This document shows, piece by piece, positions 1-64,000 of a stretch of DNA of 64,000 bases. The notes under the pieces were generated by a model. That model was given only the letters and a program-made list of their open reading frames with translations, ran no database searches and had not been told where the DNA came from. Positions within the stretch are counted from its first letter, which is position 1. Every line of letters starts with the position of its first letter. Position numbers and translations under genes: made by a program. Source of the stretch: Escherichia virus TH58; the sequence record MT446423.1; one strand, 5' to 3'.

Positions 1-348
1 GTTCTCGTTAATATGGTAAAGAATTTGGTCTCCACCAGCATTTGCATATTTCTGAATAGACGCTTGATACGCTGCTTCCTGAGATGTAATCCAACCATAA
101 TACGGGTCATAGTTATCGTTACACATCAAAAGGACCCAGTATAATTGAGGGTTGCCATAAATTATGTTTGATAGTTCTTCAGGACGTGGAGAGCCTTTAA
201 TGTAATAAGAACGTAATCTATAATTGGCAGCCACACGCTTAAAGTACTCTTTATAGTTACGAAATATGTCTGTCATAGGAATAGTAGGTGCATTCTTATC
301 AACTGTTTTAGCACTATATCCTATTGGGTCGAAGAATGTAAATAACAA
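1..348 (-). CDS. 53: Baseplate wedge protein gp53, N-terminal 116 codons; gene continues beyond window start
   Basis: Minus-strand frame open from TTG at 348 (AAGGAG RBS upstream) to position 1; reads MLFTFFDPIGYSAKTVDKNAPTIPMTDIF...; matches T4 gp53 N-terminus from memory; divergent to gene 4 as in T4. Absent from ORF track because partial. Confidence 0.75.
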   Translation of the reverse strand, partial: MLFTFFDPIGYSAKTVDKNAPTIPMTDIFRNYKEYFKRVAANYRLRSYYIKGSPRPEELSNIIYGNPQLYWVLLMCNDNYDPYYGWITSQEAAYQASIQKYANAGGDQILYHINEN

Positions 349-375
349 AATAGTCTCCTTCCAATATTAAATTGG

Positions 376-383
376 TATAAATA
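376..383 (+). promoter_or_regulatory. T4-type late promoter TATAAATA upstream of gene 4
   Basis: Exact TATAAATA about 27 nt upstream of the gene 4 start codon. Confidence 0.5.
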
Positions 384-409
384 ATAATACTATTTATAAG
401 GAGGACAAC

Positions 410-859
410 ATGGCCTACTCTGGTAAATGGGTCCCGAAAAATTTAAAAAAATACCGTGGAGACCATACCAAAATAACGTATCGTTCAAACTGGGAAAAAT
501 TCTTTTTCGAATGGTTGGATAAAAATCCGGAAATTATTGCATGGGGTAGTGAAACAGCAGTAATTCCATATTTTTGTAATGCTGAAGGTAAGAAACGTCG
601 ATACTATATGGACGTATGGATGAAAGATGCATCAGGTCAAGAGTTCTTTGTAGAAATAAAACCAAAGAAAGAAACTCAACCGCCTATTAAGCCTGCAAAT
701 CTTACTACCGCAGCAAAGAAACGTTATATGAATGAAATATACACCTGGTCTGTGAACTGCGACAAATGGAAAGCTGCTTCTGCTGTCGCAGAAAAGAGAA
801 ATATAAAATTTCGAGTTCTAACCGAAGACGGACTTAGGAAACTCGGATACAAGGGGTAA
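410..859 (+). CDS. 4: Head completion protein gp4
   Basis: 149 aa, AGGAGG RBS; size and position (53 | 4-2-3-1) as in T4. Confidence 0.75.
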
Positions 860-861
860 TT

Positions 862-1683
862 ATGAGCATATTCCAAATTATATCTGAAGGCGTACAAGCC
901 ACTAAGATTGCTCAGTCTATGAATGAAAGAAAATGGATTGAGATAGGATTAGAGTACAAGAAAGCTAAAGAGAAAGGAATCACTGCAAAAGCATTTGCAG
1001 AATCAAAAGGAATAAAATACTCGTCGTTTACATCTGCAATGTCTAGATATGCATCATCTATTAAGATTGCACAGAAAATTGAAACGCTTGAATCTAAACC
1101 TAAAAATAAACTCAATAAGCAAGAACGTCAACTTCTGATGATAAACTCGTTTCGCAGTTCAATACGAGAAAAGATTAGAAATGAAGGCGCAGCAGTAAAC
1201 AACAAATCATCTAAGTGGTTTGTTGAAACAATTAAGAAAAGTGTAAAAGGTCATAAAGTAGTCAAGCCTATGCCAGGCAAAATTTATACTTACGTGTATG
1301 ATGCTAAACATAAAGATACTCTACCATACTGGGACCGATATCCTTTGATTATTTATTTAGGATTAGGTAAACATAATTTGATGTATGGGTTAAACTTGCA
1401 CTATATCCCACCTAAAGCACGACAACAGTTTCTTGAAGAATTGCTGAAGCAATATGCTAGCACAACTACTATTACTAATAACACAAAGTTGAAGATAGAC
1501 TGGAGCAAGGTGAAAGGATTTCAAGGTGCTGACAAAATGATTAAAGCATACCTGCCAGGCCACATTAGAGGAACAATAACAGAAATCGCTCCTAAAGACT
1601 GGGCTAACATAATCATGTTACCTACTCAGCAATTTATGTCAAAAGGAAAACGTTTCTCTGCGAATACTGTTTGGAAATCTTAA
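862..1683 (+). CDS. 2: DNA end protector protein gp2
   Basis: 273 aa (T4 gp2 274 aa), synteny between gene 4 and gene 3. Confidence 0.75.
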
Positions 1684-1785
1684 TTCTATTCTCTTCCGTT
1701 CTTCTGATATTCTGTTAAACCGGATTAATGGAAGAGACCTAAAACCATTATACTGCATTTTTATTAAAGCGTTTTTGAGGTGCTT

Positions 1786-2370
1786 ATGACTCGTCCAGCG
1801 AGACAGATTTTTAACCAAACAAATATAACAAACTTTGTTGTGGATATCCCGGATAGTACACGAACTTCAGGTTTTGTGCTCAATGCCCAAACGGCTCCAT
1901 TACCTGGTGTGAGAATTCCTGTTGTTGAAACTGTGACGGGCACAATGGGGTTAGGACGTGCAATGCGCGCAGGCACTACATTTGAATATGACCCTTTTAT
2001 TGTACGATTTATAGTTGATGAAGACATGACGTCCTGGATGAACATGTATAAATGGATGCTCAGCACTAATAACTATATAACCGGTCATAATACAGCCCAT
2101 GCTGATGGTCCTGAGTTTGTTACTTTGCACATTTTAAACAACAATAAGACTGAAGTAGTTTTGACGGCGAATTTCTATAAACCATGGATTTCTGATTTGA
2201 GTGAAATTGAATTTAGTTACACCGAAGACTCTGACCCTGCCGTTACGTGCGTAGCAACTATTCACTATGCGTATATGACGATAGAAAAGGATGGTGAAGT
2301 CATTGTATCTCAACAACCACGTCAAGCAGTCGAATCTAAATCCATTTCTAGACACCCTTCCTTGCGTTAA
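1786..2370 (+). CDS. 3: Tail completion / sheath stabilizer gp3 (by synteny)
   Basis: ATG at 1786 preceded by GAGG; track ORF begins at in-frame GTG 1780; position between genes 2 and 1. Confidence 0.55.
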   Translation: MTRPARQIFNQTNITNFVVDIPDSTRTSGFVLNAQTAPLPGVRIPVVETVTGTMGLGRAMRAGTTFEYDPFIVRFIVDEDMTSWMNMYKWMLSTNNYITGHNTAHADGPEFVTLHILNNNKTEVVLTANFYKPWISDLSEIEFSYTEDSDPAVTCVATIHYAYMTIEKDGEVIVSQQPRQAVESKSISRHPSLR

Positions 2371-2423
2371 TCGCTTCTAGCTCCGTATGTTATAATCACT
2401 CATAAATTATATGAGGAAAACCT

Positions 2424-3158
2424 ATGGAGCTAATCTTTTTAAGTGGCATCAAACGTAGCGGTAAAGACACTACTGCTGATTACATCAATTCAAACTTTAA
2501 GTCCGTAAAATACCAATTGGCATATCCGATTAAAGACGCTCTAGCAATAGCCTGGGGACGTAAACATGCTGAAAACCCTGATGTATTCACAGAGTTGAAA
2601 TACGAATACTTTGAAGGTGTTGGATACGACCGTGAAACACCATTAAATCTCAATAAGTTGGATGTTATTGAATTATTGGAAGAAGCGCTAATTTATTTAC
2701 AAAGTCAATATTTACCAATTAATAATGTTAAAGTATTATCATCATTAGAAGGTGGGTATTCATATCTAGATATTAAACCATATGAAGCCCTGCGTGAAGC
2801 TATAAATAATATCAACGACACATGGTCAATCCGCCGTCTTATGCAAGCCCTCGGTACGGATGTTGTCGTTAATTTATTTGACCGTATGTATTGGGTTAAA
2901 CTTTTTGCATTAAACTATATGGATTATATTGGAAGTGATTTCGATTACTATGTTGTAACCGATACACGCCAAGTCCATGAAATGGAAACCGCTAGAGCGA
3001 TGGGTGCTACAGTTATTCATGTGGTTCGCTCTGGTACGGAATCCACCGATAAACATATTACAGAAGCTGGGTTGCCTATTGAAGAAGGCGATTTAGTTAT
3101 TACAAACGACGGCTCTTTAGAAGAGCTTTATTCTAAAATTGAAACAATCTTAAGGTAA
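2424..3158 (+). CDS. 1: Deoxynucleoside monophosphate kinase gp1
   Basis: N-terminal P-loop LIFLSGIKRSGKDTTADYI; 244 aa; T4 gp1-like. Confidence 0.85.
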   Translation: MELIFLSGIKRSGKDTTADYINSNFKSVKYQLAYPIKDALAIAWGRKHAENPDVFTELKYEYFEGVGYDRETPLNLNKLDVIELLEEALIYLQSQYLPINNVKVLSSLEGGYSYLDIKPYEALREAINNINDTWSIRRLMQALGTDVVVNLFDRMYWVKLFALNYMDYIGSDFDYYVVTDTRQVHEMETARAMGATVIHVVRSGTESTDKHITEAGLPIEEGDLVITNDGSLEELYSKIETILR

Positions 3159-3162
3159 TAAA

Positions 3163-3848
<686 letters not shown>

Positions 3849-3862
3849 TTTTCACAAAACAG

Positions 3863-3891
3863 TTTACATAAGGATGATGGTGTGTTACTAT
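3863..3891 (+). promoter_or_regulatory. Early promoter (GTTTAC -35, TACTAT -10) inside inverted repeat AGGATGA/TCATCCT
   Basis: GTTTAC at 3863-3868, 17-nt spacer, TACTAT at 3886-3891; inverted repeat flanks the -10 element. Confidence 0.5.
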
Positions 3892-3926
3892 CATCCTATC
3901 AAATAAACAACCAAATGGAACCTAAA

Positions 3927-4190
3927 ATGAAAACTTTCAACGAATTCATCTCAGAATCGTCTGGTGTGAAAATTAACAAAGCGGTTAATCAGGTTATTGC
4001 TGATATTCTTAATTTGTATAACATTGACTTAACTCCGCATATCACGCTTGGTAACAAACGAAACTTTTTTATATTTGACACATCCGAACTTGATGAAAAC
4101 CAGTTCAATAACATTCAACGTTTTGCGAATGATAAAGGTCTTCGACACGAGCCTGGCGGCTATAAAAAATACGCAATATATTTGAAATAA
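3927..4190 (+). CDS. Internal-protein-like ORF with capsid targeting sequence (IPI position)
   Basis: Starts MKTFNEFISE, matching the T4 IP capsid targeting signature MKTYQEFIAE; sits at the ipI position between 57B and the tRNAs. Confidence 0.55.
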   Translation: MKTFNEFISESSGVKINKAVNQVIADILNLYNIDLTPHITLGNKRNFFIFDTSELDENQFNNIQRFANDKGLRHEPGGYKKYAIYLK

Positions 4191-4192
4191 AG

Positions 4193-4222
4193 GTATACAA
4201 ACCTATAGGGATATGTTATAGT
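4193..4222 (+). promoter_or_regulatory. Early promoter variant (GTATAC -35, TATAGT -10) with flanking inverted repeat
   Basis: Motif ...GGGATATGTTATAGTAGTCCTATC, shared with several other intergenic sites. Confidence 0.45.
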
Positions 4223-4259
4223 AGTCCTATCAAAACAAATGAGTAAATGGAGAAATAAA

Positions 4260-4445
4260 ATGAAACGCGCTGAACTGATTCGTAATGTTGCTGTAGTAAT
4301 TGCTTCAGTAGCTTTTAGTTTTTCGATGTTTGTAGGATTCATTTGTGGACTACTGACAACAACAGAAAATTCTATCTCATTGGTAGTAGCATTTCTAATC
4401 GGCTTAATCGCTATCGTTATGGATAAAATTGCAAAAGGTGAGTAA
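4260..4445 (+). CDS. Small membrane protein
   Basis: ATG 4260 with GGAG RBS; hydrophobic stretch VAVVIASVAFSFSMFVGFICGLL. Confidence 0.45.
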   Translation: MKRAELIRNVAVVIASVAFSFSMFVGFICGLLTTTENSISLVVAFLIGLIAIVMDKIAKGE

Positions 4446-4446
4446 A

Positions 4447-4809
4447 ATGAAATATCATGTATATGCGGATTTTGAAGCAAATCCTTCTAAAGACCCTGAT
4501 TGTCGTTTGATACGCGAACCATTTGATTCAGCAGCTCAAGCATGGGCTTGGATTAAATCTAAATCGCCTGGTTATATGTTCTTTGAAGTAGTCGATGACA
4601 ATGGTACACTGCATCCAGAACCTACAGAAACTATTAATTTCCTTCTGTTTGCTGGTTACGACTGTTATCCTCTTGGTGGTATTGACGACCTTGTTGCTAC
4701 AGGAAAAACCGTTGAGGCTCTTCGCGAAATTTATAAAAACGCAGAAGAAAATTTTGACTGGTATCATATTGTTGATGCTCACACCTTTGAAGTGGTGGAA
4801 CACTCATGA
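4447..4809 (+). CDS. Hypothetical protein
   Basis: ATG 4447 after AAGGTGAG; 120 aa. Confidence 0.55.
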   Translation: MKYHVYADFEANPSKDPDCRLIREPFDSAAQAWAWIKSKSPGYMFFEVVDDNGTLHPEPTETINFLLFAGYDCYPLGGIDDLVATGKTVEALREIYKNAEENFDWYHIVDAHTFEVVEHS

Positions 4810-5096
4810 TTCTTTATGCTAAAGTAAAATCTGTTGAGAATGGATATGAAAGCGATCGACGTGCAGCTAAAGCACTAGTCGATGACTATGGTATTTTGAC
4901 CCACTTTGAGGTTGAAAAGGTTTACGTCGACCGTTCATCTTCACAGGTTAAATTACTTTGGGAAGACCGCAAATTTAATAGTGTGAACTTTGATTTCTTT
5001 ATTGAAACAGAAAAAGGCCCTCTTGAATATGATATTTTCAAGAATCCTTTGAAATTACGTTGCATTGAATATAATTACATTAATATGGTACGGTGA
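4806..5096 (+). CDS. Hypothetical protein
   Basis: Start overlaps upstream stop (ATGA coupling); 96 aa. Confidence 0.5.
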   Translation: MILYAKVKSVENGYESDRRAAKALVDDYGILTHFEVEKVYVDRSSSQVKLLWEDRKFNSVNFDFFIETEKGPLEYDIFKNPLKLRCIEYNYINMVR

Positions 5097-5100
5097 GTAA

Positions 5101-5616
5101 ATGAATATTTGTTTAGGCAGTACAATTCCTAAAGGTTACGTAATTGATGTCACTACTTGGGAAAATGATGGCGACAATTATAAAACCAAAACATTATTTG
5201 GTGTAGAAGAGCATGAGCTCCAACAGTTTAAATATCTCTTGAAGAAATTTAAGAGTCGCCATTCTAGCACTAAAGCTGAACGTTACTGTGGTAATACACC
5301 ATTCAGTGATTGCTCGCTTTTAATCTATGAATACTTGGTTGAAGGACTGTTCTCAGACCAGCTTTATCCAGAATTCATTAAAAAGGTCTTTGATATTGAA
5401 GTCGACCTCGGTAATAAATCTGAAGAAGACGAATCACGTGTATTTGACCTGTTCCGTGAGAATGGATATTTGGTATCAGAAGGTCTCACTGATATTCTTG
5501 GCCATGCTTCTGAATATTATGATTATGATTTCTTGCGTGTAGTTGAACGTGTTGAATTCGCTTATATTGAAGAAGAAATTGTTTTGCCGACTGTTAAAAT
5601 GATTGATTTGCTTTAA
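5101..5616 (+). CDS. Hypothetical acidic protein
   Basis: 171 aa ORF in the operon frame series. Confidence 0.55.
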   Translation: MNICLGSTIPKGYVIDVTTWENDGDNYKTKTLFGVEEHELQQFKYLLKKFKSRHSSTKAERYCGNTPFSDCSLLIYEYLVEGLFSDQLYPEFIKKVFDIEVDLGNKSEEDESRVFDLFRENGYLVSEGLTDILGHASEYYDYDFLRVVERVEFAYIEEEIVLPTVKMIDLL

Positions 5617-5695
5617 GAATTATGTGTTATTATTAATTCATACCCTCTATTACCAAAGGTGCTCTAAAGTGCCTTTCATAATAGAAAGTTATTTA

Positions 5696-5769
5696 GGCCC
5701 TGTAGCTCAATGGTTAGCAGCAGTCCCCTCATAAGGGAAAGGTTACCAGTTCGAATCTGGTCTGGGCCA
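5696..5769 (+). tRNA. tRNA with CAU anticodon (Met or Ile-type)
   Basis: Hand-folded cloverleaf: acceptor GGCCCTG/CTGGGCC (one T-T mismatch), T-arm ACCAG-TTCGAATC-TGGT, anticodon loop CTCATAA; no encoded CCA. Confidence 0.65.
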
Positions 5770-5775
5770 TATATT

Positions 5776-5852
<77 letters not shown>

Positions 5853-5870
5853 ACTTCAAATGAGGAAAAT

Positions 5871-6215
5871 ATGAAAGGCAATATTTATTTGGTAGTTCAT
5901 GATTTAACGTTTTATTTTAACGAACAGGATACAGTTATTTCCGACCGGTTGATTAATTCGTTATATCAACACGCTGATTACGTTTATTTTAAAAATGAAT
6001 TCGGACATTGGAAGTTTCTTAAAAACCGTTCCGGGTTAACTAGTTTTGAATACTTTGACCGTAAAGACCTTTTAAACGAAATCCCATTGCAACATCGGTT
6101 CCAGAAACGCGAATCATTATATTATTGCCGTCATATACCAAACGCAGAATGTGCTTATGAAGCGATTAATCTATGGCGTCGGCGTCGAGAACAAATTGAT
6201 GATATGCCAAAATAA
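5871..6215 (+). CDS. Hypothetical protein
   Basis: ATG 5871 with GAGGA RBS; the upstream part of track ORF 5823..6215 overlaps tRNA-Arg and is discounted. Confidence 0.5.
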   Translation: MKGNIYLVVHDLTFYFNEQDTVISDRLINSLYQHADYVYFKNEFGHWKFLKNRSGLTSFEYFDRKDLLNEIPLQHRFQKRESLYYCRHIPNAECAYEAINLWRRRREQIDDMPK

Positions 6216-6522
6216 GAAACCGGGTCGCTACCGGTAAGTCGTCGGACTGATGTTCCCTGGAGTATAGTTCCTCCCACAGTTTTACTGTGTTCTGGTTCTT
6301 TACTATCACAGCTGAAACGGCGCACAGAATTATCGATTCGAGGAAATATCTTTGCCGTAAGCCGAGTAGCGTTTTTGACGGAACGTTCGGATATGGTCGA
6401 GATATGGCCTTTTAAAAATATTGAGTAGCGTCAACTGCTTAATAACCGGGTTCGAATCCCGGCGTTTCGTACAAACACTTGCCTTAGCAGGTGGAACCCC
6501 GACAAGGTTGCCGCAAGGCATA
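6216..6522 (+). ncRNA. Candidate structured small RNA region (positional analog of T4 tRNA-associated stable RNAs)
   Basis: About 300 nt with no credible + strand ORF, GC-richer than surroundings, tRNA-like T-arm CCGGG-TTCGAAT-CCCGG at 6446-6462, ends at a strong terminator. Confidence 0.3.
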
Positions 6523-6554
6523 GCCCCTTCCGAAAGGTTGGGGCTTTTTTTTTT
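6523..6554 (+). terminator. Rho-independent terminator
   Basis: GCCCCTTCCGAAAGGTTGGGGC hairpin followed by T10. Confidence 0.8.
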
Positions 6555-6596
6555 GGCATAATAAATAGATAAGTTAATTAACTTAGGAAAAGCAAC

Positions 6597-7061
6597 ATGA
6601 AATCATACGCTGAATTTTTGACTGAACAATCTAGTTCAGATGTAAAAGCCGCTGCGATTGCAGCAATTCGAGCAGGTAAATATTCTTACAAAGACGCCTC
6701 TGATGAAGAACGTTTCCGTTTTATTAGAGATTTTAAAGCCGAAGGTTTTACTAATGCTAATACTGTTAGCCGAGTTTTTAAAAGCCTAGCTGCATCAGGT
6801 GAATTGTTCCAGAAAGCTACAGGTAAAGCACCTGCGCCAAAAGCGGACCCTAAAGCCGCTCAAGAAAAAAATATCGCCAAAGGAATTATTTCTAAGTATG
6901 AAGCAATTCTTAAAGAGCTTTTAGTAATCAAATCAGAAGGCCAGAAACTGGCACGAGCACATAGCTTCAAAGATAATCCTCACGCTCATAGCCTTGAGTA
7001 TGTTGAAGATATCCAAAAACTTATTAAAGACCGTATCTGGTCTGCTAAACAAATTAAATAA
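6597..7061 (+). CDS. Internal-protein-like ORF with capsid targeting sequence
   Basis: Starts MKSYAEFLTE (CTS-like); 154 aa; terminator directly downstream. Confidence 0.5.
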   Translation: MKSYAEFLTEQSSSDVKAAAIAAIRAGKYSYKDASDEERFRFIRDFKAEGFTNANTVSRVFKSLAASGELFQKATGKAPAPKADPKAAQEKNIAKGIISKYEAILKELLVIKSEGQKLARAHSFKDNPHAHSLEYVEDIQKLIKDRIWSAKQIK

Positions 7062-7067
7062 TAGAAT

Positions 7068-7095
7068 GCCCCTTCCTTACGGTTGGGGCTTTTTG
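7068..7095 (+). terminator. Rho-independent terminator
   Basis: GCCCCTTCCTTACGGTTGGGGC hairpin plus T5. Confidence 0.7.
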
Positions 7096-7184
7096 GTATC
7101 TAGGGCATAAAAATATTTCATAAAGATGTTTACTTCTTCTAAGGACATGATACTATAGACTTATCAACCACATAGGAAAATGTT

Positions 7185-7688
7185 ATGAGTCTTTATACTG
7201 AACTGAATAAAAAATCTGAAGAATCTGCTGAAACTATTTTTAAAAACGTGCAAAAACGTATTTTAGAAAAGATGTATAACGCTGCATCTAAAGGTGAAAA
7301 ATCTTGCCGGTTCCCGATGAGGTGTTCCTCCGATTTATGCGCAAATACTATTGAATGGCTGGAAAGTGAAGGTCTTACGGTAGAGAAAAACCCGGCGACT
7401 TCTATTGACAGCGAATCATATATTAGTATTTCTTGGGATAAATCAAGGGTAGAAGAGAAAGATGGTGATTGGGTTGTAGATGTTAAAACTTCTGATGGTG
7501 GACGTTCTGTTGAAGTTTCAGCTGTAGTTAAAGGTACCCACGAACAAAGGACTTGGGGTTGGGGTGGTGAAGAAAAAGAAATTGTTCTTAGTGTGATTGC
7601 CAGGTCAACTAGTAATAAAATTGCACAAAGCATCATTGACGCTGCAATTGCTGAAGCAGAAAAAATTTGCAAAATTAAAAATAAATGA
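7185..7688 (+). CDS. Hypothetical protein
   Basis: 167 aa, RBS AGGAAAA; bracketed by a terminator upstream and a promoter downstream. Confidence 0.55.
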   Translation: MSLYTELNKKSEESAETIFKNVQKRILEKMYNAASKGEKSCRFPMRCSSDLCANTIEWLESEGLTVEKNPATSIDSESYISISWDKSRVEEKDGDWVVDVKTSDGGRSVEVSAVVKGTHEQRTWGWGGEEKEIVLSVIARSTSNKIAQSIIDAAIAEAEKICKIKNK

Positions 7689-7745
7689 TGTACAAACGCC
7701 AAGGATGGTGATATGATTACTCCACCAACAAATGAGGAAAACAAA

Positions 7746-7994
7746 ATGTTTAAGTCTGATATCGAACAAGCTAAAGAAATCGCCTCAGAATACTTTGGTT
7801 CATTCTTACGTCTTTTTGGAGAAATTCCTGAATTTAATTCTGCATCAGAATCTGCGGAAGCTTTAAAGGCCATTGAAAATATTATTTTGGAAGACCTTAA
7901 ATCTTTCGACGGTTCTAATCTTTCGGCACTTCCTCGTATAATCGATATCCATGTTCTGGATAAAATGGAAGAGATTATTAATTCGTACAAATAA
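7746..7994 (+). CDS. Hypothetical acidic protein
   Basis: ATG 7746 with GAGGAAA RBS; the track start at 7713 lies inside the promoter-like cassette. Confidence 0.45.
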   Translation: MFKSDIEQAKEIASEYFGSFLRLFGEIPEFNSASESAEALKAIENIILEDLKSFDGSNLSALPRIIDIHVLDKMEEIINSYK

Positions 7995-8024
7995 GTGTAC
8001 AAACTCTTGAGAGCAGAGTATAAT
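7995..8024 (+). promoter_or_regulatory. Early promoter inside hairpin GAGAGC...GCTCTC (cassette repeated at 40344)
   Basis: ACAAACTCTTGAGAGCAGAGTATAATGCTCTC; near-identical copy at 40344-40380. Confidence 0.5.
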
Positions 8025-8066
8025 GCTCTCGTTGGATAATAAAACCACCAATTGAAAGGTAATAAT

Positions 8067-8660
8067 ATGAACACACTAAAGAAACTTGTTGAATTCATCC
8101 GCACTAAACTGGGTACTGCTATGGCTAAAAATCTGACTGTCGAAGAACAGTATAACGCAGCCGCAGATAAGTTGATTACCCAAATCAAAGAACTAAAAAC
8201 GGCTTCTGTTAAATCTATTAATGAAGAAAAACGTATTCGCGAACTTGCTAATGAAAAGAACAAGCAAGCTGCTTCTAAGGAACGTGAAATTCGTAAGCTC
8301 CTGGCTGAAGGACAAGATGTTACCATGCATGCTAAGCTTGGTCTTCTGTATCGTCGAACTGCCGAACAACTTAATACAAAAGCTGCCGGGTATGCCGCTA
8401 TGCGAATTGAAATTGCTCGTAAGGTGGTTGAACTTGATGATGCTCGTCAGAATCTGGCAATCAAACTCGAATACATTCGTGAAACTCGAGCAGCTAATGC
8501 CCTTGGTATCTCTACGGCTGATGATGTAATTGAAATCGCTGCACTGACTAAGGTTGATATCGAAGACACTCTGACTCGTGTTGAAACGTTCAATGGCACT
8601 CCAACCGGTGTCGAAACCACTTCTGCTGATGTACAAGAATATATTAACTCTTTGAAATAA
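8067..8660 (+). CDS. Coiled-coil protein, function unknown
   Basis: ATG 8067 after AAAGG; heptad-rich, K/E-rich sequence; 197 aa. Confidence 0.5.
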
Positions 8661-8709
8661 AATAATACGGAGGACTCCGGTCCTCCTTTTGGATAATAAA
8701 GGAGTTAAC

Positions 8710-9306
8710 ATGCGAAACCAAAATAATGATATTGACTCGATGTTCGAAGAGTTCCGAAATAAGGTAAATCCACCTACGTCTTTAGTTGATTCATTACGAT
8801 ATATTGCAACTGGACGTAAATGGTACTGGTCGTCTTCTTATGAGACAACTGAATATGCAAATAACCGAAAATCTTTATTAGCCCCAGGTATTATGATTCA
8901 TGATATCGGAGCTATTGCTAAACTAGTTGCAGACCATGATATTAGATTCACTGATTTCGTTGCTCCTACGTGGTCTGTTTGTTGTTTAAACACTGAATGG
9001 GACTATATCAGTGAACGCTCTGAAGATTATTATGGTTTTAGAGATAAGCTCTTAAGGTCTAACATGTTTTATATCGATACTGAAGTCCTAGTCGATAATA
9101 AAAAATATTACTTTACGTTAATCGTCGATTCTGAAACTATGTATGAAGGCAAGCCTTTGCTTAAAAGAGTTGATGCTTTAAGTGCTATTGATGCGCTTTA
9201 TGAAACTATGGTTGTTAGTCCTAATTTCACTAACAATTTAATCCTTGAGCAATTTATTATGGAATGTAGAGAATATGTCAAAGCCAACCCTATACATGCC
9301 AAGTAA
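8710..9306 (+). CDS. Hypothetical protein with C-terminal QFIMECR motif
   Basis: ATG 8710 after AAGGAG; C-terminal region shares the motif of the junction-cassette family. Confidence 0.55.
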   Translation: MRNQNNDIDSMFEEFRNKVNPPTSLVDSLRYIATGRKWYWSSSYETTEYANNRKSLLAPGIMIHDIGAIAKLVADHDIRFTDFVAPTWSVCCLNTEWDYISERSEDYYGFRDKLLRSNMFYIDTEVLVDNKKYYFTLIVDSETMYEGKPLLKRVDALSAIDALYETMVVSPNFTNNLILEQFIMECREYVKANPIHAK

Positions 9307-9670
9307 GCCCTGGGCATACGAATACAAACGTAAATTAATTCCTAATGAAGTGTTGTTTGGTCCTATTTTAGCTTTAGCATTTTTAATCTTTATGATTATA
9401 GGAGCTATTTTAGATTCCAATAAAGTTATATCGTCTGATGCAGTGTTTTTACTTATTATAGTCGGGTCGTTTATTGTACCATTTTTATTAATGCCTATTA
9501 ACTGGGTGGGATATTGGTACCAAGGACGTCATCATAGAGCCCGATTAAGAGAATGGAAAGTTCAGTGCGCAAAAGCCCAAGCTCAGTATGACGAAGCTGT
9601 TAAAAAGTATGAATATGAAGAAGCTATGGAATTCGTTAAGGAAATAAGATGCAAAAGCCTCAACTCTTAA
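9275..9670 (+). CDS. Small membrane protein with C-terminal EFVKEIRCK motif
   Basis: Two predicted TM helices; start assignment uncertain (ATG 9275 chosen). Confidence 0.45.
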   Translation: MSKPTLYMPSKPWAYEYKRKLIPNEVLFGPILALAFLIFMIIGAILDSNKVISSDAVFLLIIVGSFIVPFLLMPINWVGYWYQGRHHRARLREWKVQCAKAQAQYDEAVKKYEYEEAMEFVKEIRCKSLNS

Positions 9671-10008
9671 CCGTATGGCCTTCTCTTGGTGAGAACATTC
9701 TAATTTTTATTATGAGTATTGGCATGGGATTTGCCTTTGGACTAGTTGGATTTCTTATTGACGGTGTTGTGTTAGGATTTATAGGGAACACCGGTGGATT
9801 CACAGACCAATGGCAGGACTTACGGTATACCCAAGCCTTTGCATCCATCGCATCCTTTTGTACTGTAGTCTATTTTTACTATGATTTTATAAGCCATAAC
9901 AAGAAAAATAAAAAGGTTTACGCTTCTCAAATGATTAGTTATAATGAACTCCTAGCTAGACGTGAAAATGAAACAATAGAAAACTTTATTAAGGAATGTA
10001 GAAAATGA
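9649..10008 (+). CDS. Small membrane protein ending ENFIKECRK
   Basis: AAGGA RBS; two hydrophobic helices; conserved C-terminal tail. Confidence 0.55.
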   Translation: MQKPQLLTVWPSLGENILIFIMSIGMGFAFGLVGFLIDGVVLGFIGNTGGFTDQWQDLRYTQAFASIASFCTVVYFYYDFISHNKKNKKVYASQMISYNELLARRENETIENFIKECRK

Positions 10009-10310
10009 GTAAGATTATTGAAATTAAAGTACCAGAGTTTAATGATGCCAAATCCGCTTCAGATGCAATTTATAAACTTCTGAATCAAGCTGAACGTATC
10101 GAAGAAGAGGCAACAAAGATCGCAGACCAATACGCCGTATCATTTTCTGTAGGTGATTATGGTAGCGGTCGTACTTATTATCCTAAGGGTGAAATCGTAT
10201 CCCAGTGGATGAAAGATGAAATTGAAAATAATGGTGGCGATGTTAAGCGTGAAGGTAATGGTTACGTTATTACTGAAGGTGCTTGGGTTTCGTCTTCTGC
10301 GTTGTGCTAA
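10005..10310 (+). CDS. Small acidic protein, paralog 1 of 3 (C-terminal GAWVSSSALC)
   Basis: Start overlaps upstream stop; shared C-terminal motif with the next two ORFs. Confidence 0.55.
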   Translation: MSKIIEIKVPEFNDAKSASDAIYKLLNQAERIEEEATKIADQYAVSFSVGDYGSGRTYYPKGEIVSQWMKDEIENNGGDVKREGNGYVITEGAWVSSSALC

Positions 10311-10321
10311 GGGGAATCATT

Positions 10322-10594
10322 ATGTCTAAAGAACAAACCGAACTGGCTGAAGCTGTAGCAAAAATCTATGCAGCTATTGAGGCTGCCAAAGAAATTGCTG
10401 ATAAACAAAACACAACATTCGACTTGTGTCCAGCTTATGGTATGGGCGGAACCTATCATTCACCCGGACAACTTAAAGCCGATCTTGAACGTTGTACAAA
10501 AAACGGCTATGCTGAATGGGCTGACGTTTACCAATACGACTACAATCTGAGCCTCGAAACTGGTGGTTGGATTGCATCTTCTCACACTTGTTAA
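10322..10594 (+). CDS. Small acidic protein, paralog 2 of 3 (C-terminal GGWIASSHTC)
   Basis: ATG 10322 after AAGGGG RBS. Confidence 0.55.
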   Translation: MSKEQTELAEAVAKIYAAIEAAKEIADKQNTTFDLCPAYGMGGTYHSPGQLKADLERCTKNGYAEWADVYQYDYNLSLETGGWIASSHTC

Positions 10595-10603
10595 GGAAAC
10601 CAT

Positions 10604-10801
10604 ATGTCTCGTGAATTAGATTGTGCTGTACGTACGGCAGTAGCTGCTCTGGAAAACCTGTTCCAAATTGCAACAGAAGAACGCGAAGAAGTTACATTAT
10701 GGATTGAAGATAACGCAGGTCTGAATCTCCAGAACGCAATCTCGGTATCAAATAATAGTATTACTGTTCAAGGCTGGGTATCATCTAGTTATTCTTGCTA
10801 A
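10604..10801 (+). CDS. Small acidic protein, paralog 3 of 3 (C-terminal QGWVSSSYSC)
   Basis: AAGGAAA RBS; same C-terminal signature. Confidence 0.55.
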   Translation: MSRELDCAVRTAVAALENLFQIATEEREEVTLWIEDNAGLNLQNAISVSNNSITVQGWVSSSYSC

Positions 10802-10805
10802 AACA

Positions 10806-10835
10806 GTTTACAACAAGATAGGGCTATGTTATAGT
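10806..10835 (+). promoter_or_regulatory. Early promoter GTTTAC / TATAGT with inverted repeat GGACTAT...TAGTCC
   Basis: GTTTAC 10806-10811, 18-nt spacer, TATAGT. Confidence 0.5.
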
Positions 10836-10863
10836 AGTCCTATCAAATTAAATGGAGTCCACA

Positions 10864-11103
10864 ATGATTTATTACGAAAGTGTTGGAACCAAAGTGGTTG
10901 GTAAAACCATTACTCGTGAAAAGTTTGCTAAGATATTCGATATGCGTTATAAAAAATCTGAACACAAAGGCATTCGATTCGAAGATGCGCACTGTACAAT
11001 TTGCCCTTATAATGAAGACATAAATGGTACAATCGTTCCATTGGTAGAGGCTTCACACGATGACCTCTGGGATGAATATGATATCGCATGTCGTGAAATT
11101 TAA
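10864..11103 (+). CDS. Hypothetical protein
   Basis: ATG 10864 after GGAG; 79 aa. Confidence 0.45.
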   Translation: MIYYESVGTKVVGKTITREKFAKIFDMRYKKSEHKGIRFEDAHCTICPYNEDINGTIVPLVEASHDDLWDEYDIACREI

Positions 11104-11131
11104 GTTAATGAATTAATCCGAGGAAAATATT

Positions 11132-12088
11132 ATGATGTTAGTTATTGGTTCTCGTGCACTTCACTATCACGGTCTTATTGATTCTAATGCTATCAAAAAT
11201 AGTGACTGGGACTTTATTGCAGACCAAGGTTCTTGGAATGCATTTAAAAATCAAATGATGGGTGTATATGTTCATCAAGATAACCCTGATGTCCAAGTTT
11301 TCAAATGCTTCCATAACGGACGCGAAACTCATTTTGAAGCATATATTGTTCCGGCAATCACTAATGTCCGTGAATTAGTAGGTGAACTCACTCCTGAAGA
11401 TTTCACGTCTTCTTATGACCTTTTAAAATACGCCAAGAAAAATTTGTCTAAAGATCATTTGAACGGGTTTTACTGGGCAACTCCTGAGATGTGTCTTGCA
11501 ATTAAGATGTCTCATCGTTTCAAGAAAAATAATCCATTCTTTTTAAAGACTATGAACCATATTCAGTATCTTCGTGGTAAAGGTGTTACACTGAACGATG
11601 AACTTACTGAAATTATGCTGAAACGCCAGAAAGAAACCTTGAACTATGCTCACCCAGTTCTTGACACTTCTAAAAGTGCGTTCTTTAAAGATGACATCTA
11701 TACTTATGACCATGATACTATTCATGAAGCCATTGCACTAACAGACCGTCCAGCGTATACATTTTATATGAAAGACGGTTCTGAAGTCATGACCTCACGT
11801 GAGAAGTTCGAATCATTACCAGAAATGGTCAAATTGGCCGGTGTATATGAAGAATCATGTGTACTAGCATTAGAACGTTCTCAGATTCCTAATGACTTTA
11901 AAATTAACCCTGAAGCCAGTTTTATGATGGCATTGGAAAAAGTCTGTACAAGCATCACCTCCGGTTGGTTCCGTGAGTACGCATACGAGAACTATTATGA
12001 AGTAGTGGCTATGTATCATAAGCTCGGCAAAAATGATTACGTCAAACGTTTCAAACAAAATTTCCATATGGTAAAACCTTTCAAATAG
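11132..12088 (+). CDS. Putative nucleotidyltransferase-fold protein
   Basis: N-terminal VIGSRALHYHGL...SDWDF resembles the GS-x(n)-DhDh signature of pol-beta-superfamily nucleotidyltransferases; GAGGA RBS; 318 aa. Confidence 0.45.
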   Translation: MMLVIGSRALHYHGLIDSNAIKNSDWDFIADQGSWNAFKNQMMGVYVHQDNPDVQVFKCFHNGRETHFEAYIVPAITNVRELVGELTPEDFTSSYDLLKYAKKNLSKDHLNGFYWATPEMCLAIKMSHRFKKNNPFFLKTMNHIQYLRGKGVTLNDELTEIMLKRQKETLNYAHPVLDTSKSAFFKDDIYTYDHDTIHEAIALTDRPAYTFYMKDGSEVMTSREKFESLPEMVKLAGVYEESCVLALERSQIPNDFKINPEASFMMALEKVCTSITSGWFREYAYENYYEVVAMYHKLGKNDYVKRFKQNFHMVKPFK

Positions 12089-12100
12089 TTTCGCAAAGCT

Positions 12101-12130
12101 GTTTACAACATGATAGGACTATGTTATAGT
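12101..12130 (+). promoter_or_regulatory. Early promoter GTTTAC / TATAGT with inverted repeat
   Basis: GTTTACAACATGATAGGACTATGTTATAGTAGTCCTAT. Confidence 0.5.
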
Positions 12131-12158
12131 AGTCCTATTAAAACATGAGGAGAATATT

Positions 12159-12464
12159 ATGAAATTAGGCGAAACCAACCGAATTGGTCTTTTAACAATA
12201 TTTGCATCACCTTTTTACGCAGCTCTTTCTGTTGCAGTATTACAAAAGGCTTACGATATGGATGGTGTTCCTGGTTTTGTATTCTTATCGCCGTTTTTGC
12301 TATTCGTTGGAGCATTGTTATTATATGCCACGACTAGTTTCGACCATAATGTCTGGGTCAATTATAAATGTAAATTGTCTGAAGAAGAACACGCGGAAGC
12401 TCGTAAAAAAGCTATTGAATCTACCAATCTAGAAAATTTCATTAAAGAATGTCGAGGAAAATAA
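12159..12464 (+). CDS. Small membrane protein ending ENFIKECRGK
   Basis: Two TM helices; conserved C-terminal tail. Confidence 0.55.
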   Translation: MKLGETNRIGLLTIFASPFYAALSVAVLQKAYDMDGVPGFVFLSPFLLFVGALLLYATTSFDHNVWVNYKCKLSEEEHAEARKKAIESTNLENFIKECRGK

Positions 12465-12465
12465 T

Positions 12466-13152
12466 ATGAATAGTTCTAAAGTGTTTAATAGTCAAGCTCG
12501 TGCAGTAGGTGGTTTTGCTCATGCGATTAAAAACGACCAGATTAAAAACGAGCCTATGTTCTTTAACTGTGATTTGAATTTTGCTTTTGATAATGGCGGC
12601 CCAATTACTCGTAGCTTTATCCAAAATCTTCCCGACGATTGGAAAGACTCGGATGTAGTATTTGATTCACGAGTTCACATGCTGATGCCTGGTTGGTATC
12701 CTGCTATTCCTGGATATCACCATGATGATGTTCCTCGCCCTGATATTCCAGTTGGTCAACACTTTATTACTGCAGGACAACCTGATTATGACAACCCTCG
12801 TTACCATTCTGAACATATTCTTGGTCTTGTTAACGCTGATGTGTGTCCTACTCATTTTGCAACAGGAACTGCAGAGTTCAGTCAGATTCCTGATGGCGAA
12901 CTTATCTATCGCCAGTGGCACAAAGAAGTCCTCGAAAAAATCGAAAAAGGCGAACTAGAGAAATGGGAAGCTCCAGATCATACTCTTCTTCAGTTTGATT
13001 GGCAAACATGGCACACTGGTTCTCGTGCAATTAGTAATGGATGGCGTTGGTTCGGCCGTGTATCTCGTAATACAGACCGAGTTAAAAAGATTACCAATGA
13101 AATTCGTGTCAACGCTCAAGTTTATCTGGAATTCCCTATGGAAGGCTGGTAA
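12466..13152 (+). CDS. Hypothetical protein
   Basis: 228 aa, start 2 nt after upstream stop. Confidence 0.55.
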   Translation: MNSSKVFNSQARAVGGFAHAIKNDQIKNEPMFFNCDLNFAFDNGGPITRSFIQNLPDDWKDSDVVFDSRVHMLMPGWYPAIPGYHHDDVPRPDIPVGQHFITAGQPDYDNPRYHSEHILGLVNADVCPTHFATGTAEFSQIPDGELIYRQWHKEVLEKIEKGELEKWEAPDHTLLQFDWQTWHTGSRAISNGWRWFGRVSRNTDRVKKITNEIRVNAQVYLEFPMEGW

Positions 13153-13631
13153 TGATTAACAATAATATAGACGATGGCAATGAAGGTATTTCATACTATT
13201 CAGTAGATTGGACAGGATGTCCATCCTACTTAGTGAAACATATTTGCCAAGAATTTAAAATCGACCAGCCAGCAGGTATTATCGTGAACAGATACATTAA
13301 TGGATATCAACCTATCGATGAAGTAATACGAACAACTCAAGCTGAGCTTGAAAGGTTTTTCAATAAGTGCCAATGGATAACAGGATGGATTATATTTGTA
13401 CCATCTATATGGTTTTTCAGTACTAAGGTGAGTTCTTTCGGTTTTGTTGATATTATTGCTATCTTATTAGCATCTAGTATCATAAGTGTTGTTGGTGGCA
13501 TCATCGGCGGCGGTACCGCCGCCATCATTATTAATCTTATTAAAAGTAGTTTACAAGAACATAAAGACAAGATAAAGGCCAAGAATAATGAAGTTGAACG
13601 TTTTATTACCGAATGCAGGAATTTGAGATGA
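13152..13631 (+). CDS. Membrane protein ending ERFITECRNLR
   Basis: Hydrophobic and Gly-rich TM region; conserved C-terminal tail. Confidence 0.55.
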   Translation: MINNNIDDGNEGISYYSVDWTGCPSYLVKHICQEFKIDQPAGIIVNRYINGYQPIDEVIRTTQAELERFFNKCQWITGWIIFVPSIWFFSTKVSSFGFVDIIAILLASSIISVVGGIIGGGTAAIIINLIKSSLQEHKDKIKAKNNEVERFITECRNLR

Positions 13632-13864
13632 GTATAGCAATTTACATTAAATCAGAATCATGTGATTCTTATCTGTATTCCTATGATACCGGAACGTCAG
13701 AAGAGAAAATCAAAGAAGATTTAGAAAGCGACTTGGATATGTTCCGACCTATTTCTGATTATATGGTCCAAATATCTGATAGTGAAAGTCCGTCAACAGA
13801 AACATGTGTTGAAATTATTATACGAGATATCTTTAAACGATCATGGGACCGAGATGATGAGTAA
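13628..13864 (+). CDS. Small acidic hypothetical protein
   Basis: ATG overlapping upstream stop; 78 aa. Confidence 0.4.
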   Translation: MSIAIYIKSESCDSYLYSYDTGTSEEKIKEDLESDLDMFRPISDYMVQISDSESPSTETCVEIIIRDIFKRSWDRDDE

Positions 13865-14312
13865 GAAAAATAAAGTGAAAGAACTATCAGCCGGTATTAT
13901 TTTCCTTACCGAAGATAAAGAATTATTCATGGGGCGTGTAACTGGTTCTCGTCCTAAAGGTTCTTTAGCTCATCGGTGGGATATTCCTAAAGGTCATGTC
14001 GAGCCCGGCGAATCTCCTATTGAAGCCGCTATTCGTGAATGCGAAGAAGAAACTGGGTTTACACAATATGACCCTGCCTTCCTGAAAGACCTAGGTGAAC
14101 ATCGTTACTCAGACAATAAGAATATTCATCTGTTCCTATATACCATCCCTGTAGAGCACGAGCAATTCAGAAACAGTGTTTGTAATTCCTATCATACGTT
14201 CCCAGATGGTCGACAGATTCCTGAATTTGATGCATTCGCTTTAATTAAACCTTCTCAATGGGAATATGTAATGGGCAAATCATTATATAAGGTGCTCACT
14301 ACCATCCTATAA
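13857..14312 (+). CDS. nudE: Nudix hydrolase NudE
   Basis: Nudix box GHVEPGESPIEAAIRECEEETGF; 151 aa; adjacent to e as in T4. Confidence 0.8.
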   Translation: MSKKNKVKELSAGIIFLTEDKELFMGRVTGSRPKGSLAHRWDIPKGHVEPGESPIEAAIRECEEETGFTQYDPAFLKDLGEHRYSDNKNIHLFLYTIPVEHEQFRNSVCNSYHTFPDGRQIPEFDAFALIKPSQWEYVMGKSLYKVLTTIL

Positions 14313-14346
14313 GTAATAAATACCTCCTATAAACGTGGGAGGTATT

Positions 14347-14835
14347 ATGAATATATTTGAAATGCTTCGTAATGACGAAGGTCTTAGACTGTCTTTATAC
14401 AAAGACACTGAAGGCTTTTGGACGATTGGCATAGGTCATTTAGTAACAAAGAACCCGTCTTTAGCCGTAGCTAAAGCTGAACTTGACAGAATGATCGGAC
14501 GTAAATGCAATGGTACAATTACCCTTGATGAGGCTGAAAAGCTATTTAATGAAGACGTTGATAAAGCCGTTCGCGGAATCTTGGGTAATGCTAAACTTAA
14601 ACCGGTATATGATTCTTTAGATGCAGTTCGTCGATGTGCATTGGTCAATATGGTCTTCCAAATGGGTGTAGCAGGCGTCGCTGGTTTTACTAATTCTCTT
14701 CGTATGCTTCAACAGAAACGTTGGGACGAAGCGGCAGTAAATCTAGCCCAATCTAAATGGTATCGTCAGACACCTAATCGCGCGAAACGCGTAATCTCAA
14801 CATTTAAAACAGGAACTTGGAAAGCGTATATATGA
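14347..14835 (+). CDS. e: Endolysin (T4 lysozyme)
   Basis: [32 protein letters not shown]... is the T4 lysozyme N-terminus; 162 aa; GGGAGG RBS. Confidence 0.9.
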
Positions 14836-15113
14836 AAACATATAGTGAATTTTTATCAGAATCTATTCTTAACGAAGCTACTGACACATTTGCAACTAAG
14901 CTAGGTGCAGCTTTGGTTGAAGCTGAAAGTCTATTAGCACGTATTTCTGAACTTGCTAGTAAGATAGATACTCGCAAATTTGAGCGCACCAGTGATATCG
15001 TTAAGCTTGAAGCCTTGTTGCGTATGTGCGATAAACCGGAAGAAATCGCTAAGAACGGCTCGCTGATGAAACAACGTCTTGAAAAATATATTTCAGGCGC
15101 TTCAGAAAAATAG
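14832..15113 (+). CDS. Internal-protein-like ORF with capsid targeting sequence
   Basis: Starts [11 protein letters not shown]; 93 aa; ATGA overlap with e stop. Confidence 0.5.
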
Positions 15114-15114
15114 T

Positions 15115-15144
15115 GTTTACTTCCTCCAAGGACTTTGATACTAT
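15115..15144 (+). promoter_or_regulatory. Early promoter upstream of denV
   Basis: GTTTAC 15115-15120, TACTAT about 18 nt downstream. Confidence 0.45.
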
Positions 15145-15171
15145 ACATTCATCAACTACTTGGAGGAAATT

Positions 15172-15585
15172 ATGACTCGTATCAATTTAACACTTGTTTC
15201 TGAACTGTCCGACCAACATCTTATGGCTGAGTATCGTGAATTACCACGCGTATTTGGTGCAGTCCGTAAACATGTTCAAAACGGTAAATGTGTAAAGGAT
15301 TTTAAAATCTCCCCGACATTTATCTTAGGCACAGGTCATGTAACATTCTTTTACGACAAACTCGAATTTTTACGTTTACGTCAAATCGAGCTAATCGCTG
15401 AATGCTTGAAACGTGGTTTCAAAATCAAGGACACGACTGTCCAAGATATTTCCGACATCCCTGCCGAATTTCGTAATAATTATGTCCCGACCGAAGCGTC
15501 CATTGCGATAAGTCAAGCTCGTTTAGATGAAAAAATTGCTCAACGTCCTACTTGGTACAAATACTATGGTAAATCAATTTACTAA
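15172..15585 (+). CDS. denV: Endonuclease V (pyrimidine dimer DNA glycosylase)
   Basis: [34 protein letters not shown]... matches T4 endonuclease V; 137 aa. Confidence 0.9.
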
Positions 15586-15616
15586 GGAAAAAGGTTGCGA
15601 TGGTAAAGCTTAAACA

Positions 15617-15646
15617 GTTTACGCTTAAGTATTAATATGGTATAAT
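15617..15646 (+). promoter_or_regulatory. Early promoter (GTTTAC, TATAAT)
   Basis: GTTTAC 15617-15622, 18-nt spacer, TATAAT 15641-15646. Confidence 0.55.
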
Positions 15647-15676
15647 TACTCTATCAAAACAAACAAGGAAACAAAA

Positions 15677-15979
15677 ATGAAAACATATCAAGAATTTATT
15701 ACTGAAGCGCGAGTGAGTGCAGGTAAATTAGAAGCCGCTATAAATAAAAAGGCCTATTCATTTCACGATTTGTCCGATAAAGACCGTAAGAAACTTGTAA
15801 GCCTTTATATTGACAAAGAGCGTATTCTCGCTCTTCCTGGCGCTAATGAAGGTAAACAGGCCAAGCCTTTGAATGCTGTCGAAAAGAAAATTGATAACTT
15901 TGCTTCTAAATTCGGTATGTCTATGGATGACCTTCAGCAAGCGGCTATCGAAGCAGCTAAAGTAATTAAAGGTAAATAA
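15677..15979 (+). CDS. ipII: Internal protein II-like
   Basis: Starts MKTYQEFITEA (capsid targeting sequence); 100 aa as T4 IPII; follows denV. Confidence 0.65.
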   Translation: MKTYQEFITEARVSAGKLEAAINKKAYSFHDLSDKDRKKLVSLYIDKERILALPGANEGKQAKPLNAVEKKIDNFASKFGMSMDDLQQAAIEAAKVIKGK

Positions 15980-16061
15980 CAGTTTACTTTCTCCTAGAAT
16001 TGTGATAGTATATTCATAATTACTTGGATGGGTAAAATGACTCAATGAAAAAATTTTAATG

Positions 16062-16100
16062 AAGCCACACTGGTATAAGTATTACGGCAAAAATATTTAC
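16062..16100 (+). pseudogene. Remnant of a denV-like 3' end
   Basis: Encodes KPHWYKYYGKNIY, similar to the denV C-terminus [12 protein letters not shown]; no upstream coding body. Confidence 0.3.
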
Positions 16101-16153
16101 ATTCAAATAACATGGGAACAACCTGGACCTCATGATTCTATGAGGGATTCCCG

Positions 16154-16250
16154 CCAACCTGTAATAAGGTCGAGCCCAAGTGCGGTAATGGGTAAATACA
16201 GAAATGGACAATTCATGTGCCATGGAATGGCCCAAACCTAGAGAGAACAA
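16154..16250 (+). repeat. Copy A of a roughly 100 bp intergenic direct repeat
   Basis: Blocks CCAACCTGTAATAAGGTCGAGC..TGCGGTAATGGGT and ATGTGCCAYGGAATGGCCCAAACCT shared with 16651-16750. Confidence 0.6.
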
Positions 16251-16251
16251 A

Positions 16252-16581
16252 ATGAAAACATATCAAGAGTTTATCACTGAAGTTACATTATCTGCGGAAC
16301 AGAAAGCTGCTATCGAAGAAGCTAAAAATCCCAAAGTAACATATAAAGTAAATAGTAAAGGCGTTTTTGATGACTTGGTTCAAGACCCTGAATTGAAAAA
16401 AGCTCTTTCTAAAACTAATGCGTACTTTGCTCCTAAATTTAACACAGCCGGCGTACTTATTGGATTGGATGTATTCAACTCTAAAGGTGTTCTATCTAGT
16501 GCCTTTGGTTATGCCGCTAACAAAATTACCAAAGCCGCATGGGAATCCAATACCAAACAAGCTCAAAAGCCTAGAGTATAA
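16252..16581 (+). CDS. Internal-protein-like ORF with capsid targeting sequence (ipIII position)
   Basis: Starts MKTYQEFITEV; 109 aa. Confidence 0.55.
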   Translation: MKTYQEFITEVTLSAEQKAAIEEAKNPKVTYKVNSKGVFDDLVQDPELKKALSKTNAYFAPKFNTAGVLIGLDVFNSKGVLSSAFGYAANKITKAAWESNTKQAQKPRV

Positions 16582-16650
16582 TTCTTGCCTAATAAAGGGA
16601 AACGCAACCTCTCCTTATGAACGTCGAGTCCTCTAAGTGATGTACCTTTT

Positions 16651-16750
16651 CCAACCTGTAATAAGGTCGAGCGCAATGCGGTAATGGGTTTACATAGCGA
16701 GTCGAAGGACCTAACATGTGCCACGGAATGGCCCAAACCTTAAGAGAAAT
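16651..16750 (+). repeat. Copy B of the roughly 100 bp intergenic direct repeat
   Basis: See copy A; ends immediately upstream of the ATG at 16754. Confidence 0.6.
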
Positions 16751-16753
16751 AAT

Positions 16754-17293
16754 ATGAGAACATTTTTAACTGGACCTTATCTATCCCTGATGAATGCTTT
16801 TACACACCATTCTGATGCTAGAGTAGAAGAAATTTGTAAGAACGGTTATGTCCCGCCGTTTGAAGACGTACTCAAGCAGTACTGTACACTTCGTTTAGAC
16901 GGCGGCCGACAATCAGGTAAATCAATTGCTGTGACTAACTTTGCTGCTAATTGGCTGTATGACGGTGGAACAGTTATTGTTCTTTCTAATACTTCAGCTT
17001 ATTCTAAAATTTCTGCCTGCAACATTAAAAAAGAATTTTCTCGTTATTCTAGCGATGATATTCGATTCCGTTTATTTACTGATTCTGTCCGTAGTTTTAT
17101 TGGCAATGAAGGTTCTAAATTCCGTGGATTAACGCTTTCTCGTATTCTGTATATAATTGACGAGCCTATTAAAGCTCCTGATATGGATAAGATTTACAAT
17201 GTCCATATTAAATCAGTACAGCACTGCTGCAAAAGCAAATATTGCATCGGCGGTAATGCTCGTCCTCAATTTTTTGTGATTGGAATGCAATGA
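16754..17293 (+). CDS. Small P-loop NTPase
   Basis: Walker A LDGGRQSGKS and Walker B-like ILYIIDE; 179 aa. Confidence 0.5.
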   Translation: MRTFLTGPYLSLMNAFTHHSDARVEEICKNGYVPPFEDVLKQYCTLRLDGGRQSGKSIAVTNFAANWLYDGGTVIVLSNTSAYSKISACNIKKEFSRYSSDDIRFRLFTDSVRSFIGNEGSKFRGLTLSRILYIIDEPIKAPDMDKIYNVHIKSVQHCCKSKYCIGGNARPQFFVIGMQ

Positions 17294-17598
17294 TGACAAC
17301 TATTGAAGTTTTTGAATATTGTTATAATAGCCCAGTATGCAATAAAAGGGCCCTTGTAGAAAATTACGAGATTTACCATTTTAAACCTAAACGATATCGT
17401 TTGACTAAAGGCCCGTTCGCAGGGCAGCAGGTTCTTTGTACTGCTCCTAATGAGCGGTTGATGACTAGTATTCCGCATTTCAAAATGGAATTTATTGATG
17501 GGCCATTTAAGGGATTAATCACTCAAAGTTTAATGGCGTTTAATTCCGACCCATTTTTGATTAAAGAAAAAACTTGGATAAATTTATTTTCTAATTGA
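17290..17598 (+). CDS. Hypothetical protein
   Basis: 102 aa; ATGA overlap. Confidence 0.45.
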   Translation: MMTTIEVFEYCYNSPVCNKRALVENYEIYHFKPKRYRLTKGPFAGQQVLCTAPNERLMTSIPHFKMEFIDGPFKGLITQSLMAFNSDPFLIKEKTWINLFSN

Positions 17599-17604
17599 GG
17601 TTAT

Positions 17605-17967
17605 ATGAAAGCATATCAAATTCTTGAAGGTGCACATAAAGGCACTATTTATTTTGAAGACGGTACTCAAGCCCGGATTATCGTCTCTAAGACTTTTAAA
17701 GAAGACGCTATTGTAGACCCGGAAATTTTCTACGGTTTGAATGCCCGTGAAATTGAAATTGAACATCAACCTAAAGTTAAAATTGAAGGTGGTCAACACC
17801 TGAACGTTAACGTTCTGCGTCGTGAAACTCTGGAAGATGCAGTTAAGCATCCAGAAAAATATCCGCAGCTGACCATCCGTGTATCCGGTTATGCGGTTCG
17901 CTTTAACTCTCTGACTCCAGAACAGCAGCGCGACGTTATCGCTCGTACCTTTACTGAGAGTCTATAG
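17605..17967 (+). CDS. Autonomous glycyl radical cofactor (GrcA/YfiD-like; T4 Y06I-type)
   Basis: C-terminal glycyl-radical motif [29 protein letters not shown]; 120 aa. Confidence 0.85.
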
Positions 17968-18191
17968 TGGCTAAATTGATTATAGAAGGGTCTGAAGATG
18001 TTTTAAAATGTTTTGCCGCCTGGTTTAGTTGCTCAGGCGAGCAATCATTCACTGAAGCATTTAGAATGGGTGATATTACTGGAAACTATCCGACAACTGA
18101 TATCACTGTACGTGGATATGGTATTAATGAGCCTATCCAATTGGTCGAATATGACCTTGCCACCGATGAGGAAATTCCTTATGTCGATTGA
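17967..18191 (+). CDS. Hypothetical protein
   Basis: 74 aa; overlapping start. Confidence 0.45.
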   Translation: MAKLIIEGSEDVLKCFAAWFSCSGEQSFTEAFRMGDITGNYPTTDITVRGYGINEPIQLVEYDLATDEEIPYVD

Positions 18192-18447
18192 AGATATTAA
18201 AGGTTACAAACCGCTCACCGATGACAAAATCGGCAAAGTGAACGCTATTAAAGATGCAGAAGTCCGTCTTGGATTGATGTTTGATGCTCTGATTGAAGAA
18301 GCATATATCTTGAAAGAAAATGAATCAGAGCAACAAACCAAAGAAGATATGGATGCAGTGCAGGCTCTTAAGTATGCTAAGCAACATCTAAAAGAAGCCA
18401 GTATGTGGGCATGTCGTGCAGTATTTCGACCTGAGGAAAAATACTAA
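18181..18447 (+). CDS. Hypothetical protein
   Basis: ATG 18181 after GAGGAA; in frame with track ORF 18013..18447. Confidence 0.4.
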   Translation: MSIEDIKGYKPLTDDKIGKVNAIKDAEVRLGLMFDALIEEAYILKENESEQQTKEDMDAVQALKYAKQHLKEASMWACRAVFRPEEKY

Positions 18448-18662
18448 TGGCTTCTACTATTACTGGGTTATTGGACTTTCAAGAAAAGGTCAACAAAATT
18501 TGTAGTGAATACTTAAAGTATCTTGAAGAAGACCTTGAAGATTGTAAGGAAGAAGGCGAAGAAGACTATGCTGACCAGCGTCGTCGCCAAATCGAAGAGA
18601 TGAGGCATTTCACCGATATAGTATCTAAAGAATCTTGGGCTTTAACTCCATTTTATCAATAA
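18447..18662 (+). CDS. Hypothetical acidic protein
   Basis: 71 aa; ATGA-type overlap. Confidence 0.45.
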   Translation: MASTITGLLDFQEKVNKICSEYLKYLEEDLEDCKEEGEEDYADQRRRQIEEMRHFTDIVSKESWALTPFYQ

Positions 18663-18666
18663 AGTA

Positions 18667-18695
18667 GTTTACTTCTCCTCTAGTTGTGTTACTAT
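18667..18695 (+). promoter_or_regulatory. Early promoter inside 10-bp inverted repeat CCTCTAGTTG/CAACTAGAGG
   Basis: GTTTAC 18667-18672, TACTAT 18690-18695; palindrome flanks the -10. Confidence 0.5.
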
Positions 18696-18723
18696 AGAAC
18701 TGTCAACTAGAGGAGAAATCAAA

Positions 18724-19182
18724 ATGACTATCAATTCAGACGTTTTTATCCGCCGTAATAAACTCCGTCGAATCTTTGAAACGGAGTTCCGCAAAATAAA
18801 TGCCGGTATAAAAGATGCTGCAAAGTCTCTTGGACTACCAGGCTTTCATATCAAGTATTCTCAACATCTCTTAGATCGTGCCATCCAGAGAGAAATAGAT
18901 GAGAACTACGTTTTTGAATTATTTCATAAAGTAAAAAATCATGTTAAAGAAGTTGCAGAATTTTTATCAATGCCGGCACGTCCGGATGTTGATGAAGATT
19001 TTGACGAAGGTGTCGAATATCGCCCAGGCCGTTTAGAAATAACTGATGGAAATCTTTGGTTAGGACTTACAGTTTGTCGCGAAAATCCGGCATTCAAAAT
19101 GAAGACTCTTCAATGCAGAATGGCTATTATTAACAGTAAACGATTACCAGGAAAAGCTTCTAAAGCAGTGATTAAAATCTAG
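18724..19182 (+). CDS. regB: RegB endoribonuclease
   Basis: MTINSDVFIRRNKLRR...SQHLLDRAIQREIDE...LPGKASKAVIK matches T4 RegB; 152 aa. Confidence 0.9.
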   Translation: MTINSDVFIRRNKLRRIFETEFRKINAGIKDAAKSLGLPGFHIKYSQHLLDRAIQREIDENYVFELFHKVKNHVKEVAEFLSMPARPDVDEDFDEGVEYRPGRLEITDGNLWLGLTVCRENPAFKMKTLQCRMAIINSKRLPGKASKAVIKI

Positions 19183-19190
19183 AGGTAAAC

Positions 19191-19733
19191 ATGAGAAAAG
19201 CACTACTCGCTGGTCTATTTGCTCTTTCATTATCAGCACATAGCTCCGAGCATACTTTTAGTAATGTCCAACTCGATAACTTGAATTATGCTTATCAGTT
19301 TGGGGAACAGTTTTCTAAGGACGGAAAATTTAAAACGCATGAAAATATGCATAAGAAAGGACTTGGATACATAATGGCCGCAATACTATGGCAGGAATCA
19401 TCTGCCGGTATTAATCTTAAAGATAAGAAAGGTCACCATGCGTATGGAATGTTCCAAAATTATCTACCAACAATGAGGGCAAGAATTAACCAGCTTGGTT
19501 ATAATATGTCTGATGCCCAAATTAAGAAAATGCTATCTAAGCGGTCTAATTCAGCCAGATGGGCTTATATCGAATTTTCTTATTGGTTAAATATACATAA
19601 CGGGGATATAAGAAAAGCTATATCCTCATATAATGCGGGATGGAAGACAAGTGCTGGAAGTAAATATGCTTCTGAAGTCCTAGAAAAGGCTAATTACCTT
19701 AAATCAAATAAACTACTGGAAATAAAAGAATGA
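19191..19733 (+). CDS. Secreted lytic transglycosylase-like protein (SLT domain)
   Basis: N-terminal signal peptide; SLT-like motifs WQESS, AYGMFQ, SYNAGW. Confidence 0.55.
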   Translation: MRKALLAGLFALSLSAHSSEHTFSNVQLDNLNYAYQFGEQFSKDGKFKTHENMHKKGLGYIMAAILWQESSAGINLKDKKGHHAYGMFQNYLPTMRARINQLGYNMSDAQIKKMLSKRSNSARWAYIEFSYWLNIHNGDIRKAISSYNAGWKTSAGSKYASEVLEKANYLKSNKLLEIKE

Positions 19734-20077
19734 CCAAAATGTTGGCTTTAATAGTTGGCTTGGTTTCATTTAACGCTCTTGCTAATACTACATATACTGA
19801 TGTAACGGAGTATACAAACAGAACGGCGTCTGATTATTGTGGTCAAAGTCAAGAGTGTAAAGTAGATTTTTCACAAAAATTGTTATATGCGTATAAAGAC
19901 GGAGAAAAAGATGGGGCGTCTAGTAGGTTCAAGGCGTCTACCTTAATTAAAAGATACTATAAAAAATGGCAAATATTAGAATGCTCGGTGGCGGAACCTA
20001 AAGATAAGGCAGCATGCAATTCTATGGTGGACCGTCTAGTTGACTCTTATACTAGAGGACTTGCAGCAAGTGATTAA
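19730..20077 (+). CDS. Secreted protein, function unknown
   Basis: Signal peptide MTKMLALIVGLVSFNALA; 115 aa. Confidence 0.5.
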   Translation: MTKMLALIVGLVSFNALANTTYTDVTEYTNRTASDYCGQSQECKVDFSQKLLYAYKDGEKDGASSRFKASTLIKRYYKKWQILECSVAEPKDKAACNSMVDRLVDSYTRGLAASD

Positions 20078-20537
20078 AAACTATATCAAGGGCGATATTG
20101 TCGCCCTGTTTTCTAAAGGTAATAATATTGCTCATGGGTGTAATTGTTTTCATACAATGGGCGCCGGCGTGGCAGGACAATTAGCAAAGGCTTATCCAAA
20201 AATTTTAGAAGCCGATAAACTTCAAACCGAATTCGGAGACGAGTCTAAACTCGGGACTTATTCGGTTTATGAAAAATATTTTAAGACACATAAAGCTTAT
20301 TGCTTTAATCTTTATACACAGTTTGAGCCGGGACCTAATTTTGAGTACTCTGCTTTAATGAATTGTATAATAGAATTAAATGAATTCGGAAAGAATAAGA
20401 TAACAAAGCCTGTAATTTATATGCCAAGAATTGGTGCAGGTATCGGTGGTGGAAACTGGGATGTCATCGAAGAGATTTTAGATACGTATTCCACTAAACT
20501 AGAAATTGTGATTGTTGATTGGGAACCATTATTATGA
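20070..20537 (+). CDS. Macro-domain protein (ADP-ribose binding or processing)
   Basis: Motifs NIAHGCNCFHTMGAGVAGQLAKAYP and MPRIGAGIGGGNW resemble macrodomain glycine-rich loops; start uncertain (GTG 20070 or TTG 20040). Confidence 0.5.
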   Translation: MIKNYIKGDIVALFSKGNNIAHGCNCFHTMGAGVAGQLAKAYPKILEADKLQTEFGDESKLGTYSVYEKYFKTHKAYCFNLYTQFEPGPNFEYSALMNCIIELNEFGKNKITKPVIYMPRIGAGIGGGNWDVIEEILDTYSTKLEIVIVDWEPLL

Positions 20538-20746
20538 ATATACATTATCCGCATCCATATGACCCAAAGAATAAGGCAGTAATTATTCGACAATGGGAAC
20601 GCATTTGTCGTACCAAATGTCCAATTAATAGTCCACATGATGTAGATAAAGACTACATCGGAACATTCGTTGAATATACCTTTATTGATAAGAAAGGTCG
20701 TAAACAGCATGTAGAAGAATACTGCTTAAAGGTGACATGGTTATGA
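20534..20746 (+). CDS. Hypothetical protein
   Basis: ATG 20534; 70 aa. Confidence 0.4.
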   Translation: MNIHYPHPYDPKNKAVIIRQWERICRTKCPINSPHDVDKDYIGTFVEYTFIDKKGRKQHVEEYCLKVTWL

Positions 20747-20928
20747 GTTTAAGCAAAGAACAAAAAGACAAACTCTTTTCTCTTATCCACGAAGTTATGG
20801 ATAAAAACAGTGAATTGGAAAAAGTTTGTGATGAATGCGGTCCTTTTAATGCAAACGAGTACGAAGAACTTTCTAAAGAATTCGATAATAAAGAACAAGA
20901 ACTTATTAATTATATAAATTCCTTATGA
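20737..20928 (+). CDS. Small acidic protein (tandem paralog A)
   Basis: 63 aa; similar in size and charge to the next ORF. Confidence 0.45.
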   Translation: MVMSLSKEQKDKLFSLIHEVMDKNSELEKVCDECGPFNANEYEELSKEFDNKEQELINYINSL

Positions 20929-21122
20929 TTACTCGCGAACAAAAGAACGAAATATTATTTTTAGTTGGTGAAATTATTAGTTTAGAAAAGGATTTGTCTT
21001 TTGAATTATCTTCTGATTATGGAGATGCCGAAACATATTACGAATTAGTAAAATCTATCGATAAAGCTGAAAATGATTTAGAAACATATTTAGAAAATTT
21101 AACTAAGGACTCTTATGGCTAG
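20925..21122 (+). CDS. Small acidic protein (tandem paralog B)
   Basis: 65 aa; REQK..L...E motif shared with 20737..20928. Confidence 0.45.
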   Translation: MITREQKNEILFLVGEIISLEKDLSFELSSDYGDAETYYELVKSIDKAENDLETYLENLTKDSYG

Positions 21123-21696
21123 TTTAATTTTTACATATGCCGCTATGAATGCTGGTAAGTCTGCTTCATTACTTACTGCCGCACATAACTATAAAGAACG
21201 TGGCATGGGTGTATTAGTTCTTAAACCGGCTATTGATACTCGCGATTCAAAAGGTGAAATAGTCTCTCGTATTGGTATTCGTCAAGACGCCAATATAATT
21301 ACAAAAGACATGGATATCTTTGAATTCTATAAATGGGCTGCAGCACAAAAGGATATTCATTGTGTATTTGTTGACGAAGCTCAATTCTTAACTACTGAAA
21401 AGGTGTATCAACTTAGTCGTATTGTTGACGTATACAATGTGCCGGTAATGGCATATGGACTACGAACAGATTTTAAAGGTAATCTATTTGAAGGTTCTCA
21501 AGCATTAATGGCTATTGCCGATAAGCTTGTTGAACTTAAAGGTGTCTGTCATTGTGGTAAAAAGGCCACAATGGTAGCTAGAGTCACGGAAGACGGACTT
21601 CCAATTACAGATGGCAGTCAAATTGAAATTGGTGATACTGATAGATATGTGTCATTATGCCGGAAGCATTGGAATGATTTGACAGGGTTGTTATAA
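21115..21696 (+). CDS. tk: Thymidine kinase
   Basis: P-loop AMNAGKS, zinc-ribbon CHCGKKA...CRKH; 193 aa. Confidence 0.9.
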   Translation: MASLIFTYAAMNAGKSASLLTAAHNYKERGMGVLVLKPAIDTRDSKGEIVSRIGIRQDANIITKDMDIFEFYKWAAAQKDIHCVFVDEAQFLTTEKVYQLSRIVDVYNVPVMAYGLRTDFKGNLFEGSQALMAIADKLVELKGVCHCGKKATMVARVTEDGLPITDGSQIEIGDTDRYVSLCRKHWNDLTGLL

Positions 21697-21723
21697 ATAC
21701 TAATATCTAACCAAGAGGTATAT

Positions 21724-21936
21724 ATGCAGCAATTAAACGAAAGACAACTTCGTAATCTTACTGTAACCCAATTGGATGAAATCCGAAGAGAATTAGGACA
21801 TTCTATTTCTCATTTAAACGAGGATATCCGTCAAACTGGTTCTAAAGCTGATTATACACGCAAGCGCAAGCTGGAAAAATACCTCACAGATGTTAAGGCC
21901 GTCCAAAGGCGAAAAATAAATACTGGCCAAAATTAA
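21724..21936 (+). CDS. Hypothetical basic protein (rI.-1 position)
   Basis: 70 aa; AAGAGG RBS. Confidence 0.5.
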
Positions 21937-21948
21937 CAGGAGGCCTAT

Positions 21949-22252
21949 ATGGCCTTAAGAGCGATAGCTGTCATGGCGATGCTGGGGTTTTTTTGCAGCA
22001 ACAACTCCTATCGTTGGTACTGCACATATTGACCCATATTTTGATAACTTTATGGAATCAGGGATTAAAAACGTATATACTTTGTTTGAAATTCAAAATG
22101 TCGAGAATTCTGAAAAATTCTATAAGTATATGGCAAAGCATTACAAAAATAGCCCCTGTGATGATGCATTTGAATGTCATGAACAAGGCATAAAAACTGC
22201 CAGACAATTTGCCGAGTTCATGAAAATAAAATTAGAGCCTACATCTATCTAA
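21949..22252 (+). pseudogene. rI: rI lysis-inhibition regulator (antiholin), reading frame broken at a T7 tract
   Basis: AGGAGG-ATG at 21949 encodes signal-anchor MALRAIAVMAMLGFF, then stops at 22030; frame +1 from 21995 continues AATTPIVGTAHIDPYFDNFMESGIK...KIKLEPTSI, which matches T4 RI; frames join if the T run 21988-21994 had 6 rather than 7 T. Confidence 0.6.
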
Positions 22253-22259
22253 TTTACCT

Positions 22260-22287
22260 GCCCCTTCCGAAAGGTTGGGGCTTTTTG
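22260..22287 (+). terminator. Rho-independent terminator
   Basis: GCCCCTTCCGAAAGGTTGGGGC plus T5. Confidence 0.75.
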
Positions 22288-22295
22288 TATAAATA
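22288..22295 (+). promoter_or_regulatory. Late promoter TATAAATA
   Basis: Exact TATAAATA 25 nt upstream of the ATG at 22320. Confidence 0.5.
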
Positions 22296-22319
22296 TCCTT
22301 GTAAACTAAGAGAGGATAT

Positions 22320-22877
22320 ATGAAATTTTTAAAATATGTAAGTTGGGTTGTTCTTGTTCCTATAGATTGGATCGCAGCGATTTTAGCAATTATTCTAGCG
22401 CCATTTGTAGTTCCATTCCATAGTGAAAAAACCGGTAAACTACCTTATGGCTTTAACTGGATGATGACTTACGATAATCCTATCGATGGTGACCGCGGCC
22501 ATGTTGAACGTTGGTCTAAAATACGTAAAATTCCTGTTATAGGTAAATATGCTCAACGCGTAGCTTGGCTATGGCGCAACAAAGCATATAATTTTTCGTA
22601 TCATGTTTTAGGTCGCGAAGCTTCATCAGAATGGCATTATAAAGGCAACGCCGAAACTAAATCTGGATCTCCTGATCCAGCACATCATGGATATCTTTTA
22701 GTTTGGAACGAGTCGGCATGGGGATTATTCGCTGCTATACCTTATCTTAAGGTTGGTGGTATTACATTTTATCTGCGTGTTTACTGTGGTTGGAAACTTA
22801 AGAGTCTTTTGAGTCGTCCTATTCCACGCGCAATGCTTTCATTCCATATCAACCCTTTACGATATTACAAAAACTAA
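22320..22877 (+). CDS. Membrane protein, likely late-expressed (rI.1 position)
   Basis: N-terminal TM helices; 185 aa; flanked by two terminators and preceded by a late promoter. Confidence 0.55.
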   Translation: MKFLKYVSWVVLVPIDWIAAILAIILAPFVVPFHSEKTGKLPYGFNWMMTYDNPIDGDRGHVERWSKIRKIPVIGKYAQRVAWLWRNKAYNFSYHVLGREASSEWHYKGNAETKSGSPDPAHHGYLLVWNESAWGLFAAIPYLKVGGITFYLRVYCGWKLKSLLSRPIPRAMLSFHINPLRYYKN

Positions 22878-22882
22878 TCAAA

Positions 22883-22910
22883 GCCCCTTCCGAAAGGTTG
22901 GGGCTTTTTG
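22883..22910 (+). terminator. Rho-independent terminator
   Basis: Same hairpin GCCCCTTCCGAAAGGTTGGGGC plus T5. Confidence 0.75.
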
Positions 22911-22920
22911 GCATCTATCA

Positions 22921-22950
22921 GTTTACTTCTCCTCAGGTTGTGTTATAGTA
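22921..22950 (+). promoter_or_regulatory. Early promoter GTTTAC / TATAGT
   Basis: GTTTAC 22921-22926, 18-nt spacer, TATAGT 22945-22950. Confidence 0.5.
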
Positions 22951-22976
22951 GTCCTTACTTAATAGAGGAGAATGTT

Positions 22977-23156
22977 ATGACACGTAAAGAAAAAATTTCT
23001 AAGTTAATGTTTTTGATTGAAGAGTATGCTAATGCGGTGTCTGATTGGGAAAATGCTCATGGTTGTGAAGATGGAGACATCGACATTAACAGAGCTATGA
23101 AAAAGATGGCTGAAGCCCACACCGAATTGCAAATGTATGTTAACGAGATTATGTGA
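22977..23156 (+). CDS. Small hypothetical protein
   Basis: ATG 22977 after AGAGGAG; 59 aa. Confidence 0.45.
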   Translation: MTRKEKISKLMFLIEEYANAVSDWENAHGCEDGDIDINRAMKKMAEAHTELQMYVNEIM

Positions 23157-23163
23157 GGATATT

Positions 23164-23328
23164 ATGCTTTACGATTATACTGGAAAATCTGAAGACGGTG
23201 TACTTGAACTTTTACCTGAAAGCGCTGAAGATGATATGGTGGTGATATATTGTGTTGGTTGTCAATCAATGCATGATGAAATTTTTAAACGTGAACCAAG
23301 AAACTGTTGGCACAGGAGCATGAGATGA
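23164..23328 (+). CDS. Small Cys-containing protein (paralog A; MLYDYTGKSEDGVLEL)
   Basis: GAGGA RBS; CVGC motif. Confidence 0.45.
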   Translation: MLYDYTGKSEDGVLELLPESAEDDMVVIYCVGCQSMHDEIFKREPRNCWHRSMR

Positions 23329-23419
23329 TTTATTATCTTGAACCTTGGGCTTGGTTAACAATGGCTGTAGGACCTGTTTTAATTGGTTTATTCTTTTCAT
23401 GGTTAGCGAGGAAACTGTA

Positions 23420-23635
23420 ATGTTATATGACCCAAGCGGTTGTTCTGAAGATGGTGTGATTGTTCTGGAGCCTGAGCATCCAGTTGGTGATGTATATCGC
23501 ACCGTTGAAGTATGCGAATGTAATTTCGTTGAAGGTAATACTGGCGGAATTTCCATTGAGCAAGATGATGATGTTATTTACCTGGATGCAAGCCAAGTTG
23601 AAGAGCTTTATCAACATTTAAAACACAATCGGTAG
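23420..23635 (+). CDS. Small protein (paralog B; MLYDPSGCSEDGVIVL)
   Basis: GAGGAAA RBS; N-terminus homologous to 23164 ORF. Confidence 0.5.
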   Translation: MLYDPSGCSEDGVIVLEPEHPVGDVYRTVEVCECNFVEGNTGGISIEQDDDVIYLDASQVEELYQHLKHNR

Positions 23636-23664
23636 TTTACGTTTTGGTAGGACTATGATATAGT
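23635..23664 (+). promoter_or_regulatory. Early promoter GTTTAC / TATAGT with inverted repeat TAGGACTAT...TAATCCTA
   Basis: GTTTAC 23635-23640; TATAGT 23659-23664. Confidence 0.5.
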
Positions 23665-23692
23665 AATCCTACCAAAACAAATGGAGAACAAA

Positions 23693-23803
23693 ATGAAACT
23701 TTTGCTTATCGCTTATGTTGTAGTACAATACAATTATCCGATGTTTACTTATAACATGGTAAACGGCATAGTGAATCTTATTGAAACGAGTATGGTAAAA
23801 TGA
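23693..23803 (+). CDS. Small hydrophobic peptide (36 aa)
   Basis: GGAG RBS then ATG; MKLLLIAYVVVQYNYPMF...; below the track length cut-off. Confidence 0.3.
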   Translation: MKLLLIAYVVVQYNYPMFTYNMVNGIVNLIETSMVK

Positions 23804-23979
23804 CCCGTGAACAAGCTAATAAATTGATGGACCTTATCCATGACTTACGTGAAGCTGATTCAGATTTGAATGATGTAGCTTATCATGCGGTAAATGATAA
23901 CGGAGATTTTTATGAAAATCAGGTTGATGCTTGCCAGAATGCTTTGGTGAATTTTGTTGAAACTTTAATTGGTGAATAA
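23800..23979 (+). CDS. Small acidic protein (59 aa)
   Basis: ATGA overlap with preceding peptide; below the track length cut-off. Confidence 0.3.
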   Translation: MTREQANKLMDLIHDLREADSDLNDVAYHAVNDNGDFYENQVDACQNALVNFVETLIGE

Positions 23980-23980
23980 T

Positions 23981-24511
23981 ATGAAAACTGTAATTGAAAC
24001 AACCGAGTTGTTTGGTGATTTATGTATCGAAAAACGTGGTTATGTGTATGTTCTAACACAAGAAGATGATGCTGCTACTATTCTTCCTATGGAACTGGAC
24101 AAGATTTTGAAACTCAATCCACCAGGTCATGCATCTGTAATTAACATCGGTGAAGACCTCCAAGTTCGTTTTTATCATGGACTTTATAGTGGGGTTAATA
24201 TCGAAACTGAAGACGAATGTTTTTCTATTAATAATTGGAAAACATTCGTCACTAAGGTGAAAGAATTAATGGAATCTGAAACAGCCAAAAAGGCCAAACT
24301 TCAATGGGCTAAATGCCGTAATGCTTTTATTACAAATCAGGACCGCCCTGACTATACAACAGTCCTAGGCGTTAATCCTTCTTATGAAGATGGTGATGTC
24401 GTAGTTATTCGTCAAATTGATGACCTTCGTCAACATATCATTACATTAGACAAAGATGAAGCAGTTGCTCTTAAAGCTTATCTTGATTCTATTATCCCGA
24501 CTTTGAAATAA
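23981..24511 (+). CDS. Hypothetical protein
   Basis: ATG 23981; 176 aa. Confidence 0.5.
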   Translation: MKTVIETTELFGDLCIEKRGYVYVLTQEDDAATILPMELDKILKLNPPGHASVINIGEDLQVRFYHGLYSGVNIETEDECFSINNWKTFVTKVKELMESETAKKAKLQWAKCRNAFITNQDRPDYTTVLGVNPSYEDGDVVVIRQIDDLRQHIITLDKDEAVALKAYLDSIIPTLK

Positions 24512-24520
24512 GGAATTATT

Positions 24521-24994
24521 ATGATTATCAATGAAAACTCTTGGCACTTTAAAATTTATGCCGCGTTCAATAGTACATGGAATCGCCCTAAAACATTATG
24601 TGCTTATTTTTGGAAAACGTTAATCCCGGTATTGTCTGTTTCAATTATCGGATTTGCGATTTTAGCAGCAGTAACAATCATTGGCCAGGAAATTTTAACT
24701 AAATTCTTTGTTTTTAGCAGTCTATGGACATTAGTTCCAGCCTCAATTGGCGTAGGCATTTTAATGACATCGGTCATGGCTTTTATTTCTGCCGGGTTGA
24801 TAATTGGTCCGTCTTGGTTGTTAGACAAATATAACGACAGAAAATATTATAAAGAAATTGAGTTCATTGCGAAAAACCAAGAACGAATTAAAAATGGACT
24901 TGAGCCTATTGAACGTAAGAAATCATTAATAGGTGAATACCTTAAAGCTCGTAAAGAAAAAGTCTGTCCTACTCTTGAATATAAGGCTAAATGA
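24521..24994 (+). CDS. Membrane protein
   Basis: Three predicted TM helices; 157 aa. Confidence 0.55.
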   Translation: MIINENSWHFKIYAAFNSTWNRPKTLCAYFWKTLIPVLSVSIIGFAILAAVTIIGQEILTKFFVFSSLWTLVPASIGVGILMTSVMAFISAGLIIGPSWLLDKYNDRKYYKEIEFIAKNQERIKNGLEPIERKKSLIGEYLKARKEKVCPTLEYKAK

Positions 24995-26004
24995 TGAAAA
25001 CAATTGTGAAAACTTATTTTGGTAGCCACCTTTATGGAACGTCTACCCCAGAATCTGACGTCGATTTTAAAGAAATTTATGTCCCTCATGCTCGTGATAT
25101 CTTGACCGGTAACGTTAAAGAACACATGAGCAAGAACACGAATAACACATCTTCTAAGAACACAAAAGACGACGTGGACCATGAGTTGTATAGTCTCAAA
25201 TATTTCTTTAAACTAGCTGCTGAAGGCGAAACCGTTGCTCTGGACATGATTCACACACCGGCTGAAATGGTGGTTAAATCTGATTTACCTGATGTATGGA
25301 AATTTATCCAAGACAATCGTTCACGCTTCTATACAACTAACATGAAAGCCTATTTAGGGTACGTCCGTAAGCAAGCTTCTAAATATGGTGTTAAGGGTTC
25401 TCGTCTGGCTGCTCTGCGTGGTGTACTGGCTATCGTTAACCAGATTCCTGAACAATGGGTTGATTATCAAGAAGGAATCCCTGATAGACTTCGTCGTACT
25501 AAAGTAGAAGATATCAAACACAGACTCCCTGAAAACGAGTTCTGTGAATGGGTATTCCATAACCATGAGAAAACAGGCCCACAAACGTTCTATACTGTTC
25601 TCGGACGTAAGTACCAAACAACGTTATCAATTACAGAGCTCAAGCAATCTCTGAATAAGCTTGATGCTGAATATGGTGAACGTGCTCGTAAGGCAGAAGC
25701 TAACGAAGGTATTGACTGGAAAGCATTGAGTCATGCATGTCGTGGTGGACTTCAACTATTAGAAATTTACAAAACCGGCGACCTGGTTTACCCACTTCAG
25801 GATGCTCCATTTATTCTCGATGTTAAGCTTGGTAAACATACGTTTAAAACTGTACAAGAATTCCTAGAAGATATCGTTGACCAAGTTGAACATGCGTCAG
25901 AACAAGCTGCCAAGAATGGTATGCAGCAAAAAGTAGATATGAGTTTCTGGGATGACTTCCTTGAACAAGTTTACTTAGAAAACCACAATTCGTACTATAA
26001 ATGA
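24991..26004 (+). CDS. Putative nucleotidyltransferase-fold protein
   Basis: N-terminal YFGSHLYGTSTPESDVDF (GS...DhD signature); 337 aa; hairpin GGGCCTTCGGGCCC downstream. Confidence 0.5.
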   Translation: MMKTIVKTYFGSHLYGTSTPESDVDFKEIYVPHARDILTGNVKEHMSKNTNNTSSKNTKDDVDHELYSLKYFFKLAAEGETVALDMIHTPAEMVVKSDLPDVWKFIQDNRSRFYTTNMKAYLGYVRKQASKYGVKGSRLAALRGVLAIVNQIPEQWVDYQEGIPDRLRRTKVEDIKHRLPENEFCEWVFHNHEKTGPQTFYTVLGRKYQTTLSITELKQSLNKLDAEYGERARKAEANEGIDWKALSHACRGGLQLLEIYKTGDLVYPLQDAPFILDVKLGKHTFKTVQEFLEDIVDQVEHASEQAAKNGMQQKVDMSFWDDFLEQVYLENHNSYYK

Positions 26005-26051
26005 TAAGGGCCTTCGGGCCCTTTAGGGGGTCAAAATATTTTTAAAAAGTA

Positions 26052-26080
26052 GTGTACATGCTTTTAGGATATGTTATTAT
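26052..26080 (+). promoter_or_regulatory. Early promoter variant (GTGTAC, TATTAT) with AGGTCTAT-type hairpin
   Basis: GTGTAC 26052-26057, TATTAT 26075-26080. Confidence 0.4.
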
Positions 26081-26118
26081 AGACCTATCGAAACGAAATG
26101 AGTAAATTGGAGAATAAA

Positions 26119-27099
26119 ATGTTCAACGTTCAAATCAAAAAAGGTATCTATCGTAATAACGAAATCTCTGGTTCTTATGTTGCCACAAAGACATGGTTCC
26201 CGGCAAAGCTTAATCCTGAATGTTCCCACTTAGGTGACGGTAAAATTTTCGTTATGATCGATGGTTCTGAACGTGGAGTATGGGTCTTCAAATCAGACAT
26301 CGTAATGGAAGGAGTTGAGACGTCACCAGTTGCAGTTGTTGAAAGCACTGAAGATATGAAAACTCGTATCAACAAACGCTTTAAAGTAATGAACATGATG
26401 ACGAACGGCATTATCGATGGCAAAATTCGTTCACTCATTATTTCAGGTGCAGCTGGTATTGGTAAGACGTATTCTCTGGATAAAGCACTTAATAATGCTA
26501 ATGATAATGGTTTCATCAAATACAAAAGCATTAATGGTAAAATCTCCGGTATTGGCCTTTACGAACAACTTTGGCTCAACCGTGATGCAGACAGCGTTCT
26601 CTTAATCGACGACGTTGACGTATTCTCGGATATGGACATCTTGAACCTTCTTAAAGCAGCATTAGATACCGGTGATAAACGCAAAGTTTGTTGGAGCACT
26701 GCGTCATCTTATCTCGATGATAAGGGTATTGATAAAGAATTTGAGTTTGAAGGTACTATCGTTTTCATTACAAACGTTGATATCGATAAAGAGTTAGAAC
26801 GTGGTTCGAAACTTGCTCCACACCTTCAAGCTTTAGTATCTCGTTCAGTGTATCTCGACCTTGGAGTACACTCTAATGAAGAGATTATGGTTCGAGTTGA
26901 AGATGTAATATTATCTACTGACATGATGCAGAAACGTGGTCTGACGGATGCAGAAACGTATAAAGCATTGTCCTGGATGAAGGCTAACGTATCTCGTCTT
27001 CGCAATGTATCATTACGTACGGCTCTTTATGTAGCAGATTTTATTTCAACTGATAAAGATGGTTGGGAAGAAATCTCGGAAGTTACTTTACTGAAATAA
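26119..27099 (+). CDS. AAA-type ATPase
   Basis: Walker A GAAGIGKT, Walker B VLLIDDVD; ATG 26119 after GGAG. Confidence 0.6.
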   Translation: MFNVQIKKGIYRNNEISGSYVATKTWFPAKLNPECSHLGDGKIFVMIDGSERGVWVFKSDIVMEGVETSPVAVVESTEDMKTRINKRFKVMNMMTNGIIDGKIRSLIISGAAGIGKTYSLDKALNNANDNGFIKYKSINGKISGIGLYEQLWLNRDADSVLLIDDVDVFSDMDILNLLKAALDTGDKRKVCWSTASSYLDDKGIDKEFEFEGTIVFITNVDIDKELERGSKLAPHLQALVSRSVYLDLGVHSNEEIMVRVEDVILSTDMMQKRGLTDAETYKALSWMKANVSRLRNVSLRTALYVADFISTDKDGWEEISEVTLLK

Positions 27100-27237
27100 G
27101 CTTATAGGAAGTTCTGAGGTAACAAAAGCCATAAAGATGAATAATCATATGGCTTACCTCAAAGAAGGACACCAGGAACCTACTGAGGGCATAGAAATAT
27201 TTAAAAATAATGATGTACAAATCAAAGAGGATATGTT

Positions 27238-27525
27238 ATGGATTTTATGCAAAAAATTAAAGCCGCAGTCGAACTGTATGCTCATCGTATGGTTAGTTCT
27301 ACGATGCAATATAGCGAGGATGTTCGCCAGGACTCTTCCTTGAAAGGAAAAACTAAAGCCTTAATTACCTTAGATCGTTTGCAAAAGAATGCCATAGAGA
27401 TGCTCCAGTACGACAAGGATGCATATAAGAAAGAACAGGAAGAGAAACTTAAATCTGAAAAATTACAGAAAATTCCGAAATCGGTTTGGTTCAGTGGAAA
27501 AAATACCGAAAAAAGTTTCTTTTAG
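27238..27525 (+). CDS. Hypothetical basic protein
   Basis: AGAGGA RBS; 95 aa. Confidence 0.5.
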   Translation: MDFMQKIKAAVELYAHRMVSSTMQYSEDVRQDSSLKGKTKALITLDRLQKNAIEMLQYDKDAYKKEQEEKLKSEKLQKIPKSVWFSGKNTEKSFF

Positions 27526-27527
27526 TT

Positions 27528-27556
27528 GTTTACAAGGTCTATGGTTATGTTATTAT
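27528..27556 (+). promoter_or_regulatory. Early promoter GTTTAC / TATTAT with hairpin AGGTCTAT...ATAGACCT
   Basis: GTTTAC 27528-27533, 17-nt spacer, TATTAT 27551-27556. Confidence 0.5.
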
Positions 27557-27583
27557 AGACCTATCAACTACTGGAGGTAAAAC

Positions 27584-28112
27584 ATGAACGCTAAAGATAT
27601 TTTCAACCTGGTAAATTATAACGACGGTAAATTTAAATCTGAAGCACAAAGCAAGTTCTTTAACGACGTTGCTTATGGTAACGAGATTACCGTGGACGGA
27701 GGTCAGATTTTCAAATCTCGCTGGAATTGGATTGCTATCATCGATTCAGTTGGAATTGTGGAAGTCTACAAAAACACTAGCAAAAAAACGTACATTATTC
27801 TGGTCTCGTGAAACTAACGAGCAGTACAAAAAGGATAAAGCATCTCGTTTATCCAAAGTAACCCAGGAAGATATCGAGTTTATCAAGAAAGATATCGAGA
27901 TGTACGAAAATTTAATCGCTGAAGACCAGGCAGTACTCGATAAGTTTGATGAAATTAAAGCTTCTCGTGAAATCCCTGACTTCATGAAAGAAACAGTAAA
28001 CGAACGATACGCTCTCACTTCAGAACGTATTGCAAACTATACAAAACAGAAAGCAGAACGTATTAGTACTCTTCGGAAATTTGAAGAACGTTTAAAGACG
28101 GTTCACGCATAA
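27584..28112 (+). CDS. Hypothetical protein, apparently split by a +1 frame change at an A7 tract
   Basis: ORF 27584..27811 (GGAGG RBS) and ORF continuing to 28112 overlap across the A run 27782-27788; the downstream segment has no credible own start. Confidence 0.4.
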
Positions 28113-28174
28113 ACGCTTTACCCAAGGACGGGTTATAATGGTTTTGAGTTCCAATTCAATCTGAGGAAATAGTT

Positions 28175-29170
28175 ATGAGCATTACATCTGATGCGGTAAA
28201 ACATGAAATTAACGGTTTATGTGCTTCACAGATTAAAGTGTGGTTTAAAGACCATAATGATCGCAGAGCACTTAATTATGAGCAAATTGCTATCCAAGTT
28301 CATCAATTACTGACTAGTAAATTTGATTTTCATATGCCATCTGAAATCTATACTAATCTACCGCGAGCGCTTATTAAAGCGTGTAAAGGTTACGGAAAAT
28401 CAATGGCCGATGGAATCTTCAGCGCGCTGAATAAACTTAACGTTCTATCGATGATTAACTCTAACAACATCCTGCGTAATCTAGGACGTACTGATTTGTT
28501 CGGTCGTGAACAGTGTAAAATGCCTTTGAAATGGATTGTTGCTCATCTTAACGAGAACCAAACACGTTTTCTGGCCGTATCAGCACGCTTACAAATGGGC
28601 CTAGATCGTCAGATGAACTTTAAAACTCATCCACGTTATTCAGGTTCAACAGACTTTTATAAATGTGAGCTTCAAAAGGTTGCAGGTAAAACTGTCTTAG
28701 TAGTTCGTGTAACGTTTGAAGGACGACGTCAAGGATATTTTGACCTAATCGGCTCCGGTCTTAAACATTGTGGATTTATTGTCGAAGTTGATATCAAGCG
28801 AGACGGCATTGGATACCGTATTGGATATGTTTGTACTCTTAAAGAAGAGATTTCAGGACCAGCACCAGGACTAAAAGACGTTAGATATAAAGACGAGCTC
28901 GTTGAAGAAATAAAAGAAGTTGAATATGATATCAACCAAGAAGATGCTCTTAAAGACCTTATTGATGAACTAAACCAAGACGTTATTCCGGTTCAGAAAT
29001 TTGAATCAAAACATGCTGAGCAAATCAAATACTTTGAAGCTTTGATTAACGAACTTAATGTAACTATTCAACAGACTGACGACGAAATCTCACGATTAGC
29101 AGGCTTAAACGGTAAAAATAAAACAGAACGAGCTAATCTTATTCAAGTAGTAAAACTTCTTAAGGAATGA
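28175..29170 (+). CDS. Hypothetical protein
   Basis: 331 aa; GAGGAAA RBS. Confidence 0.55.
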   Translation: MSITSDAVKHEINGLCASQIKVWFKDHNDRRALNYEQIAIQVHQLLTSKFDFHMPSEIYTNLPRALIKACKGYGKSMADGIFSALNKLNVLSMINSNNILRNLGRTDLFGREQCKMPLKWIVAHLNENQTRFLAVSARLQMGLDRQMNFKTHPRYSGSTDFYKCELQKVAGKTVLVVRVTFEGRRQGYFDLIGSGLKHCGFIVEVDIKRDGIGYRIGYVCTLKEEISGPAPGLKDVRYKDELVEEIKEVEYDINQEDALKDLIDELNQDVIPVQKFESKHAEQIKYFEALINELNVTIQQTDDEISRLAGLNGKNKTERANLIQVVKLLKE

Positions 29171-29199
29171 TGTACAACCAAGGATGGTTGGAGTATAAT
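29171..29199 (+). promoter_or_regulatory. Early promoter cassette ACAACCAAGGATGGTTGGAGTATAAT (hairpin CCAACC/GGTTGG)
   Basis: Near-identical cassette repeated at 30163 and in variant form at 7690. Confidence 0.5.
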
Positions 29200-29225
29200 A
29201 AATTTTTCAACATGAGGAATATAAA

Positions 29226-30158
29226 ATGGCTTCTATTACACGTAGAGAACTTATCAAAGAATTTACCTCGAACGCATATACCCCAGGTCCTAATCCTATC
29301 CGTATGCCTGTAAAGACTCCTGAAGAGATTGAGGAAGTCTGTTCATATTATGGGATTACTTCTCGTAAGTTTACTCAATTTGAATGCGTTACTAACACAC
29401 CCGTTAAAGAGTTCATTAAAAATGGTGAGTTCAGCCGTTTATTAGCCAAACAGAAACTTCGTAATTTTTGTATCGGCGGCTACGGACAATATTTTGCTAA
29501 ACAGTTCAGAAATAACCTTAACAATCTGATGGCCATTGCTTCTCGTATTCGTCCTCAAGCAATTAACATGAAACATTTGAAATATACTTACGATAAGTTA
29601 GAAATCATGGTTATCAGTGAGAATGAGTTCACTCTTACGTATAAACCTAAGAATGATAACGTTGCTCGTGTATTCCACCAAGCGTTGGAAGTTTTAGGTG
29701 ATAATATCCACCAGATTAAAGCAATTTATTCTCGTGAGCTTAATATTATCGACCCTATCAAGAATAAGGGCCATATCGCTATCCAGGCTCGTGTATCTGT
29801 TGGTAAAAAGGTTCCTGCTCCATGGTGGCACAAAGACTCTGAATACTATCAAAATCTTAAAAAGGAAAATGCAACGTTCGAAGCGTCAATTATTGTTGCC
29901 CCAACTATCGGTAAGATTAATGCAGCTTCAGCACAACCTGTTATGTTTAATGGCACGCCGTCGACTAAACTGGAAATCTCTAATGGTCTTCTTCCTGCCG
30001 AAGATTACTATTATAATCAAATCAAAGCCACTGTGGACCAACTGTCTGTTGAACTTGACAAAGCACAAGCTAAACTTCGTGATGCTCAACAAGTAGTTAC
30101 CAAGCTCCAGTTGCAGTACTCTAAACTTTTTACCGCAATGAATGCGTTAAAATCATAA
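29226..30158 (+). CDS. Hypothetical protein with C-terminal coiled coil
   Basis: 310 aa; GAGGAA RBS. Confidence 0.55.
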   Translation: MASITRRELIKEFTSNAYTPGPNPIRMPVKTPEEIEEVCSYYGITSRKFTQFECVTNTPVKEFIKNGEFSRLLAKQKLRNFCIGGYGQYFAKQFRNNLNNLMAIASRIRPQAINMKHLKYTYDKLEIMVISENEFTLTYKPKNDNVARVFHQALEVLGDNIHQIKAIYSRELNIIDPIKNKGHIAIQARVSVGKKVPAPWWHKDSEYYQNLKKENATFEASIIVAPTIGKINAASAQPVMFNGTPSTKLEISNGLLPAEDYYYNQIKATVDQLSVELDKAQAKLRDAQQVVTKLQLQYSKLFTAMNALKS

Positions 30159-30162
30159 ATCA

Positions 30163-30192
30163 GTTTACAACCAAGGATGGTTGGAGTATAAT
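30163..30192 (+). promoter_or_regulatory. Early promoter cassette (GTTTAC...TATAAT), repeat of 29171 cassette
   Basis: GTTTACAACCAAGGATGGTTGGAGTATAAT. Confidence 0.55.
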
Positions 30193-30220
30193 CTTTCTAT
30201 CTTAACGAGAGGAAAATATT

Positions 30221-31171
30221 ATGACACGTTCACATTACATTGATTATTTTGCAGGTCTTATCGCTAACGTTCATGCCCAACGTGCTTCTGGTTCATTAGG
30301 ATTTGATGTTCCACACCGAGTTGTAGTAAGTGGTATTCTTCGCGATTTTTGTACATACACAGGCCAAGAAAATCATATCTGTAAAGATACTCAGAATGCG
30401 TATTCTCATTCATTAGGGACACTGCTTCAATGGTTCAAACGTTCTCGTTTATTATCTTCTACTGTAGCTCGCGATAACATTAAAAACTTTATGAAGCCTA
30501 GCTTTATTAAATCTGTGACATCTAAAACCGATTTGGTTGAATTCACTATTGTTAATGATGTTAAAAAGACTCATTTGGCTGATTGGTTATCTACCATTCC
30601 TGAAACTAAATTCGCTGATAAATTTGCTTGTGAATTCAATAACCAAGTGAATATGCTTTTTAAACATTCTCGTAAATTATTCACTGGCGGTGATGGCCGT
30701 ACAAATAAAGTTCATGTTAAAGATTGGGTTACTGCAGTATTCAAACCAACTGGTAATGGTAACGCATCATTGTCAATTGATATCCAGGTTCCTTATTACT
30801 ACTCACGTAATCTCGGTACCATGAAAGCCGAAGAAATTAATAAGCACAACAAAACCGTTCGTTCGCTGTCTTATAAACTTCGTATGATGTTACAGACTAT
30901 GGATGTTGTTGAAATGTTCAGCGAAACCGAAGATAACGGTTCAATGTTATTCAGTTCTCGTATTCAAATTAAGCTGAAGAACCCTAACGAGTATAAGCCT
31001 AAGCCTATTAAAGAGCCTAAAGCAGAAAAAGTTGATAACTTAAGAGAAGAACGCGAATATCTCAAATCTCGTCTGAAAGAAGTCGAAGCCCAGATTGCAG
31101 AACAAACTAAATCATTAAAAGCTCTGAATGCAAAAGCTGATGGTTTACGAAATGCCATTGAGGTGTTATAA
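30221..31171 (+). CDS. Hypothetical protein with C-terminal coiled coil
   Basis: 316 aa; GAGAGGAAA RBS. Confidence 0.55.
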   Translation: MTRSHYIDYFAGLIANVHAQRASGSLGFDVPHRVVVSGILRDFCTYTGQENHICKDTQNAYSHSLGTLLQWFKRSRLLSSTVARDNIKNFMKPSFIKSVTSKTDLVEFTIVNDVKKTHLADWLSTIPETKFADKFACEFNNQVNMLFKHSRKLFTGGDGRTNKVHVKDWVTAVFKPTGNGNASLSIDIQVPYYYSRNLGTMKAEEINKHNKTVRSLSYKLRMMLQTMDVVEMFSETEDNGSMLFSSRIQIKLKNPNEYKPKPIKEPKAEKVDNLREEREYLKSRLKEVEAQIAEQTKSLKALNAKADGLRNAIEVL

Positions 31172-31476
31172 TGAAACTACGTCTTTTAGAGGATATTGAC
31201 ATGAGCACTAATCACAGCTTGGTTAAGTTTATTGACTATAGTTCAAAGATTGAATTTGTTCAGCGAGATAAAATCCACGGTGAAGAAGAGTTCGTTCCTC
31301 CGGCATGGAACGAAATAATGAAAATGGTTGAACGACGTGAAAATGCTGCCAAATCGGCAGCAAAACATCCATGTCCGGAATGTGGAACTATCCAAGTCCA
31401 ACTGGTTAACTGGACCACTGATAACTTGAAATTGAAATGCCGTAAATGCTTCCACAAATTTGAGAGAACATTATAA
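31171..31476 (+). CDS. Zinc-ribbon protein
   Basis: CPEC...CRKC four-cysteine motif; 101 aa. Confidence 0.5.
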   Translation: MKLRLLEDIDMSTNHSLVKFIDYSSKIEFVQRDKIHGEEEFVPPAWNEIMKMVERRENAAKSAAKHPCPECGTIQVQLVNWTTDNLKLKCRKCFHKFERTL

Positions 31477-31889
31477 TGAGATATAGCCTTCGTTGTTTTA
31501 TTGCAGCTTTAGTTTTTGCCATAATTCCATTCATTTGGAATAGCCAGAATACTTACATGGAAACTAAAGTAATTCCTGTGGAGGTAGTGGAATTAATCTC
31601 AGGCCAATCTACAGGAAAATATTCTAAATTAGAATTTATTGCCGTCTATAAAGATGAGCAAGGACGAGTTTTTGACAGGCATGTATCACCGTCGTTTTAT
31701 ACGCTTCTGAATAAAGGTGATACGATAGCTATAGAAATTCGTGAGATGGATATCAAACAAACTACTAAAGATAACTTGATTTGGTTCTTTGGTACAGTGT
31801 TGTTGGTTTCTATCTGTATCACAGGTTTTATTACATGTATTGTATTTGGCGTTGCATATTTAATCGATGAAAGGAAAAATAATGTTTAA
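31476..31889 (+). CDS. Membrane protein
   Basis: N- and C-terminal TM helices; 137 aa. Confidence 0.5.
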   Translation: MRYSLRCFIAALVFAIIPFIWNSQNTYMETKVIPVEVVELISGQSTGKYSKLEFIAVYKDEQGRVFDRHVSPSFYTLLNKGDTIAIEIREMDIKQTTKDNLIWFFGTVLLVSICITGFITCIVFGVAYLIDERKNNV

Positions 31890-32145
31890 AGTGTACGGGT
31901 ATGACTCTACTATTCATAAATGCATTTATTGCGATAATGCGAAACGATTGCTGACTGTTAAGAAACAGCCATTTGAATTCATTAATGTTATGCCAGAAAA
32001 AGGTGTGTTCGACGATGAGAAAATTACTGAGCTTCTGGTTAAGCTTGGTCGTGAATCACAAGTCGGATTGACTATGCCTCAAGTGTTTGCTCCTGATGGA
32101 ACTTCGATCGGTGGCTTTGACCAACTACGAGAATATTTTAAATGA
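31882..32145 (+). CDS. nrdC: Glutaredoxin NrdC
   Basis: MFKVYGYDSTIHKCIYCDNAKRLL... with CxxC active site; 87 aa as T4 NrdC. Confidence 0.85.
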   Translation: MFKVYGYDSTIHKCIYCDNAKRLLTVKKQPFEFINVMPEKGVFDDEKITELLVKLGRESQVGLTMPQVFAPDGTSIGGFDQLREYFK

Positions 32146-32489
32146 CATATTCATTAAATCTTAAAGATTTCCAAGATGTATACGAAGTTTGTGCCAATGA
32201 ACTTGGTCCTGATGCTCCAACTATTATTGAAGTTTTAAATGTGCTCCCTTCATCATTAGCTTACGAAGCCAAATCATGGGGTTGGAACGACACTGTCGTT
32301 CGTGATGACCTTTACGTCCTGATGAACGATATGATGGTTAAAAAGCCTGAAACAATGGTTACTATTACTGTTGAAGAATATAATCGCCTGCAAGCCATTG
32401 AAGAGCTTCTGTGGAACATTGAATGTGACCTGCCGTCAGGGCTAGAATCCTGGATTGATTATGAAGAGCTCAATAAACTCCGGGGCTAA
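32142..32489 (+). CDS. Hypothetical acidic protein
   Basis: 115 aa; ATGA overlap. Confidence 0.5.
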   Translation: MTYSLNLKDFQDVYEVCANELGPDAPTIIEVLNVLPSSLAYEAKSWGWNDTVVRDDLYVLMNDMMVKKPETMVTITVEEYNRLQAIEELLWNIECDLPSGLESWIDYEELNKLRG

Positions 32490-32617
32490 ACCGTGGTATT
32501 CGGCTCGATGGGAGACAGTCGAGCCAGACGTCGAAACAGTTTACAATGACGAAGAAACGTGTTATGATGAACCTTCAATAAATGAATTAATTGATATGGA
32601 AATGGGAAGAGATTATT

Positions 32618-32788
32618 ATGCAAGTTAAATTATTGTACCGTTTATTAAAAAATGGCAAGCATGATTGGTATTTGCTTATTAAAACCGATCCGAATTTTTT
32701 CTCTGGACAACCATTTACAGTTCGTCCTACTAAACGTCAGCTTCGCAAAGCTAAACGTTCTCATCGTAACTTTTATAGAGAATATTGA
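32618..32788 (+). CDS. Small basic protein
   Basis: ATG 32618 after GGGAAGAG; 56 aa. Confidence 0.4.
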   Translation: MQVKLLYRLLKNGKHDWYLLIKTDPNFFSGQPFTVRPTKRQLRKAKRSHRNFYREY

Positions 32789-32789
32789 T

Positions 32790-33215
32790 ATGAATATTTC
32801 TGAAACTCGCGGTAAATGGTTCAAGATTGTTAAAGAAGACGAAGAACTCCAATATAAGTTTCCTGAATTAAAGAAAGATACGATCATCAAGGTAATTGGT
32901 ACTACTGCCGAAGATGGTTATGGCGACCATGGAATTATCGAAGTGATGTTGAACACAGGTGAGAAACTTTGCATCTATGACCGTGATACTTCTCTTTGGT
33001 GCTTCTGGGAATCCCATTCAATAGATGAACTCGAAGAAATTGATTCGGCTGATATTGCTGGTGTGCTAGGTAGTAAACTTGGCGAATTCGAAGGTGAACG
33101 TATTTCTTATGCATTAGCTAAATTAGCCGGACAAGAAAATAACGACGGCTATGAAGGTAATCTGATGCAAGCCGCAGCGGAATACATTGAATATTTAGAA
33201 AGACGTTTAAGTTAA
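32790..33215 (+). CDS. Hypothetical acidic protein (at the T4 pin position)
   Basis: 141 aa immediately upstream of gene 49; identification by position only. Confidence 0.45.
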   Translation: MNISETRGKWFKIVKEDEELQYKFPELKKDTIIKVIGTTAEDGYGDHGIIEVMLNTGEKLCIYDRDTSLWCFWESHSIDELEEIDSADIAGVLGSKLGEFEGERISYALAKLAGQENNDGYEGNLMQAAAEYIEYLERRLS

Positions 33216-33250
33216 TAAATACCCTTATCTATTTAAGGTAAGGGTTTATC

Positions 33251-33724
33251 ATGTTATTATCAGGCGCAAAATATAAAGAAGAAAAACAAAAATTTTATGA
33301 TGCACAGAATGGTAAGTGTCCTATTTGCCACCGTGAATTAGACCCTGATGTTCAAGGTAACCATCTTGACCACGACCACGAATTAAACGGGCCAAAAGCA
33401 GGTAGAGTTCGTGGGTTACTCTGTAATCTGTGCAACGCAGCAGAAGGTCAAATGAAGCATAAGTTCAACCGTTCCGGTCTTAAAGGACGTGATGTTGACT
33501 ACCTCGAATGGCTTGAAGCTCTTCTTGCTTATTTGAAACAAGATTATTCTGATAATAATATCCATCCTAATTTTGTTCCAGACAAAACTAAAGAGTTCTC
33601 AAGACTAGGTAAAGAGGAAATGATGGCTGAGATGCTTCAAAGAGGATTTGAATATAATGAATCTGATACCAAAACACAATTAATAGCTTCATTCAAAAAG
33701 CAGCTTAGAAAGAGTTTAAAATGA
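33251..33724 (+). CDS. 49: Endonuclease VII (Holliday junction resolvase gp49)
   Basis: CPICHREL...HLDHDHELNGPKAGRVRGLLCNLCN zinc and HNH-like motif of T4 endo VII; 157 aa. Confidence 0.9.
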   Translation: MLLSGAKYKEEKQKFYDAQNGKCPICHRELDPDVQGNHLDHDHELNGPKAGRVRGLLCNLCNAAEGQMKHKFNRSGLKGRDVDYLEWLEALLAYLKQDYSDNNIHPNFVPDKTKEFSRLGKEEMMAEMLQRGFEYNESDTKTQLIASFKKQLRKSLK

Positions 33725-34258
33725 AAATTGAAAAAGAAATTGAAGGATTAATTCATAAAACTAATAAAGATCTTTTGAACGAGAATGCTAATAAAGATTC
33801 TCGTGTTTTTCCAACTCAACGGGACCTTATGGCTGGTATTGTGTCTAAGCACATTGCTAGAAATATGGTCCCGTCTTTTATTATGAAAGCACATGAAAGC
33901 GGAATTATCCATTTCCATGATATTGATTATTCCCCTGCTCTTCCGTTTACTAATTGCTGTTTAGTAGATTTAAAAGGAATGCTTGAGAATGGATTTAAAT
34001 TAGGCAATGCTCAAATTGAAACGCCTAAATCTATTGGCGTTGCTACTGCAATTATGGCACAAATTACTGCACAAGTTGCTTCACATCAGTACGGCGGAAC
34101 GACTTTTGCTAATGTAGATAAAGTACTTTCTCCTTATGTTAAACGCACCTATGCAAAACATATTGAGGATGCAGAAAAATGGCAAATCGCTGATGCGTTG
34201 AATTATGCCCAATCTAAAACAGAAAAAGACGTATACGATGCATTCCAAGCTTATGAGT
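33721..34258 (+). CDS. nrdD: Anaerobic ribonucleotide reductase NrdD, exon 1
   Basis: Frame continues to predicted 5' splice site after T34258 (P1: exon ATGAGT pairs with intron GCTCAT 34272-34277, U-G at splice site); in-frame TAA follows in intron. Confidence 0.75.
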
Positions 34259-34469
34259 TAATTTAATTCAGGCTCATGTAAAACCGGTCTAAACGGGGAA
34301 CCTCTCTAGTAGACAATCCCGTGCTAAATGTTCTTTTGAACTAAATGCCTAACGACTAACCGTGATGAATGTAGCGGTGTAGAATAGAAGCTAATGCTAT
34401 TCGAAACGGCCGGCATCGAAAGATGAAGATATAGTCTAATCTGCATGGCGACATGCAGCAGTCATCTTG

Positions 34470-34477
34470 TATAAATA
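34470..34477 (+). promoter_or_regulatory. Late promoter TATAAATA inside the intron, upstream of the homing endonuclease ORF
   Basis: Exact TATAAATA about 30 nt before the ATG at 34507. Confidence 0.45.
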
Positions 34478-34506
34478 AGATTATCTTATGAATACGAGGT
34501 GAAACA

Positions 34507-35277
34507 ATGAAATGGATAAAAAGACGTTGTACTAAAATAAAAGATAAAGACGCATTTACATACTTAGTTAAGTTTTCTAATGGCGACATTTATATCGGTT
34601 ATAAAAAATTTAGAACAATTAAAAACAAGCCCACAAACTGGAAAACTTACACAACGTCATCTAAGTATATAAATGAACGCTTAAAAACTGATACACCTAC
34701 TAAATGGATAATTTTAAAAACATTTGATAGTTATAAAGACGCATTAAAACATGAAGAAGAGGTCATACGTAAATATTTTTATAACAAAAAATGTTTAAAT
34801 AAATCCATAGGCGGTAAAAAGTTTTATAAGCATCCGGATACTGAAGAACATATTCAAAAATTAAGAGATGCTCATAAGGGTAAAGTGTTATCCGAATCTC
34901 ATAAAAACAATATAAAATCTTCTGTAGCTGAATATTATGCTAAAAACGGAAGATCTAAGGAACATGTGCAAAATAATATCAATAGTCGAAAAAGTAAAAA
35001 ACAAGTATCGATAAAGCTTAAAAATAAAACTTTTAGAAGTTTTAAAAAAGCGGCGGAATATTTAAATTGCACTGAAAGTGAAGTCGAAACTCATCCTCTT
35101 GTTTTGAGTATTAAGACTACTATTCATAAAGTTCCTGAATATGTGGTTGTTGACGGTATTAAGTATACGTCTTATATAGAAGCAGCTAAAGCGCTAAATT
35201 TTCATCCTAGCACTATAAAAGAACGTTGCATATCTATGGACTATCCAAATTTTGTTGTTTCATATAAACGGGCATGA
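34507..35277 (+). CDS. Intron-encoded GIY-YIG homing endonuclease (I-TevII-like)
   Basis: N-terminal FTYLVKFSNGDIYIGYKK (GIY-YIG), NUMOD-like repeats, C-terminal HTH-like tail; 256 aa; GAGGTGA RBS. Confidence 0.75.
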   Translation: MKWIKRRCTKIKDKDAFTYLVKFSNGDIYIGYKKFRTIKNKPTNWKTYTTSSKYINERLKTDTPTKWIILKTFDSYKDALKHEEEVIRKYFYNKKCLNKSIGGKKFYKHPDTEEHIQKLRDAHKGKVLSESHKNNIKSSVAEYYAKNGRSKEHVQNNINSRKSKKQVSIKLKNKTFRSFKKAAEYLNCTESEVETHPLVLSIKTTIHKVPEYVVVDGIKYTSYIEAAKALNFHPSTIKERCISMDYPNFVVSYKRA

Positions 35278-35291
35278 ATTTGCGACTCATG

Positions 35292-36583
35292 CTGAATATA
35301 ATGATGAAGTAAATACACTTTTCAGCTCTAATGGACAAACGCCTTTTGTAACAATTACATTTGGAACAGGAACTGACTGGACTGAACGAATGATTCAAAA
35401 AGCAATTCTGAAAAATCGTATTAAAGGTCTTGGACGTGACGGGATAACTCCTATTTTCCCTAAACTTGTTATGTTCGTTGAAGAAGGTGTTAATCTTTAT
35501 AAAGACGACCCGAACTACGATATTAAGCAGCTTGCTCTAGAGTGTGCAAGCAAAAGAATGTATCCTGATATTATTTCGGTTAAGAATAATAAAACTATCA
35601 CCGGTTCTTCAGTTCCTGTTTCTCCAATGGGCTGCCGTAGTTTCTTGAGCGTATGGAAAGATTCGACTGGTAATGAAATTCTTGATGGACGTAATAATCT
35701 TGGCGTTGTAACACTGAATCTTCCTCGTATTGCATTAGATTCTTATATTGGAACACAATTCAATGAACAGAAATTTGTTGAGTTATTTAATGAACGAATG
35801 GATCTGTGTTTTGAAGCCTTGATGTGTAGAATTAGTTCCTTAAAAGGAGTTAAAGCGACTGTTGCTCCTATTCTTTATCAAGAAGGTGCATTTGGGGTTC
35901 GTCTTAAACCTGATGATGACATAATTGAGTTATTTAAAAACGGTAGAAGTTCGGTGTCTTTAGGATACATTGGTATTCATGAATTGAATATTCTTGTCGG
36001 ACGTGATATTGGGCAAGAAATTTTAACTAAAATGAATGCTCGTCTTAAGCAGTGGACTGAAAGAACTGGTTTTGCTTTTAGCTTGTATTCTACTCCCGCT
36101 GAAAACCTTTGTTATCGCTTCTGTAAACTTGATACCGAGAAATATGGAAGTGTAAAAGATGTTACTGATAAAGGCTGGTACACTAATAGTTTCCATGTTT
36201 CAGTAGAAGAAAATATCACTCCGTTTGAAAAGATTTCTCGCGAAGCACCATATCATTTCATTGCGACCGGCGGACACATTTCTTATGTTGAACTTCCTGA
36301 TATGAAAAATAACTTAAAAGGACTTGAGGCTGTATGGGATTATGCCGCACAACATTTAGATTATTTTGGTGTTAATATGCCAGTAGATAAATGTTTTACA
36401 TGTGGAAGTACCCATGAAATGACTCCTACCGAAAACGGATTTGTTTGTTCTATTTGTGGAGAAACTGATCCTAAAAAGATGAACACAATAAGAAGAACAT
36501 GCGGTTATCTCGGAACTCCTAGCGTTGTTCCGTGGAATTTAGGTAAAATGAAAGAAATGGTAAAACGAGTAAAACATGCATAG
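35292..36583 (+). CDS. nrdD: Anaerobic ribonucleotide reductase NrdD, exon 2
   Basis: Contains C-terminal glycyl-radical motif RRTCGYLG and Cys-rich zinc site CFTCGSTHEMTPTENGFVCSICG; spliced product about 609 aa. Confidence 0.8.
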
Positions 36584-37406
36584 GTATTATATAATTTATA
36601 AAATAACAAATATAATTAATTCAAAGGAATATATCGGTGCGCATAGCACCGATAACATAAATGACGGTTATATGGGGTCAGGAACATTGATTCGTGCCGC
36701 TTTATTAAAATATGGTAGAAAAAATTTTAATAAAGAAATTTTACATGTTTTTGATAATGAAAAACAAATGTATGATAAAGAAGCTGAACTTGTAACCGAA
36801 GAGTATTGTCTAAAAGAAAATACATATAATATTAAACCTGGTGGAAAAGGTGGAACTGCCTATGAACAGACACTTGAACATCGCCGCAAAAATAGTTTAG
36901 CAAATAAAGGTAAAAAGAGAACAGAAGAAACTAAAATAGCTATTTCACGTGCTTTAAAGAAATATAAACGTACGCCAGAGCATCAAGCAAATTTAAATAA
37001 AGCCGTAAGCATAGCTATGAAGCGAAAAGATGTTAGAAGTAAATTAGCTGGAGAGCGGTCTGAGAAAGATAAATTATCTATATCAAACGGTGTTAAAAAA
37101 TATTACAATTCTTTGAGTGAAGAAGAACGCGAACTTCATCGCAAGCGAATTATTGAAGGTAAAAAGAATTCTCCCATGTCATTGGAATCTAGACAAAAGC
37201 TTTCAAAAGCTTTAAAAGGACTTCAAGTTGGTTCAAAAAATCCAATGTATGGAAAAATTTCTCCGACTAGCAAAACCGTTTCAGTTGACGGTATTAAATA
37301 TGATTCAATTAAAAAGTGCTCAAATGCCATAAAAGTTTCTAGACATCTTATACTAAAACGCTGTAATTCTACTGATGAAGCTTGGAAAAATTGGGTATTA
37401 TTATGA
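36576..37406 (+). CDS. Free-standing GIY-YIG homing endonuclease (seg-like)
   Basis: YYIIYKITNIINSKEYIGAHS...YMGSGTLIRAALLKYGRKNF; NUMOD3-like repeats; overlaps nrdD stop and nrdG start (ATGA at both ends). Confidence 0.75.
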   Translation: MHRYYIIYKITNIINSKEYIGAHSTDNINDGYMGSGTLIRAALLKYGRKNFNKEILHVFDNEKQMYDKEAELVTEEYCLKENTYNIKPGGKGGTAYEQTLEHRRKNSLANKGKKRTEETKIAISRALKKYKRTPEHQANLNKAVSIAMKRKDVRSKLAGERSEKDKLSISNGVKKYYNSLSEEERELHRKRIIEGKKNSPMSLESRQKLSKALKGLQVGSKNPMYGKISPTSKTVSVDGIKYDSIKKCSNAIKVSRHLILKRCNSTDEAWKNWVLL

Positions 37407-37873
37407 ATTATGATAGATTTTATCCTTGCGATTTTGTGAATGGTCCTGGTTGCAGGGTTGTTCTTTTCGTTACAGGGTGTTTGCATAAATGCGAAGGGTG
37501 TTATAATAAATCAACATGGAATGCTAGAAATGGTATTCCATTCACTGGTGAAACACTAGAGCAATTAATTGAATGTTTGAATAATGATTATATAGAAGGA
37601 TTAACTATAACTGGAGGAGACCCTCTCTATCCTGATAACCGAGATGTTGTTCATTGCATCGTTCAAACAGTAAAAAATCTTTGTCCCAATAAAAGCATTT
37701 GGTTATGGACAGGATATAAGTTTGAAGATATTAAACAACTAGAAATGCTTAAATATGTTGATGTTATTATTGATGGGAAGTATGAGAAAAATCTTCCGAC
37801 CAAAAAACTGTGGCGAGGATCAGATAATCAGCGACTTTGGTCAAATACCGATGGGGTGTGGAAACATGATTAA
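37403..37873 (+). CDS. nrdG: Anaerobic ribonucleotide reductase activating protein NrdG
   Basis: Radical-SAM-like CxxxCxxC (CLHKCEGC) near the N-terminus; 156 aa. Confidence 0.85.
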   Translation: MNYDRFYPCDFVNGPGCRVVLFVTGCLHKCEGCYNKSTWNARNGIPFTGETLEQLIECLNNDYIEGLTITGGDPLYPDNRDVVHCIVQTVKNLCPNKSIWLWTGYKFEDIKQLEMLKYVDVIIDGKYEKNLPTKKLWRGSDNQRLWSNTDGVWKHD

Positions 37874-37987
37874 ATTGAATTATATTATGGATACTATAAA
37901 TGATATGATTTTTCATTTTGGTCCAGAATTTTATTCGCAGTATAGTTTGGTGTTTATCAATGTTTGGTTAATCAATTAAGGGTAAAT

Positions 37988-38203
37988 ATGTATAAATTTC
38001 GTAAAGGTTTAGCTGATTTTCTTACAACTGTAACGTTCTTTTTGTTTATGGCAGTTGGAGCTATTTTTCTTATTCCTTTTACTGTTGTATTTTTCGTGAT
38101 TAGTTTAATTTCTCCTGAAAAGGGTTTATCCTCCAGCGAATTCAATGAACGTTTGGACAAAATTACTAATAAACTGAATTCTGTTCTTGATAAAAAGGCT
38201 TAA
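37988..38203 (+). CDS. Small membrane protein
   Basis: ATG 37988 after AAGGG; single long TM segment. Confidence 0.5.
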   Translation: MYKFRKGLADFLTTVTFFLFMAVGAIFLIPFTVVFFVISLISPEKGLSSSEFNERLDKITNKLNSVLDKKA

Positions 38204-38205
38204 TT

Positions 38206-38517
38206 ATGATTAGATTTGAAGAATATGTTGTAACAAAATGGAATGAATGGGACAAGTTCGGTGATGAATGGTATTTCCATGATTGTGACCTGAACCCAGA
38301 GTTCTTTGTCGGTAAAGAAGACGACCTTAAAGACATCTATGCGTTGTCTGAGATTCATGGTATTAAGCCTACGGTTTATTTCAGCTTCGACGATACCGGA
38401 TTCCTTATCCAGGTTTATGTTCCTTATGAAACCGTTGATGAAGAAGCTGTTTGCGAAGAAGTTCTAAAAACCTGGAACTATCAAGGGGTAATTTCCTGTG
38501 GGTCAAAACTTAATTGA
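38206..38517 (+). CDS. Hypothetical acidic protein
   Basis: 103 aa. Confidence 0.5.
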   Translation: MIRFEEYVVTKWNEWDKFGDEWYFHDCDLNPEFFVGKEDDLKDIYALSEIHGIKPTVYFSFDDTGFLIQVYVPYETVDEEAVCEEVLKTWNYQGVISCGSKLN

Positions 38518-38806
38518 AATTTATGGCATCCCTGAAGAAGTAGGACGTTGTCCAGGATGTTATACTGTTACAAAACTTTTAAAGGAGCTCAATGCTCCTT
38601 ATACATTTTATAAAGTCCTCACTAATAATGGTAAGATTGAATATGACCGTCCTTTAATCGTATCTCTTGCTAAACGTGCAGGATTCACTTCACTTAATAT
38701 TCGTTATCCTGTCATATTTTTAAATGGTAAGAAACAAAAGAATATTGCAGAGTTTAAAAAGTCCTTGATTTCATTAGGATACGACTCTGATATCATAGAA
38801 GATTGA
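38498..38806 (+). CDS. Glutaredoxin-like protein (NrdH-like)
   Basis: GTG start after AAGGGG; CPGC redox motif near the N-terminus; 102 aa. Confidence 0.5.
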   Translation: MGQNLIEIYGIPEEVGRCPGCYTVTKLLKELNAPYTFYKVLTNNGKIEYDRPLIVSLAKRAGFTSLNIRYPVIFLNGKKQKNIAEFKKSLISLGYDSDIIED

Positions 38807-38830
38807 CCAGGTGCCGCCTGGTCTTCTTTA
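38807..38830 (+). terminator. Putative terminator hairpin
   Basis: CCAGGTGCCGCCTGG followed by T-rich TCTTCTTT. Confidence 0.4.
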
Positions 38831-38971
38831 TCCCATTTCTAATATAATCCATTGGAATCTTCATTTCACTATCTCCTTGTGCCCCTCTCAAATCAAAAAT
38901 ATTTTCATAAAACAGTTTACATCCTCAATAGATGTGTTAAGATTAAACCATCTACTATAGAGGAAAACAAA

Positions 38972-39154
38972 ATGACAATTGAAGATAAAGAAATTAAGGT
39001 CGACCAGTACTATTCTGTCAACGGTAATGCAGTACAGATAACCAGAGTTTCAAGCCTGGATGTTTGGTACCGTTCGATCAAACATCCAGAAATTGGTGAA
39101 ATGCTTTGTGACCGTAGTATCTTCTGTTCAATTGCGAAGGAAATTAAGCCATGA
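38972..39154 (+). CDS. Small hypothetical protein
   Basis: ATG 38972 after AGAGGAAA; upstream GTTTAC promoter at 38915. Confidence 0.45.
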   Translation: MTIEDKEIKVDQYYSVNGNAVQITRVSSLDVWYRSIKHPEIGEMLCDRSIFCSIAKEIKP

Positions 39155-39399
39155 CTAGTTTAGATTCAAAGAAAGTTGTTCTAACTCTTAATGTAAACAA
39201 CGAACGTCTGATATTCATTACCATTTCCGATTTGAACGTTGAAATTGCTAATGGCGTCCGTACTTATCAAACGTCTAAAACACAATGGGACTATATCCCA
39301 ATGTTGACGCTTACTCAGCGTTTAGAATCAATCGGTCTTAAAGACCTTTCAGTAAGTGAAGTGAATTTTATCAAACGCATTGTATCAATCAACCTCTGA
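39151..39399 (+). CDS. Hypothetical protein
   Basis: 82 aa; ATGA overlap. Confidence 0.5.
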   Translation: MTSLDSKKVVLTLNVNNERLIFITISDLNVEIANGVRTYQTSKTQWDYIPMLTLTQRLESIGLKDLSVSEVNFIKRIVSINL

Positions 39400-39406
39400 G
39401 GTACTT

Positions 39407-39700
39407 ATGGGTAAAACGTATCGTCGTAAAGATTTGAAAGTTCGTGATTACGACTATTTTGGTAAACGTAAAGCTCCTGACGGTGTTAGCCACAAAGACA
39501 TGGTTGAAAATATTTTCCGCTCAGATAAATGGAAACGTATGAAAGGTGTTGATTCTGAAGTCAAGAACGAAATGAATCGACAACTTCGCAAAGAAGTTCG
39601 TAAGTTGAAAAAAGATGTTTACAGTAAAGAAGAGTATGATTATAATACTTCTCATACTGAAGCCAAACGTAAAGCTAACGAATGTTATCGTTACAGTTGA
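39407..39700 (+). CDS. Small highly basic protein
   Basis: ATG 39407 after GAGG; K/R-rich. Confidence 0.5.
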   Translation: MGKTYRRKDLKVRDYDYFGKRKAPDGVSHKDMVENIFRSDKWKRMKGVDSEVKNEMNRQLRKEVRKLKKDVYSKEEYDYNTSHTEAKRKANECYRYS

Positions 39701-39707
39701 GGAAATT

Positions 39708-39842
39708 ATGAATATCAAACGAATGCTTTTTAAGCAGGGATTATATACTTTAAATGTTAATCCAAAGGGTGATACAACTAAATGGTCTGTAAATGACTGG
39801 ATTAAGTTCATCGATGAAAATGGGGCGTGGAACACAAAATGA
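39708..39842 (+). CDS. Small protein (44 aa)
   Basis: ATG 39708 after GAGGAAA. Confidence 0.35.
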   Translation: MNIKRMLFKQGLYTLNVNPKGDTTKWSVNDWIKFIDENGAWNTK

Positions 39843-40039
39843 ATCCTGAAAATATTGTGTCATGGCAACTTCGTGAAGAACGTGCCGAATTCTTTGCCAA
39901 TATGAAACTCAACGGCGTTGAGGACGAAGACTTCTTACGCTGGTTCTGGATTTACAAATACAAAGAATGCCAGCACGCTGTACTACTGACTTGTGCAGTT
40001 ATGTATGAAGGCTGGAAAGGCGCTAAAAAGTTCGGTTAA
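39839..40039 (+). CDS. Small hypothetical protein
   Basis: ATG 39839 overlapping upstream stop. Confidence 0.4.
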   Translation: MNPENIVSWQLREERAEFFANMKLNGVEDEDFLRWFWIYKYKECQHAVLLTCAVMYEGWKGAKKFG

Positions 40040-40102
40040 TAATGTACAACGATAGGAAGATAATAACATGTCTTCCTATCGTCTTAAAATGAGGAAAATA
40101 TC

Positions 40103-40342
40103 ATGACCCAAGAATTAGATTTTATCAAATTCAAAAAACACCTCGACGTTAAAATTGGGGATTCAAATGTTAGGATTGAGTATGACATTTTAACAGATGC
40201 TATTACTGTTAGTTGTGATGGAAATAGTTTCAGCTTCGATACAACCGAAAACAAATACCCAATCTATAAAGGCATCTTTGATATGGGTGTTGATATTACT
40301 CCACGTGATACAAATTACTTACTTTTCATGCTTAAAAAATAG
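40103..40342 (+). CDS. Hypothetical protein
   Basis: GAGGAAA RBS; upstream hairpin ATAGGAAGA...TCTTCCTAT. Confidence 0.5.
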   Translation: MTQELDFIKFKKHLDVKIGDSNVRIEYDILTDAITVSCDGNSFSFDTTENKYPIYKGIFDMGVDITPRDTNYLLFMLKK

Positions 40343-40343
40343 T

Positions 40344-40372
40344 ATAACAAACTCTTGAGAGCAGAGTATAAT
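40344..40372 (+). promoter_or_regulatory. Early promoter cassette, repeat of the 7995 cassette
   Basis: ACAAACTCTTGAGAGCAGAGTATAAT identical to 7998-8024. Confidence 0.5.
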
Positions 40373-40411
40373 TCTCTCTCATTGGATAATAAAATAACCG
40401 AGGAAAATAAT

Positions 40412-40744
40412 ATGTCTACTAAAATCAAAAACGTAGTTAATTCTTTCGCTTTCGATAAAGTTGTTGCTCTTCTGGAATCCGGCAATATTGTTACTCCTCA
40501 AGTTCTTGACGCGTGGGAATTCCGTCTTTATGAAAACATGCAAAAACACGATCAGAAAATTGGACGTAATTCTATTCGTGAAATTCTAGTACAATATATT
40601 CTTTCTGAATTTGACGTTGCTGCATTTGGTGTTGAATCTAAAGCTTATCAGAAACATGAAATCTCTGAAAAGACTATCCGTCGTATGAAAAATCAACGTA
40701 AGAAAAAATTCGTTGACCTGAAAATTGTTAAGGCGGTAAAATGA
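40412..40744 (+). CDS. Hypothetical protein
   Basis: ATG 40412 after GAGGAAAA; 110 aa. Confidence 0.5.
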   Translation: MSTKIKNVVNSFAFDKVVALLESGNIVTPQVLDAWEFRLYENMQKHDQKIGRNSIREILVQYILSEFDVAAFGVESKAYQKHEISEKTIRRMKNQRKKKFVDLKIVKAVK

Positions 40745-40968
40745 GCGTATTAACAGAAGCTTTGATTAATGACCTGCGTCTAGCTGGTTACGAAGTTGGT
40801 ACAAATAGCCTAGGTCTTCCTCAGATTGAAGGTCCTGGATTTATCCTAGAATATGAATTCAAACAATGGTGGTTATATGCTACGGTTGACGATGCGTTGA
40901 ATATTGATTTCGTTGACCAATTTGATTCGCTGGATGCTGCTCTTGAAGCAGCAAAGGAACTAGAATGA
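40741..40968 (+). CDS. Small acidic protein
   Basis: 75 aa; ATGA overlap. Confidence 0.5.
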   Translation: MSVLTEALINDLRLAGYEVGTNSLGLPQIEGPGFILEYEFKQWWLYATVDDALNIDFVDQFDSLDAALEAAKELE

Positions 40969-41059
40969 AACCATCTCGAATCACTATAACCGAATAAAAG
41001 TTTAGGTGAATTTTAAGTCGTCAACTTTATGAAAGTTACGTATCTTTGATAGTATCTCG

Positions 41060-41096
41060 TGCTTTAAGATAGGTCTCTAAATATTATGATATAATA
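41060..41096 (+). promoter_or_regulatory. Candidate MotA-dependent middle promoter upstream of gene 55
   Basis: MotA-box-like TGCTTTA at 41060-41066 followed by an AT-rich -10 region. Confidence 0.3.
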
Positions 41097-41124
41097 GACC
41101 TATGAATTGAGCTAAGAGGTACTT

Positions 41125-41682
41125 ATGACTGAACAAAAACCTAAAAATAATTATGTGAATAATAAAGAGCTTCTCGCCGCTATAATCGAGTGGAAAAAGG
41201 AGCTCTTAAATAATAAAGACCCAAACAAAATTATTCGTCAGAATGATACCATCGGTTTAGCAATTATGCTTATCGCCGAAGGCCTGTCCAAACGTTTCAA
41301 CTTTTCAGGATATACCCAGTCTTGGAAGCAGGAGATGATTGCAGATGGGATTGAAGCCTCTATTAAGGGACTTCATAATTTCGACGAAACTAAGTACAAT
41401 AACCCACATGCATACATAACTCGAGCTTGTTTTAATGCTTTTGTCCAACGTATCAAAAAAGAACGTAAGGAAGTTGCAAAGAAATATAGTTACTTCGTTC
41501 ATAATGTCTACGACAGTCATGACGATGATATGGTAGCGTTGGTAGATGAAACGTTTATTCAAGACATCTACGATAAAATGACGCATTATGAAGAATCCGC
41601 TTATAAAGCTCCTGGGGCTGAAAAGAAGGAAGTTGTTAGCGATTCGCCTAGTTTGGATTTTTTATATGAGGATGACAATTGA
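41125..41682 (+). CDS. 55: Late transcription sigma factor gp55
   Basis: 185 aa; [26 protein letters not shown]... matches T4 gp55 from memory. Confidence 0.85.
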
Positions 41683-41881
41683 CATCTCTAACTACTTAGA
41701 AGAACCTTTTGACGAAGCAATCCCTTATTTGGTAAAACTGTTGGGTCGTGAATTTAAAATTAATTTTGACATCGACCCTTTGAACCCACATGACGTGTCA
41801 TTTTCGATAAATGGGACTCCAGTTGAGTATGAGTTCCGTATTGAAGAGGATGGACGTTTTTATTTTAATTTAATGAGATAA
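41666..41881 (+). CDS. Small hypothetical protein
   Basis: Overlaps the end of gene 55; start uncertain. Confidence 0.35.
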
Positions 41882-41882
41882 T

Positions 41883-42206
41883 ATGACTACCGAGATTATT
41901 GAAAATAAAGAAGCAGAAGATGCAGTAGCTAAAATGCTACAAGAAATCCAAAAGAAAAATGAAGCTGAAGCACGTAAAAAATCTGAAAAGATTCTTAAAA
42001 AGAATCGTTTTGAACTAAACCGTCTTTATGCTCATGCTCAAGAAGCAGCAATTCAAAACAACTTCGAAGCTTACGAATATGCTATTAAGAAATCTCGGGA
42101 TATTCTACGACAACCATATAATGACAAGTTAATTAAAATCCAGTGGATTACTACTCGTCAGGCTATTGAGGACATCATTAATGGCGCTAGTTCAAACAAA
42201 GTTTAA
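41883..42206 (+). CDS. Hypothetical coiled-coil protein
   Basis: 107 aa. Confidence 0.5.
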   Translation: MTTEIIENKEAEDAVAKMLQEIQKKNEAEARKKSEKILKKNRFELNRLYAHAQEAAIQNNFEAYEYAIKKSRDILRQPYNDKLIKIQWITTRQAIEDIINGASSNKV

Positions 42207-42387
42207 ACGTCTTAATCTGAACGCAGGATTCTCCCTTAAATTGGGAGGTCCTCTTTGTGTTAAAATCTCTGAAAAGGAATATCACGACGGTTCTATTACA
42301 GAAATTTGTCCGCCTATTGTAAAGGCAGACCCAAAACAACTCGTGTGGGTTGATTCATTTCAAGTTAAGAAATGGTGGAAACGATGA
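42181..42387 (+). CDS. Small hypothetical protein
   Basis: ATG 42181; 68 aa. Confidence 0.4.
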   Translation: MALVQTKFKRLNLNAGFSLKLGGPLCVKISEKEYHDGSITEICPPIVKADPKQLVWVDSFQVKKWWKR

Positions 42388-42426
42388 GAGAAATCGATTT
42401 AGGTATTTTCTGAGAGGTGATTATGC

Positions 42427-42600
42427 ATGACGAACGACCTGACCTCTGAAAATTTCGATAAAATCCGTAAAGGCAAAGCAGAAAGAATGAGACGTTTTAA
42501 AGAGTCTTATGATAAAGCTAAAGCCGAAGGAACTATTACATACAAGCCTATTCGATTTAAAAGTTCAAATGAGCCTCTGTATGGTGTACTATGTGGATAG
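42427..42600 (+). CDS. Small basic protein (57 aa)
   Basis: GAGAGGTGA RBS; followed directly by a strong terminator. Confidence 0.4.
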   Translation: MTNDLTSENFDKIRKGKAERMRRFKESYDKAKAEGTITYKPIRFKSSNEPLYGVLCG

Positions 42601-42627
42601 GAACTCTTCGGAGTTCCTTTTTTTTTG
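42600..42627 (+). terminator. Rho-independent terminator
   Basis: GGAACTCTTCGGAGTTCC hairpin plus T9. Confidence 0.75.
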
Positions 42628-42673
42628 CTTTATATTTGGGATGATAAAATGAACCAACTAATGAGGAAAACAT

Positions 42674-42817
42674 ATGATTATATTTTTAGGTGTGACTATA
42701 TTGATATTAGCCTTCTATCTATTCACTAGGGCGTGTTGGATAGGTTTCTTTAGTACCCCAGATGGATTAATTTCTATGGTTTTATTTTGCATTGCGATAA
42801 TGGCGTTAGACTTATGA
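42674..42817 (+). CDS. Small membrane peptide (47 aa) coupled to gene 47
   Basis: GAGGAAAA RBS; two hydrophobic segments; ATGA overlap with gene 47 start. Confidence 0.4.
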   Translation: MIIFLGVTILILAFYLFTRACWIGFFSTPDGLISMVLFCIAIMALDL

Positions 42818-43833
42818 AAATTTTGCACTTAGGCGACTTCCATATCGGAGTCAAACAAGACGACCCATGGGTTCAAGATATTCAACGTGATGGTATTCGT
42901 CAAGCAATTGAATACTCTAAGAAACATGGGATTAAAACTTGGATTCAGTACGGTGATTGGTTTGACGTCCGTAAAGCAATAACACATCGTACAATGGAAT
43001 TCAATCGTGAAATCGTTGATATGATTTCTAAAGCAGGCATTCACGTTCATGTCACGATAGGAAACCATGACATGGCGTTTAAGAATACAATAACACCTAA
43101 CACTGTTTCTGAATTGTTAACTCAATTTGAAAACTTTACTATTTACGAGCATCCAACTACTGTAGATTTTGACGGATGTCTGATTGATATCGTTCCATGG
43201 ATGTGTGAAGAAAATACAGGTGAAATCTTAGAGCACATCAAGACTTCTTCCGCAGCGTATTGTGTTGGGCACTGGGAACTGAATGGCTTTTATTTCTATA
43301 AAGGAATGAAGTCTCATGGGCTTGAACCTGATTTCTTAAAGACCTATAAACAAGTCTGGTCCGGCCACTTCCACACAATCTCTGAAGCTGCTAACGTCAA
43401 ATATATTGGGACACCATGGACCCTTACTGCAGGCGATGAGAACGACCCTCGAGGATTCTGGGTATTTGACACTGATGTTGAACGTATGGAATTTATTCCT
43501 AATGAAACAACATGGCATCGACGAATCACTTATCCGTTTAAAGGCAAAATCAATTATTCTGATTATACTAATCTAGCCATACGTGTTATAGTATCAGAAA
43601 TTGATTCAGAGTTGACTAAGTTTGAATCTGAACTTGAAAAAGTAGTTCACTCTCTTCGTATGGTTTCTAAAGTTGATAACAGTGTTGAATCTGATGATGA
43701 CCAGGAAATCGAGATTAAATCACTTCAAGATATCATTAAAGAATATATTGACGCGATTCCAGATATCTCAGATGAAGATAGAGAAGCGCTGGTCAAATAT
43801 TCCAACGAACTTTATATTGAGGCAACACAATGA
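42814..43833 (+). CDS. 47: Recombination endonuclease subunit gp47 (Mre11/SbcD-like)
   Basis: MKILHLGDFHIGV... phosphoesterase motifs; 339 aa as T4 gp47. Confidence 0.9.
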   Translation: MKILHLGDFHIGVKQDDPWVQDIQRDGIRQAIEYSKKHGIKTWIQYGDWFDVRKAITHRTMEFNREIVDMISKAGIHVHVTIGNHDMAFKNTITPNTVSELLTQFENFTIYEHPTTVDFDGCLIDIVPWMCEENTGEILEHIKTSSAAYCVGHWELNGFYFYKGMKSHGLEPDFLKTYKQVWSGHFHTISEAANVKYIGTPWTLTAGDENDPRGFWVFDTDVERMEFIPNETTWHRRITYPFKGKINYSDYTNLAIRVIVSEIDSELTKFESELEKVVHSLRMVSKVDNSVESDDDQEIEIKSLQDIIKEYIDAIPDISDEDREALVKYSNELYIEATQ

Positions 43834-44087
43834 CTTTAGATGAATTTAACAATGCTGGTCTCAGGCTTGAAGTCGAAATGGACGTTAAAGATGATGATGG
43901 ATTCGAGAACACTATCAAGTATTGGATTGAGCCGTTACGCGTTGAAGGCAATGAAGTTAAAGCAGTTCATGTCTGCACCGACTGGGCTATTGAATTTAGC
44001 TTTAATATAATGGACAACGATACTCCTGGCTCTATTCTTAAAATGGCTGAAGCATGTATTGAGGACGCGTATAATGACGAAGACTGA
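43830..44087 (+). CDS. Small acidic protein
   Basis: 85 aa; between genes 47 and 46. Confidence 0.5.
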   Translation: MTLDEFNNAGLRLEVEMDVKDDDGFENTIKYWIEPLRVEGNEVKAVHVCTDWAIEFSFNIMDNDTPGSILKMAEACIEDAYNDED

Positions 44088-44313
44088 TTATGAAATCCAT
44101 CGTCATGAATTTAGTATTGGTGACGGTTATATTGGTGTCGTTGAATGGACTGAGAATTACGAGGAATCAACTCCTCGTTTCTTTGGAACAATGTATGTTA
44201 CCTGTGAGTACGCACCGGGTGTTGTTATGTATGCAGAACTAGATGAATATTTTGCTGATAGAGATGTCATGTTAAAATATGTAGAGGACTTCATTCGAAG
44301 AGAATACATATGA
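44074..44313 (+). CDS. Small hypothetical protein
   Basis: ATG 44074; 79 aa. Confidence 0.45.
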   Translation: MTKTDYEIHRHEFSIGDGYIGVVEWTENYEESTPRFFGTMYVTCEYAPGVVMYAELDEYFADRDVMLKYVEDFIRREYI

Positions 44314-45998
44314 AATCATTTAAATTAAATCGTGTTCGTTATCAAAACATCATGTCGGTAGGTGGGAATCCTATTGATATCCAATTAGATAAAGTCCAAA
44401 AGACATTAATCACTGGTAAAAATGGCGGTGGTAAATCTACGATGTTAGAAGCCATTACTTTCGGACTTTTCGGTAAACCATTTCGTGATGTTAAGAAAGG
44501 GCAAATCATTAATAGCACGAACAAGAAAGAGCTCTTAGTTGAGCTTTGGATGGAATTCGATGGTAAAAAATACTTCATTAAACGTGGCCAAAAGCCCAAT
44601 ATTTTCGAAATCTCCGTTGACGGTGTTCGTCTTGATGAATCTGCCAGCAGTCGTGACTTCCAAGAAGAATTTGAACGTAGCATCGGAATGTCATACGCGT
44701 CTTTTAAACAAATCGTTGTGCTTGGGACGGCAGGGTATACCCCTTTCATGGCTCTTAGCACCCCTGCTCGCAGAAAACTGGTCGAAGACCTTTTAGAAGT
44801 CGGCACACTCGCTGAAATGGATAAAATCAATAAGTCTCTAGTTCGAGAACTTAATTCCCAGGGACAAGTTCTCGATGCCAAGAAAGATGGTGTTATCCAA
44901 CAAATTAAGATTTATAACGAGAATATCGAACGTCAAAAGAAATTATCTGGTGATAATGTAGCGCGTCTACAGAATATGTATGACGACCTAGCCAAAGAAG
45001 CTCGTTCATTAAAAGCAGAAATCGAAGAAGCTAATGAGCGACTACTTAATATCGTTCTTGATGAAGACCCTACTGAGGCATTCAACAAGATCGGACAAGA
45101 AGCATTCTTGATTAAATCTAAAATCGACTCATATAACAAAGTTATTAAGATGTATCATGATGGTGGCACATGTCCTACTTGTGCATCACAGTTGCACCAG
45201 GGTGATCCTATTGTCTCTAAGATTACCGATAAGCTTCACGAATGTAATCACTCATTCGAGCAACTTACATGTCACAGAGATAATCTGAGTGTCCTAGTGG
45301 ACGAATATAGAGCTAATGTTAAGACTAAACATGACCTTGCATCCGATATTCGTACCAAGAAACAAGCAATGATTGCCACTATTGATAAAGCTAAGAAAGT
45401 TAAAGCTGCAATAGAACAAGCCTCAGCTGAATTTATCGACCATGCCGATGAGATAGCTTTGCTTCAAAAAGAACTTGATAAAATCATTAAAACAAAATCT
45501 GATATCGTTCTTGAAAAATACCATCGTGGTATTATCACAGATATGTTAAAAGATTCTGGTATTAAAGGTGCTATCATTAAAAAATATGTGCCTCTGTTCA
45601 ACAAGCAGATTAACCATTATCTTAAAATCATGGAAGCTGATTATGTGTTTTCTATTGACGAAGAATTCAATGAATCTATAAAATCACGTGGTCGTGAAGA
45701 TTTTAGTTATGCTTCATTTAGTCAAGGTGAAAAGGCACGTATCGATATCGCATTGTTGTTTACATGGCGAGATATTGCTGAAAAGGTCTCTGGTGTTAGA
45801 ATCAATACATTAATTATGGACGAAGTCATGGATTCCGCTACTGATTCTGAAGGTATTAAAGCTATTTCAACAATTCTTAACTCTCTAACCGATGCAAACG
45901 TGTTTATAATTAGTCATAGAGACCATGACCCACAAGCTTATGGACAACATCTTCAAATGAGCAAAGTTGGACGATTTACAGTAATGACTGTTTCATAA
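44310..45998 (+). CDS. 46: Recombination endonuclease subunit gp46 (Rad50/SbcC-like ATPase)
   Basis: Walker A GKNGGGKST, zinc-hook CPTC, signature and Walker B (LIMDEV); 562 aa. Confidence 0.9.
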   Translation: MKSFKLNRVRYQNIMSVGGNPIDIQLDKVQKTLITGKNGGGKSTMLEAITFGLFGKPFRDVKKGQIINSTNKKELLVELWMEFDGKKYFIKRGQKPNIFEISVDGVRLDESASSRDFQEEFERSIGMSYASFKQIVVLGTAGYTPFMALSTPARRKLVEDLLEVGTLAEMDKINKSLVRELNSQGQVLDAKKDGVIQQIKIYNENIERQKKLSGDNVARLQNMYDDLAKEARSLKAEIEEANERLLNIVLDEDPTEAFNKIGQEAFLIKSKIDSYNKVIKMYHDGGTCPTCASQLHQGDPIVSKITDKLHECNHSFEQLTCHRDNLSVLVDEYRANVKTKHDLASDIRTKKQAMIATIDKAKKVKAAIEQASAEFIDHADEIALLQKELDKIIKTKSDIVLEKYHRGIITDMLKDSGIKGAIIKKYVPLFNKQINHYLKIMEADYVFSIDEEFNESIKSRGREDFSYASFSQGEKARIDIALLFTWRDIAEKVSGVRINTLIMDEVMDSATDSEGIKAISTILNSLTDANVFIISHRDHDPQAYGQHLQMSKVGRFTVMTVS

Positions 45999-46000
45999 AC

Positions 46001-46024
46001 GCTTTAACACGATGTGGTTATAAT
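46001..46024 (+). promoter_or_regulatory. Promoter with hairpin GTGGTTATAATGACCAC
   Basis: GCTTTA...TATAAT with inverted repeat flanking the -10. Confidence 0.45.
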
Positions 46025-46052
46025 GACCACATCAAATTAAATGGAGAACAAC

Positions 46053-46241
46053 ATGGAGTATTCAACCGGCCAACATCTTCTCGTTGTCCCTGAAATTAAA
46101 AAATATGTTTTGACCAATACTTTTTCAGGTGAAGAACATATTGTTACTGAACAAATGCTCAAATCTGCTTTTAAAGATGAGTATAATAAAATAATGTCTA
46201 ATCGCAATTCCGCATGGACAGTTACCGACTTCTACGAATAA
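46053..46241 (+). CDS. Small hypothetical protein
   Basis: ATG 46053 after GGAG; 62 aa. Confidence 0.45.
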   Translation: MEYSTGQHLLVVPEIKKYVLTNTFSGEEHIVTEQMLKSAFKDEYNKIMSNRNSAWTVTDFYE

Positions 46242-46253
46242 GAGAGAAATAAT

Positions 46254-46670
46254 ATGTTTACTACTGCTAAAGGTTTCACTGCTGCTGATCTGAAAGTTAC
46301 TTCTATCCGTACTGACGCTAACCCACATAACCATAATCGTGTTCGTAAAGCATGGGTCCTGCATTGTGATGACGCAAGTGCTAAAAAACTCCAATCTTTG
46401 CCACAAGAAACTCGTTTTATGATTTATGGTTTTATTGATAACGATGTATCTGATATGTGGATTCATCTGATGCGTAAGCACTATAAAGATTCTATTGAAG
46501 CCGGCGGAAAAATCGTTCTTGATAAAGATGGTTCTGAGCGTCTGGAAGATTTCTACTGTGTTGATGCAGACGAACAACTAATTGCAGCCGGCGAAATTGT
46601 TGCTTCTAAAATTCCAGAATATATTGAATCACTGCCTGAAGCTATTAAAAAGCAGATGGTTTCTGCTTAA
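46254..46670 (+). CDS. Hypothetical protein at the T4 rpbA position
   Basis: 138 aa immediately upstream of gene 45; assignment by position only. Confidence 0.45.
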   Translation: MFTTAKGFTAADLKVTSIRTDANPHNHNRVRKAWVLHCDDASAKKLQSLPQETRFMIYGFIDNDVSDMWIHLMRKHYKDSIEAGGKIVLDKDGSERLEDFYCVDADEQLIAAGEIVASKIPEYIESLPEAIKKQMVSA

Positions 46671-46712
46671 TAAATTTGTTATAAACTTTGAATTGTCTTG
46701 AAAGGAAATAAA

Positions 46713-47399
46713 ATGAAACTGTCTAAAGATACTATCGCTATTCTGAAAAACTTTGCCTCTATTAACTCCGGCATTCTGCTGAGTCAAGGTAAATTTATTA
46801 TGACTCGTGCAGTTAATGGCACCACTTATGCGGAAGCAAATATCTCTGATGAAATTGATTTTGACGTAGCACTTTATGATTTGAATAGCTTCTTAAGCAT
46901 TTTGAGTCTAGTGTCTGATGATGCTGAAATTTCAATGCACACCGATGGCAATATTAAAATTGCAGATACACGTTCCACGGTTTATTGGCCTGCCGCTGAC
47001 AAGAGCACCATTGTTTTTCCTAATAAGCCAATTCAATTCCCAGTGGCTTCTGTGATTACTGAAATTAAAGCTGAAGACCTTCAACAATTGCTTCGAGTTT
47101 CACGTGGACTTCAGATTGATACAATTGCTATTACAAATAAAGATGGCAAAATTGTTATCAATGGTTATAATAAAGTTGAAGATTCTGGACTAACTCGTCC
47201 TAAGTATTCTTTGACTCTTACCGATTATGATGGTTCTAACAATTTTAACTTCGTAATCAATATGGCTAATATGAAAATCCAGCCAGGTAACTATAAAGTA
47301 ATGTTGTGGGGAGCTGGTGATAAAGTTGCAGCCAAGTTTGAAAGCTCTCAAGTAAGTTATGTTATTGCGATGGAAGCTGATTCTACTCACGACTTCTAA
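46713..47399 (+). CDS. 45: Sliding clamp gp45
   Basis: ATG 46713 after AAAGGAAA; MKLSKDTIAILKNFASINSGILL...; 228 aa as T4 gp45. Confidence 0.9.
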   Translation: MKLSKDTIAILKNFASINSGILLSQGKFIMTRAVNGTTYAEANISDEIDFDVALYDLNSFLSILSLVSDDAEISMHTDGNIKIADTRSTVYWPAADKSTIVFPNKPIQFPVASVITEIKAEDLQQLLRVSRGLQIDTIAITNKDGKIVINGYNKVEDSGLTRPKYSLTLTDYDGSNNFNFVINMANMKIQPGNYKVMLWGAGDKVAAKFESSQVSYVIAMEADSTHDF

Positions 47400-47474
47400 G
47401 TCAAAGCTTTACGTTTAATGTAGTACTATTATGGAGGAGAAATCCTCCAGTTTAATGATAATGAGGAAAATTAC

Positions 47475-48437
47475 ATGATTACTATCAATTCCAAAGAACA
47501 CATTCTAGAACAGAAATATCGTCCTTCTTCCATTGACGAATGTATTCTGCCTGCGTATGACCATGAAACATTCAAGTCTTTAGTATCTAAAGGAAAACTT
47601 CCTCATATTATTTTACACTCTCCATCTCCTGGTACAGGTAAAACAACCGTAGCAAAAGCATTATGTAACGATATCAACGCCGAAATGATGTTCGTCAACG
47701 GTTCTGATTGTAAAATTGATTTTGTACGCGGCCCGTTAACCGCATTCGCTCGTTCAGTCTCAATGGAAGGCAAGCCGAAAGTTATCGTTATCGATGAATT
47801 TGACCGTAGTGGCCTTGCTGAATCACAACGGCACCTTCGTACATTCATGGAAGAATTCTCTAGTAACTGTTCTATTATTATTACTGCTAACAACATCGAT
47901 GGAATTATTGAACCATTACGTAGTCGTTGTCGAGTTATCGAATTCGGACGTCCAACCGAAGAAGATAAAATCTCGATGATGAAGAAGATGATTCATCGTA
48001 TGGTTGAAATCTGTAAGAACGAAAATATCGAAATCGCTGATATGAAAGTTGTTGCAGCTCTGGTTAAAAAGAACTTCCCGGACTTTCGTCGTACAATTGG
48101 TCAATTAGACCGGTACTCGTCTAAAGGTGTTCTTGATGCAGGTATTTTGTCGATTGTAACCAATGATCGTGGCACGGTAGATGATGTCATAGAAGCAATG
48201 AAAAATAAAGATATCAAACAGCTTCGTGCATTAGCTCCAAAATACGCCGCAGATTATTCATGGTTCATCGATAAATTAGTTTCAGAATGTTATGACAAAG
48301 TTGCACCTGGTAAAAGTATTATTTCACTTTACGAAATTGCAGGCGAAAACAATAAGTTTCATGGATTAGCAAGTAATATTGAATTACATGTTATGTATAT
48401 GCTTCTTCAACTAACCTGCGAACTGACTTGGAAATAA
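47475..48437 (+). CDS. 44: Clamp loader large subunit gp44
   Basis: Walker [14 protein letters not shown] box, SRC motif; 320 aa. Confidence 0.9.
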
Positions 48438-48438
48438 T

Positions 48439-49002
48439 ATGAACTTATTCGATGATGACGTCCGGCTTAACGAGCACCAAATTGCATGGAAGTCTAATGA
48501 CGCTGATGCGATTCAAAAATGTGCTGATATGTTTAAAGAAAAACCTGAGAATGAATTCTTTAAAATCATTAATGCTATTAATGAAAAGAAATCTATGTCA
48601 ATTGCTCAGGTCGACTACTCAAAATTTATGGTTGAGAACTCATTATCCCAGTTCCCAGAATGTATGCCAGCTGTTTACATGATGAACTTAGTCGGTTCTG
48701 AATTAAGTGATGAAGCGCACTTCAACTATATGATGGCGGCAATTCCGCGTGGTCGTCGATTCTCTAAATGGGCTAAACTAGTCGAAGACACTTCAGAGTT
48801 ACTAGTTATCAAACTGTTGATGAAACATTACACAATCAACATGAATGATGCTACCGAGTATAAGCGGCTCCTTGAAAAAAATAACAAGTTGCCAATAGTC
48901 CTTAAAGAACTGAAGGCCATGGTCACTGATGAGTTTCTCAAAGAAGTTACAAAAAATGTGAAAGAACAAAAACAATTTAAAAAAATAGCATTGGAATGGT
49001 AA
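48439..49002 (+). CDS. 62: Clamp loader small subunit gp62
   Basis: 187 aa directly after gene 44. Confidence 0.85.
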
Positions 49003-49004
49003 AA

Positions 49005-49373
49005 ATGATTGAAATTAAATTGAAGAACCCTGAAGATTTTCTGAAAGTCAAAGAGACTTTGACCCGTATGGGCATCGCTAATAACAAGGATAAAGTCCTT
49101 TACCAGTCTTGTCATATCCTCCAAAAGCAAGGTAAGTACTATATCGTCCACTTTAAAGAAATGTTGCGTATGGATGGACGTCAGGTTGATATTGACGGTG
49201 AAGATTATCAGAGACGTGATTCGATTGCCCAGTTGCTTGAAGACTGGGGATTGATTGTTATTGAAGACTCTGCTCGTGAAGATCTATTTAGCCTGACTAA
49301 TAACTTCCGAGTTATCTCTTTTAAACAGAAAGATGTCTGGACTTTGAAAGCAAAATATACAATTGGTAATTAA
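49005..49373 (+). CDS. regA: Translational repressor RegA
   Basis: MIEIKLKNPEDFLKVKETLTRMGIANNKDKVLYQSCHILQK... matches T4 RegA; 122 aa. Confidence 0.9.
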   Translation: MIEIKLKNPEDFLKVKETLTRMGIANNKDKVLYQSCHILQKQGKYYIVHFKEMLRMDGRQVDIDGEDYQRRDSIAQLLEDWGLIVIEDSAREDLFSLTNNFRVISFKQKDVWTLKAKYTIGN

Positions 49374-49455
49374 AGCAATGGGACTTCGGTCCCATTTGGA
49401 GTATAATAAGTTCCATCAACAAACAAAAGACAATAACTCGTCTAAAGGAAATTAA

Positions 49456-52167
49456 ATGAAAGAATTTTACCTAACGGTTGAACAGATTGGTGATTCAATT
49501 TTTGAACGTTACATCGATTCTAATGGCTGTGAACGTACTCGTGAAGTAGAGTATAAGCCATCATTGTTTGCACATTGTCCTGAAAGTCAGGCCACGAAAT
49601 ATTTTGATATCTACGGTAAACCTTGTACTCGTAAACTGTTCGCTAACATGCGTGATGCCTCCCAATGGATTAAACGCATGGAAGATATCGGACTTGAAGC
49701 ACTTGGTATGGACGATTTCAAATTGGCGTATTTGTCTGACACTTATAACTATGAAATCAAATACGACCATACAAAAATTCGTGTGGCTAACTTCGACATC
49801 GAAGTAACATCTCCGGATGGGTTCCCTGAGCCGTCGCAAGCAAAACATCCGATTGATGCTATCACCCATTATGACTCAATTGACGACAGGTTCTACGTAT
49901 TTGATCTATTGAATTCTCCATATGGTAATGTGGAAGAATGGTCTATCGAAATTGCAGCTAAGCTTCAAGAACAAGGTGGTGATGAAGTTCCATCCGAAAT
50001 TATCGACAAAATCGTTTATATGCCGTTCGATAACGAAAAAGAATTGTTGATGGAATATCTCAACTTCTGGCAACAGAAAACTCCTGTCATTTTGACTGGA
50101 TGGAACGTTGAGTCATTTGATATTCCATATGTGTATAACCGAATCAAGAATATTTTTGGCGAATCTACTGCGAAACGTTTATCACCACATCGTAAAACTC
50201 GTGTTAAAGTTATCGAAAACATGTATGGTTCTCGTGAAATCATTACATTGTTCGGTATCTCTGTTCTTGATTACATTGACCTTTACAAAAAATTCTCTTT
50301 TACCAATCAACCGTCGTATTCTCTGGATTACATTTCAGAATTTGAATTGAACGTTGGTAAACTGAAATATGACGGCCCTATTTCTAAGCTTCGTGAAAGC
50401 AATCACCAACGATATATTTCTTATAACATTATCGACGTGTATCGTGTATTGCAAATTGATGCTAAGCGTCAGTTCATCAACTTGAGTTTGGACATGGGTT
50501 ATTATGCTAAGATACAGATTCAATCTGTGTTTAGTCCAATTAAAACATGGGATGCTATTATTTTTAATAGCCTTAAAGAGCAGAACAAGGTGATTCCACA
50601 AGGTCGTTCTCATCCGGTTCAACCTTATCCTGGCGCTTTTGTTAAGGAACCTATTCCAAATCGATACAAATATGTAATGAGTTTCGACCTTACATCTCTG
50701 TATCCAAGTATTATTCGCCAAGTGAATATTAGCCCAGAAACAATAGCAGGAACGTTTAAAGTAGCTCCATTGCATGATTATATTAACGCTGTTGCTGAAC
50801 GTCCTTCTGATGTGTACAGTTGTTCTCCTAACGGCATGATGTATTATAAAGACCGTGATGGTGTAGTTCCAACTGAAATCACTAAAGTCTTTAATCAACG
50901 TAAAGAACATAAAGGTTACATGCTTGCAGCTCAACGTAATGGTGAAATAATTAAAGAGGCATTGCATAATCCTAATCTTTCTGTCGACGAACCATTAGAT
51001 GTTGATTATCGTTTCGACTTCAGTGATGAGATTAAAGAAAAGATTAAAAAGTTGTCTGCTAAATCTCTTAATGAAATGTTGTTTAGAGCTCAACGTACTG
51101 AAGTTGCAGGTATGACTGCCCAAATTAACCGTAAATTGCTTATCAACTCACTTTATGGTGCACTTGGCAACGTTTGGTTCCGTTATTATGATTTGCGTAA
51201 TGCTACCGCAATCACAACATTTGGTCAAATGGCTTTACAGTGGATTGAACGTAAAGTTAATGAATATCTGAATGAAGTTTGTGGTACAGAAGGTGAAGCT
51301 TTCGTTCTATATGGTGATACAGACTCTATTTACGTATCTGCTGATAAAATTATCGATAAGGTTGGTGAATCTAAATTCCGTGATACCAACCATTGGGTAG
51401 ACTTCTTAGATAAGTTTGCACGTGAACGTATGGAACCAGCTATTGATAGAGGTTTCCGTGAAATGTGTGAATACATGAACAATAAACAACACTTAATGTT
51501 CATGGACCGAGAAGCTATCGCTGGTCCTCCGCTCGGTTCTAAAGGTATTGGTGGATTCTGGACTGGTAAGAAACGTTATGCATTAAACGTGTGGGACATG
51601 GAAGGTACTCGTTACGCTGAGCCTAAACTCAAAATAATGGGTCTAGAGACTCAGAAATCTTCGACTCCTAAAGCAGTACAGAAAGCTCTTAAAGAATGTA
51701 TTCGTCGTATGCTTCAAGAAGGTGAAGAATCATTACAAGAATATTTTAAAGAGTTTGAAAAAGAATTCCGTCAATTGAATTATATTAGCATCGCGTCGGT
51801 ATCTTCTGCGAATAACATTGCTAAATATGAAGTAGGTGGATTCCCGGGTCCTAAATGCCCGTTCCATATTCGTGGAATTCTGACGTATAACCGGGCTATC
51901 AAAGGTAATATCGATGCACCGCAAGTTGTAGAAGGTGAAAAAGTATATGTTCTGCCTTTACGTGAAGGAAACCCATTCGGTGATAAATGTATCGCATGGC
52001 CTTCTGGTACTGAAATCACAGATTTAATTAAAGACGACGTACTTCATTGGATGGACTACACTGTTCTCCTTGAGAAGACATTTATTAAACCACTTGAAGG
52101 ATTCACATCAGCAGCGAAACTCGATTACGAGAAGAAAGCATCTCTGTTCGATATGTTCGATTTTTGA
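49456..52167 (+). CDS. 43: DNA polymerase gp43 (family B)
   Basis: 903 aa; exonuclease motifs FDIEV and YNIIDV, polymerase motifs DLTSLYPSII, KILINSLYGALG, YGDTDS; N-terminus RB69-like from memory. Confidence 0.95.
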   Translation: MKEFYLTVEQIGDSIFERYIDSNGCERTREVEYKPSLFAHCPESQATKYFDIYGKPCTRKLFANMRDASQWIKRMEDIGLEALGMDDFKLAYLSDTYNYEIKYDHTKIRVANFDIEVTSPDGFPEPSQAKHPIDAITHYDSIDDRFYVFDLLNSPYGNVEEWSIEIAAKLQEQGGDEVPSEIIDKIVYMPFDNEKELLMEYLNFWQQKTPVILTGWNVESFDIPYVYNRIKNIFGESTAKRLSPHRKTRVKVIENMYGSREIITLFGISVLDYIDLYKKFSFTNQPSYSLDYISEFELNVGKLKYDGPISKLRESNHQRYISYNIIDVYRVLQIDAKRQFINLSLDMGYYAKIQIQSVFSPIKTWDAIIFNSLKEQNKVIPQGRSHPVQPYPGAFVKEPIPNRYKYVMSFDLTSLYPSIIRQVNISPETIAGTFKVAPLHDYINAVAERPSDVYSCSPNGMMYYKDRDGVVPTEITKVFNQRKEHKGYMLAAQRNGEIIKEALHNPNLSVDEPLDVDYRFDFSDEIKEKIKKLSAKSLNEMLFRAQRTEVAGMTAQINRKLLINSLYGALGNVWFRYYDLRNATAITTFGQMALQWIERKVNEYLNEVCGTEGEAFVLYGDTDSIYVSADKIIDKVGESKFRDTNHWVDFLDKFARERMEPAIDRGFREMCEYMNNKQHLMFMDREAIAGPPLGSKGIGGFWTGKKRYALNVWDMEGTRYAEPKLKIMGLETQKSSTPKAVQKALKECIRRMLQEGEESLQEYFKEFEKEFRQLNYISIASVSSANNIAKYEVGGFPGPKCPFHIRGILTYNRAIKGNIDAPQVVEGEKVYVLPLREGNPFGDKCIAWPSGTEITDLIKDDVLHWMDYTVLLEKTFIKPLEGFTSAAKLDYEKKASLFDMFDF

Positions 52168-52207
52168 TATAATGACATGGACGGTAAACTAATTAAATGA
52201 GAGAAAT

Positions 52208-52843
52208 ATGAAAACTACTCCTATTACTATCGCTATTGACGCAATCATAAAACAAGCTTCTTCTTTGGCCGCTATGGCCAAAGTAATTAGTCAAAACCCT
52301 GCTCGTTATAATGCTATTCTAGAAACTCTTCGACGCCCAGGACTTAGTAATTATGAAAGTCGTGTAATTATTACAGGTGTTGGTAAGAACGCTAATATCG
52401 CAACTAAAGCTTCTGAGACTTTTGCTTCATTAGGTATTCCTAGCATGTATTTGAACACCGGGCATTATTCTCACGGCGATGCAGGATTCATTGCGCCTAA
52501 TGATGTGTTGATTCATATTAGTCGTTCTGGTAAAACTGAAGAAATGATAGGCGTGGCTAAGCATCTTAAAATGATTCGTCCGAACGTCAAACAGATTCTG
52601 TTGCATTGTAACCCAGACATTCCACAAGAAAATGAAGCCCTTTTTGATTACTCTTTCTGTACAGGCATCGCAGTAGAGGTTGATGAGAATTCTCTGGCTC
52701 CGACTATGTCCACTACATTGTTGTTAGCGCTTATCGATACGTTTGCTATCAACCTTTCGTCTGAACGTGGATTTACCTCTAATGACTTCCTTAAGTTCCA
52801 CCCTGGTGGTGCACTAGGTGCCATGTTACGAGGCGAACAATGA
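52208..52843 (+). CDS. SIS-domain sugar-phosphate isomerase (KdsD/GutQ-like, probable arabinose-5-phosphate isomerase)
   Basis: ITGVGKNANIATKASETFASLGIPSMYLNTGHYSHGDAGF...HISRSGKTEE...HPGGALG follows the KdsD SIS pattern; 211 aa, no CBS domains. Confidence 0.65.
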   Translation: MKTTPITIAIDAIIKQASSLAAMAKVISQNPARYNAILETLRRPGLSNYESRVIITGVGKNANIATKASETFASLGIPSMYLNTGHYSHGDAGFIAPNDVLIHISRSGKTEEMIGVAKHLKMIRPNVKQILLHCNPDIPQENEALFDYSFCTGIAVEVDENSLAPTMSTTLLLALIDTFAINLSSERGFTSNDFLKFHPGGALGAMLRGEQ

Positions 52844-52983
52844 AAGCAATAACAATAGGACTTTTACTATTGATGCTTGTCATGACTATCTACTGGAGCT
52901 TAACGGCTCCAGTAATGATTCCAACACTTGTAATCGGATGGATTATGATTGGACTACAAGCAAAGTATGAATGCTTTAACTAG
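52840..52983 (+). CDS. Small membrane peptide (47 aa)
   Basis: ATGA overlap with SIS gene stop; GAGG RBS; two hydrophobic segments. Confidence 0.35.
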   Translation: MKAITIGLLLLMLVMTIYWSLTAPVMIPTLVIGWIMIGLQAKYECFN

Positions 52984-52996
52984 AATAGTGTACAAT
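52972..52996 (+). promoter_or_regulatory. Candidate MotA-dependent middle promoter
   Basis: TGCTTTA at 52972-52978, 12-nt spacer, TACAAT 52991-52996; upstream of ATG 53025. Confidence 0.45.
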
Positions 52997-53024
52997 ACTC
53001 CTACTTACCAATGAGGACCACAAC

Positions 53025-54710
53025 ATGAAAAAAGCTGTTATTCTTGGTGCTGGACTGGCAACTCGTTTGTATCCAATAACGCATCATATTCCTAAGGTGC
53101 TTGTTAACTATAAACAAGACACTATTCTGAGCAATTTGTATACAATTTATTCTGACCTTGGCGCAGATGAAATTATTGTAGTAGTTCATTCAAAATTTGC
53201 TGAAACCGTTCGAGCTTATTGTGAGCAAGAAGGGTTCAATGTGACTATTCGTACAGTTGATGAAGCATATGGTTCTGCTTATGCTCTTGCTAAATTGCAC
53301 AAAGATTTAGACGGTCATAATGTAATTGTTAACTGGTGTGATATTATTCCCGATTTTGGTTCATGGTCTTGGAATGTTAACGCAATCTATGTTAAGGGTG
53401 ACGAATGTCGATATAATTTCGACGGTGAAAATATCACTAACGTAGGTTCAACAGGTGGTAATGTTGTAGGAATTTATCAGTTCAAAGACTGGGAATTCTA
53501 TATGGGTTCTACTGATGAGGAAATTCATGAATACTGCAAAGGACGTGATTTCGTAGAATTCCTTTACGGCAGCGCATTCAATAAATCAGAGCTTATGAAT
53601 CTAATTGATTTAGGTGATATGCCTAAACTTGAAAAGGCTCATGAAGTTCGTGAACTTAATCGTAGTTTTAATGCGGTTGAAATTGGTGAAGAAACTGTAA
53701 CTAAATTCGCATTAACCGAACAGGGCCGATCTCTTCAGAAAGATGAGATTTCATGGTATCTTAAAGTGAAATCAGATTCAGTTCCTCAGTTAGTTTCTGT
53801 TAATGAAAATAACTTTGAAATGGAACGCATTAAAGGTAAGCCGGCATTTGAATATATTAAATCCAAATCGAGTCTTGCTCGTCCACAAATTGTTGATGCA
53901 ATTTTAGATGCACTGAAATTCAGCACAGACACTTATTTTGTAAGTCCTGAAACTGTTCGTCGTGATTTCACTAAAGAATTCTATACTAAAGTCATCGATC
54001 GTTGTGAAAGTATTCAACCATTGATTGATTCATTTGGTAAAATCACACATGTGAACTACACTAAGATTGGACGTCTGAAGCCAATGTTGAAACAAGCTTT
54101 AGAACACCTTATTCGTTATCATAACCGTTCTCAGGGACAGTACTCTGTTATTCATGGTGACCCGAACTTCAGTAATACTATGATTACTGATAATGGTGAA
54201 GTAAAGTTTATCGACCCTCGTGGATATTTTGGTGAAACCAAGATTTACGGGCCAAAATTGTATGACGAAGCTAAAGTGCTTTACGCTGTTTCAGGTTATG
54301 ATGAATTCAACGCCAATCCGACCTGGGGACAGTTTACTATTGATGAAATAACCTGTAATGTGACTATTAACATCAATCCATTAGTTTACAAATATGGAAA
54401 GATGAGTTCGTTTAACGTGTATCATCATTTGGCAGTGGCAATTATCTGGATTGCATTAGGTGGTTATTTCAAGAATAATCCACTTAAAGCGGTAGCCGCA
54501 TATTATAAAGGTATGGAACTTCTGACTAAGCAATTACGTAACATGGGCCGTGTACTTCAGGACGGCACTATTAGTTATGATGTAGCAGAACCTGTAACGG
54601 CTACTCTGATTACAAAAAATCCTGGTAAATGGGTACTAACTGATAAAGAAACTGGTGTTTCTTATCGTCCAATCGGTGGCGATAACACTCATCAATGGGA
54701 ACGAATCTAA
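53025..54710 (+). CDS. Bifunctional sugar-1-phosphate nucleotidyltransferase / sugar kinase
   Basis: N-terminal MKKAVILGAGLATRLYPIT (NDP-sugar pyrophosphorylase G-loop); C-terminal HGDPNFSN and FIDPRG (APH/choline-kinase-like motifs); 561 aa. Confidence 0.65.
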   Translation: MKKAVILGAGLATRLYPITHHIPKVLVNYKQDTILSNLYTIYSDLGADEIIVVVHSKFAETVRAYCEQEGFNVTIRTVDEAYGSAYALAKLHKDLDGHNVIVNWCDIIPDFGSWSWNVNAIYVKGDECRYNFDGENITNVGSTGGNVVGIYQFKDWEFYMGSTDEEIHEYCKGRDFVEFLYGSAFNKSELMNLIDLGDMPKLEKAHEVRELNRSFNAVEIGEETVTKFALTEQGRSLQKDEISWYLKVKSDSVPQLVSVNENNFEMERIKGKPAFEYIKSKSSLARPQIVDAILDALKFSTDTYFVSPETVRRDFTKEFYTKVIDRCESIQPLIDSFGKITHVNYTKIGRLKPMLKQALEHLIRYHNRSQGQYSVIHGDPNFSNTMITDNGEVKFIDPRGYFGETKIYGPKLYDEAKVLYAVSGYDEFNANPTWGQFTIDEITCNVTININPLVYKYGKMSSFNVYHHLAVAIIWIALGGYFKNNPLKAVAAYYKGMELLTKQLRNMGRVLQDGTISYDVAEPVTATLITKNPGKWVLTDKETGVSYRPIGGDNTHQWERI

Positions 54711-55096
54711 TGCACCGTGTAAAAAACATGCTTAATCTTTGTTTTGACGTCGATGATTGTATAACAGAGTGGAATAACAATCGTGATTACGTGAACTTCA
54801 AACCGGACGTCGAAATGGTGTCTGCCATTAATGCCCTGTATGATGCAGGGCATACCATAACGCTTTACACTGCTCGCGGTATGAAGTCAGTCGGTCCTGG
54901 TCGTATAGCAATTGACATTCTCCCAAGTCTGATTCAGAACTTGGCAAACATTGGATTGAAGTACCATAATTTGCTAACACATAAACCAGTATATGATTGG
55001 ATTATCGACGACAAAGCTATGCGTCCTGACGAATTCAAAGCTCTTATGAATAAAGGCGAATTCGAAACATTTAAATCATATAAACCGAATCTATAA
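54710..55096 (+). CDS. Small HAD-superfamily phosphatase
   Basis: Motif I LCFDVDDCIT, motif II TLYTARG, motif IV WIIDDK; 128 aa. Confidence 0.55.
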   Translation: MHRVKNMLNLCFDVDDCITEWNNNRDYVNFKPDVEMVSAINALYDAGHTITLYTARGMKSVGPGRIAIDILPSLIQNLANIGLKYHNLLTHKPVYDWIIDDKAMRPDEFKALMNKGEFETFKSYKPNL

Positions 55097-55150
55097 TAAT
55101 TTAAGTAAGACCTGCAAAAACCATCGCAACAATTAACGCGAGATGCAAAA

Positions 55151-56311
55151 ATGAATACCTTTAAAATCGGAACGAATTTTGATTTAGCTCTTCTTGATAA
55201 AATCGTAGAGCTCAATAAAACTTATCCTAATAGCTTGATAAACGAAGTATACGGCTCTACAAGAGAAATGGCTTTTGTAGCAGCCAGACCTGATTTTAGG
55301 CTTCCTGACGTTGACAAAAAGATGTTAGAAGATTACGTTAAACGTTGTAACGAATTAGGTATTTGCTTTAACTATACACTCAACACGATAAATCCTGGTT
55401 CAAAAAGAGAACTAGTTGAGTGGAAGAAGAAAGCTATTCAGGATTATGTTCAGTATCTTTGGTCAATAGGTGTATGGCGTATTACTATCGCTAACCCTGT
55501 TGTTATGGAAATTGTTCGTGAAGTCAATAAAGACATTGAGATTGAAGTTTCAACAATTCTACATGTCGATGCTGTAACTCAAATCAAATACTTGCATGAC
55601 CAATATAATATCAAAAAGGTCTGCTGTGGAATTCACAAGAACCGTTCAGTTTCTTTCCTGAAGCGTGCAGCAGAGTTTTGCAATAAGAACAATATAATAT
55701 TTGAAGTTCTTGTAAATGAGTTCTGTTCTAATGCTGGTAAAGGGTATACAACACATTGTAGTTATCGTGACTCTTGCTATATTTTCCATAGCACCGATGT
55801 TACAGTAGATGATGCCAAATCCTTAAATGGATATCCAATGCAACACTGTATTAAAGCTCGTGATACAGATCCATTTAACTGGTTGAGAACTCGTTTTGTT
55901 CGTCCTCAAGATTTGAAACTTTATAATGATATTGGTATCACTCAATTCAAAGTTTCAGGACGTACAGGTAGCACAGACTACATTTTGAAAGTTCTTGAAG
56001 CATACGCTTCTGAAAAGTTTGAAGGTAATTTGTTAGAACTGTGGAAGCCTTTAGAGACTATTTTCACTCTTGAAAACGAAACTGAGTTTTCACATACAGT
56101 AAATATTGAAACCTCTTTGTTAGATGGCTTTTTAGAAAAAAGGTGGTTCAAACATCCAGATTTCGATTGTGCTAATGAAATCTGCGGGACGACGTGTACA
56201 TATTGTGAAAGATATTATAAACGTCAGTTATCTAAAAATGGGTTATCAGAAAACTCTATATCTATTATTGATATAACTAACTCTGACGACGCTTTGAGGT
56301 ACCCAGAATGA
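55151..56311 (+). CDS. Uncharacterised protein with C-terminal 4-Cys cluster (possible metal or Fe-S site); weak U32-family resemblance
   Basis: C-terminal CANEICGTTCTYC (C-x4-C-x3-C-x2-C); GITQFKVSGR resembles a U32-family K-I-E-G-R segment; the U32 signature itself is not matched; 386 aa. Confidence 0.35.
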   Translation: MNTFKIGTNFDLALLDKIVELNKTYPNSLINEVYGSTREMAFVAARPDFRLPDVDKKMLEDYVKRCNELGICFNYTLNTINPGSKRELVEWKKKAIQDYVQYLWSIGVWRITIANPVVMEIVREVNKDIEIEVSTILHVDAVTQIKYLHDQYNIKKVCCGIHKNRSVSFLKRAAEFCNKNNIIFEVLVNEFCSNAGKGYTTHCSYRDSCYIFHSTDVTVDDAKSLNGYPMQHCIKARDTDPFNWLRTRFVRPQDLKLYNDIGITQFKVSGRTGSTDYILKVLEAYASEKFEGNLLELWKPLETIFTLENETEFSHTVNIETSLLDGFLEKRWFKHPDFDCANEICGTTCTYCERYYKRQLSKNGLSENSISIIDITNSDDALRYPE

Positions 56312-56457
56312 TTTCTAGAAAAACTTTTAACCACCAACTTAATGAAGAGATTTTGACTACGAAAATTAACAGCAACGAACAAATTCTTAAAAAGGCCCTT
56401 ATTGGCCTGTTTGAAACTAAAGCGGCTAAAGTGATTAAAGAACCTGTTCAATTGTAA
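56308..56457 (+). CDS. Small ORF (49 aa) ending at an in-frame TAA followed by 30 more open codons
   Basis: ATGA overlap with upstream gene; frame stays open after the TAA at 56455-56457 until 56546. Confidence 0.3.
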   Translation: MISRKTFNHQLNEEILTTKINSNEQILKKALIGLFETKAAKVIKEPVQL

Positions 56458-56589
56458 TACTACGCTGATGCATTTCTTCATAGTGTTCTTGGAAATATCG
56501 ATGCTGAAGCTTTACGTTATATCAACACCGCTAAGAAATTCAAATAAGCTTTATGAATTGAGTATATAATAAATTGTATTGAGGTAAAC

Positions 56590-57306
56590 ATGGGAAAACA
56601 TAACACAATGAAATATATTAAAGCCGCAGATTTTCAATCCGCATTTAAAGCTGTCAATCGTGAAATTTTAGAAAACCCGGAATTCGTTACTGATTCTCGT
56701 ATTGGACGTTGTAATGAAATTGGGTCTATGACAGTAGTTGTTGACACTCCATCATCATTCAAAATGACCGACCCACGTATTAACCGCATCTCTTATGAAT
56801 ATGCTGAAGATTTCTGGAAGTTTATGATTTCTGGCGGTACCGACGCAGAAGAAGCATTTAAGGCATATCCTAATGTCGCTAAATTTATTTCTAAACCAAA
56901 ATCAGATGCTTTGCCTGCGAACTTCAACACTTTCTATGGTCCACGAATTGCGGCCCAGTTACCAGCTCTTCTCAAAGAACTTAAAGAGAAACCTAATTCA
57001 CGAAGAGTTGTGTTCCAAATTCTAGAAAGTTCAGATCAGGCTTTGCTTGATTCGGACGAAACACTTGAATATCCATGTACTGACTCAGTGACTTATTATA
57101 TTCGTGATGGTAAGCTTTATACCCACTGTCATATGCGTTCTCAGAACTGTGCTGTTGTTATGCAGTTGGATTTTTATCTCCAAGGAAAATTACTTCATTA
57201 TATCGCTAACGAATGTGGTGTAGAAGTTGGTGATTATACTCATACCATGGTAAGTGCCCATGTGTTTGAACGTGATTTTGATTATGTTAAAGGATTCCTT
57301 GACTAA
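56590..57306 (+). CDS. Thymidylate-synthase-fold pyrimidine hydroxymethylase (divergent gp42 analog)
   Basis: Catalytic-Cys region EYPCTDSVTYYIRDGKLYTHCHMRSQN parallels TS and dCMP hydroxymethylase; downstream Asp (MQLDF) at the specificity position; 238 aa. Confidence 0.6.
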   Translation: MGKHNTMKYIKAADFQSAFKAVNREILENPEFVTDSRIGRCNEIGSMTVVVDTPSSFKMTDPRINRISYEYAEDFWKFMISGGTDAEEAFKAYPNVAKFISKPKSDALPANFNTFYGPRIAAQLPALLKELKEKPNSRRVVFQILESSDQALLDSDETLEYPCTDSVTYYIRDGKLYTHCHMRSQNCAVVMQLDFYLQGKLLHYIANECGVEVGDYTHTMVSAHVFERDFDYVKGFLD

Positions 57307-58205
57307 TGGCTATTTTCCGCGTACCTATCTTGAGTATGCGGTCTTATGAAACTGGTCAGTATGCTATCCTTAAGGATGGTAACTTCCAACTTCATTTGCA
57401 CCGTGCTAATCCAGGTGATGTGATTACATATCCACGTAATGCATCTGATATTAAAGAATGTGAACGTCTTTTCCCAGAATTTAAGTTTGTTCCATTATGG
57501 TATAAAGATAACGCGTATAACACTCGTAAATATTTCTGGTCTGAAAATGAATTTGTGGTTGATTCATTAATTGCTTATTATGATTGTGATTTTCTAATCA
57601 CAGATATCACTGGATATGACGGCGCTTTTGATGTGGAATTCAATTTCAATATCACTGCAGACCCTAATAAACCGCGTTTTTATATTGACGAATTCTTAAA
57701 AACCGACATGTTGTCGGTTAATCGTTCACTTCAAACTACTGTGTTGAATGAACGTCAAAAGGAAGTGCTGGTTAACGCTGGTGCGGATGGTAATAAGATT
57801 ATCGTAACGCAGAAAGTTATACGTCCTTCCATCATGCAGCGTCTTGTAGGTGATTTGGCTCCTATTCATCTAGATGGTATTTTTCATCCATTTCGAATTA
57901 GTGACCCGTGCTATCGTTTTGAACAAGTGGTTGAATGTGCAATTCAATTAGGTCAACCGCTTTATATAACCGATCCAAATAATAGCTTCGACAGAAATAA
58001 GTATCCTGAAGAAGCGCTGATTCGAATTTTTAAACCAACTAAAACTGAGTACTATCAAATTCTTAAAGGTCGGCCGAAGATTCAATATTTCGAAAATCCT
58101 GAAGAAGTATTCCATCCAGGTCTTGGCGAGTTCATCTACTTTAACGCTTTAATTTCTTCGCCGTATAATATACCTAAATATGAAGATGTCGTAATCGAGG
58201 AATAA
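57306..58205 (+). CDS. Uncharacterised protein (candidate DNA sugar transferase by context)
   Basis: 299 aa; no motif recognised; sits between the hydroxymethylase and a kinase where T4 has beta-gt. Confidence 0.4.
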   Translation: MAIFRVPILSMRSYETGQYAILKDGNFQLHLHRANPGDVITYPRNASDIKECERLFPEFKFVPLWYKDNAYNTRKYFWSENEFVVDSLIAYYDCDFLITDITGYDGAFDVEFNFNITADPNKPRFYIDEFLKTDMLSVNRSLQTTVLNERQKEVLVNAGADGNKIIVTQKVIRPSIMQRLVGDLAPIHLDGIFHPFRISDPCYRFEQVVECAIQLGQPLYITDPNNSFDRNKYPEEALIRIFKPTKTEYYQILKGRPKIQYFENPEEVFHPGLGEFIYFNALISSPYNIPKYEDVVIEE

Positions 58206-58206
58206 A

Positions 58207-58755
58207 ATGGCTAAAATTATTTTAGTAGATGGCCCGGATAATGCTGGTAAAACAACTTTCATTAATGACATAATGGAAATTAGTGAAAGATATGTAAAGA
58301 TTGATTTCCCTAAACGAACAGTTGACGGACGTTTCGATGTTAAGTCTCGAAATGAAGTTGGTTGTTTCGAAACGATGTTGAATTATTTAGATCCTACTAA
58401 GATTTATCTGTTAGACCGTGGATATATTAGTAACTGGGTTTATGGACGTATTCGTCAAGATGCTGACTCGGTTCTTGACGTTTATGAACAGGATTATGTT
58501 CGTCTTTGCCAAAACCACGATGTGTTCACAATTATTTTAACACGTAACGAAATGACTGAAAGTTTTGAAGACGACCTTATTACTTTGTCTTCATTCGGTT
58601 TTAATACAGTAATTTCATATTTTGAAGAGTTTGCAATCCATAACGAAATCCAAACGTATCAATTACTTAATCATGATGGTGCTAACAAAGTTATAGGATT
58701 TAATGCAAGCGAACGTAATAATTTGATTACAGAAATTATCAAATGGGCTCGTTAA
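58207..58755 (+). CDS. P-loop nucleoside/nucleotide kinase-like protein
   Basis: Walker A ILVDGPDNAGKTT and LLDRGYIS (dNK/TMPK-like DR(Y/S) motif); 182 aa. Confidence 0.5.
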   Translation: MAKIILVDGPDNAGKTTFINDIMEISERYVKIDFPKRTVDGRFDVKSRNEVGCFETMLNYLDPTKIYLLDRGYISNWVYGRIRQDADSVLDVYEQDYVRLCQNHDVFTIILTRNEMTESFEDDLITLSSFGFNTVISYFEEFAIHNEIQTYQLLNHDGANKVIGFNASERNNLITEIIKWAR

Positions 58756-58777
58756 GAGCCTGTTTAAAGTTTTAAAT

Positions 58778-58802
58778 GCTGTATAACCCTTAGTATATAA
58801 TC
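58778..58802 (+). promoter_or_regulatory. Candidate MotA-dependent middle promoter for uvsX
   Basis: TGCTGTA (MotA-box-like) 58778-58784, 12-nt spacer, TATAAT 58797-58802. Confidence 0.45.
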
Positions 58803-58854
58803 GTCTTATCTTTTAAACATGAGTAAAATATAATGATGCCTATGGAAAAATACA

Positions 58855-60027
58855 ATGTCTGATTTAAAATCTCGTCTGATTAAAGCTTCTACTTCTAAAA
58901 TGACTGCAGACTTGACTAAGTCTAAGTTGTTTAATAATCGTGATGAAGTCCCTACTCGTATTCCGATGTTGAATATTGCATTAGGTGGTGCACTGAATGC
59001 TGGGTTGCAATCAGGCTTAACTATTTTTGCTGCTCCTTCTAAACACTTTAAAACGTTGTTTGGACTGACCATGGTTGCAGCATATATGAAGAAATATAAA
59101 GATGCAATTTGTTTGTTCTATGATTCAGAATTTGGTGCTTCAGAATCTTATTTTCGTTCAATGGGTGTTGATTTAGACCGTGTAGTTCATACTCCTATTC
59201 AATCTGTCGAACAACTTAAAGTTGATATGACTAATCAGCTTGACGCGATTGAACGCGGTGATAAAGTTATTATCTTTATCGATTCAATCGGTAATACTGC
59301 ATCTAAGAAAGAAACTGAAGATGCATTGAACGAGAAAGTCGTAGGTGATATGTCTCGTGCTAAGGCACTTAAATCTCTTTTCCGCATTGTGACTCCTTAT
59401 CTGACTATTAAAGATATTCCGTGTGTTGCAATTAACCATACCGCAATGGAAATCGGTGGATTGTATCCTAAAGAGATTATGGGTGGTGGTACAGGTATTC
59501 TTTACTCTGCTAACACTGTATTCTTTATCTCTAAACGTCAGGTTAAAGAAGGTACAGAATTGACGGGTTATGACTTCACGTTGAAAGCAGAAAAATCTCG
59601 CACCGTTAAAGAAAAATCTACTTTCCCAATCACGGTTAATTTTGATGGCGGTATTGACCCATTCAGTGGCTTGTTAGAAATGGCAACTGAAATTGGTTTT
59701 GTAGTTAAGCCTAAAGCTGGTTGGTATGCTCGTGAATTCCTTGACGAAGAAACAGGCGAAATGATTCGTGAAGAGAAATCGTGGCGTGCTAAAGCTACTG
59801 ATTGTGTAGAATTCTGGGGACCATTGTTTAAACACAAACCTTTCCGAGATGCAATTGAAACTAAATATAAACTAGGTGCTATCTCTTCTATTAAAGAAGT
59901 TGATGATGCTGTTAACGACCTTATTAATTGCAAAGCAACAACTAAAGTTCCGGTTAAAACTTCTGATGCTCCGTCTGCAGCAGATATTGAAAACGACCTT
60001 GACGAAATGGAAGATTTCGATGAATAA
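58855..60027 (+). CDS. uvsX: RecA-like recombinase UvsX
   Basis: Walker A region and RecA core; 390 aa. Confidence 0.9.
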   Translation: MSDLKSRLIKASTSKMTADLTKSKLFNNRDEVPTRIPMLNIALGGALNAGLQSGLTIFAAPSKHFKTLFGLTMVAAYMKKYKDAICLFYDSEFGASESYFRSMGVDLDRVVHTPIQSVEQLKVDMTNQLDAIERGDKVIIFIDSIGNTASKKETEDALNEKVVGDMSRAKALKSLFRIVTPYLTIKDIPCVAINHTAMEIGGLYPKEIMGGGTGILYSANTVFFISKRQVKEGTELTGYDFTLKAEKSRTVKEKSTFPITVNFDGGIDPFSGLLEMATEIGFVVKPKAGWYAREFLDEETGEMIREEKSWRAKATDCVEFWGPLFKHKPFRDAIETKYKLGAISSIKEVDDAVNDLINCKATTKVPVKTSDAPSAADIENDLDEMEDFDE

Positions 60028-60361
60028 TCTCGATGATTTGAATCTAGAAATCGTTGATGAATCCCCTTCTTCGGAAGGGGAAGACATTCGCAAAGAACGA
60101 GTGTTTAATGAATCTCTTAAAATTATCCGTTCAGCAATGGAAAATGTCATTCAAGAGATTCTGATTACACTTGAAGACGGTTCCCATCATATAGTCTATA
60201 TTACAAAACTAGACTGGGTTGATGGTAAAATCGTAATGGACTTTGCAGTTCTTGACCAGGACAGAAAAGCAGAACTTGCACCACATGTTGAAAAATGTGT
60301 TACAATGCAAGTACAACAAGCTTTTAATGAACGGACCAAGAAAAAATTTAAATTCTTTTAA
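60020..60361 (+). CDS. Hypothetical protein at the T4 gene 40 position
   Basis: ATG 60020 overlapping uvsX stop; 113 aa; assignment by synteny only. Confidence 0.45.
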   Translation: MNNLDDLNLEIVDESPSSEGEDIRKERVFNESLKIIRSAMENVIQEILITLEDGSHHIVYITKLDWVDGKIVMDFAVLDQDRKAELAPHVEKCVTMQVQQAFNERTKKKFKFF

Positions 60362-60370
60362 GGAGTTATC

Positions 60371-61813
60371 GTGGTAGAAATTATTTTGTCTCATCTAGTA
60401 TATGACCAGGCTTATTTTTCTAAGGTCTGGCCTTATATGGATTCTGAGTATTTTGAGCGTGGACCGGCAAAAAATGTCTTTAAAATTATAAAGAGCCACG
60501 TTAACGAATATAATGCAATGCCATCTATTAATGCGTTAAAGGTGGCTTTAGATAACAGTTCTTTAACTGAAGCCGAATACAAAGGAACTTCAGACCTAAT
60601 TGAAAAATTGGCTGATACTCCTGAAGACCACGAATGGTTGGTTAAAGAAACTGAGAAATATGTCCAGCAAAAAGCGATGTATAATGCTACATCCAAAATC
60701 ATTGAGATTCAGTCTAATGCTGAACTACCTCCAGAACAACGTAACAAGAAAATGCCTGACGTAGGAGCTATTCCTGATATTATGCGTCAAGCACTTTCAA
60801 TTTCGTTTGATAGTTATGTTGGGCATGACTGGATGGAAGACTACGAAGCACGCTGGCTTTCTTATCTAAATAAAGCACGTAAGGTCCCGTTCAAATTAAA
60901 CATTCTGAATAAAATCACTAAAGGTGGTGCTGAAACCGGTACGCTGAATGTTTTAATGGCCGGTGTTAACGTTGGTAAATCTTTAGGCCTTTGTTCACTT
61001 GCTGCAGATTATCTTCAAACAGGTCATAATGTTCTTTATATTTCCATGGAAATGGCCGAAGAAGTTTGTGCTAAGCGTATAGATGCAAACATGCTTGACG
61101 TATCACTCGATGATATCGATGATGGTAACGTATCTTATGCTGAATATAAAGCTAAGATGGAAAAATGGCGTTCAAAATCCACATTAGGACGTTTAGTAGT
61201 TAAACAGTATCCTACTGGCGGAGCTAATGCTAATACATTCCGTGCGTTGCTTAATGAATTGAAACTCAAGAAGAACTTTGTGCCATCTGTAATCATGGTT
61301 GATTACTTAGGTATTTGTGGGTCTTGTCGTATCAGAGTTTACACTGAAAATAGCTACACATTAGTTAAAGCTATCGCAGAAGAACTTCGTGCATTAGCAG
61401 TAGAATCTGAAACAGTTCTATGGACTGCAGCTCAAGTAGGACGTGCAGCATGGGATGCTTCAGACATGAACATGAGCGATATTGCAGAATCAGCAGGTTT
61501 ACCAGCAACTGCAGATTTCATGTTGGCCGTAATTGAAACCGAAGAACTTGCACAAGCTGAACAACAACTTATCAAACAAATCAAATCACGATACGGTGAT
61601 AAGAATAAGTGGAATAAATTCCTGATGGGTGTACGCAAAGGCAACCAGAAATGGGTTGAGATTGAGCAAGAAGGCATGAACACACCTAACACAGTAAATG
61701 AAAACGCAGGTGCTCAGATGCGTCAGGCAGAGGTGAATCGTACGGAACGCGTAGGTAAAGCCAAAGCAACACGTGCTGACCTAGATAGCTTAGCCAATGA
61801 GTTAAAATTTTAA
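60371..61813 (+). CDS. 41: Replicative DNA helicase gp41 (DnaB family)
   Basis: GTG start after AAGGAG; Walker A GVNVGKS; 480 aa. Confidence 0.9.
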   Translation: MVEIILSHLVYDQAYFSKVWPYMDSEYFERGPAKNVFKIIKSHVNEYNAMPSINALKVALDNSSLTEAEYKGTSDLIEKLADTPEDHEWLVKETEKYVQQKAMYNATSKIIEIQSNAELPPEQRNKKMPDVGAIPDIMRQALSISFDSYVGHDWMEDYEARWLSYLNKARKVPFKLNILNKITKGGAETGTLNVLMAGVNVGKSLGLCSLAADYLQTGHNVLYISMEMAEEVCAKRIDANMLDVSLDDIDDGNVSYAEYKAKMEKWRSKSTLGRLVVKQYPTGGANANTFRALLNELKLKKNFVPSVIMVDYLGICGSCRIRVYTENSYTLVKAIAEELRALAVESETVLWTAAQVGRAAWDASDMNMSDIAESAGLPATADFMLAVIETEELAQAEQQLIKQIKSRYGDKNKWNKFLMGVRKGNQKWVEIEQEGMNTPNTVNENAGAQMRQAEVNRTERVGKAKATRADLDSLANELKF

Positions 61814-61819
61814 TAAAAA

Positions 61820-61838
61820 GGAGACTTCGGTCTCCTTT
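61820..61838 (+). terminator. Putative terminator hairpin
   Basis: GGAGACTTCGGTCTCC followed by TTT. Confidence 0.4.
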
Positions 61839-61842
61839 CGGG

Positions 61843-61872
61843 GTTTACATCTTCCTCTAGGCATGGTATGAT
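61843..61872 (+). promoter_or_regulatory. Early promoter GTTTAC / TATGAT
   Basis: GTTTAC 61843-61848, 18-nt spacer, TATGAT 61867-61872. Confidence 0.5.
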
Positions 61873-61901
61873 AGACTTACACCAACCAAGAGGAGAACAA
61901 A

Positions 61902-62219
61902 ATGAAAACCATCGATTGTAAAGCAGAATTTAAGATTTTTTATCACGGTTCAAGTAGTTCAGCTAACATCGAAAACATGCTTTGCCCTCCTGAAGAAACA
62001 GGAGTTCTGTCTGAAACTGGACGTAAGAAAAACTTGGATCGTGTATTCTTTACTGAAGATATCGGTTTAGCAAAGATTTATGCAGGACGAGCAGCACGCT
62101 CTTATGGAGGTGAACCACGTCTCTATCGAGTAATTTCTCCGGTGGACGTAGTTCAAATGAATAATACTAAAGGTGCTACAGTTTATCACGCTGAATGGGC
62201 ATTTTGCGAGGAAATATGA
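61902..62219 (+). CDS. Hypothetical protein with F-Y-H-G-S motif
   Basis: 105 aa; AAGAGGAG RBS; FYHGSSSS is reminiscent of H-Y-E class ADP-ribosyltransferases but the protein is short. Confidence 0.45.
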   Translation: MKTIDCKAEFKIFYHGSSSSANIENMLCPPEETGVLSETGRKKNLDRVFFTEDIGLAKIYAGRAARSYGGEPRLYRVISPVDVVQMNNTKGATVYHAEWAFCEEI

Positions 62220-62407
62220 GCAAATTAACTAAAGTTACTTTTATCGGTTGGTTTAAAAGCGGCGAGATGTTCACTAAAGATATCATGTTATCAGGTGATC
62301 GCGAAGAAATCGAGTGGGTTGCGGTACAACTTGCTGAAGTGAACAACGCATTAGTTAAAGCATTTGTTAATGACGAGAAAGTTTTTGAAGCTGATTTCAG
62401 AGGATAA
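62216..62407 (+). CDS. dmd: Dmd (discriminator of mRNA degradation; antitoxin against RnlA/LsoA)
   Basis: MSKLTKVTFIGWFKSGEMFTKDIM...EVNNALVKAFVNDEKVFEADFRG resembles T4 Dmd from memory; 63 aa. Confidence 0.65.
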   Translation: MSKLTKVTFIGWFKSGEMFTKDIMLSGDREEIEWVAVQLAEVNNALVKAFVNDEKVFEADFRG

Positions 62408-62408
62408 T

Positions 62409-62621
62409 ATGTATTCAACTGTGTTTAAACCATCAACATACGAATTTGCATCAACTACACAATGGAAAGCTCTTATTCTGGAAGGATGGGAACTAATGAT
62501 GGACTGTGAAGCATCTGAAAAGTTTCCACACGGCAAAGTGGACTTCGTTAAATTTGCTGTACGTCCGACTAAACGACAGATTCGTCAAGAAAAACGCAAA
62601 TTTCGCAAAAGTTTAAAATAA
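62409..62621 (+). CDS. Small hypothetical protein with basic tail
   Basis: ATG 62409 after AGAGGA; 70 aa. Confidence 0.45.
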   Translation: MYSTVFKPSTYEFASTTQWKALILEGWELMMDCEASEKFPHGKVDFVKFAVRPTKRQIRQEKRKFRKSLK

Positions 62622-62623
62622 CT

Positions 62624-62653
62624 GTTTACAAGCATCGCATACTGTGTTACTAT
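62624..62653 (+). promoter_or_regulatory. Early promoter GTTTAC / TACTAT
   Basis: GTTTAC 62624-62629, TACTAT about 18 nt downstream. Confidence 0.45.
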
Positions 62654-62681
62654 CTTTCTATCAACTACAGAGGAAATTGAA

Positions 62682-63050
62682 ATGAAAAAATTAATCGCTT
62701 TAGCAATGGTATTTGGATTAACCGGATGTGGTGCCCATGGCTTTATCCCTAATAACGTTGGCCAACTGATTTACAATCCGAATGTTAAACAGTATGACCA
62801 ACCTAAAGTTGAAGTGGAAGACCCGGTTACTGTAGGTAATCGAATGATTCAAGCTGATGCTCATGCTCAACGTTATCGTGACTCTGATACTGTAGCATTG
62901 TCAAAAGAACAACGCGTTAAAGAACATTGTCTACAGGCTACTGAAATCGCATTCATTCGCTATGTTGAAACAACTGGTAAAGAGCCTACCCAGAAACAAA
63001 TCGCGAATAACTACGTCCAGTGTATTGAACGTTTAAACAAATTTAATTAA
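62682..63050 (+). CDS. Lipoprotein
   Basis: Signal peptide with lipobox LTGC; 122 aa. Confidence 0.55.
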   Translation: MKKLIALAMVFGLTGCGAHGFIPNNVGQLIYNPNVKQYDQPKVEVEDPVTVGNRMIQADAHAQRYRDSDTVALSKEQRVKEHCLQATEIAFIRYVETTGKEPTQKQIANNYVQCIERLNKFN

Positions 63051-63111
63051 TTGGTTTACACCAAAGTTAAAATAAGATATTATAAACATAACAAATCAAG
63101 AGGAAATTAAC

Positions 63112-63360
63112 ATGGAATTATTCGTAGCTAGTTCAGTAGCAGTTTTAATCGCAGGTATTGGTTCAATCATCATTTACATGTTGCCTTGGGTAATCGCACT
63201 TATTCGTGGCACAAAAAGCACAACAGCAATCTTCTTTGTATCTTTACTCTTTAACTGGACGATGATTGGTTGGATTGGAACTTTAATTTGGTCTATCGTT
63301 GCCGAAAAGAAATCTGCTCAGCAGCCTCAACAAGTAATTATTATTCGCGAAAAAGAATAA
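63112..63360 (+). CDS. Small two-TM membrane protein (possible superinfection-immunity-like)
   Basis: 82 aa; two long hydrophobic helices; AAGAGGAAA RBS. Confidence 0.5.
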   Translation: MELFVASSVAVLIAGIGSIIIYMLPWVIALIRGTKSTTAIFFVSLLFNWTMIGWIGTLIWSIVAEKKSAQQPQQVIIIREKE

Positions 63361-63364
63361 ACTT

Positions 63365-63394
63365 GTTTACATTATAGATGGACTATGGTATAGT
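63365..63394 (+). promoter_or_regulatory. Early promoter GTTTAC / TATAGT with GGACTAT...TAGTCC hairpin
   Basis: GTTTACATTATAGATGGACTATGGTATAGTAGTCCTATC. Confidence 0.5.
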
Positions 63395-63423
63395 AGTCCT
63401 ATCAAATCAACTAAGGAGTTAAA

Positions 63424-63717
63424 ATGAAAAAGTTATCATTGGCAGCAATCTTACTTGCAGTATCATGTGCACCAGCTCCAGTTACGGCAGGTTATGATAA
63501 AGACCTCTGTGAGTGGTCAATGACTGCAAATCAAGAAGATGTTGAACAACAAATCTTCTCTGATATCATGAACATCACTAAACGAGACCGTCCTAATATG
63601 GTTAATAAAGTTGTTGGACAACTTAAGTCTGGCGGTATCATGCAGTACAACTATGTTTTGTATTGTGACCCTAATTTCGATAACAAAGATATCGTAACCG
63701 AAATCACAGGTGAATAA
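63424..63717 (+). CDS. sp: Spackle-like periplasmic protein (superinfection exclusion; T4 gene 61.3)
   Basis: Signal peptide; 97 aa, same length as T4 Sp; ...GYDKDLCEWSM...YNYVLYCD... resembles T4 Sp from memory. Confidence 0.5.
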   Translation: MKKLSLAAILLAVSCAPAPVTAGYDKDLCEWSMTANQEDVEQQIFSDIMNITKRDRPNMVNKVVGQLKSGGIMQYNYVLYCDPNFDNKDIVTEITGE

Positions 63718-63718
63718 T

Positions 63719-64000
63719 ATGATTTATTATATGCACAAAAATGCACCGTTTAAATATGGTAAATTTCCTAATGCACAATGTTATAATATAACGCCGAATG
63801 AAAATAATAACGGATATCATATTGGTGTAATTTTTGTAATTGTTAAAGATAACGAAATCGTTGCCTGGGCAGATTTTAAAGGTACAACATATGATGTTAA
63901 TCCTGTGCCTTTCACATATTACAATATAATGGATTTGGCATATGATTATAATTGGTTTACTCATGACACGTTGGATCATATTGAAGGTGTAGGATTTGAC
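63719..64000 (+). CDS. Hypothetical protein, 5' part (continues beyond window end)
   Basis: ATG 63719; frame open to the last base of the window. Confidence 0.45.
   Translation, partial: MIYYMHKNAPFKYGKFPNAQCYNITPNENNNGYHIGVIFVIVKDNEIVAWADFKGTTYDVNPVPFTYYNIMDLAYDYNWFTHDTLDHIEGVGFD

What the first reader, a model, noticed from the sequence alone, without database searches (positions are those of the whole stretch)
27584..28112. Second homopolymer-associated frame break (A7 tract) in a conserved-size ORF
ORF 27584-27811 (with GGAGG RBS) and the ORF running to 28112 overlap across the A run at 27782-27788; the downstream segment lacks a credible start. One additional A would give a single 175-aa protein. 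Two such breaks within 6 kb hint at either systematic homopolymer error or genuine phase variation or slippage.
Basis: seen in the sequence. Interest (0 to 1): 0.45.

Follow-up and report, generated by a model that had tools for sequence, protein, structure and literature searches.

The report
Frameshifted nrdC.8 gene in T-even phage
A small, non-essential early gene (nrdC.8) of an RB69-like E. coli phage is cut in two by one extra A in a run of six A's, most likely an ordinary polymerase-slippage mutation of a kind long known in T4-type phages.

Summary
The frame break is real in the sequence. The 75-aa ORF 27584-27811 and the frame ending at 28112 overlap at an A7 run (27782-27788).

The window is a Mosigvirus (RB69/JS09-like T-even phage) and the gene is nrdC.8 (T4 y05D, phrog_2274, PF26901), of unknown function. 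All 149 close GenBank relatives carry A6 and one uninterrupted gene, and 737 of 745 phage records with a homologue cover at least 80% of it. It is therefore a broken gene, not two genes and not conserved recoding.

Systematic homopolymer error is unlikely:
- Only 3 of 53 runs of 6 or more bases differ in length from the nearest relative.
- A separate Logan assembly (SRR11772947) is identical over 12.6 kb, including both breaks.
- The same A6-to-A7 change occurs in two other Mosigvirus haplotypes from other runs.
- nrdC.8 also carries nonsense alleles elsewhere.

The "other break" is T6-to-T7 in rI, the lysis-inhibition gene, and it is also present in phage WFbE185.

Best reading: a genuine, reversible replication-slippage frameshift at a hotspot. 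Read-level data are needed to exclude a miscall. Interest is low to moderate.

The parts
27529..27556 (+). Promoter-like site (TTTACA, 16 nt, TATTAT with an upstream TG) just upstream of nrdC.8. It resembles the T4 early promoter type.
   Evidence: Consensus scan, 10 of 12 matches. The scan found no more sites than in shuffled sequence, so this is only suggestive. T4 nrdC.8 was among the transcripts tested for RegB, which acts on early phage mRNAs (PMC1702504).
27573..27577 (+). Shine-Dalgarno GGAGG, 6 nt before the ATG. It contains the GGAG motif that RegB cleaves moderately in T4 nrdC.8 mRNA.
   Evidence: Sequence; PMC1702504.
27584..27811 (+). Truncated nrdC.8 reading frame: 75 aa, 8.6 kDa. 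Residues 1-68 are authentic and are followed by 7 out-of-frame residues (TYIILVS) and TGA.
   Evidence: The exact 75-aa product is also called on Logan contig SRR11772947_294 and on an NCBI contig of 170,748 bp.
27780..27780 (+). G in place of the A seen in every related sequence read (AAC to AGC, N66S). It lies two bases before the A run, at a residue invariant in 15 diverse homologues.
   Evidence: No phage record reaches 99% identity over the 101-nt query spanning the site. The intact S66 protein is absent from the 15-billion-protein collection.
27782..27788 (+). A7 homopolymer, the site of the +1 insertion. Relatives have A6, encoding Lys67-Lys68.
27789..28112 (+). The remaining 107 codons of nrdC.8, now in the +1 frame, plus the stop codon. 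They encode the last beta-strand (with invariant W73 S74 R75) and the whole helical C-terminal half. There is no decay relative to intact relatives.
21949..22252 (+). rI (lysis-inhibition regulator, antiholin), broken by T6-to-T7 at 21988-21994.
   Evidence: The same T7 is present in vB_EcoM_WFbE185, MK373778.1.

Best explanation
The window comes from a Mosigvirus, an RB69/JS09-like T-even phage. The region 27584-28112 is the early gene nrdC.8 (T4 y05D, 20.6 kDa, function unknown).

Its ancestral A6 tract (Lys67-Lys68) gained one A, most likely by strand slippage of the phage DNA polymerase during replication. This is the Streisinger mechanism, the classical frameshift hotspot type of T4 rII. 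A 2025 preprint calls such tracts phage 'contingency loci'.

Translation from the normal start and Shine-Dalgarno sequence now stops after 75 codons. The product lacks the fourth beta-strand and the C-terminal helical hairpin, so it is most probably a null allele. Because neighbouring genes appear to have their own promoters, polar effects are not expected.

The gene is dispensable, so the allele persists. It can revert at high frequency by losing one A. At most a small fraction of full-length protein could arise from RNA-polymerase or tRNA-Lys slippage on the A7 run.

Shown: the break, its derived state, its recurrence, and the intact state of relatives.
Inferred: that it is present in the phage DNA rather than a miscall, that the mechanism is replication slippage, and that function is lost.
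For: - A7 against A6: the one-base-shorter tract is seen in all 149 close GenBank relatives and reads A6 in every sequence inspected. The relatives carry a single 528-bp CDS annotated nrdC.8 / y05D.
- Only A6 or A9 restores the frame.
- The restored protein matches phrog_2274 end to end, E = 4e-105. Both fragments carry PF26901.
- Protein conservation (YKNTNKKRTLxWSR) runs across the break in three genera.
- The downstream part shows no decay, so the event is recent.
- It is not systematic error. Only 3 of 53 runs of 6 or more bases differ in length from SQ17, and only nrdC.8 and rI are broken in 64 kb.
- Logan contig SRR11772947_294 is 100% identical to the window over 12,607 bp, including A7 and T7.
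- The change recurs. The same A6-to-A7 change is found in Logan SRR21291469 (AAC-A7). That phage is 96.3% identical to the window over 6.7 kb, and no other gene on the retrieved stretch looks broken. It is also found in Logan ERR2135729 (AAT-A7), which has 11 other substitutions in the gene.
- The gene is dispensable. Independent nonsense alleles exist (E147* in phage ZQ3; E20* in SRR10084837). A different +1 frameshift occurs in a Tequatrovirus-type contig.
- Literature: runs of 6 or more identical bases in T2, T4 and T6 show +/-1 variants at about 3e-4 per tract. An engineered extra A in the A6 tract of T4 rIIA (A6 to A7) reverts about 10,000 times more often than a point mutation (bioRxiv 10.1101/2025.10.21.683753).
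Against: - No reads could be inspected, and the platforms of SRR11772947, SRR21291469 and ERR2135729 are unknown. A recurrent homopolymer miscall at this site is therefore not excluded.
- The Logan contig and the window probably derive from the same sample, so they may not be independent.
- None of the 149 curated GenBank Mosigvirus genomes has A7. All three A7 alleles were found among uncurated assemblies, although the window's allele is also on an NCBI contig.
- A unique substitution two bases from the run (27780 G), at an invariant residue, is unexpected for a simple slippage event.
- Loss of function rests on a medium-confidence model (mean pLDDT 69).
Confidence: 0.65

Rival explanations
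1. Sequencing or consensus error: the phage DNA really has A6 (and T6 in rI), and the extra base is a homopolymer overcall that entered the assembly.
For: - Both breaks are +1 in a run of six A:T pairs, and both read GC-A7-C on one strand.
- No curated GenBank relative has A7.
- All A7 alleles come from raw-read assemblies.
- A unique base change sits next to the run.
Against: - 43 of 53 runs of 6 or more bases agree in length with the nearest relative. No essential gene in the 64 kb (DNA polymerase, helicase, clamp and others) is broken.
- A k-mer assembly of SRR11772947 gives the identical sequence over 12.6 kb.
- On the SRR21291469 contig, no other called gene on the retrieved stretch looks broken.
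- nrdC.8 is also inactivated by base substitutions in other phages, which cannot be homopolymer errors.
- The rI T7 is present in an independently deposited genome.
Confidence: 0.2
2. Selected off-switch (adaptive contingency locus): the A6 tract of nrdC.8 is maintained because reversible loss of NrdC.8 helps the phage in some hosts, for example to escape a defence that senses it. The A7 state was enriched by selection. The mutational mechanism is the same as in the best explanation, with an added adaptive role.
For: - The OFF allele is seen in three haplotypes, plus at least three other disruptive alleles of the same small gene.
- The A6 tract is conserved in Mosigvirus and Dhakavirus.
- A preprint shows such a role for agt and rIIA tracts in T2 and T4.
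- The companion break in rI gives a known selectable phenotype, rapid lysis.
Against: - AAAAAA simply encodes a Lys-Lys pair. Position 67 is invariant; position 68 is Asn in T6.
- T6 has AAT AAA AAT, so the tract itself is not conserved across the family.
- A7 is on 3 contigs, while the matching intact allele alone is on 106. That is roughly 1%, which fits neutral hotspot mutation in a dispensable gene.
- No phenotype or defence link is known for nrdC.8.
- No control gene was examined.
Confidence: 0.1
3. Programmed recoding: the A7 run directs +1 or -2 ribosomal frameshifting, or transcriptional slippage, so that both a 75-aa and a ~175-aa protein are made by design.
For: - tRNA-Lys can re-pair perfectly after a +1 or -2 shift on A7.
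- A hairpin starts 9 nt downstream (-17.1 kcal/mol, z = -2.55).
- A/T runs are known sites of RNA-polymerase slippage (own knowledge).
Against: - The two-frame arrangement is absent from all 149 close relatives, and 737 of 745 phage records with a homologue cover at least 80% of the protein.
- The required shift is +1 or -2, not the -1 that A-rich heptamers promote. The -1 frame gives only 92 aa.
- The A-site codon is ACG, with no stop codon there to pause the ribosome.
- The hairpin sequence is the same in relatives where the gene is in frame.
- A7 is shorter than tracts that give efficient slippage (own knowledge).
Confidence: 0.03
4. Two genuine separate genes: a 75-aa protein and an independently initiated C-terminal protein.
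For: A gene caller predicted a 118-aa ORF from GTG 27756 on the Logan contig.
Against: - That GTG is out of frame in all intact relatives.
- No Shine-Dalgarno sequence precedes it or the two downstream ATGs.
- Relatives encode one protein, conserved across the junction.
Confidence: 0.02

Closest known systems
Streisinger slipped-strand frameshift hotspots in T4 (A runs in rII and the lysozyme gene e)
   Same: A +1 change in a run of six A:T pairs in a T-even phage gene. It produces a truncated product and is expected to revert readily. The same event recurs independently at the same tract.
   Different: It occurs in a Mosigvirus and in nrdC.8, a gene with no known phenotype. The mutation rate was not measured here. 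An adjacent base substitution accompanies it in the window.
Phage 'contingency loci' (runs of 6 or more identical bases in T2, T4 and T6; Gomez, Barrick and Waters, bioRxiv 10.1101/2025.10.21.683753)
   Same: A homopolymer of at least 6 bases inside an ORF of unknown or accessory function. A +/-1 state is found among related phages. The companion break lies in a lysis-inhibition gene, as with the rIIA example in the preprint.
   Different: That work measured within-population variants and reversion under a defined trade-off (TgvAB against McrBC, and RexAB). Here only fixed consensus states in assemblies are seen, with no phenotype and no trade-off. nrdC.8 is not named in the text that could be read, and no supplements are held.
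T4 NrdC.8 / Y05D protein family (PF26901, phrog_2274)
   Same: Same gene, same synteny (nrdC.10, nrdC.9, nrdC.8, nrdC.6), and a full-length profile match once A6 is restored.
   Different: The window's copy is interrupted and is predicted to make only residues 1-68 plus 7 foreign residues.
Programmed frameshifts of phage tail-chaperone genes (G/GT type), and dnaX
   Same: Two overlapping frames meet at a slippery A-rich run.
   Different: In those systems the arrangement and the slippery heptamer are conserved among relatives, and the shift is usually -1. Here the arrangement is absent from relatives and the shift would have to be +1 or -2.

Membership tests
NrdC.8 / Y05D (PF26901, phrog_2274) | Full-length sequence match to the family profile | tested here: met
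   After restoring A6, the protein matches phrog_2274 over 1-175 of 175, E = 4e-105. PF26901 is recorded for both fragments. The protein is 99% identical to JS09 NrdC.8. The local Pfam copy lacks PF26901.
NrdC.8 / Y05D (PF26901, phrog_2274) | Conserved position between nrdC.9 and nrdC.6 in the nrdC-mobD block of T-even phages | tested here: met
   Annotated neighbours in S143_2, JS09, RB69 and SQ17, and the same gene order in the window.
NrdC.8 / Y05D (PF26901, phrog_2274) | One uninterrupted ORF of 174-175 codons | tested here: not met
   The window has 75 codons followed by a stop. The remaining 107 codons are in the +1 frame. It is a frameshifted allele of the family gene.
Phage contingency locus (hypermutable repeat of one base) | Homopolymer of at least 6 bases inside an ORF | tested here: met
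   A6 in relatives, A7 here, at codons 67-68.
Phage contingency locus (hypermutable repeat of one base) | Length variation of +/-1 at the tract among otherwise near-identical genomes, arising more than once | tested here: met
   Three A7 alleles on different haplotypes (AGC-, AAC- and AAT-A7; 2 to 11 other differences in the gene), against the matching A6 allele on 106 contigs.
Phage contingency locus (hypermutable repeat of one base) | Measured high and reversible mutation rate, or mixed tract lengths within one population | not testable with these tools
   No access to reads. The run accessions do not appear in any searchable paper.
Phage contingency locus (hypermutable repeat of one base) | Fitness trade-off between the ON and OFF states | not tested
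   No known phenotype of nrdC.8. The fold search gave no functional lead.
Programmed ribosomal frameshift or transcriptional slippage site | Two-frame arrangement conserved in relatives | tested here: not met
   0 of 149 close relatives have it. Of 745 phage records with a homologue, 737 cover at least 80% of the protein, and all sampled rows are a single piece.
Programmed ribosomal frameshift or transcriptional slippage site | Slippery motif in the correct register for the shift required | tested here: not met
   The shift required is +1 or -2. The -1 frame terminates at 92 aa. The zero-frame codons are AGC AAA AAA ACG, which is not an X XXY YYZ heptamer, and no stop codon occupies the A site.
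Programmed ribosomal frameshift or transcriptional slippage site | Downstream stimulatory RNA structure | tested here: inconclusive
   A hairpin starts 9 nt after the run, -17.1 kcal/mol, z = -2.55. The same sequence is present in relatives where the gene is in frame.
Homopolymer sequencing artefact | Many homopolymer length discrepancies and broken genes across the assembly | tested here: not met
   Only 3 of 53 runs differ in length, one of them in a terminator tail. Only two genes are broken in 64 kb.
Homopolymer sequencing artefact | Read-level disagreement or strand bias at the site | not testable with these tools
   Reads are not available. Only agreement between two assemblies could be shown.

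The most novel reading that the evidence does not exclude
The A6 tract of nrdC.8, together with the T6 tract of rI, is a true contingency locus of Mosigvirus phages. The OFF (A7) state recurs in at least three lineages because loss of NrdC.8 is positively selected in some hosts, for instance because NrdC.8 triggers or is targeted by a bacterial defence. The tract would let the phage switch the gene back on at high frequency.
Probability: 0.1. Interest if true: 0.55.

Novelty: new member of a known kind. Interest (0 to 1): 0.27.

Why it matters
For annotation, 27584-28112 should be recorded as one frameshifted nrdC.8 gene (a pseudogene or OFF allele). It should not be annotated as two hypothetical proteins or as a recoding site.

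For biology, it adds natural examples to a recently proposed idea: that short homopolymers in T-even phage accessory genes toggle on and off. Here the same tract is expanded in three different Mosigvirus backgrounds, and a second tract is expanded in rI in two genomes.

It also shows that nrdC.8 is dispensable. The repeated inactivation (three frameshifts at one tract, another frameshift and two nonsense alleles) could be followed up to find what NrdC.8 does. The rI break predicts a rapid-lysis phage, which matters if the phage is used practically.

Tried and rejected
- Exact-pattern scans for the A7 context found nothing in IMG/VR. In JGI metagenomes and GTDB genomes they gave only unrelated chance matches. 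The one related IMG/VR contig has A6.
- E. coli complete genomes hold no copy of the gene.
- Looking up the window's 331-aa NrdC.6 and its 118-aa ORF by exact sequence returned 'not on record', although the Logan contig encodes them. The index is evidently incomplete.
- Searching papers for the three run accessions gave nothing, so the sequencing platforms remain unknown.
- The local Pfam copy does not contain PF26901 and gave only a sub-threshold DHR-2 match, which I disregard.
A homologue alignment gave a medium-confidence model: mean pLDDT 69, a poorly predicted N-terminus, four beta-strands and then a confident helical hairpin. The Foldseek search against PDB found nothing significant, best E = 0.05, only generic coiled coils. 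Function remains unknown.
- The supplements of the contingency-locus preprint are not held, so I could not check whether T4 nrdC.8 or rI tracts are listed there.
- Rejected: a conserved programmed frameshift, two separate genes, and systematic homopolymer error. Reasons are given under the rival explanations.

Full report
**1. What is in the sequence**

- ORF 27584-27811 (75 aa) starts at an ATG six bases after GGAGG (27573-27577) and ends at TGA.
- The run at 27782-27788 is exactly seven A's, flanked by C on both sides.
- A second frame is open from 27669 to the TAA at 28110-28112 and overlaps the first ORF across the run.
- This second frame is +1 relative to the first. Rebuilding the region with different tract lengths gives 175 aa for A6, 75 aa for A7, 92 aa for A8 and 176 aa for A9.
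- After the run, the second frame has only two in-frame start codons, ATG 27900 and ATG 27984. Neither follows a recognisable Shine-Dalgarno sequence.

**2. What the gene is**

The window is a T-even phage of the genus Mosigvirus (RB69, JS09, HX01, ST0 and relatives). Its nearest GenBank records are about 96-97% identical over 25 kb.

In those records the matching stretch is a single 528-bp CDS. It is annotated nrdC.8, or 'uncharacterized 20.7 kDa protein in nrdC-mobD intergenic region' (T4 y05D). It lies between nrdC.9 and nrdC.6.

The restored protein matches phrog_2274 end to end (1-175 of 175, E = 4e-105, function unknown). The precomputed Pfam family for both fragments is PF26901, Phage_T4_Y05D. 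The family is restricted to T-even-like phages, and nearly all members are 174-175 aa.

Little is published on it. In T4, its GGAG Shine-Dalgarno sequence is moderately cleaved by RegB (PMC1702504). Its mRNA is lower in cells expressing DRT1 (PMC13275509).

An AlphaFold model built from 15 homologues has medium confidence (mean pLDDT 69). It shows a poorly defined N-terminus, four beta-strands (41-44, 49-54, 57-64, 69-74) and a confident helical hairpin (94-126, 132-174). It has no significant match in the PDB.

**3. Is the split ancestral or derived?**

It is derived.

- A 101-nt query across the run found 149 records. Every listed match is one base shorter than the query and none reaches 99% identity.
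- Alignments show AAC-AAAAAA-CGT in S143_2, JQD51, JS09 and RB69, A6 also in the Dhakavirus JS10, and AAT AAA AAT in T6.
- By tblastn, 737 of 745 phage records with a homologue cover at least 80% of the protein. All 60 sampled rows are a single piece.
- The motif YKNTNKKRTLxWSR is conserved straight across the break, and W73, S74 and R75 are invariant.

A conserved programmed frameshift is excluded.

The downstream 107 codons are identical in protein to those of JS09, so the event is recent.

**4. Real mutation or miscall?**

I compared the whole window with phage SQ17.

- Of 53 aligned homopolymers of 6 or more bases, 43 have the same length, 7 are interrupted by substitutions, and 3 differ in length.
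- The three are T7 at 21988-21994, A7 at 27782-27788, and T9 against T7 at 42618-42626.
- The third is the T tail of an intergenic hairpin terminator.
- A tblastn screen with all SQ17 ORFs found only nrdC.8 and rI broken in the 64 kb. DNA polymerase, helicase, the clamp and clamp loader, UvsX, gp46/47, NrdD/G and the rest are intact.

This does not look like a platform with systematic homopolymer error.

The exact 75-aa product is on record on Logan contig SRR11772947_294. That contig is 100% identical to the window over 12,607 bp, including both A7 and T7. The same protein is also recorded on an NCBI contig of 170,748 bp, presumably the source of the window. These may share one read set, so they are not independent proof.

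**5. Recurrence**

This is the most informative result. The protein search turned up a 118-aa cluster that represents the C-terminal fragment. Following it gave two more contigs with the same 75-aa plus 118/120-aa split.

| Source | Context at the tract | Relation to the window |
|---|---|---|
| Window / SRR11772947 | AGC-A7 | reference |
| Logan SRR21291469_3397 | AAC-A7 | 96.3% identical over 6.7 kb; no other called gene on the retrieved stretch looks broken |
| Logan ERR2135729_190 | AAT-A7 | 11 other substitutions in the gene, as far from the window as RB69 is from JS09 |

The corresponding intact allele (N66, A6) is on 106 contigs. So A6-to-A7 has arisen, or been called, at least twice and probably three times.

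nrdC.8 is also disrupted in other ways:

- E147* in phage ZQ3
- E20* in SRR10084837
- a +1 insertion outside any homopolymer run in a T4-type contig
- an in-frame 11-aa deletion

Base-substitution nonsense alleles cannot be homopolymer artefacts. They show the gene is dispensable, which makes a genuine frameshift plausible.

**6. The other break**

T6-to-T7 at 21988-21994 truncates rI, the lysis-inhibition regulator (antiholin), after 15 authentic residues. Deleting one T restores a 100-aa protein collinear with SQ17 rI.

The same T7 is present in the independently deposited genome vB_EcoM_WFbE185. There the gene is likewise annotated only as a 66-aa hypothetical protein. By own knowledge, rI mutants are the classical rapid-lysis (r) mutants and are easily enriched in culture.

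**7. Mechanism and comparison with what is known**

The simplest mechanism is slipped-strand mispairing during replication at a short A:T run. This is the Streisinger model, which explains the T4 rII hotspots (own knowledge).

A 2025 preprint reports that runs of 6 or more identical bases in T2, T4 and T6 carry +/-1 variants at about 3e-4 per tract. It also reports that an engineered extra A in the A6 tract of T4 rIIA (A6 to A7) reverts about 10,000 times more often than a point mutant, and it calls such tracts phage contingency loci (10.1101/2025.10.21.683753).

The window's two breaks are natural instances of that kind, in a different genus and in genes not discussed in the readable text.

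Whether the tract has an adaptive role is open. AAAAAA simply encodes Lys-Lys, the tract is not conserved in T6, and the OFF allele is on roughly 1% of contigs. All of this is compatible with neutral hotspot mutation.

Low-level rescue by RNA-polymerase slippage, or by +1/-2 slippage of tRNA-Lys, is conceivable on A7. There is no conserved signal for it. The hairpin 9 nt downstream (z = -2.55) is present unchanged in relatives where the gene is in frame.

**8. Open point**

The G at 27780 (AAC to AGC, N66S) lies two bases from the run, at a residue invariant in the family. It is unique: no phage record reaches 99% identity over the 101-nt query spanning it, and the intact S66 protein is absent from the protein collection.

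It may be a neutral change that followed inactivation, part of a complex mutation, or a local error. I could not decide between these.

**9. Verdict**

- The feature is a frameshifted allele of a known, dispensable T-even gene at a homopolymer hotspot.
- It is most likely genuine (0.65), possibly a miscall (0.2).
- It is not programmed recoding and not two genes.
- Novelty: a new member of a known kind. Interest is low to moderate.

Noticed in passing
window 21949-22252 (T7 at 21988-21994): rI (lysis-inhibition regulator, antiholin) is frameshifted by T6-to-T7. Removing one T restores a 100-aa protein collinear with SQ17 rI. The same T7 is in GenBank phage vB_EcoM_WFbE185 (MK373778.1), where rI is annotated only as a 66-aa hypothetical protein. 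This predicts a rapid-lysis phenotype.
   Followed up: partly
window 27780-27789 (+) and 21987-21996 (-): Both frame-breaking runs read GC-A7-C on one strand, so they share the same 10-mer, GCAAAAAAAC. Three C-A6-C sites (10497, 37801, 40132) did not expand. This may be coincidence.
   Followed up: no
window 27780: A unique A-to-G change (N66S) at a family-invariant residue, two bases before the A run. The intact S66 allele is not found anywhere in the protein collection.
   Followed up: partly
window 42601-42626: Intrinsic-terminator hairpin GGAACTC-TTCG-GAGTTCC followed by T9. SQ17 has T7 here. This is a harmless intergenic tract-length difference.
   Followed up: yes
L020 (MW630116.1, phage vB_EcoM-ZQ3), L029 (Logan SRR10084837), L030 (Logan ERR2245455): Other inactivated nrdC.8 alleles: E147* (GAA to TAA), E20* (GAA to TAA), and a +1 A insertion in GGTATT in a Tequatrovirus-type contig. 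P0027 carries an in-frame 11-aa deletion.
   Followed up: partly
window 27232 / L005 5091-5480: SQ17 has one extra C upstream of nrdC.9, and there the gene is annotated as 129 aa. In the window and in other relatives it is 95 aa (27238-27525). The odd one out is SQ17, not the window.
   Followed up: partly
window 5663-10268: About 4.6 kb with no alignment to SQ17. It begins with tRNA-Met (5696-5769) and tRNA-Arg (5776-5852). The remaining content was not examined.
   Followed up: no
GenBank annotations of relatives: Many records label nrdC.8 and its neighbours 'thioredoxin', and one labels it 'spanin'. This seems to be name propagation from the nrdC locus name. Nothing in the sequence, the profiles or the model supports a thioredoxin fold.
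   Followed up: partly

What the first reader, a model, noticed from the sequence alone, without database searches (positions are those of the whole stretch)
33721..36583. nrdD interrupted by a 1033-nt group I intron with predictable splice sites and a GIY-YIG homing endonuclease
Conserved T4-type intron core blocks are present. P1 (exon ATGAGT with intron GCTCAT, U-G at the splice site) places the 5' splice site after 34258; P10 (exon-2 CTGAAT with intron ATTCAG) places the 3' splice site after G35291, restoring the NrdD frame (junction ...QAYE-S-EYNDEV...). The intron ORF (34507-35277) is GIY-YIG with its own late promoter TATAAATA.
Basis: partly seen in the sequence, partly recalled or inferred. 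Interest (0 to 1): 0.55.

Follow-up and report, generated by a model that had tools for sequence, protein, structure and literature searches.

The report
T4-type nrdD intron, 3' end misplaced

Summary
The core of the finding holds. nrdD (33721-36583) is split by a group I intron. Rfam RF00028 scores 72 bits against a gathering score of 50. The intron carries an intact 256-aa GIY-YIG ORF (34507-35277) that is 56% identical to T4 I-TevII. It sits at exactly the T4 nrdD insertion site. The 5' splice site (after U34258, U·G with G34272), the ORF coordinates and the TATAAATA box (34470-34477) are correct.

The 3' splice site and the length are most likely wrong. At least 600 intron-less phage nrdD alleles, and crystallised T4 NrdD, read QAYE-Y-EVNTL. 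The inserted DNA is therefore 34259-35303 (1045 nt), and the 12 nt CTGAATATAATG belong to the intron. Covariation conserves this hairpin in the T4 td, nrdB and nrdD introns. In each it is followed by GAAYAYAWNG and then the splice site, which places the terminal G at 35303. The figure of 1033 nt is T4's length.

The element is a second lineage of the nrdD intron, present unannotated in about 45 public genomes. Its P4-P6 block is td-like. This is ordinary, known biology with a corrected junction.

The parts
33721..34258 (+). nrdD exon 1 (538 nt). The ATG overlaps the stop of gene 49 (endonuclease VII, 33251-33724). The exon ends ...GCU UAU GAG U.
   Evidence: Pfam NRDD 1-141, E=1.9e-40. It is 94.6% identical to T4 exon 1, which is also 538 nt.
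34259..35303 (+). Group I intron, 1045 nt. This is the DNA that is absent from intron-less nrdD alleles.
   Evidence: A 400-nt query spliced at 34258|35304 matches 621 of 691 phage records over at least 80% of its length. All 35 full-length Tequatrovirus-type rows listed are single ungapped 400-nt pieces. T2 and Pu-Krd-SF4 read GAAT|ATGAAGT. Seven of the nine window-type introns extracted (this window plus six other phages) are 1045 nt by these boundaries, and two are ORF-deleted at 345 and 479 nt.
34252..34278 (+). P1. The exon strand UAUGAGU (34252-34258) pairs with the internal guide GCUCAUG (34272-34278), with U34258·G34272 at the 5' splice site. The loop is 34259-34271. UUCA (34267-34270) can form a 4-bp P10 with exon-2 UGAA (35305-35308).
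   Evidence: Read from the sequence. RNAalifold predicts the same helix, invariant in both lineages. The site is the same as T4's annotated junction.
34223..34458 (+). Ribozyme core P1-P9. P3 is 34284-34289/34408-34413. P7.1 and P7.2 are 34359-34402. P9 is 34441-34458 with a GCGA tetraloop. J7/9 is UAAU, 34437-34440.
   Evidence: RF00028 at 72 bits, full-length. Of 55 predicted pairs, 13 show compensatory double changes between the window type and the T4 type.
34462..34502 (+). Hairpin that sequesters the endonuclease ribosome-binding site. An 11-bp outer stem (34462-34472/34492-34502) encloses a small hairpin (34475-34489). The Shine-Dalgarno GAGG (34496-34499) lies in the 3' strand.
   Evidence: Minimum free energy -17.8 kcal/mol, z=-4.47. 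[quoted passage not shown]
34470..34477 (+). TATAAATA, a T4 late-promoter box inside the hairpin. Late transcripts would start downstream of the 5' strand and leave the ribosome-binding site free (inferred).
   Evidence: Exact match. A TATAAATA box lies in T4 a few nt from the aligned position, in the 5' strand and loop of T4's own RBS hairpin just upstream of I-TevII. The homologous box is annotated as a late promoter in phage SA20RB. The motif count in the window is not above chance.
34507..35277 (+). Intron ORF of 256 aa: a GIY-YIG homing endonuclease, homologous to I-TevII.
   Evidence: PF19835 and NUMOD1 above their cut-offs. phrog_314 'homing endonuclease', E=4.4e-29. 56% identity to T4 I-TevII, E=2e-102. 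About 44 phage records are at least 95% identical.
35271..35293 (+). 3'-terminal hairpin. The 7-bp stem is GGCAUGA/UCAUGCU and the loop is 35278-35286.
   Evidence: It is the minimum-free-energy structure in both the window and T4 at homologous positions. Four of 7 pairs are changed on both sides relative to T4 with all 7 pairs kept; the null expectation is 0.1-4%. A G·U to A-U change occurs in phages KAW3E185 and 215Ecol030PP. The same 7-bp hairpin is present in T4 td, T4 nrdB and the HMD-9 td intron.
35294..35303 (+). Intron tail GAAUAUAAUG ending in the terminal G35303. A35301 and U35302 can pair with U34440 and A34439 of J7/9 (P9.0).
   Evidence: A homologous tail GAAYAYAWNG, 9-10 nt long, precedes the splice site in T4 nrdD, td and nrdB. 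The P9.0 partners co-vary: T4 has AA/UU and the window has AU/AU.
35304..36583 (+). nrdD exon 2 (1280 nt including the stop, as in T4). The spliced product is 605 aa and reads ...QAYE-Y-EVNTLF...
   Evidence: Translation. The 122 residues around the junction are identical to PDB 1H78 and related T4 NrdD chains. Pfam NRDD scores 572.9 bits.

Best explanation
This is a mobile group I intron of the T4 (subgroup IA2-like) type, inserted in nrdD at the same position as the T4 nrdD/sunY intron. It spans 34259-35303 (1045 nt).

The ribozyme core occupies the first ~200 nt (P1-P9). The endonuclease ORF follows P9, and a short 3' module brings the distant 3' splice site back to the core. That module is a 7-bp hairpin, a 10-nt tail and the terminal G35303.

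Splicing is inferred to follow the standard pathway. Guanosine attacks after U34258, which is held in P1 by U·G with G34272. Then G35303 docks in the core, helped by a 2-bp P9.0 (34439-34440 with 35301-35302) and a 4-bp P10 (34267-34270 with 35305-35308). The exons are ligated to ...GAG U|AU GAA GUA..., giving a 605-aa NrdD colinear with T4 NrdD.

The ORF encodes an I-TevII-like GIY-YIG endonuclease. It is inferred to cut intron-less nrdD alleles in co-infecting phages and so copy the intron into them. Its translation is inferred to be confined to late infection. A hairpin hides its Shine-Dalgarno sequence in read-through transcripts. A TATAAATA late promoter inside that hairpin gives transcripts that lack the 5' strand.

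Shown here: the intron boundaries relative to intron-less alleles, the core match, the covariation and the protein homologies. Inferred from the T4 paradigm: catalysis, homing and the timing of expression.
For: The core matches RF00028 at 72 bits, full length, with 13 compensatory pairs against the T4 intron. The insertion site and exon-1 length are the same as in T4.

Intron-less alleles are colinear with the 34258|35304 junction: 621 of 691 records cover at least 80% of the query, the listed rows are ungapped, and T2, Pu-Krd-SF4 and Merlin were read directly.

The 3' module (hairpin plus GAAYAYAWNG) is conserved with covariation in T4 td, nrdB and nrdD and in the HMD-9 td intron, with the splice site 9-10 nt after the stem.

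The ORF is intact, carries GIY-YIG and NUMOD1, and is 56% identical to I-TevII. The RBS hairpin has z=-4.47 and encloses TATAAATA, as published for the T4 intron endonucleases (PMC2988022).

Natural ORF-deleted derivatives keep the core and the 3' module.
Against: No RNA data exist for this lineage. The upstream G35291 is preceded by AU, which is compatible with P9.0. It is followed by CUGAAU, which can form a perfect 6-bp P10 contiguous with P1. The homologous site has only 4 bp, offset by one. Cryptic or partial use of G35291 therefore cannot be excluded.

The covariation rests on few independent lineages: two nrdD types, plus td and nrdB. The nrdB junction used was chosen among five frame-compatible candidates.

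The published long-range pairing that activates the T4 sunY 3' junction could not be consulted, because the paper is not held. I could not identify that pairing unambiguously.
Confidence: 0.85

Rival explanations
1. One reading: the intron is 34259-35291 (1033 nt). The 3' splice site follows G35291 and is selected by a 6-bp P10 (CUGAAU with AUUCAG). NrdD is 609 aa, with SEYND in place of Y180.
For: The 6-bp complementarity adjacent to the P1 guide is real. G35291 is preceded by AU like the homologous site. The reading frame is preserved.
Against: The 12 nt are absent from every intron-less allele examined, and the homologous 12 nt are intronic in T4. The 4-aa insertion lowers the NRDD profile score by 14 bits. 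G35291, C35292 and U35293 are paired in a hairpin supported by covariation across four intron lineages; T4 has A at the position of G35291. Most of the complementarity (UGAA) follows from the conserved tail motif UGAAY resembling the exon-2 start AUGAAG. The value 1033 is T4's length.
Confidence: 0.05
2. Both G35291 and G35303 are used. In-frame alternative 3' splicing then gives a major 605-aa and a minor 609-aa NrdD.
For: Both sites have an AU-G context and a UGAA-containing downstream sequence, and the upstream site has the stronger P10. From my own recollection of the abstract, not verified here, proximal cryptic 3' splicing was described for T4 sunY constructs in vitro (Michel et al. 1992).
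Against: Hairpin 35271-35293 (about -7 to -8 kcal/mol) must open for G35291 to be used. There is no coding-type constraint on the 12 nt: compared with T4 the changes would be non-synonymous, SEYN against SEHI.
Confidence: 0.08
3. The intron is dead. nrdD is then a split or disrupted gene, either non-functional or expressed as two polypeptides in the way some homing-endonuclease insertions split RNR genes.
For: Public records annotate two separate nrdD CDSs without a join.
Against: The core scores the same as in related phages and is maintained by compensatory changes. Both exons are under strong conservation (91-95% to T4) with no frameshift. Exon 2 has no start codon or ribosome-binding site of its own at the boundary; the annotated starts lie inside the intron. 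The split annotation is an artefact of gene callers.
Confidence: 0.02

Closest known systems
Bacteriophage T4 nrdD (sunY) group I intron with I-TevII
   Same: The host gene, the insertion site (after ...UAUGAGU), the P1 guide GCUCAU, the 538-nt exon 1 and the 1280-nt exon 2 are all the same. The architecture is the same: the core comes first, the ORF follows P9, then a 3' hairpin and tail. The RBS hairpin with TATAAATA is shared. The endonuclease is homologous over its full length.
   Different: The length is 1045 nt against 1033 nt. The 5' non-coding part of the intron (core, 34259-34469) is only 72.5% identical, the ORF is 63.7% identical in nucleotides and 56% in amino acids, and the endonuclease is 256 aa against 258 aa. 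P3, P4, P6a, P7.1, P7.2 and the 3' hairpin differ by compensatory changes. P7.2 is longer. The leader is AUUCAG instead of GUCAAG. J7/9 is UAAU instead of UGAA.
T4-family td intron (ORF-less form in phage HMD-9; T4 td intron with I-TevI)
   Same: The block 34287-34358 (J3/4 to P7 5') is 71/72 identical to the HMD-9 td intron. The 3' module has the same form, and the tail GAAUAUAAUG differs by one base from td's GAACAUAAUG.
   Different: The host gene and guide sequence differ. In td the ORF lies in the P6a loop rather than after P9. P1-P3 and P7.1 are of the nrdD type.
GIY-YIG homing endonucleases with NUMOD DNA-binding modules (I-TevI, I-TevII, Seg proteins)
   Same: It has an N-terminal GIY-YIG domain (…FTYLVKF…IYIGYKK…) and a C-terminal NUMOD1-type module.
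   Different: Activity and target site are untested. Outside the I-TevII clade the next relatives in the phage collection are only ~32-34% identical, over the N-terminal 100 aa.

Membership tests
Group I intron (Rfam RF00028) | Conserved catalytic core P3-P9 scoring above the curated threshold | tested here: met
   72 bits against a gathering score of 50, model positions 1-253 of 253, E=4.8e-18. ORF-less relatives score 70.9-72 bits.
Group I intron (Rfam RF00028) | P1 formed by the 5' exon end and an internal guide, with U·G at the 5' splice site | tested here: met
   UAUGAGU (34252-34258) pairs with GCUCAUG (34272-34278), with U34258·G34272. It is identical to T4.
Group I intron (Rfam RF00028) | Terminal G at the 3' splice site, with P9.0 and P10 | tested here: met
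G35303, with a 2-bp P9.0 that co-varies with T4 and a 4-bp P10. The site is assigned by homology and by colinearity with intron-less alleles, not by RNA data.
Group I intron (Rfam RF00028) | Precise absence from intron-less alleles, with an uninterrupted host ORF after removal | tested here: met
Group I intron (Rfam RF00028) | Guanosine-dependent self-splicing | not testable with these tools
   This needs in vitro transcription and splicing, or RT-PCR.
T4 nrdD/sunY intron lineage | Same insertion site in nrdD and the same domain order (core, ORF after P9, 3' hairpin and tail) | tested here: met
T4 nrdD/sunY intron lineage | Near-identity to the T4 intron (1033 nt) | tested here: not met
   The 5' non-coding part (core) is 72.5% identical, the ORF is 63.7% identical, and the length is 1045 nt. 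This is a sister lineage, not the T4 intron itself.
GIY-YIG homing endonuclease (I-TevII-like) | GIY-YIG catalytic domain | tested here: met
   PF19835 scores 27.7 bits against a cut-off of 25. The GIY/YIG residues are conserved with I-TevII.
GIY-YIG homing endonuclease (I-TevII-like) | Full-length homology to I-TevII | tested here: met
   145 of 257 residues identical, E=2e-102.
GIY-YIG homing endonuclease (I-TevII-like) | Site-specific cleavage of the intron-less nrdD allele | not testable with these tools
   This needs a cleavage assay.
Class III ribonucleotide reductase NrdD | NRDD domain continuous across the exon junction, plus the glycyl-radical domain | tested here: met
   PF13597 positions 1-562 at 572.9 bits and PF01228 at 88 bits on the 605-aa product. 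The RTCGYLG motif is present.
T4 late promoter | TATAAATA box placed upstream of the gene | tested here: inconclusive
   The box is at 34470-34477, close to the corresponding T4 box. The motif is no more frequent in the window than chance (7 against 8.3 expected), and its activity is untested.

The most novel reading that the evidence does not exclude
The window-type intron has two competing in-frame 3' splice sites. One is G35291, with a strong 6-bp P10 but buried in the 3' hairpin. The other is G35303, the homologous site. A fraction of transcripts could then give a 609-aa NrdD isoform, or opening of the hairpin could tune how much functional nrdD mRNA is made. That would be alternative splicing by a phage group I intron.
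Probability: 0.07. Interest if true: 0.5.

Novelty: new member of a known kind. Interest (0 to 1): 0.2.

Why it matters
The practical value is a corrected annotation. About 45 public T4-like genomes carry this element with nrdD annotated as two unrelated CDSs and no join. The junction 34258|35304 gives the true 605-aa NrdD.

The biological point is modest. Two diverged intron and endonuclease lineages (56% amino-acid identity) occupy the same nrdD homing site in Tequatrovirus phages. One of them carries a td-type P4-P6 block and decays to ORF-less forms. This illustrates the homing cycle and intron domain shuffling in nature, both already known in principle.

The case also shows that a good-looking P10 can mislead splice-site prediction when a conserved tail motif mimics the exon.

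Tried and rejected
1. The whole-window Rfam gathering scan found only two tRNAs. The intron appeared only when the 1.15-kb region was scanned.

2. I searched for the published long-range pairing between the sunY core and the nucleotides before the 3' junction. The paper is not held. Exhaustive lists of core-tail complementarity in the window and in T4, and of helices possible in both at aligned positions, gave only weak or inconsistent candidates. These were L7.1 AAUGU with ACAUU in T4 only, L9 with 35290-35294 mostly through G·U pairs, and P7.2 mimicry. None was adopted.

3. IMG/VR scans for more intron variants returned a single T4-type contig, both by tail pattern and by endonuclease alignment. 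No third lineage was found. tblastn in the phage collection likewise shows only two clades.

4. The MAFFT alignments of the 3' tails put the gap inside the stem, so the count of structure pairs could not be used in register. The pair table was computed by script instead.

5. The SegH paper (PMC1275590) and the Genes & Development paper were not available.

6. I rejected the idea that the 12 nt are coding. They are absent from intron-less alleles, and their differences from T4 would be non-synonymous.
Full report
**What is there**

The region lies in a T4-like (Tequatrovirus) gene block. Gene 49 (endonuclease VII) is at 33251-33724. An NrdD N-terminal ORF follows at 33721-34266. Next comes a non-coding stretch, then a 256-aa ORF at 34507-35277, then the rest of nrdD to 36583. 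After that come a 276-aa GIY-YIG ORF (36576-37406) and nrdG (37382-37873).

The best public match over 33721-36583 is Escherichia phage F2, at 96.7% identity. Gene order is the same as in T4.

**Checking the observation**

A group I catalytic core is present. A scan of 34200-35350 against Rfam gives RF00028 at 34223-34458. The score is 72 bits against a gathering score of 50, E=4.8e-18, over the full model. The 64-kb gathering scan had missed it.

Exon 1 covers Pfam NRDD positions 1-141. Exon 2 covers positions 145-562 plus the glycyl-radical domain.

The ORF passes the curated cut-offs of a GIY-YIG model (PF19835, 27.7 against 25) and of NUMOD1 (25.1 against 22.8). It hits the PHROG homing-endonuclease family. 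It is 56% identical to T4 I-TevII over its whole length, E=2e-102.

AUGAGU (34253-34258) pairs with GCUCAU (34272-34277), with U34258·G34272. This is identical to T4 and invariant in both lineages.

**The 3' splice site**

T4's nrdD span is 2851 nt and its product is 605 aa. Its intron is therefore 1033 nt, with a 538-nt exon 1 and a 1280-nt exon 2.

Aligned with T4, the window's homologous 3' junction is ...AUAAUG|AUGAAGU, after G35303. It is not after G35291. With that junction the intron is 1045 nt and the product is 605 aa, reading QAYE-Y-EVNTLF. The 122 residues around the junction are identical to the crystallised T4 NrdD chains 1H78, 1H79, 1H7A, 1H7B and 1HK8.

A 400-nt query made of 34059-34258 joined to 35304-35503 matched 691 phage records. 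In 621 of them the match covers at least 80% of the query. The listed full-length Tequatrovirus-type rows are single ungapped 400-nt pieces.

T2 and Pu-Krd-SF4 read ...GCTTATGAAT|ATGAAGTAAAT. The Moonvirus phage Merlin, only 77% identical in DNA, still encodes QAYEYEVNTLFSSNGQTPFVT.

The 12 nt CTGAATATAATG (35292-35303) are therefore part of the inserted element. The boundaries cannot slide, because the flanking bases differ.

The complementarity of CUGAAU (35292-35297) to AUUCAG (34266-34271) is real and contiguous with P1. However, 35271-35277 (GGCAUGA) and 35287-35293 (UCAUGCU) form a 7-bp hairpin. This hairpin is the minimum-free-energy fold of the tail, and T4 folds into a hairpin at the homologous position (GGUAGAG/CUCUACU).

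Four of the seven pairs differ on both sides between the two lineages, and all seven stay paired. A simple substitution null gives 0.1% for this outcome, or 3.9% when only the observed positions are changed. A variant in phages KAW3E185 and 215Ecol030PP turns the terminal G·U pair into A-U.

The same module occurs in the T4 td intron, an ORF-less td intron (phage HMD-9) and the T4 nrdB intron. The module has three parts:
- (A/C)CGGG;
- a 7-bp stem around a 9-10-nt loop;
- GAAYAYAWNG, ending at the splice site 9-10 nt after the stem.

Every stem is fully paired, and there are 2-4 pair types per position.

G35291 is the 3' partner of pair 3, and T4 has A there. C35292 and U35293 are pairs 2 and 1. 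That motif happens to resemble the real exon-2 start AUGAAG.

At the homologous site the window has a 4-bp P10 (UGAA 35305-35308 with UUCA 34267-34270); T4 has 3 bp. It also has a 2-bp P9.0 (A35301 and U35302 with U34440 and A34439), whose partners co-vary with T4 (UU with AA).

I put about 85% on G35303 as the functional site. I put about 5% on exclusive use of G35291 and about 8% on mixed use. Only RNA data can settle this.

**The ribozyme is maintained, not decaying**

RNAalifold was run on the window-type and T4-type cores. It gives 55 pairs. Thirteen of them have compensatory double changes, in P3, P4, P6a, P7.1 and P7.2. The two lineages are 72.5% identical in the 5' non-coding part of the intron (34259-34469) and 63.7% in the ORF. 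The exons are 91-95% identical.

**Expression signals of the ORF**

An 11-bp stem (34462-34472/34492-34502; -17.8 kcal/mol, z=-4.47) buries the Shine-Dalgarno GAGG (34496-34499). It encloses TATAAATA (34470-34477). [quoted passage not shown]

The box itself is not statistically enriched in the window: 7 found against 8.3 expected. The argument therefore rests on position and on conservation with T4.

Bases 34485-34503 match the intron-less homing site at 16 of 19 positions. This fits the operator idea proposed in the same review. I have not tested it.

**Distribution and comparison with what is known**

In the phage collection there are two clades of this intron and endonuclease at the same nrdD site:
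- The window type is in about 45 records. The intron is 99.5-99.7% identical and the ORF is at least 95% identical. Hosts include Escherichia, Shigella, Salmonella and Proteus.
- The T4 type (I-TevII) is in about 25-30 records.

No third clade was found.

None of the window-type records inspected annotates a joined nrdD. The exon-2 CDSs start at spurious in-frame codons inside the intron.

Two phages carry ORF-deleted versions, of 345 nt and 479 nt. Both keep the core (71-72 bits) and the 3' module. Two more records have the ORF broken in two pieces. This is the expected degenerative phase of a homing element.

The element is thus a sister lineage of the well-studied T4 nrdD/sunY intron, not the T4 intron itself and not a new kind of element.

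**Verdict**

The identification is correct and the biology is ordinary. The predicted 3' splice site, the length and the protein junction should be corrected to G35303, 1045 nt and QAYE-Y-EVNTL. Interest is low.

Noticed in passing
window 34287-34358: The P4-P6 block of this nrdD intron (J3/4 to the 5' strand of P7) is 71/72 identical to the ORF-less td intron of phage HMD-9, and about 42-44 nt of it are identical to the T4 td intron. It is only 52/72 identical to the T4 nrdD intron. P1-P3 and P7.1 are of the nrdD type. This looks like natural domain shuffling between the td and nrdD introns.
   Followed up: partly
L008 (phage BYEP01) 1020-1364; L009 (phage 215Ecol030PP) 886-1364: These are ORF-deleted derivatives of the window-type intron, 345 and 479 nt long. 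The BYEP01 deletion lies between the short repeats AAAGACGTTG and AAGAACGTTG. It fuses the endonuclease start codon in frame to nrdD exon 2, which misled the record's annotation. Both derivatives keep the full Rfam core and the 3' hairpin and tail.
   Followed up: partly
window 36576-37406 (and 36520-36583): The GIY-YIG ORF between nrdD and nrdG is segH: it is 99.1% identical to the LZ2 'segH' deposit AY262139, and it stands where T4 has the HNH gene mobC. Its ATG overlaps the nrdD stop codon. The last ~22 residues of NrdD differ from T4 (TPSVVPWNLGKMKEMVKRVKHA against NPNERGFNLGKNKEIMHRVKHQ). Phages with mobC match nrdD only up to about window 36519, so the cassette boundary lies inside the 3' end of nrdD.
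   Followed up: partly
window 34485-34503: CTTATGAATACGAGGTGAA, overlapping the endonuclease ribosome-binding site, matches the intron-less nrdD homing site CTTATGAATATGAAGTAAA at 16 of 19 positions. It is a candidate autorepression operator, as proposed for I-TevII in PMC2988022.
   Followed up: no
window 35254-35272: The last ~19 nt of the endonuclease ORF before the 3' hairpin ((G/A)TTGTTTCATATAAACGGG) are identical to T4 at 18 of 19 positions, although the ORF overall is only 64% identical. This suggests an RNA-level constraint. Several conserved complementarities are possible (to GUGAAAC at the RBS, to GAAACGG at J7.2/P3, to the 3' strand of P4), but none could be singled out.
   Followed up: partly
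window 5696-5769 and 5776-5849: Two adjacent tRNA genes on the + strand (Rfam 57 and 71 bits).
   Followed up: no
window 34223-34458 (method): The Rfam gathering-threshold scan of the whole 64-kb window failed to report a group I intron that scores 72 bits when the local 1.15 kb is scanned. Speed filters can hide ORF-bearing introns in long AT-rich queries.
   Followed up: yes
exon flanks: window 34250-34258 and 35304-35323; L004, L005, L010-L012: Intron-containing alleles read GAG-U at the end of exon 1, where intron-less alleles read GAA-U. This silent change strengthens P1. T4-type introns are followed by ATGAAGTGAACACGTTATTC. Window-type introns are followed by sequences close to the intron-less allele (ATGAAGTAAATAC[A/T]CT...). 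This is consistent with different co-conversion tracts for the two lineages.
   Followed up: no

What the first reader, a model, noticed from the sequence alone, without database searches (positions are those of the whole stretch)
36576..37406. Free-standing GIY-YIG homing endonuclease wedged between nrdD and nrdG, overlapping both
A seg-like GIY-YIG ORF starts inside the last codons of nrdD and its stop overlaps the nrdG start codon (ATGA at both ends). Together with the intron endonuclease this makes the nrdD-nrdG junction a hotspot for mobile endonucleases, likely mediating marker exclusion against related phages.
Basis: partly seen in the sequence, partly recalled or inferred. Interest (0 to 1): 0.5.

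Follow-up and report, generated by a model that had tools for sequence, protein, structure and literature searches.

The report
SegH homing endonuclease gene, already known

Summary
The ORF at 36576..37406 (+, 276 aa) is real and lies exactly between nrdD and nrdG. One detail is wrong. The 3' overlap with nrdG is ATGA, but the 5' overlap with nrdD is 8 nt (ATGCATAG). The protein is 99.6% identical over its full length to the SegH deposited for phage RB3 (AY262138.2, nrdD-segH-nrdG) and 97.8% identical to T6 SegH. Its N-terminal 94 residues model confidently as a GIY-YIG fold, and the best PDB matches are the I-TevI catalytic domain. A NUMOD3 motif and a sub-threshold I-TevI-type DNA-binding tail follow. 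Of 838 phage records matching the junction, 69 carry segH. Most are empty, with nrdD TGA overlapping nrdG ATG directly. T4 has the HNH gene mobC at the same place, and one phage (PD112) has an internally deleted segH. All four combinations of nrdD intron and segH presence or absence occur. A diverged last 64 nt of nrdD accompanied segH in all 9 segH-bearing sequences I aligned. Most carriers also have a diverged nrdG head, but this window, like LZ2, has the T2-type head. Verdict: a correctly recognised, already characterised mobile homing endonuclease gene. Low interest.

The parts
36576..37406 (+). segH coding sequence (276 codons plus TGA)
   Evidence: ORF list and sequence. 99.6% identity over 276 aa to SegH of RB3. 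Differs from RB3, F2, C2-3, RB6, KIT06 and EC128 only at V274 (I in the others).
36576..36857 (+). GIY-YIG catalytic domain (residues 1-94)
   Evidence: pLDDT 94-98, topology beta-beta-alpha-beta-alpha. Top three PDB fold matches are the I-TevI catalytic domain 1MK0/1LN0: prob 1.00, TM 0.61 normalised by target length, best E 4e-3 (no match reaches E<=0.001). Profile hits to 1MK0/1LN0. Y8, Y19, G21, E69 and N85 are invariant in 34 homologues.
37173..37259 (+). NUMOD3 DNA-binding motif (residues 200-228)
   Evidence: Pfam PF07460, 33.8 bits against a cutoff of 20.4.
37251..37394 (+). putative I-TevI-type C-terminal DNA-binding domain (residues 226-273)
   Evidence: Pfam PF20987, 21.1 bits, below the cutoff of 27. 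TIGR01453 aligns residues 7-274. Low model confidence in this stretch.
36576..36583 (+). 8-nt overlap ATGCATAG of the segH start with the nrdD end
   Evidence: Sequence.
37403..37406 (+). ATGA overlap of the segH stop with the nrdG start. It reproduces the native nrdD/nrdG ATGA junction of segH-less phages.
   Evidence: The T2 empty site reads CAATGAATT.
36520..36583 (+). diverged 3' end of nrdD shared by all 9 segH-bearing sequences aligned (NrdD tail GTPSVVPWNLGKMKEMVKRVKHA against GNPNERGFNLGKNKEIMHRVKHQ in T2/T4)
   Evidence: Alignments. The blastn match to T2 nrdD stops at 36519.
35304..36583 (+). nrdD exon 2
   Evidence: Pfam NRDD and Gly_radical. Alignment to intron-less T2 nrdD.
33721..34258 (+). 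nrdD exon 1
   Evidence: Pfam NRDD. Alignment to T2 nrdD; boundary accurate to about 2 nt.
34507..35277 (+). intron-encoded GIY-YIG endonuclease, an I-TevII homologue (context, not part of segH)
   Evidence: 56% identity over the full length to T4 I-TevII. The late-promoter motif TATAAATA at 34470-34477 lies just upstream.
37403..37873 (+). nrdG (anaerobic RNR activase), with a T2-type 5' end
   Evidence: Pfam Fer4_12 and Radical_SAM. Flank comparison.

Best explanation
This is segH, a free-standing GIY-YIG homing endonuclease gene of T-even phages. No promoter-like or late-promoter signal precedes it, so it is probably transcribed with nrdD and nrdG. It is probably translated at a low level by re-initiation or coupling at the 8-nt overlap with nrdD. 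Its own stop preserves the ATGA coupling to nrdG, so the host operon stays functional. By analogy with I-TevI, the C-terminal NUMOD3 motif and helix-turn-helix-like tail would bind a long DNA target near the nrdD/nrdG junction, and the N-terminal GIY-YIG domain would make a double-strand break. In a mixed infection with a segH-less relative, the broken chromosome would be repaired from the segH-bearing one. That copies segH and adjacent markers into the recipient (homing with co-conversion). Shown here: gene identity, domain anatomy, sporadic presence at one precise site, linked flanking blocks, and a decayed copy. Inferred or taken from the literature: cleavage, homing and the mode of expression.
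For: Identity: 99.6% over 276 aa to SegH in AY262138.2 (RB3 nrdD-segH-nrdG), 97.8% to T6 segH, and an LZ2 segH record also matches. Domain: GIY-YIG fold model, with the I-TevI catalytic domain as the top PDB fold and profile hit. NUMOD3 is above the Pfam cutoff. PHROG 314 homing endonuclease, E=2.8e-60. TIGR01453, E=2.7e-13. Mobility signature: 69 of 838 junction-matching records have segH. The rest are mostly empty sites 823 bp shorter, or carry mobC. All four intron/segH combinations exist. PD112 has an in-frame deleted remnant. A diverged nrdD tail is linked to segH in all 9 carriers aligned. A diverged nrdG head is present in 59 of 69 carriers, with crossovers at the segH/nrdG border in the others, this window included. 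Literature: mobC lies between nrdD and nrdG in T4 and is replaced by GIY-YIG segH in relatives (PMC2988022 Table 1; bioRxiv 10.1101/2022.08.31.505936, citing Sandegren et al. 2005, NAR 33:6203).
Against: No activity can be measured here. The protein itself does not reach the Pfam cutoffs for a GIY-YIG model (SegE_GIY-YIG 18.6 against 25; no PF01541 hit) or for the I-TevI DNA-binding domain. No clear counterpart of the I-TevI catalytic Arg27 appears in the profile alignment. A single-sequence search of PDB sequences finds nothing meaningful. The original SegH paper could not be read, so the mapped cleavage site is not cited.
Confidence: 0.93

Rival explanations
1. The gene is an intact-looking but functionally retired or domesticated copy. 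It no longer homes and persists only because deleting it would disturb nrdD termination and nrdG translational coupling, or because it serves the phage in another way (for example exclusion of competitors without self-propagation).
For: Homing endonuclease genes do decay at this locus, as the PD112 remnant shows. The gene is embedded in both neighbours' translation signals. It carries one private substitution, V274 in place of I, in the DNA-binding tail.
Against: The full-length ORF has all invariant catalytic-domain residues. It differs by one conservative residue from the RB3 SegH that was reported active. Its patchy distribution and recombinant flanks indicate recent movement.
Confidence: 0.05
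2. The ORF is a chance open frame or a mis-called gene in an AT-rich intergenic insert.
For: None beyond the lack of an obvious promoter or a strong Shine-Dalgarno sequence.
Against: 545 homologues, a confident fold model, conservation of the intact frame in 8 examined phages, and curated segH annotations.
Confidence: 0.01

Closest known systems
SegH of phages RB3, T6 and LZ2 (Sandegren, Nord and Sjoberg 2005, NAR 33:6203; GenBank AY262137-AY262139)
   Same: Same gene: 99.6% (RB3) and 97.8% (T6) protein identity. Same position between nrdD and nrdG. Same 8-nt and 4-nt overlaps. Same diverged nrdD tail.
   Different: One residue differs (V274 against I274). The nrdG 5' end is of the T2/LZ2 type rather than the RB3/T6 type.
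T4 MobC (HNH free-standing endonuclease gene between nrdD and nrdG)
   Same: Occupies the same nrdD/nrdG junction in the same orientation, and overlaps both neighbours (PMC2988022 Table 1).
   Different: Unrelated HNH protein. It is inserted a few codons into nrdG and starts with a duplicated NrdG N-terminus, MNYDRIY. No activity has been reported for it (PMC2988022).
I-TevI (td intron GIY-YIG endonuclease; PDB 1MK0/1LN0; TIGR01453)
   Same: Same modular plan: an N-terminal GIY-YIG domain of about 95 aa, a NUMOD-containing linker, and a C-terminal DNA-binding tail.
   Different: SegH is free-standing, not intron-encoded. About 23-26% identity in the catalytic domain. Below the TIGR01453 and PF20987 cutoffs.
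T4 SegD and other Seg proteins (SegA-G)
   Same: Same Seg-type GIY-YIG subfamily, with the YxGSG motif. T4 SegD is the nearest T4 paralogue at 29.5% identity.
   Different: Different loci and presumably different targets. RB-series genome records mislabel segH as segD.
I-TevII (nrdD intron endonuclease)
   Same: A GIY-YIG enzyme targeting the same operon, and present in this window as a 56%-identical homologue. 29% identity to SegH across the C-terminal four-fifths of the protein (SegH residues 55-275).
   Different: Intron-encoded, with its own late promoter motif. It is gained and lost independently of segH.

Membership tests
SegH (free-standing homing endonuclease of T-even phages) | Sequence identity to the reference SegH proteins | tested here: met
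   99.6% over 276 aa to ABI48949.1 (RB3) and 97.8% to T6.
SegH (free-standing homing endonuclease of T-even phages) | Location between nrdD and nrdG, in the same orientation and not within an intron | tested here: met
   The empty sites show a direct nrdD/nrdG junction 823 bp shorter.
SegH (free-standing homing endonuclease of T-even phages) | Sporadic presence among close relatives | tested here: met
   69 of 838 records carry it. There is one decayed copy, and both flanks are recombinant.
SegH (free-standing homing endonuclease of T-even phages) | Site-specific DNA cleavage close to its own gene | not testable with these tools
   Reported by Sandegren et al. 2005 (abstract, from my own knowledge). 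The paper is not held.
SegH (free-standing homing endonuclease of T-even phages) | Homing into segH-less phages in mixed infection | not testable with these tools
   Reported by Sandegren et al. 2005 (abstract, from my own knowledge).
GIY-YIG nuclease superfamily | GIY and YIG motifs about 10 residues apart at the N-terminus | tested here: met
   IIY at residues 6-8 and YIG at 19-21. Y8, Y19 and G21 are invariant.
GIY-YIG nuclease superfamily | Three-stranded sheet with flanking helices, superposable on a solved GIY-YIG domain | tested here: met
   pLDDT above 94 for residues 1-94. 1MK0/1LN0 are the top hits, prob 1.00, TM 0.61 normalised by target length, best E 4e-3.
GIY-YIG nuclease superfamily | Conserved catalytic Glu and Asn | tested here: met
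   E69 and N85 are invariant in 34 homologues. The HMM register to I-TevI E75 is off by one.
GIY-YIG nuclease superfamily | Conserved catalytic Arg (R27 of I-TevI) | tested here: inconclusive
   The I-TevI segment holding R27 falls in an insertion relative to the SegH profile. Only a variable K/R near residues 39-41 and a nearly invariant H23 are candidates.
GIY-YIG nuclease superfamily | Pfam GIY-YIG model above the gathering score | tested here: not met
   PF19835 scores 18.6 bits against a cutoff of 25, and PF01541 gives no hit for this protein. Many homologues do carry PF01541 or PF19835.
I-TevI-like group I intron endonucleases (TIGR01453) | Model score above the curated cutoff | tested here: not met
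   50.4 bits against 56.05, E=2.7e-13, aligned over residues 7-274.
I-TevI-like group I intron endonucleases (TIGR01453) | Encoded inside a group I intron | tested here: not met
   It lies between two genes. No Rfam match, and the empty site is a plain gene junction.
I-TevI-like group I intron endonucleases (TIGR01453) | NUMOD3 motif and a C-terminal I-TevI-type DNA-binding domain | tested here: inconclusive
   NUMOD3 is met (33.8 against 20.4). PF20987 is sub-threshold (21.1 against 27), and the model is poor for residues 231-276.

The most novel reading that the evidence does not exclude
The two diverged blocks that flank segH are the last 64 nt of nrdD and, in most carriers, the first ~26 nt of nrdG. 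Together they could be the halves of the SegH target, carried along as a partially protective allele. This window and the LZ2/HY03 group would then be natural recombinants that keep a sensitive-type nrdG half. That would locate the functional target or crossover point to within a few tens of bases and could explain the reported self-cleavage. In addition, the segH start ATGCATAGG may be the captured native nrdD Met-His-Arg codons, which would mark the ancestral insertion point.
Probability: 0.25. Interest if true: 0.3.

Novelty: already known. Interest (0 to 1): 0.1.

Why it matters
This instance adds little. It is one more copy of a homing endonuclease gene characterised in 2005. It illustrates well the life cycle of such genes in T-even phages at one site: invasion, co-conversion of flanks, replacement by an unrelated endonuclease gene, and decay. 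The practical value is for annotation. Several deposited genomes call this gene segD, give it a truncated start, or label it hypothetical. The comparison of flanks across 69 carriers could help define the SegH target and co-conversion tract.

Tried and rejected
A single-sequence phmmer search against PDB sequences gave only chance hits. The profile search and the fold search were needed to reach I-TevI.

Rfam at gathering threshold found no group I intron or any other RNA family in 33000-38500. I therefore placed the intron by alignment to intron-less T2 nrdD.

The sigma-70 promoter scan and the T4 late-promoter motif TATAAATA gave nothing in or just upstream of segH. A TGCTTTA MotA-box-like string inside segH lacks a correctly spaced -10, judged by eye. 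I therefore treat segH as a promoter-less cassette.

RNA folding around the start codon showed no stable structure sequestering it (z = -1.97, carried mainly by a hairpin at 36632-36654).

I tested whether the Jiaodavirus endonuclease at the same junction is a SegH relative. It is not; it is HNH-like.

The original SegH paper could not be retrieved by PMC id or DOI. The other papers I checked hold it only in their reference lists. Only the T4 mobile-DNA review (PMC2988022) and the bioRxiv preprint discuss the locus in their text.

Full report
**Observation**

The window is a T4-like (Tequatrovirus) phage segment. The gene order is nrdC, endonuclease VII (gene 49), nrdD exon 1, intron, nrdD exon 2, the ORF in question, nrdG. 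The ORF runs 36576..37406 on the + strand and encodes 276 aa.

The nrdD stop codon TAG is at 36581-36583, so the ORF's ATG (36576-36578) lies 8 nt inside nrdD. The shared string is ATGCATAG. At the other end the nrdG ATG (37403-37405) and the ORF's TGA (37404-37406) do form ATGA. The observation therefore holds except for that one detail.

**Identity**

A tblastn search of the phage collection gives 99.6% identity over all 276 residues to the segH CDS of GenBank AY262138.2. That record is titled 'Bacteriophage RB3 NrdD gene, partial cds; SegH gene, complete cds; and NrdG gene, partial cds'. T6 segH is 97.8% identical, and an LZ2 segH record (AY262139.2) also matches.

Direct comparison shows that the window's protein differs from the SegH of RB3, F2, C2-3, RB6, KIT06 and EC128 only at residue 274 (V instead of I). 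The frame is intact in all of them.

The literature held here confirms the locus. T4 mobC is listed as inserted at nrdG/nrdD (PMC2988022, Table 1). [quoted passage not shown] Both cite Sandegren, Nord and Sjoberg 2005, NAR 33:6203. That paper is not held. From my own knowledge of its abstract, SegH cleaves DNA close to its own gene, cleaves both segH-containing and segH-less DNA, and homes between phages in mixed infections.

**Protein anatomy**

- Pfam places NUMOD3 above its cutoff (33.8 against 20.4 bits). The I-TevI DNA-binding domain (21.1 against 27) and SegE_GIY-YIG (18.6 against 25) fall below their cutoffs.
- PHROG 314 'homing endonuclease' matches at E=2.8e-60.
- TIGR01453 'group I intron endonuclease' aligns residues 7-274 at E=2.7e-13, but scores 50.4 bits against a cutoff of 56.05.
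- In an alignment of 34 homologues, Y8, Y19, G21, Y32, G34, S35, G36, E69 and N85 are among the 18 invariant residues.
- A profile of that alignment finds only the I-TevI catalytic domain (1MK0, 1LN0) among PDB sequences, at marginal E-values of 0.029 and 0.063.
- The AlphaFold model has pLDDT 94-98 over residues 1-94, with beta-beta-alpha-beta-alpha topology.
- Its top three Foldseek PDB matches are again 1MK0/1LN0: probability 1.00, TM 0.61 normalised by target length, best E 4e-3, so no match reaches E<=0.001.
- The catalytic Arg of I-TevI (R27) has no clear counterpart in the alignment. I leave that feature as inconclusive.
- The C-terminal 45 residues model poorly.

**Distribution**

I queried with 400 bp of nrdD, segH and 400 bp of nrdG. 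This matched 838 phage records, of which 69 cover at least 80% of the query and so carry segH.

- In the evenly spaced sample of 60 listed records, most span 808 bp instead of 1631. These are empty sites. In T2, for example, the nrdD TGA overlaps the nrdG ATG directly as CAATGAATT.
- T4-type records span 1430 bp and carry mobC.
- A Jiaodavirus carries an unrelated HNH gene at the junction.
- PD112 has an in-frame internal deletion of segH between two AAATATG repeats. It leaves a 79-residue remnant without E69 or N85.
- All four combinations of the nrdD intron and segH occur: this window (+/+), PNJ-6-type (+/-), T6 (-/+) and T2 (-/-). The two elements therefore come and go independently.

It is clearly not met.

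**Flanks**

All 9 segH-bearing sequences I aligned share a strongly diverged last 64 nt of nrdD (36520-36583). The resulting NrdD tail is GTPSVVPWNLGKMKEMVKRVKHA, against GNPNERGFNLGKNKEIMHRVKHQ in T2 and T4. Upstream of that block they are nearly identical to T2 and T4.

About 59 of the 69 carriers also have a diverged first ~26 nt of nrdG (MNYDRIYPCCF). Ten records have the T2-type head (MNYDRFYPCDF): LZ2, HY03 (two records), moha, C2-3 and five Pu-Krd-SF phages. This window has the same T2-type head. The window is therefore a recombinant of the LZ2 type, with a crossover at the segH/nrdG border. This is what co-conversion tracts of variable length would leave.

The segH start ATGCATAGG is identical to the native nrdD codons ATG CAT AGG (Met-His-Arg), which lie 16 nt upstream of the nrdD stop in T2 and T4. 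This may mark the ancestral insertion point, or it may be coincidence.

The ATGA at the segH/nrdG border reproduces the native nrdD/nrdG coupling signal.

**Expression (inferred)**

No sigma-70-like site and no T4 late-promoter motif lies in or just before segH. No stable RNA structure hides its start codon.

The gene is therefore most likely a promoter-less cassette read from nrdD transcripts and translated by re-initiation at the 8-nt overlap. This matches what PMC2988022 discusses for other overlapping free-standing endonuclease genes.

**Mechanism and verdict**

The best explanation is SegH homing (confidence 0.93). The C-terminal NUMOD3 and helix-turn-helix-like module would bind the nrdD/nrdG junction region. 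The GIY-YIG domain would cut. Recombinational repair from the segH-bearing genome would then copy segH and its neighbouring markers into the cut genome.

Rival readings are a retired or domesticated copy (0.05) and a chance ORF (0.01).

However, the gene is already named, sequenced from three phages, biochemically characterised and widely annotated. Novelty: already known. Interest: low.

Noticed in passing
window 34507-35277 (with 34470-34477 and intron ~34259-35303): The nrdD intron ORF is only 56% identical to T4 I-TevII over its full length, so it is a markedly divergent allele. An exact TATAAATA late-promoter motif sits 30 nt upstream. Rfam reports no group I intron at gathering threshold for this ORF-bearing intron.
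   Followed up: partly
L005 (phage PD112) 701-940: segH has an in-frame internal deletion between two AAATATG repeats. It leaves a 79-aa remnant that lacks the catalytic Glu and Asn: a decaying homing endonuclease gene at the same site.
   Followed up: yes
L011 (Klebsiella phage KLB27, Slopekvirus) 2459-3310: A 47%-identical SegH-like gene lies immediately downstream of nrdD in a different genus, separated from nrdG by four other ORFs. This suggests the SegH lineage tracks the nrdD 3' end.
   Followed up: partly
L004 705-1337 (T4 mobC) and L012 1106-1942 (Jiaodavirus HNH gene): Both HNH genes at the nrdD/nrdG junction begin with a duplicated NrdG N-terminus (MNYDRIY... and MNFDRIYPSDFVN...). 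They apparently inserted a few codons into nrdG and captured its start signal.
   Followed up: partly
window 37407-37432, compared with L002, L006, L008-L010: The window's nrdG 5' end is of the segH-less T2 type (MNYDRFYPCDF). About 59 of the 69 segH carriers have a diverged head (MNYDRIYPCCF), which is also seen in a Jiaodavirus nrdG. A recombination breakpoint therefore sits at the segH/nrdG border.
   Followed up: yes
window 36576-36584, compared with L003 685-693: The segH start ATGCATAGG equals the native nrdD codons Met-His-Arg found 16 nt before the nrdD stop in T2 and T4. It may be a relic of the original insertion event, or it may be chance.
   Followed up: no
window 36632-36654: A perfect 9-bp hairpin (TATCGGTGC-GCATA-GCACCGATA) lies inside segH over the YIG-motif codons, and it is the only robust local RNA or DNA structure. 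Its function is unknown.
   Followed up: no
L001 4973-5707 (F2); L008 797-1531 (RB6); RB3/5/7/9/10 genome records: Annotation errors in public records. The RB-series genomes label this gene segD. F2 and RB6 call a truncated internal start although the full 276-codon frame is intact. RB6 and PD112 also truncate nrdG.
   Followed up: yes

Follow-up and report, generated by a model that had tools for sequence, protein, structure and literature searches.

The interval between genes 55 and 47

The interval between gene 55 and gene 47 occupies positions 41683–42813 of the window (the whole 64-kb stretch of phage DNA analysed here), running from the first base past the gene 55 stop codon to the last base ahead of the gene 47 ATG. 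All of its features lie on the + strand.

41125..41682, + strand: gene 55, late sigma factor; 99.5% protein identity to RB69 gp55; annotated gp55 in PhAPEC2, RB69 and T4
41666..41881, + strand: a-gt.5 ortholog, 71 aa (69 aa if started at the ATG at 41672); Pfam DUF5491, E 8.7e-13; PHROG 1169
41883..42206, + strand: a-gt.4 ortholog, 107 aa; Pfam DUF2654, E 1.6e-27
42181..42387, + strand: a-gt.3 ortholog, 68 aa, overlapping the end of a-gt.4; PHROG 1648
42427..42600, + strand: a-gt.2 ortholog, 57 aa; Pfam DUF5486, E 4.5e-28
42599..42626, + strand: intrinsic-terminator-like hairpin with an 8-bp stem, a UUCG tetraloop and T9, starting within the a-gt.2 stop codon
42626..42650, + strand: MotA-type middle-promoter motif (TGCTTTA, 12 nt, TAAAAT), predicted driver of 47.1-47-46
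42674..42817, + strand: ortholog of gene 47.1, 47 aa, a predicted membrane peptide, with an ATGA overlap between its stop codon and the start of gene 47
42814..43833, + strand: gene 47, SbcD-like nuclease subunit; 99.7% identity to RB69 gp47; Pfam Metallophos

The a-gt.5 ortholog shares 47% identity with T4 a-gt.5 and 98.6% with RB69 a-gt.5, and its first 17 nt lie within the end of gene 55, an overlap also seen in T4. Identities to the T4 and RB69 proteins are 58% and 99% for a-gt.4, 68% (tblastn, E 2.6e-28) and 97% for a-gt.3, and 75% and 98% for a-gt.2. In Pfam, the small ORFs of the interval match DUF families only; in PHROG, their families have no assigned function, except that the a-gt.2 ortholog also has a weaker match to a family labelled head maturation protease. 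Our literature search found nothing on the function of a-gt.2 to a-gt.5 or gp47.1.

A first-pass annotation, made from the sequence alone, had placed five short ORFs in 41666–42600. Four conserved ORFs lie there, and the 47-aa ORF downstream brings the number of small ORFs in the interval to five. Additional candidates within 41666–42600, a TTG-started 26-aa ORF (42350–42430) and an out-of-frame 47-aa ORF (42509–42652), merely overlap conserved genes and were rejected. The first-pass annotation also did not recognise the small ORFs and the 47-aa peptide as ordinary orthologs of T4 genes. The interval is as expected for a T4-type phage, and its state is normal for Mosigvirus; only the 141-nt gene 47.1 stands out slightly.

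Relationship to RB69

A 3.4-kb query around the interval matched 146 records at 95–99% identity and at least 80% coverage. The records listed for this query were all RB69-like, including PhAPEC2, SSE1, APCEc01 and phiE142; PhAPEC2, the one record for which the taxonomy was read, belongs to the genus Mosigvirus. Over 42813–61906, DNA identity between the window and RB69 is about 97.5%, and the proteins of the window are 98–100% identical to those of RB69 (gp43, for example, at 99.7%). By sequence, the window is assigned to Mosigvirus, as an RB69-like member of Tevenvirinae.

A hairpin and MotA-type motif downstream of a-gt.2

The hairpin stem, AGGAACTC/GAGTTCCT at 42599–42618, closes the UUCG loop, and nine T follow at 42618–42626. 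With a folding energy of −11.7 kcal/mol (z = −3.5), the strong terminator flagged in the first-pass annotation is borne out as a real hairpin, and PhAPEC2 annotates the same element as an ARNold terminator. The hairpin and its U run would be expected to terminate transcription. A terminator scan of the 4-kb region returned five sites against 2.4 ± 1.5 expected, so that terminators are not enriched overall.

Six differing stems at the equivalent site (from the window, ESh27, IME281, Mineola and the two copies in T4) all fold, at −8.4 to −12.6 kcal/mol, a conservation of stem pairing that is a qualitative comparison rather than a formal covariation statistic. The stems read GGAAGC/GCTTCC in ESh27, GGAGC/GCTCC in IME281 and, after its a-gt, GGGCC/GGCCC in Mineola; in T4, one hairpin lies past a-gt.2 and another past a-gt. 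In these relatives, the hairpin is followed by a T-rich run, by GCTTTATA (degenerate in Mineola) and by a −10-like TAAAAT or TATAAT.

The T4 MotA middle-promoter consensus combines a MotA box, TGCTTtA, with a −10 element, TAnnnT, at a distance of 12 ± 1 bp. Here, TGCTTTA at 42626–42632 is separated by a 12-nt spacer from TAAAAT at 42645–42650. The pattern TGCTTYA-N11-13-TANNNT occurs ten times in the window, eight of these on the + strand, against 1.83 expected (about a fivefold excess), and none of 100 shuffles reached ten. Mosigvirus, Dhakavirus and T4 conserve the motif, Jiaodavirus has a degenerate form of it, and RB69 encodes both motA and asiA, which lie beyond the region matched by the window. 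From the T4 consensus we infer that the motif may be an active MotA-dependent middle promoter for 47.1-47-46.

Absence of T4-type glucosyltransferases

The first-pass annotation had described an interval without a-gt, occupied instead by small ORFs and a terminator. Its coordinates are exact, and no ORF of the interval matches a Pfam glycosyltransferase family. A tblastn search with T4 a-gt (400 aa) across the whole 64-kb window returned nothing convincing (best E = 0.011) and no homolog in 41683–42813. The best match (26245–26484; 85 aa, 28% identity) was considered as a divergent glucosyltransferase and rejected: it falls in an ORF (26098–27099) that is the counterpart of nrdC.10, a gene also present in T4, and carries AAA/HTH-like Pfam traces. 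A second match, to 41663–41794 (E = 1.4), is noise. From the a-gt.2 stop codon to the 47.1 start codon there are 73 nt, which leaves no room for an a-gt of the T4 or Mineola kind; this gap consists wholly of the hairpin and promoter motif, and we therefore rejected an a-gt remnant or pseudogene. The a-gt ORF is cleanly absent between a-gt.2 and the hairpin–promoter cassette, as is mobB, and no remnant of either is present.

The other two glucosyltransferases are likewise missing from the window. T4 b-gt gave a best E of 2.1 in the 64-kb window, and T2-type ba-gt (with the query taken from RB14) gave no match at E ≤ 5 in the window or in RB69 bases 1–100,000. The same RB69 bases gave a best E of 0.025 with T4 a-gt and no match at E ≤ 1 with b-gt, and in the annotation tables for RB69 bases 100,001–167,560, all CDS of at least 250 aa are named T4 orthologs. 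Homologs of the T4 glucosyltransferases have previously been stated to be missing from RB69 (Thomas 2018, PMC6024577; Lee 2026, PMC13326640).

In the phage collection as a whole, a-gt homologs occur in 657 records, with identity bands that correspond to Tequatrovirus (90% or more) and Klebsiella phages (about 65%), and b-gt homologs occur in 126 records, 34 of them from Escherichia phages. The 146 or more Mosigvirus records fit into neither distribution.

Gene 47.1

The 47-aa membrane peptide noticed at first pass is a real ORF, with a GRAVY score of 1.9 and two hydrophobic segments. It is 74% identical to T4 gp47.1 and matches PHROG 6693 (E 2.6e-26). In RB69 and PhAPEC2, a common leader (AATGAGGAAA..ATATG) runs straight into gene 47; compared with these two phages, the window carries 141 extra nt, exactly from the 47.1 ATG to the gene 47 ATG. 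The window type of 47.1 was found at 96% identity or more in four phage records only: ESh27, Mizar, CCU7 and TH12.

A recent horizontal origin of 47.1 was considered and is unsupported. Its identity to T4 (72.5%) equals that of the adjoining gene 47 (72.6%), so that the two have diverged from T4 to the same extent. These values fit an ancestral gene that would have been retained here and lost in most Mosigviruses, and do not fit a recently imported one.

An RB69-type arabinosylation cluster

The genes of the RB69-type cluster, which lies between gene 43 and uvsX, are all present at 52208–58755, collinear with those of RB69 and 98–100% identical to them. They are listed here with the gene 1 dNMP kinase.

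2424..3158, + strand: gene 1 dNMP kinase, RB69 gp159 counterpart; 95.9% identity to RB69 gp159
52208..52843, + strand: arabinose-5-phosphate isomerase, RB69 gp55 counterpart; 100% identity to RB69p055; Pfam SIS; role from Lee 2026, Table 1
53025..54710, + strand: nucleotidyltransferase/kinase fusion, RB69 gp52:53 counterpart; Pfam NTP_transferase plus weak kinase-like matches
54695..55096, + strand: phosphatase-like protein, RB69 gp51 counterpart; 98.4% identity to RB69p051; PHROG 1238; role proposed in Lee 2026
55151..56311, + strand: Peptidase-U32-like protein, RB69 gp50 counterpart; 99.2% identity to RB69p050; Pfam Peptidase_U32
56590..57306, + strand: ThyA homolog at the T4 gene 42 position; 99.6% identity to RB69 gp48; Pfam Thymidylat_synt only
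57306..58205, + strand: GT-B-fold glycosyltransferase, 299 aa, in the T4 b-gt slot; RB69 gp46:47 counterpart
58207..58755, + strand: thymidylate-kinase-like nucleotide kinase, RB69 gp45 counterpart; 98.9% identity to RB69p045; PHROG 761, thymidylate kinase

The ThyA homolog is only 24.8% identical to T4 gp42 over 218 aa, compared with 47–75% for the a-gt.x set against T4, and its RB69 counterpart, gp48, has been shown experimentally to make 5-hydroxy-dCMP (5hodCMP; Lee 2026, PMC13326640). On these identities, it is a predicted 5-hydroxy-dCMP synthase and not an ortholog of dCMP hydroxymethylase. A dNMP kinase has been shown to phosphorylate 5hodCMP, RB69 gp52:53 is the proposed maker of the NDP-arabinose donor and RB69 gp46:47 is putative arabinosyltransferase 1 (all Lee 2026, PMC13326640). 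The 53025..54710 ORF is 98–99.5% identical to RB69p053 and p052, which are one ORF here.

The fold of the 299-aa protein, a pair of Rossmann-like domains, matches that of solved GT-B enzymes; the protein matches no curated glycosyltransferase sequence family, with no Pfam hit at E ≤ 0.01 and a PHROG family (3891) of unknown function. The earlier remark that beta-gt is missing near the position of gene 42 thus holds for b-gt itself, which is absent by homology, although the slot is filled by this other GT-B glycosyltransferase. RB69 gp3 (the second arabinosyltransferase) and gp56 (the dCTPase) have no match in the window; their RB69 genes are located at 2.5 kb and 15 kb, beyond the region equivalent to the window.

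DNA modification and alternative explanations

RB69 virion DNA contains arabinose (Thomas 2018, PMC6024577), and LC-MS and NMR have shown that mono- and di-arabinosylated 5-hydroxycytosine replaces cytosine in it (Lee 2026, PMC13326640). The non-glucose modification suggested at first pass is upheld by this published chemistry together with the full RB69 arabinosylation cluster at 52208–58755; the stronger evidence for it sits outside the interval that had been flagged. We conclude, with a probability of roughly 0.9, that this is an RB69-like phage without a-gt and b-gt, with the standard T4-type block of small genes and its cassette, that would arabinosylate 5-hydroxycytosine. In the proposed pathway, the ThyA homolog would make 5-hydroxy-dCMP, arabinose would be supplied through the adjoining sugar-nucleotide genes, and GT-B arabinosyltransferases, including the one encoded in the T4 b-gt slot, would add it. 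The DNA chemistry of this phage would then be the same as that of RB69, and a-gt and b-gt would not be needed, because such a phage makes no hydroxymethylcytosine.

It could instead be supposed that the glucosyltransferase genes have moved outside the window and that the DNA carries glucosylated hydroxymethylcytosine, as in T4. The window covers 64 kb of the genome, and modification genes can be dispersed, given that RB69 gp3 lies far from the main cluster, beside rIIA and gene 39. Relocation is nonetheless very unlikely, because the enzyme that makes hydroxymethylcytosine is itself missing: the gene 42 counterpart shares 25% identity with T4 gp42, against 99.6% with the RB69 5-hydroxy-dCMP synthase. 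Moreover, RB69 has no homolog of a-gt, b-gt or ba-gt (by search in bases 1–100,000 and by annotation in the remainder), and the a-gt and b-gt identity bands described above do not accommodate the Mosigvirus records.

We consider it similarly improbable that one or more of the small ORFs provide a new DNA-modification function in place of a-gt. They do occupy the a-gt neighbourhood, and their DUF and unknown-function families and the silence of the literature leave such a role conceivable; however, each has a T4 ortholog, these genes occur alongside a-gt in both T4 and Mineola, and at 47–107 aa the products are below the size needed for a GT-A or GT-B fold. Because T4 has the same ORFs beside a-gt, they do not replace it. 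Their retention in phages both with and without a-gt also argues against this role and suggests that their function is likely to be independent of sugar chemistry; the a-gt.x genes take their names from position only, and their function probably has nothing to do with glucosylation.

In T4, a-gt is non-essential, but there is a negligible chance that its absence here arose during assembly or cloning, or through a laboratory deletion confined to this sequence: 146 independent records (95% identity or more), RB69, PhAPEC2 and ESh27 among them, share the arrangement, and the junction is a clean, conserved terminator–promoter cassette.

Both the absence of a-gt and the non-glucose modification are already known for this phage group, from the RB69 GenBank record and from published work (Thomas 2018; Lee 2026). 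The main use of the arabinosylation reading is correct annotation, and it has little significance beyond this: the phage DNA is almost certainly arabinosyl-5-hydroxycytosine DNA, judging from its genes, and not glucosyl-hydroxymethylcytosine DNA. DNA chemistry affects how a phage behaves towards restriction, type IV and glycosylase-based defence, and CRISPR-based engineering.

Comparison with known systems

The T4 annotation reads 55, a-gt.5, a-gt.4, a-gt.3, a-gt.2, mobB, a-gt, 47.1, 47, and the layout of the window is that of T4 minus mobB (a homing endonuclease gene) and a-gt. All five small ORFs are orthologous between the two phages, at 47–75% identity, and both have a cassette of UUCG hairpin and MotA box and an ATGA overlap between 47.1 and 47. 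However, T4 has two hairpin–promoter cassettes, which flank mobB and a-gt, whereas the window lacks both genes and has a single cassette.

Single cassettes also occur elsewhere. The Klebsiella phage Mineola (Jiaodavirus) has a-gt.2, a-gt and a terminator, followed by 47, and IME281 (Dhakavirus) has no a-gt; each has one copy of the cassette. The presence of a-gt in Mineola and its absence from IME281 indicate that the slot is variable across Tevenvirinae. The PeSLs of T4-like phages, which are terminator/promoter cassettes, have been proposed to mediate indels (Arbiol 2010, PMC2839356; Comeau 2014, PMC4122927). The unit described here resembles them in being a short stem-loop with a promoter that borders a variable gene module, and T4 duplicates the unit around the module that is absent from the window. 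PeSLs differ in having early promoters and lying in hyperplastic regions, whereas the cassette here has a MotA (middle) type motif. We offer only tentatively, and as somewhat doubtful, the idea that the slot from a-gt.2 to 47 is a recombination hot spot in which a PeSL-like cassette mediates the gain and loss of DNA-modification genes and 47.1 appears or disappears as an exact 141-nt unit, with the 47.1 of the window representing a rarer and probably ancestral Mosigvirus state; a role for the cassette in acquiring or losing a-gt in particular is speculation.

RB69 is the closest match in content. Its annotation has read 55, a-gt.5, a-gt.4, a-gt.3, a-gt.2, 47 since the genome was deposited, and it shares with the window this gene order, at 97–98% DNA identity, and the lack of a-gt, b-gt and ba-gt. 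From gene 43 to uvsX, the ThyA homolog, the GT-B transferase and the sugar-nucleotide genes are also the same in both. Unlike the window, RB69 has no 141-nt gene 47.1, and it lacks both the group I intron and the extra endonuclease gene found at nrdD in the window. RB69 ORFs 46/47 and 52/53 are each a single ORF in the window, which agrees with the report that a sequencing error divides genes 46 and 47 in the RB69 record (Lee 2026, PMC13326640).

For the 299-aa protein in the b-gt slot, the closest known systems are T4 a-gt (PDB 1y6f) and GT4-like GT-B glycosyltransferases. It is about 12% identical to T4 a-gt, with no detectable sequence homology, and has some 100 residues fewer; an arabinose nucleotide sugar has been proposed as its donor, with 5-hydroxycytosine as the target (Lee 2026, PMC13326640).

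Genes split in the RB69 record

RB69, a close relative in the genus Mosigvirus (about 97.5% DNA identity to the window), carries two GenBank ORF pairs that each correspond to a single uninterrupted ORF in the window: ORFs 46/47 at 57306-58205 and ORFs 52/53 at 53025-54710. Because the window has one uninterrupted ORF at the 46/47 position, our data support the account of Lee et al. (PMC13326640), in which a sequencing error splits one gene into 46/47 in the RB69 record. An error of this kind may also underlie the 52/53 split. Separately, two small ORFs inside the arabinosylation cluster (52208-58755) are conserved with RB69:

52873-52980, RB69 p054 counterpart (100% identity)
56308-56544, RB69 p049 counterpart (95% identity)

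Variation at gene 47.1 and its predicted upstream terminator

Within the genus Mosigvirus, gene 47.1 (42674-42814) is either present or absent as a unit of exactly 141 nt. At an identity of at least 96%, it was found in only four phage records (ESh27, Mizar, CCU7 and TH12), and it is absent from both RB69 and PhAPEC2. In ESh27 (2428-2506 of locus L004, compared with 42590-42680 of the window), gene 47.1 is shared, but the hairpin of the upstream terminator site is wholly different in sequence (GGAAGC-CTAGT-GCTTCC, as opposed to GGAACTC-TTCG-GAGTTCC in the window), and the spacing from a-gt.3 to a-gt.2 is longer by about 50 nt.

An intron and endonuclease genes around nrdD

In the window, nrdD (33721-36583) is divided between two ORFs by an insert that contains a group I intron core and an endonuclease ORF; a second endonuclease-like ORF is flanked by nrdD and nrdG. 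The features, with a tRNA pair from elsewhere in the window, are as follows:

5696-5849, two adjacent tRNA genes
33721-34266 and 35252-36583, nrdD ORFs
34223-34458, group I intron core (Rfam RF00028, 72 bits)
34507-35277, GIY-YIG/NUMOD1 endonuclease ORF
36576-37406, free-standing homing-endonuclease-like ORF (NUMOD3 motif and I-TevI-type DNA-binding domain)

The intron was recovered only by a narrow Rfam scan, having been missed by the whole-window scan at the gathering threshold.

Comparison with RB69 and T4

At the position of the tRNA pair, RB69 has tRNA-Met and tRNA-Arg. RB69 lacks both the nrdD insert and the NUMOD3 ORF, leaving gaps in its alignment with the window at about 34256-35297 and 36519-37403, respectively. 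T4, a more distant phage, carries at the same nrdD–nrdG position mobC, an HNH gene unrelated to the NUMOD3 ORF of the window.
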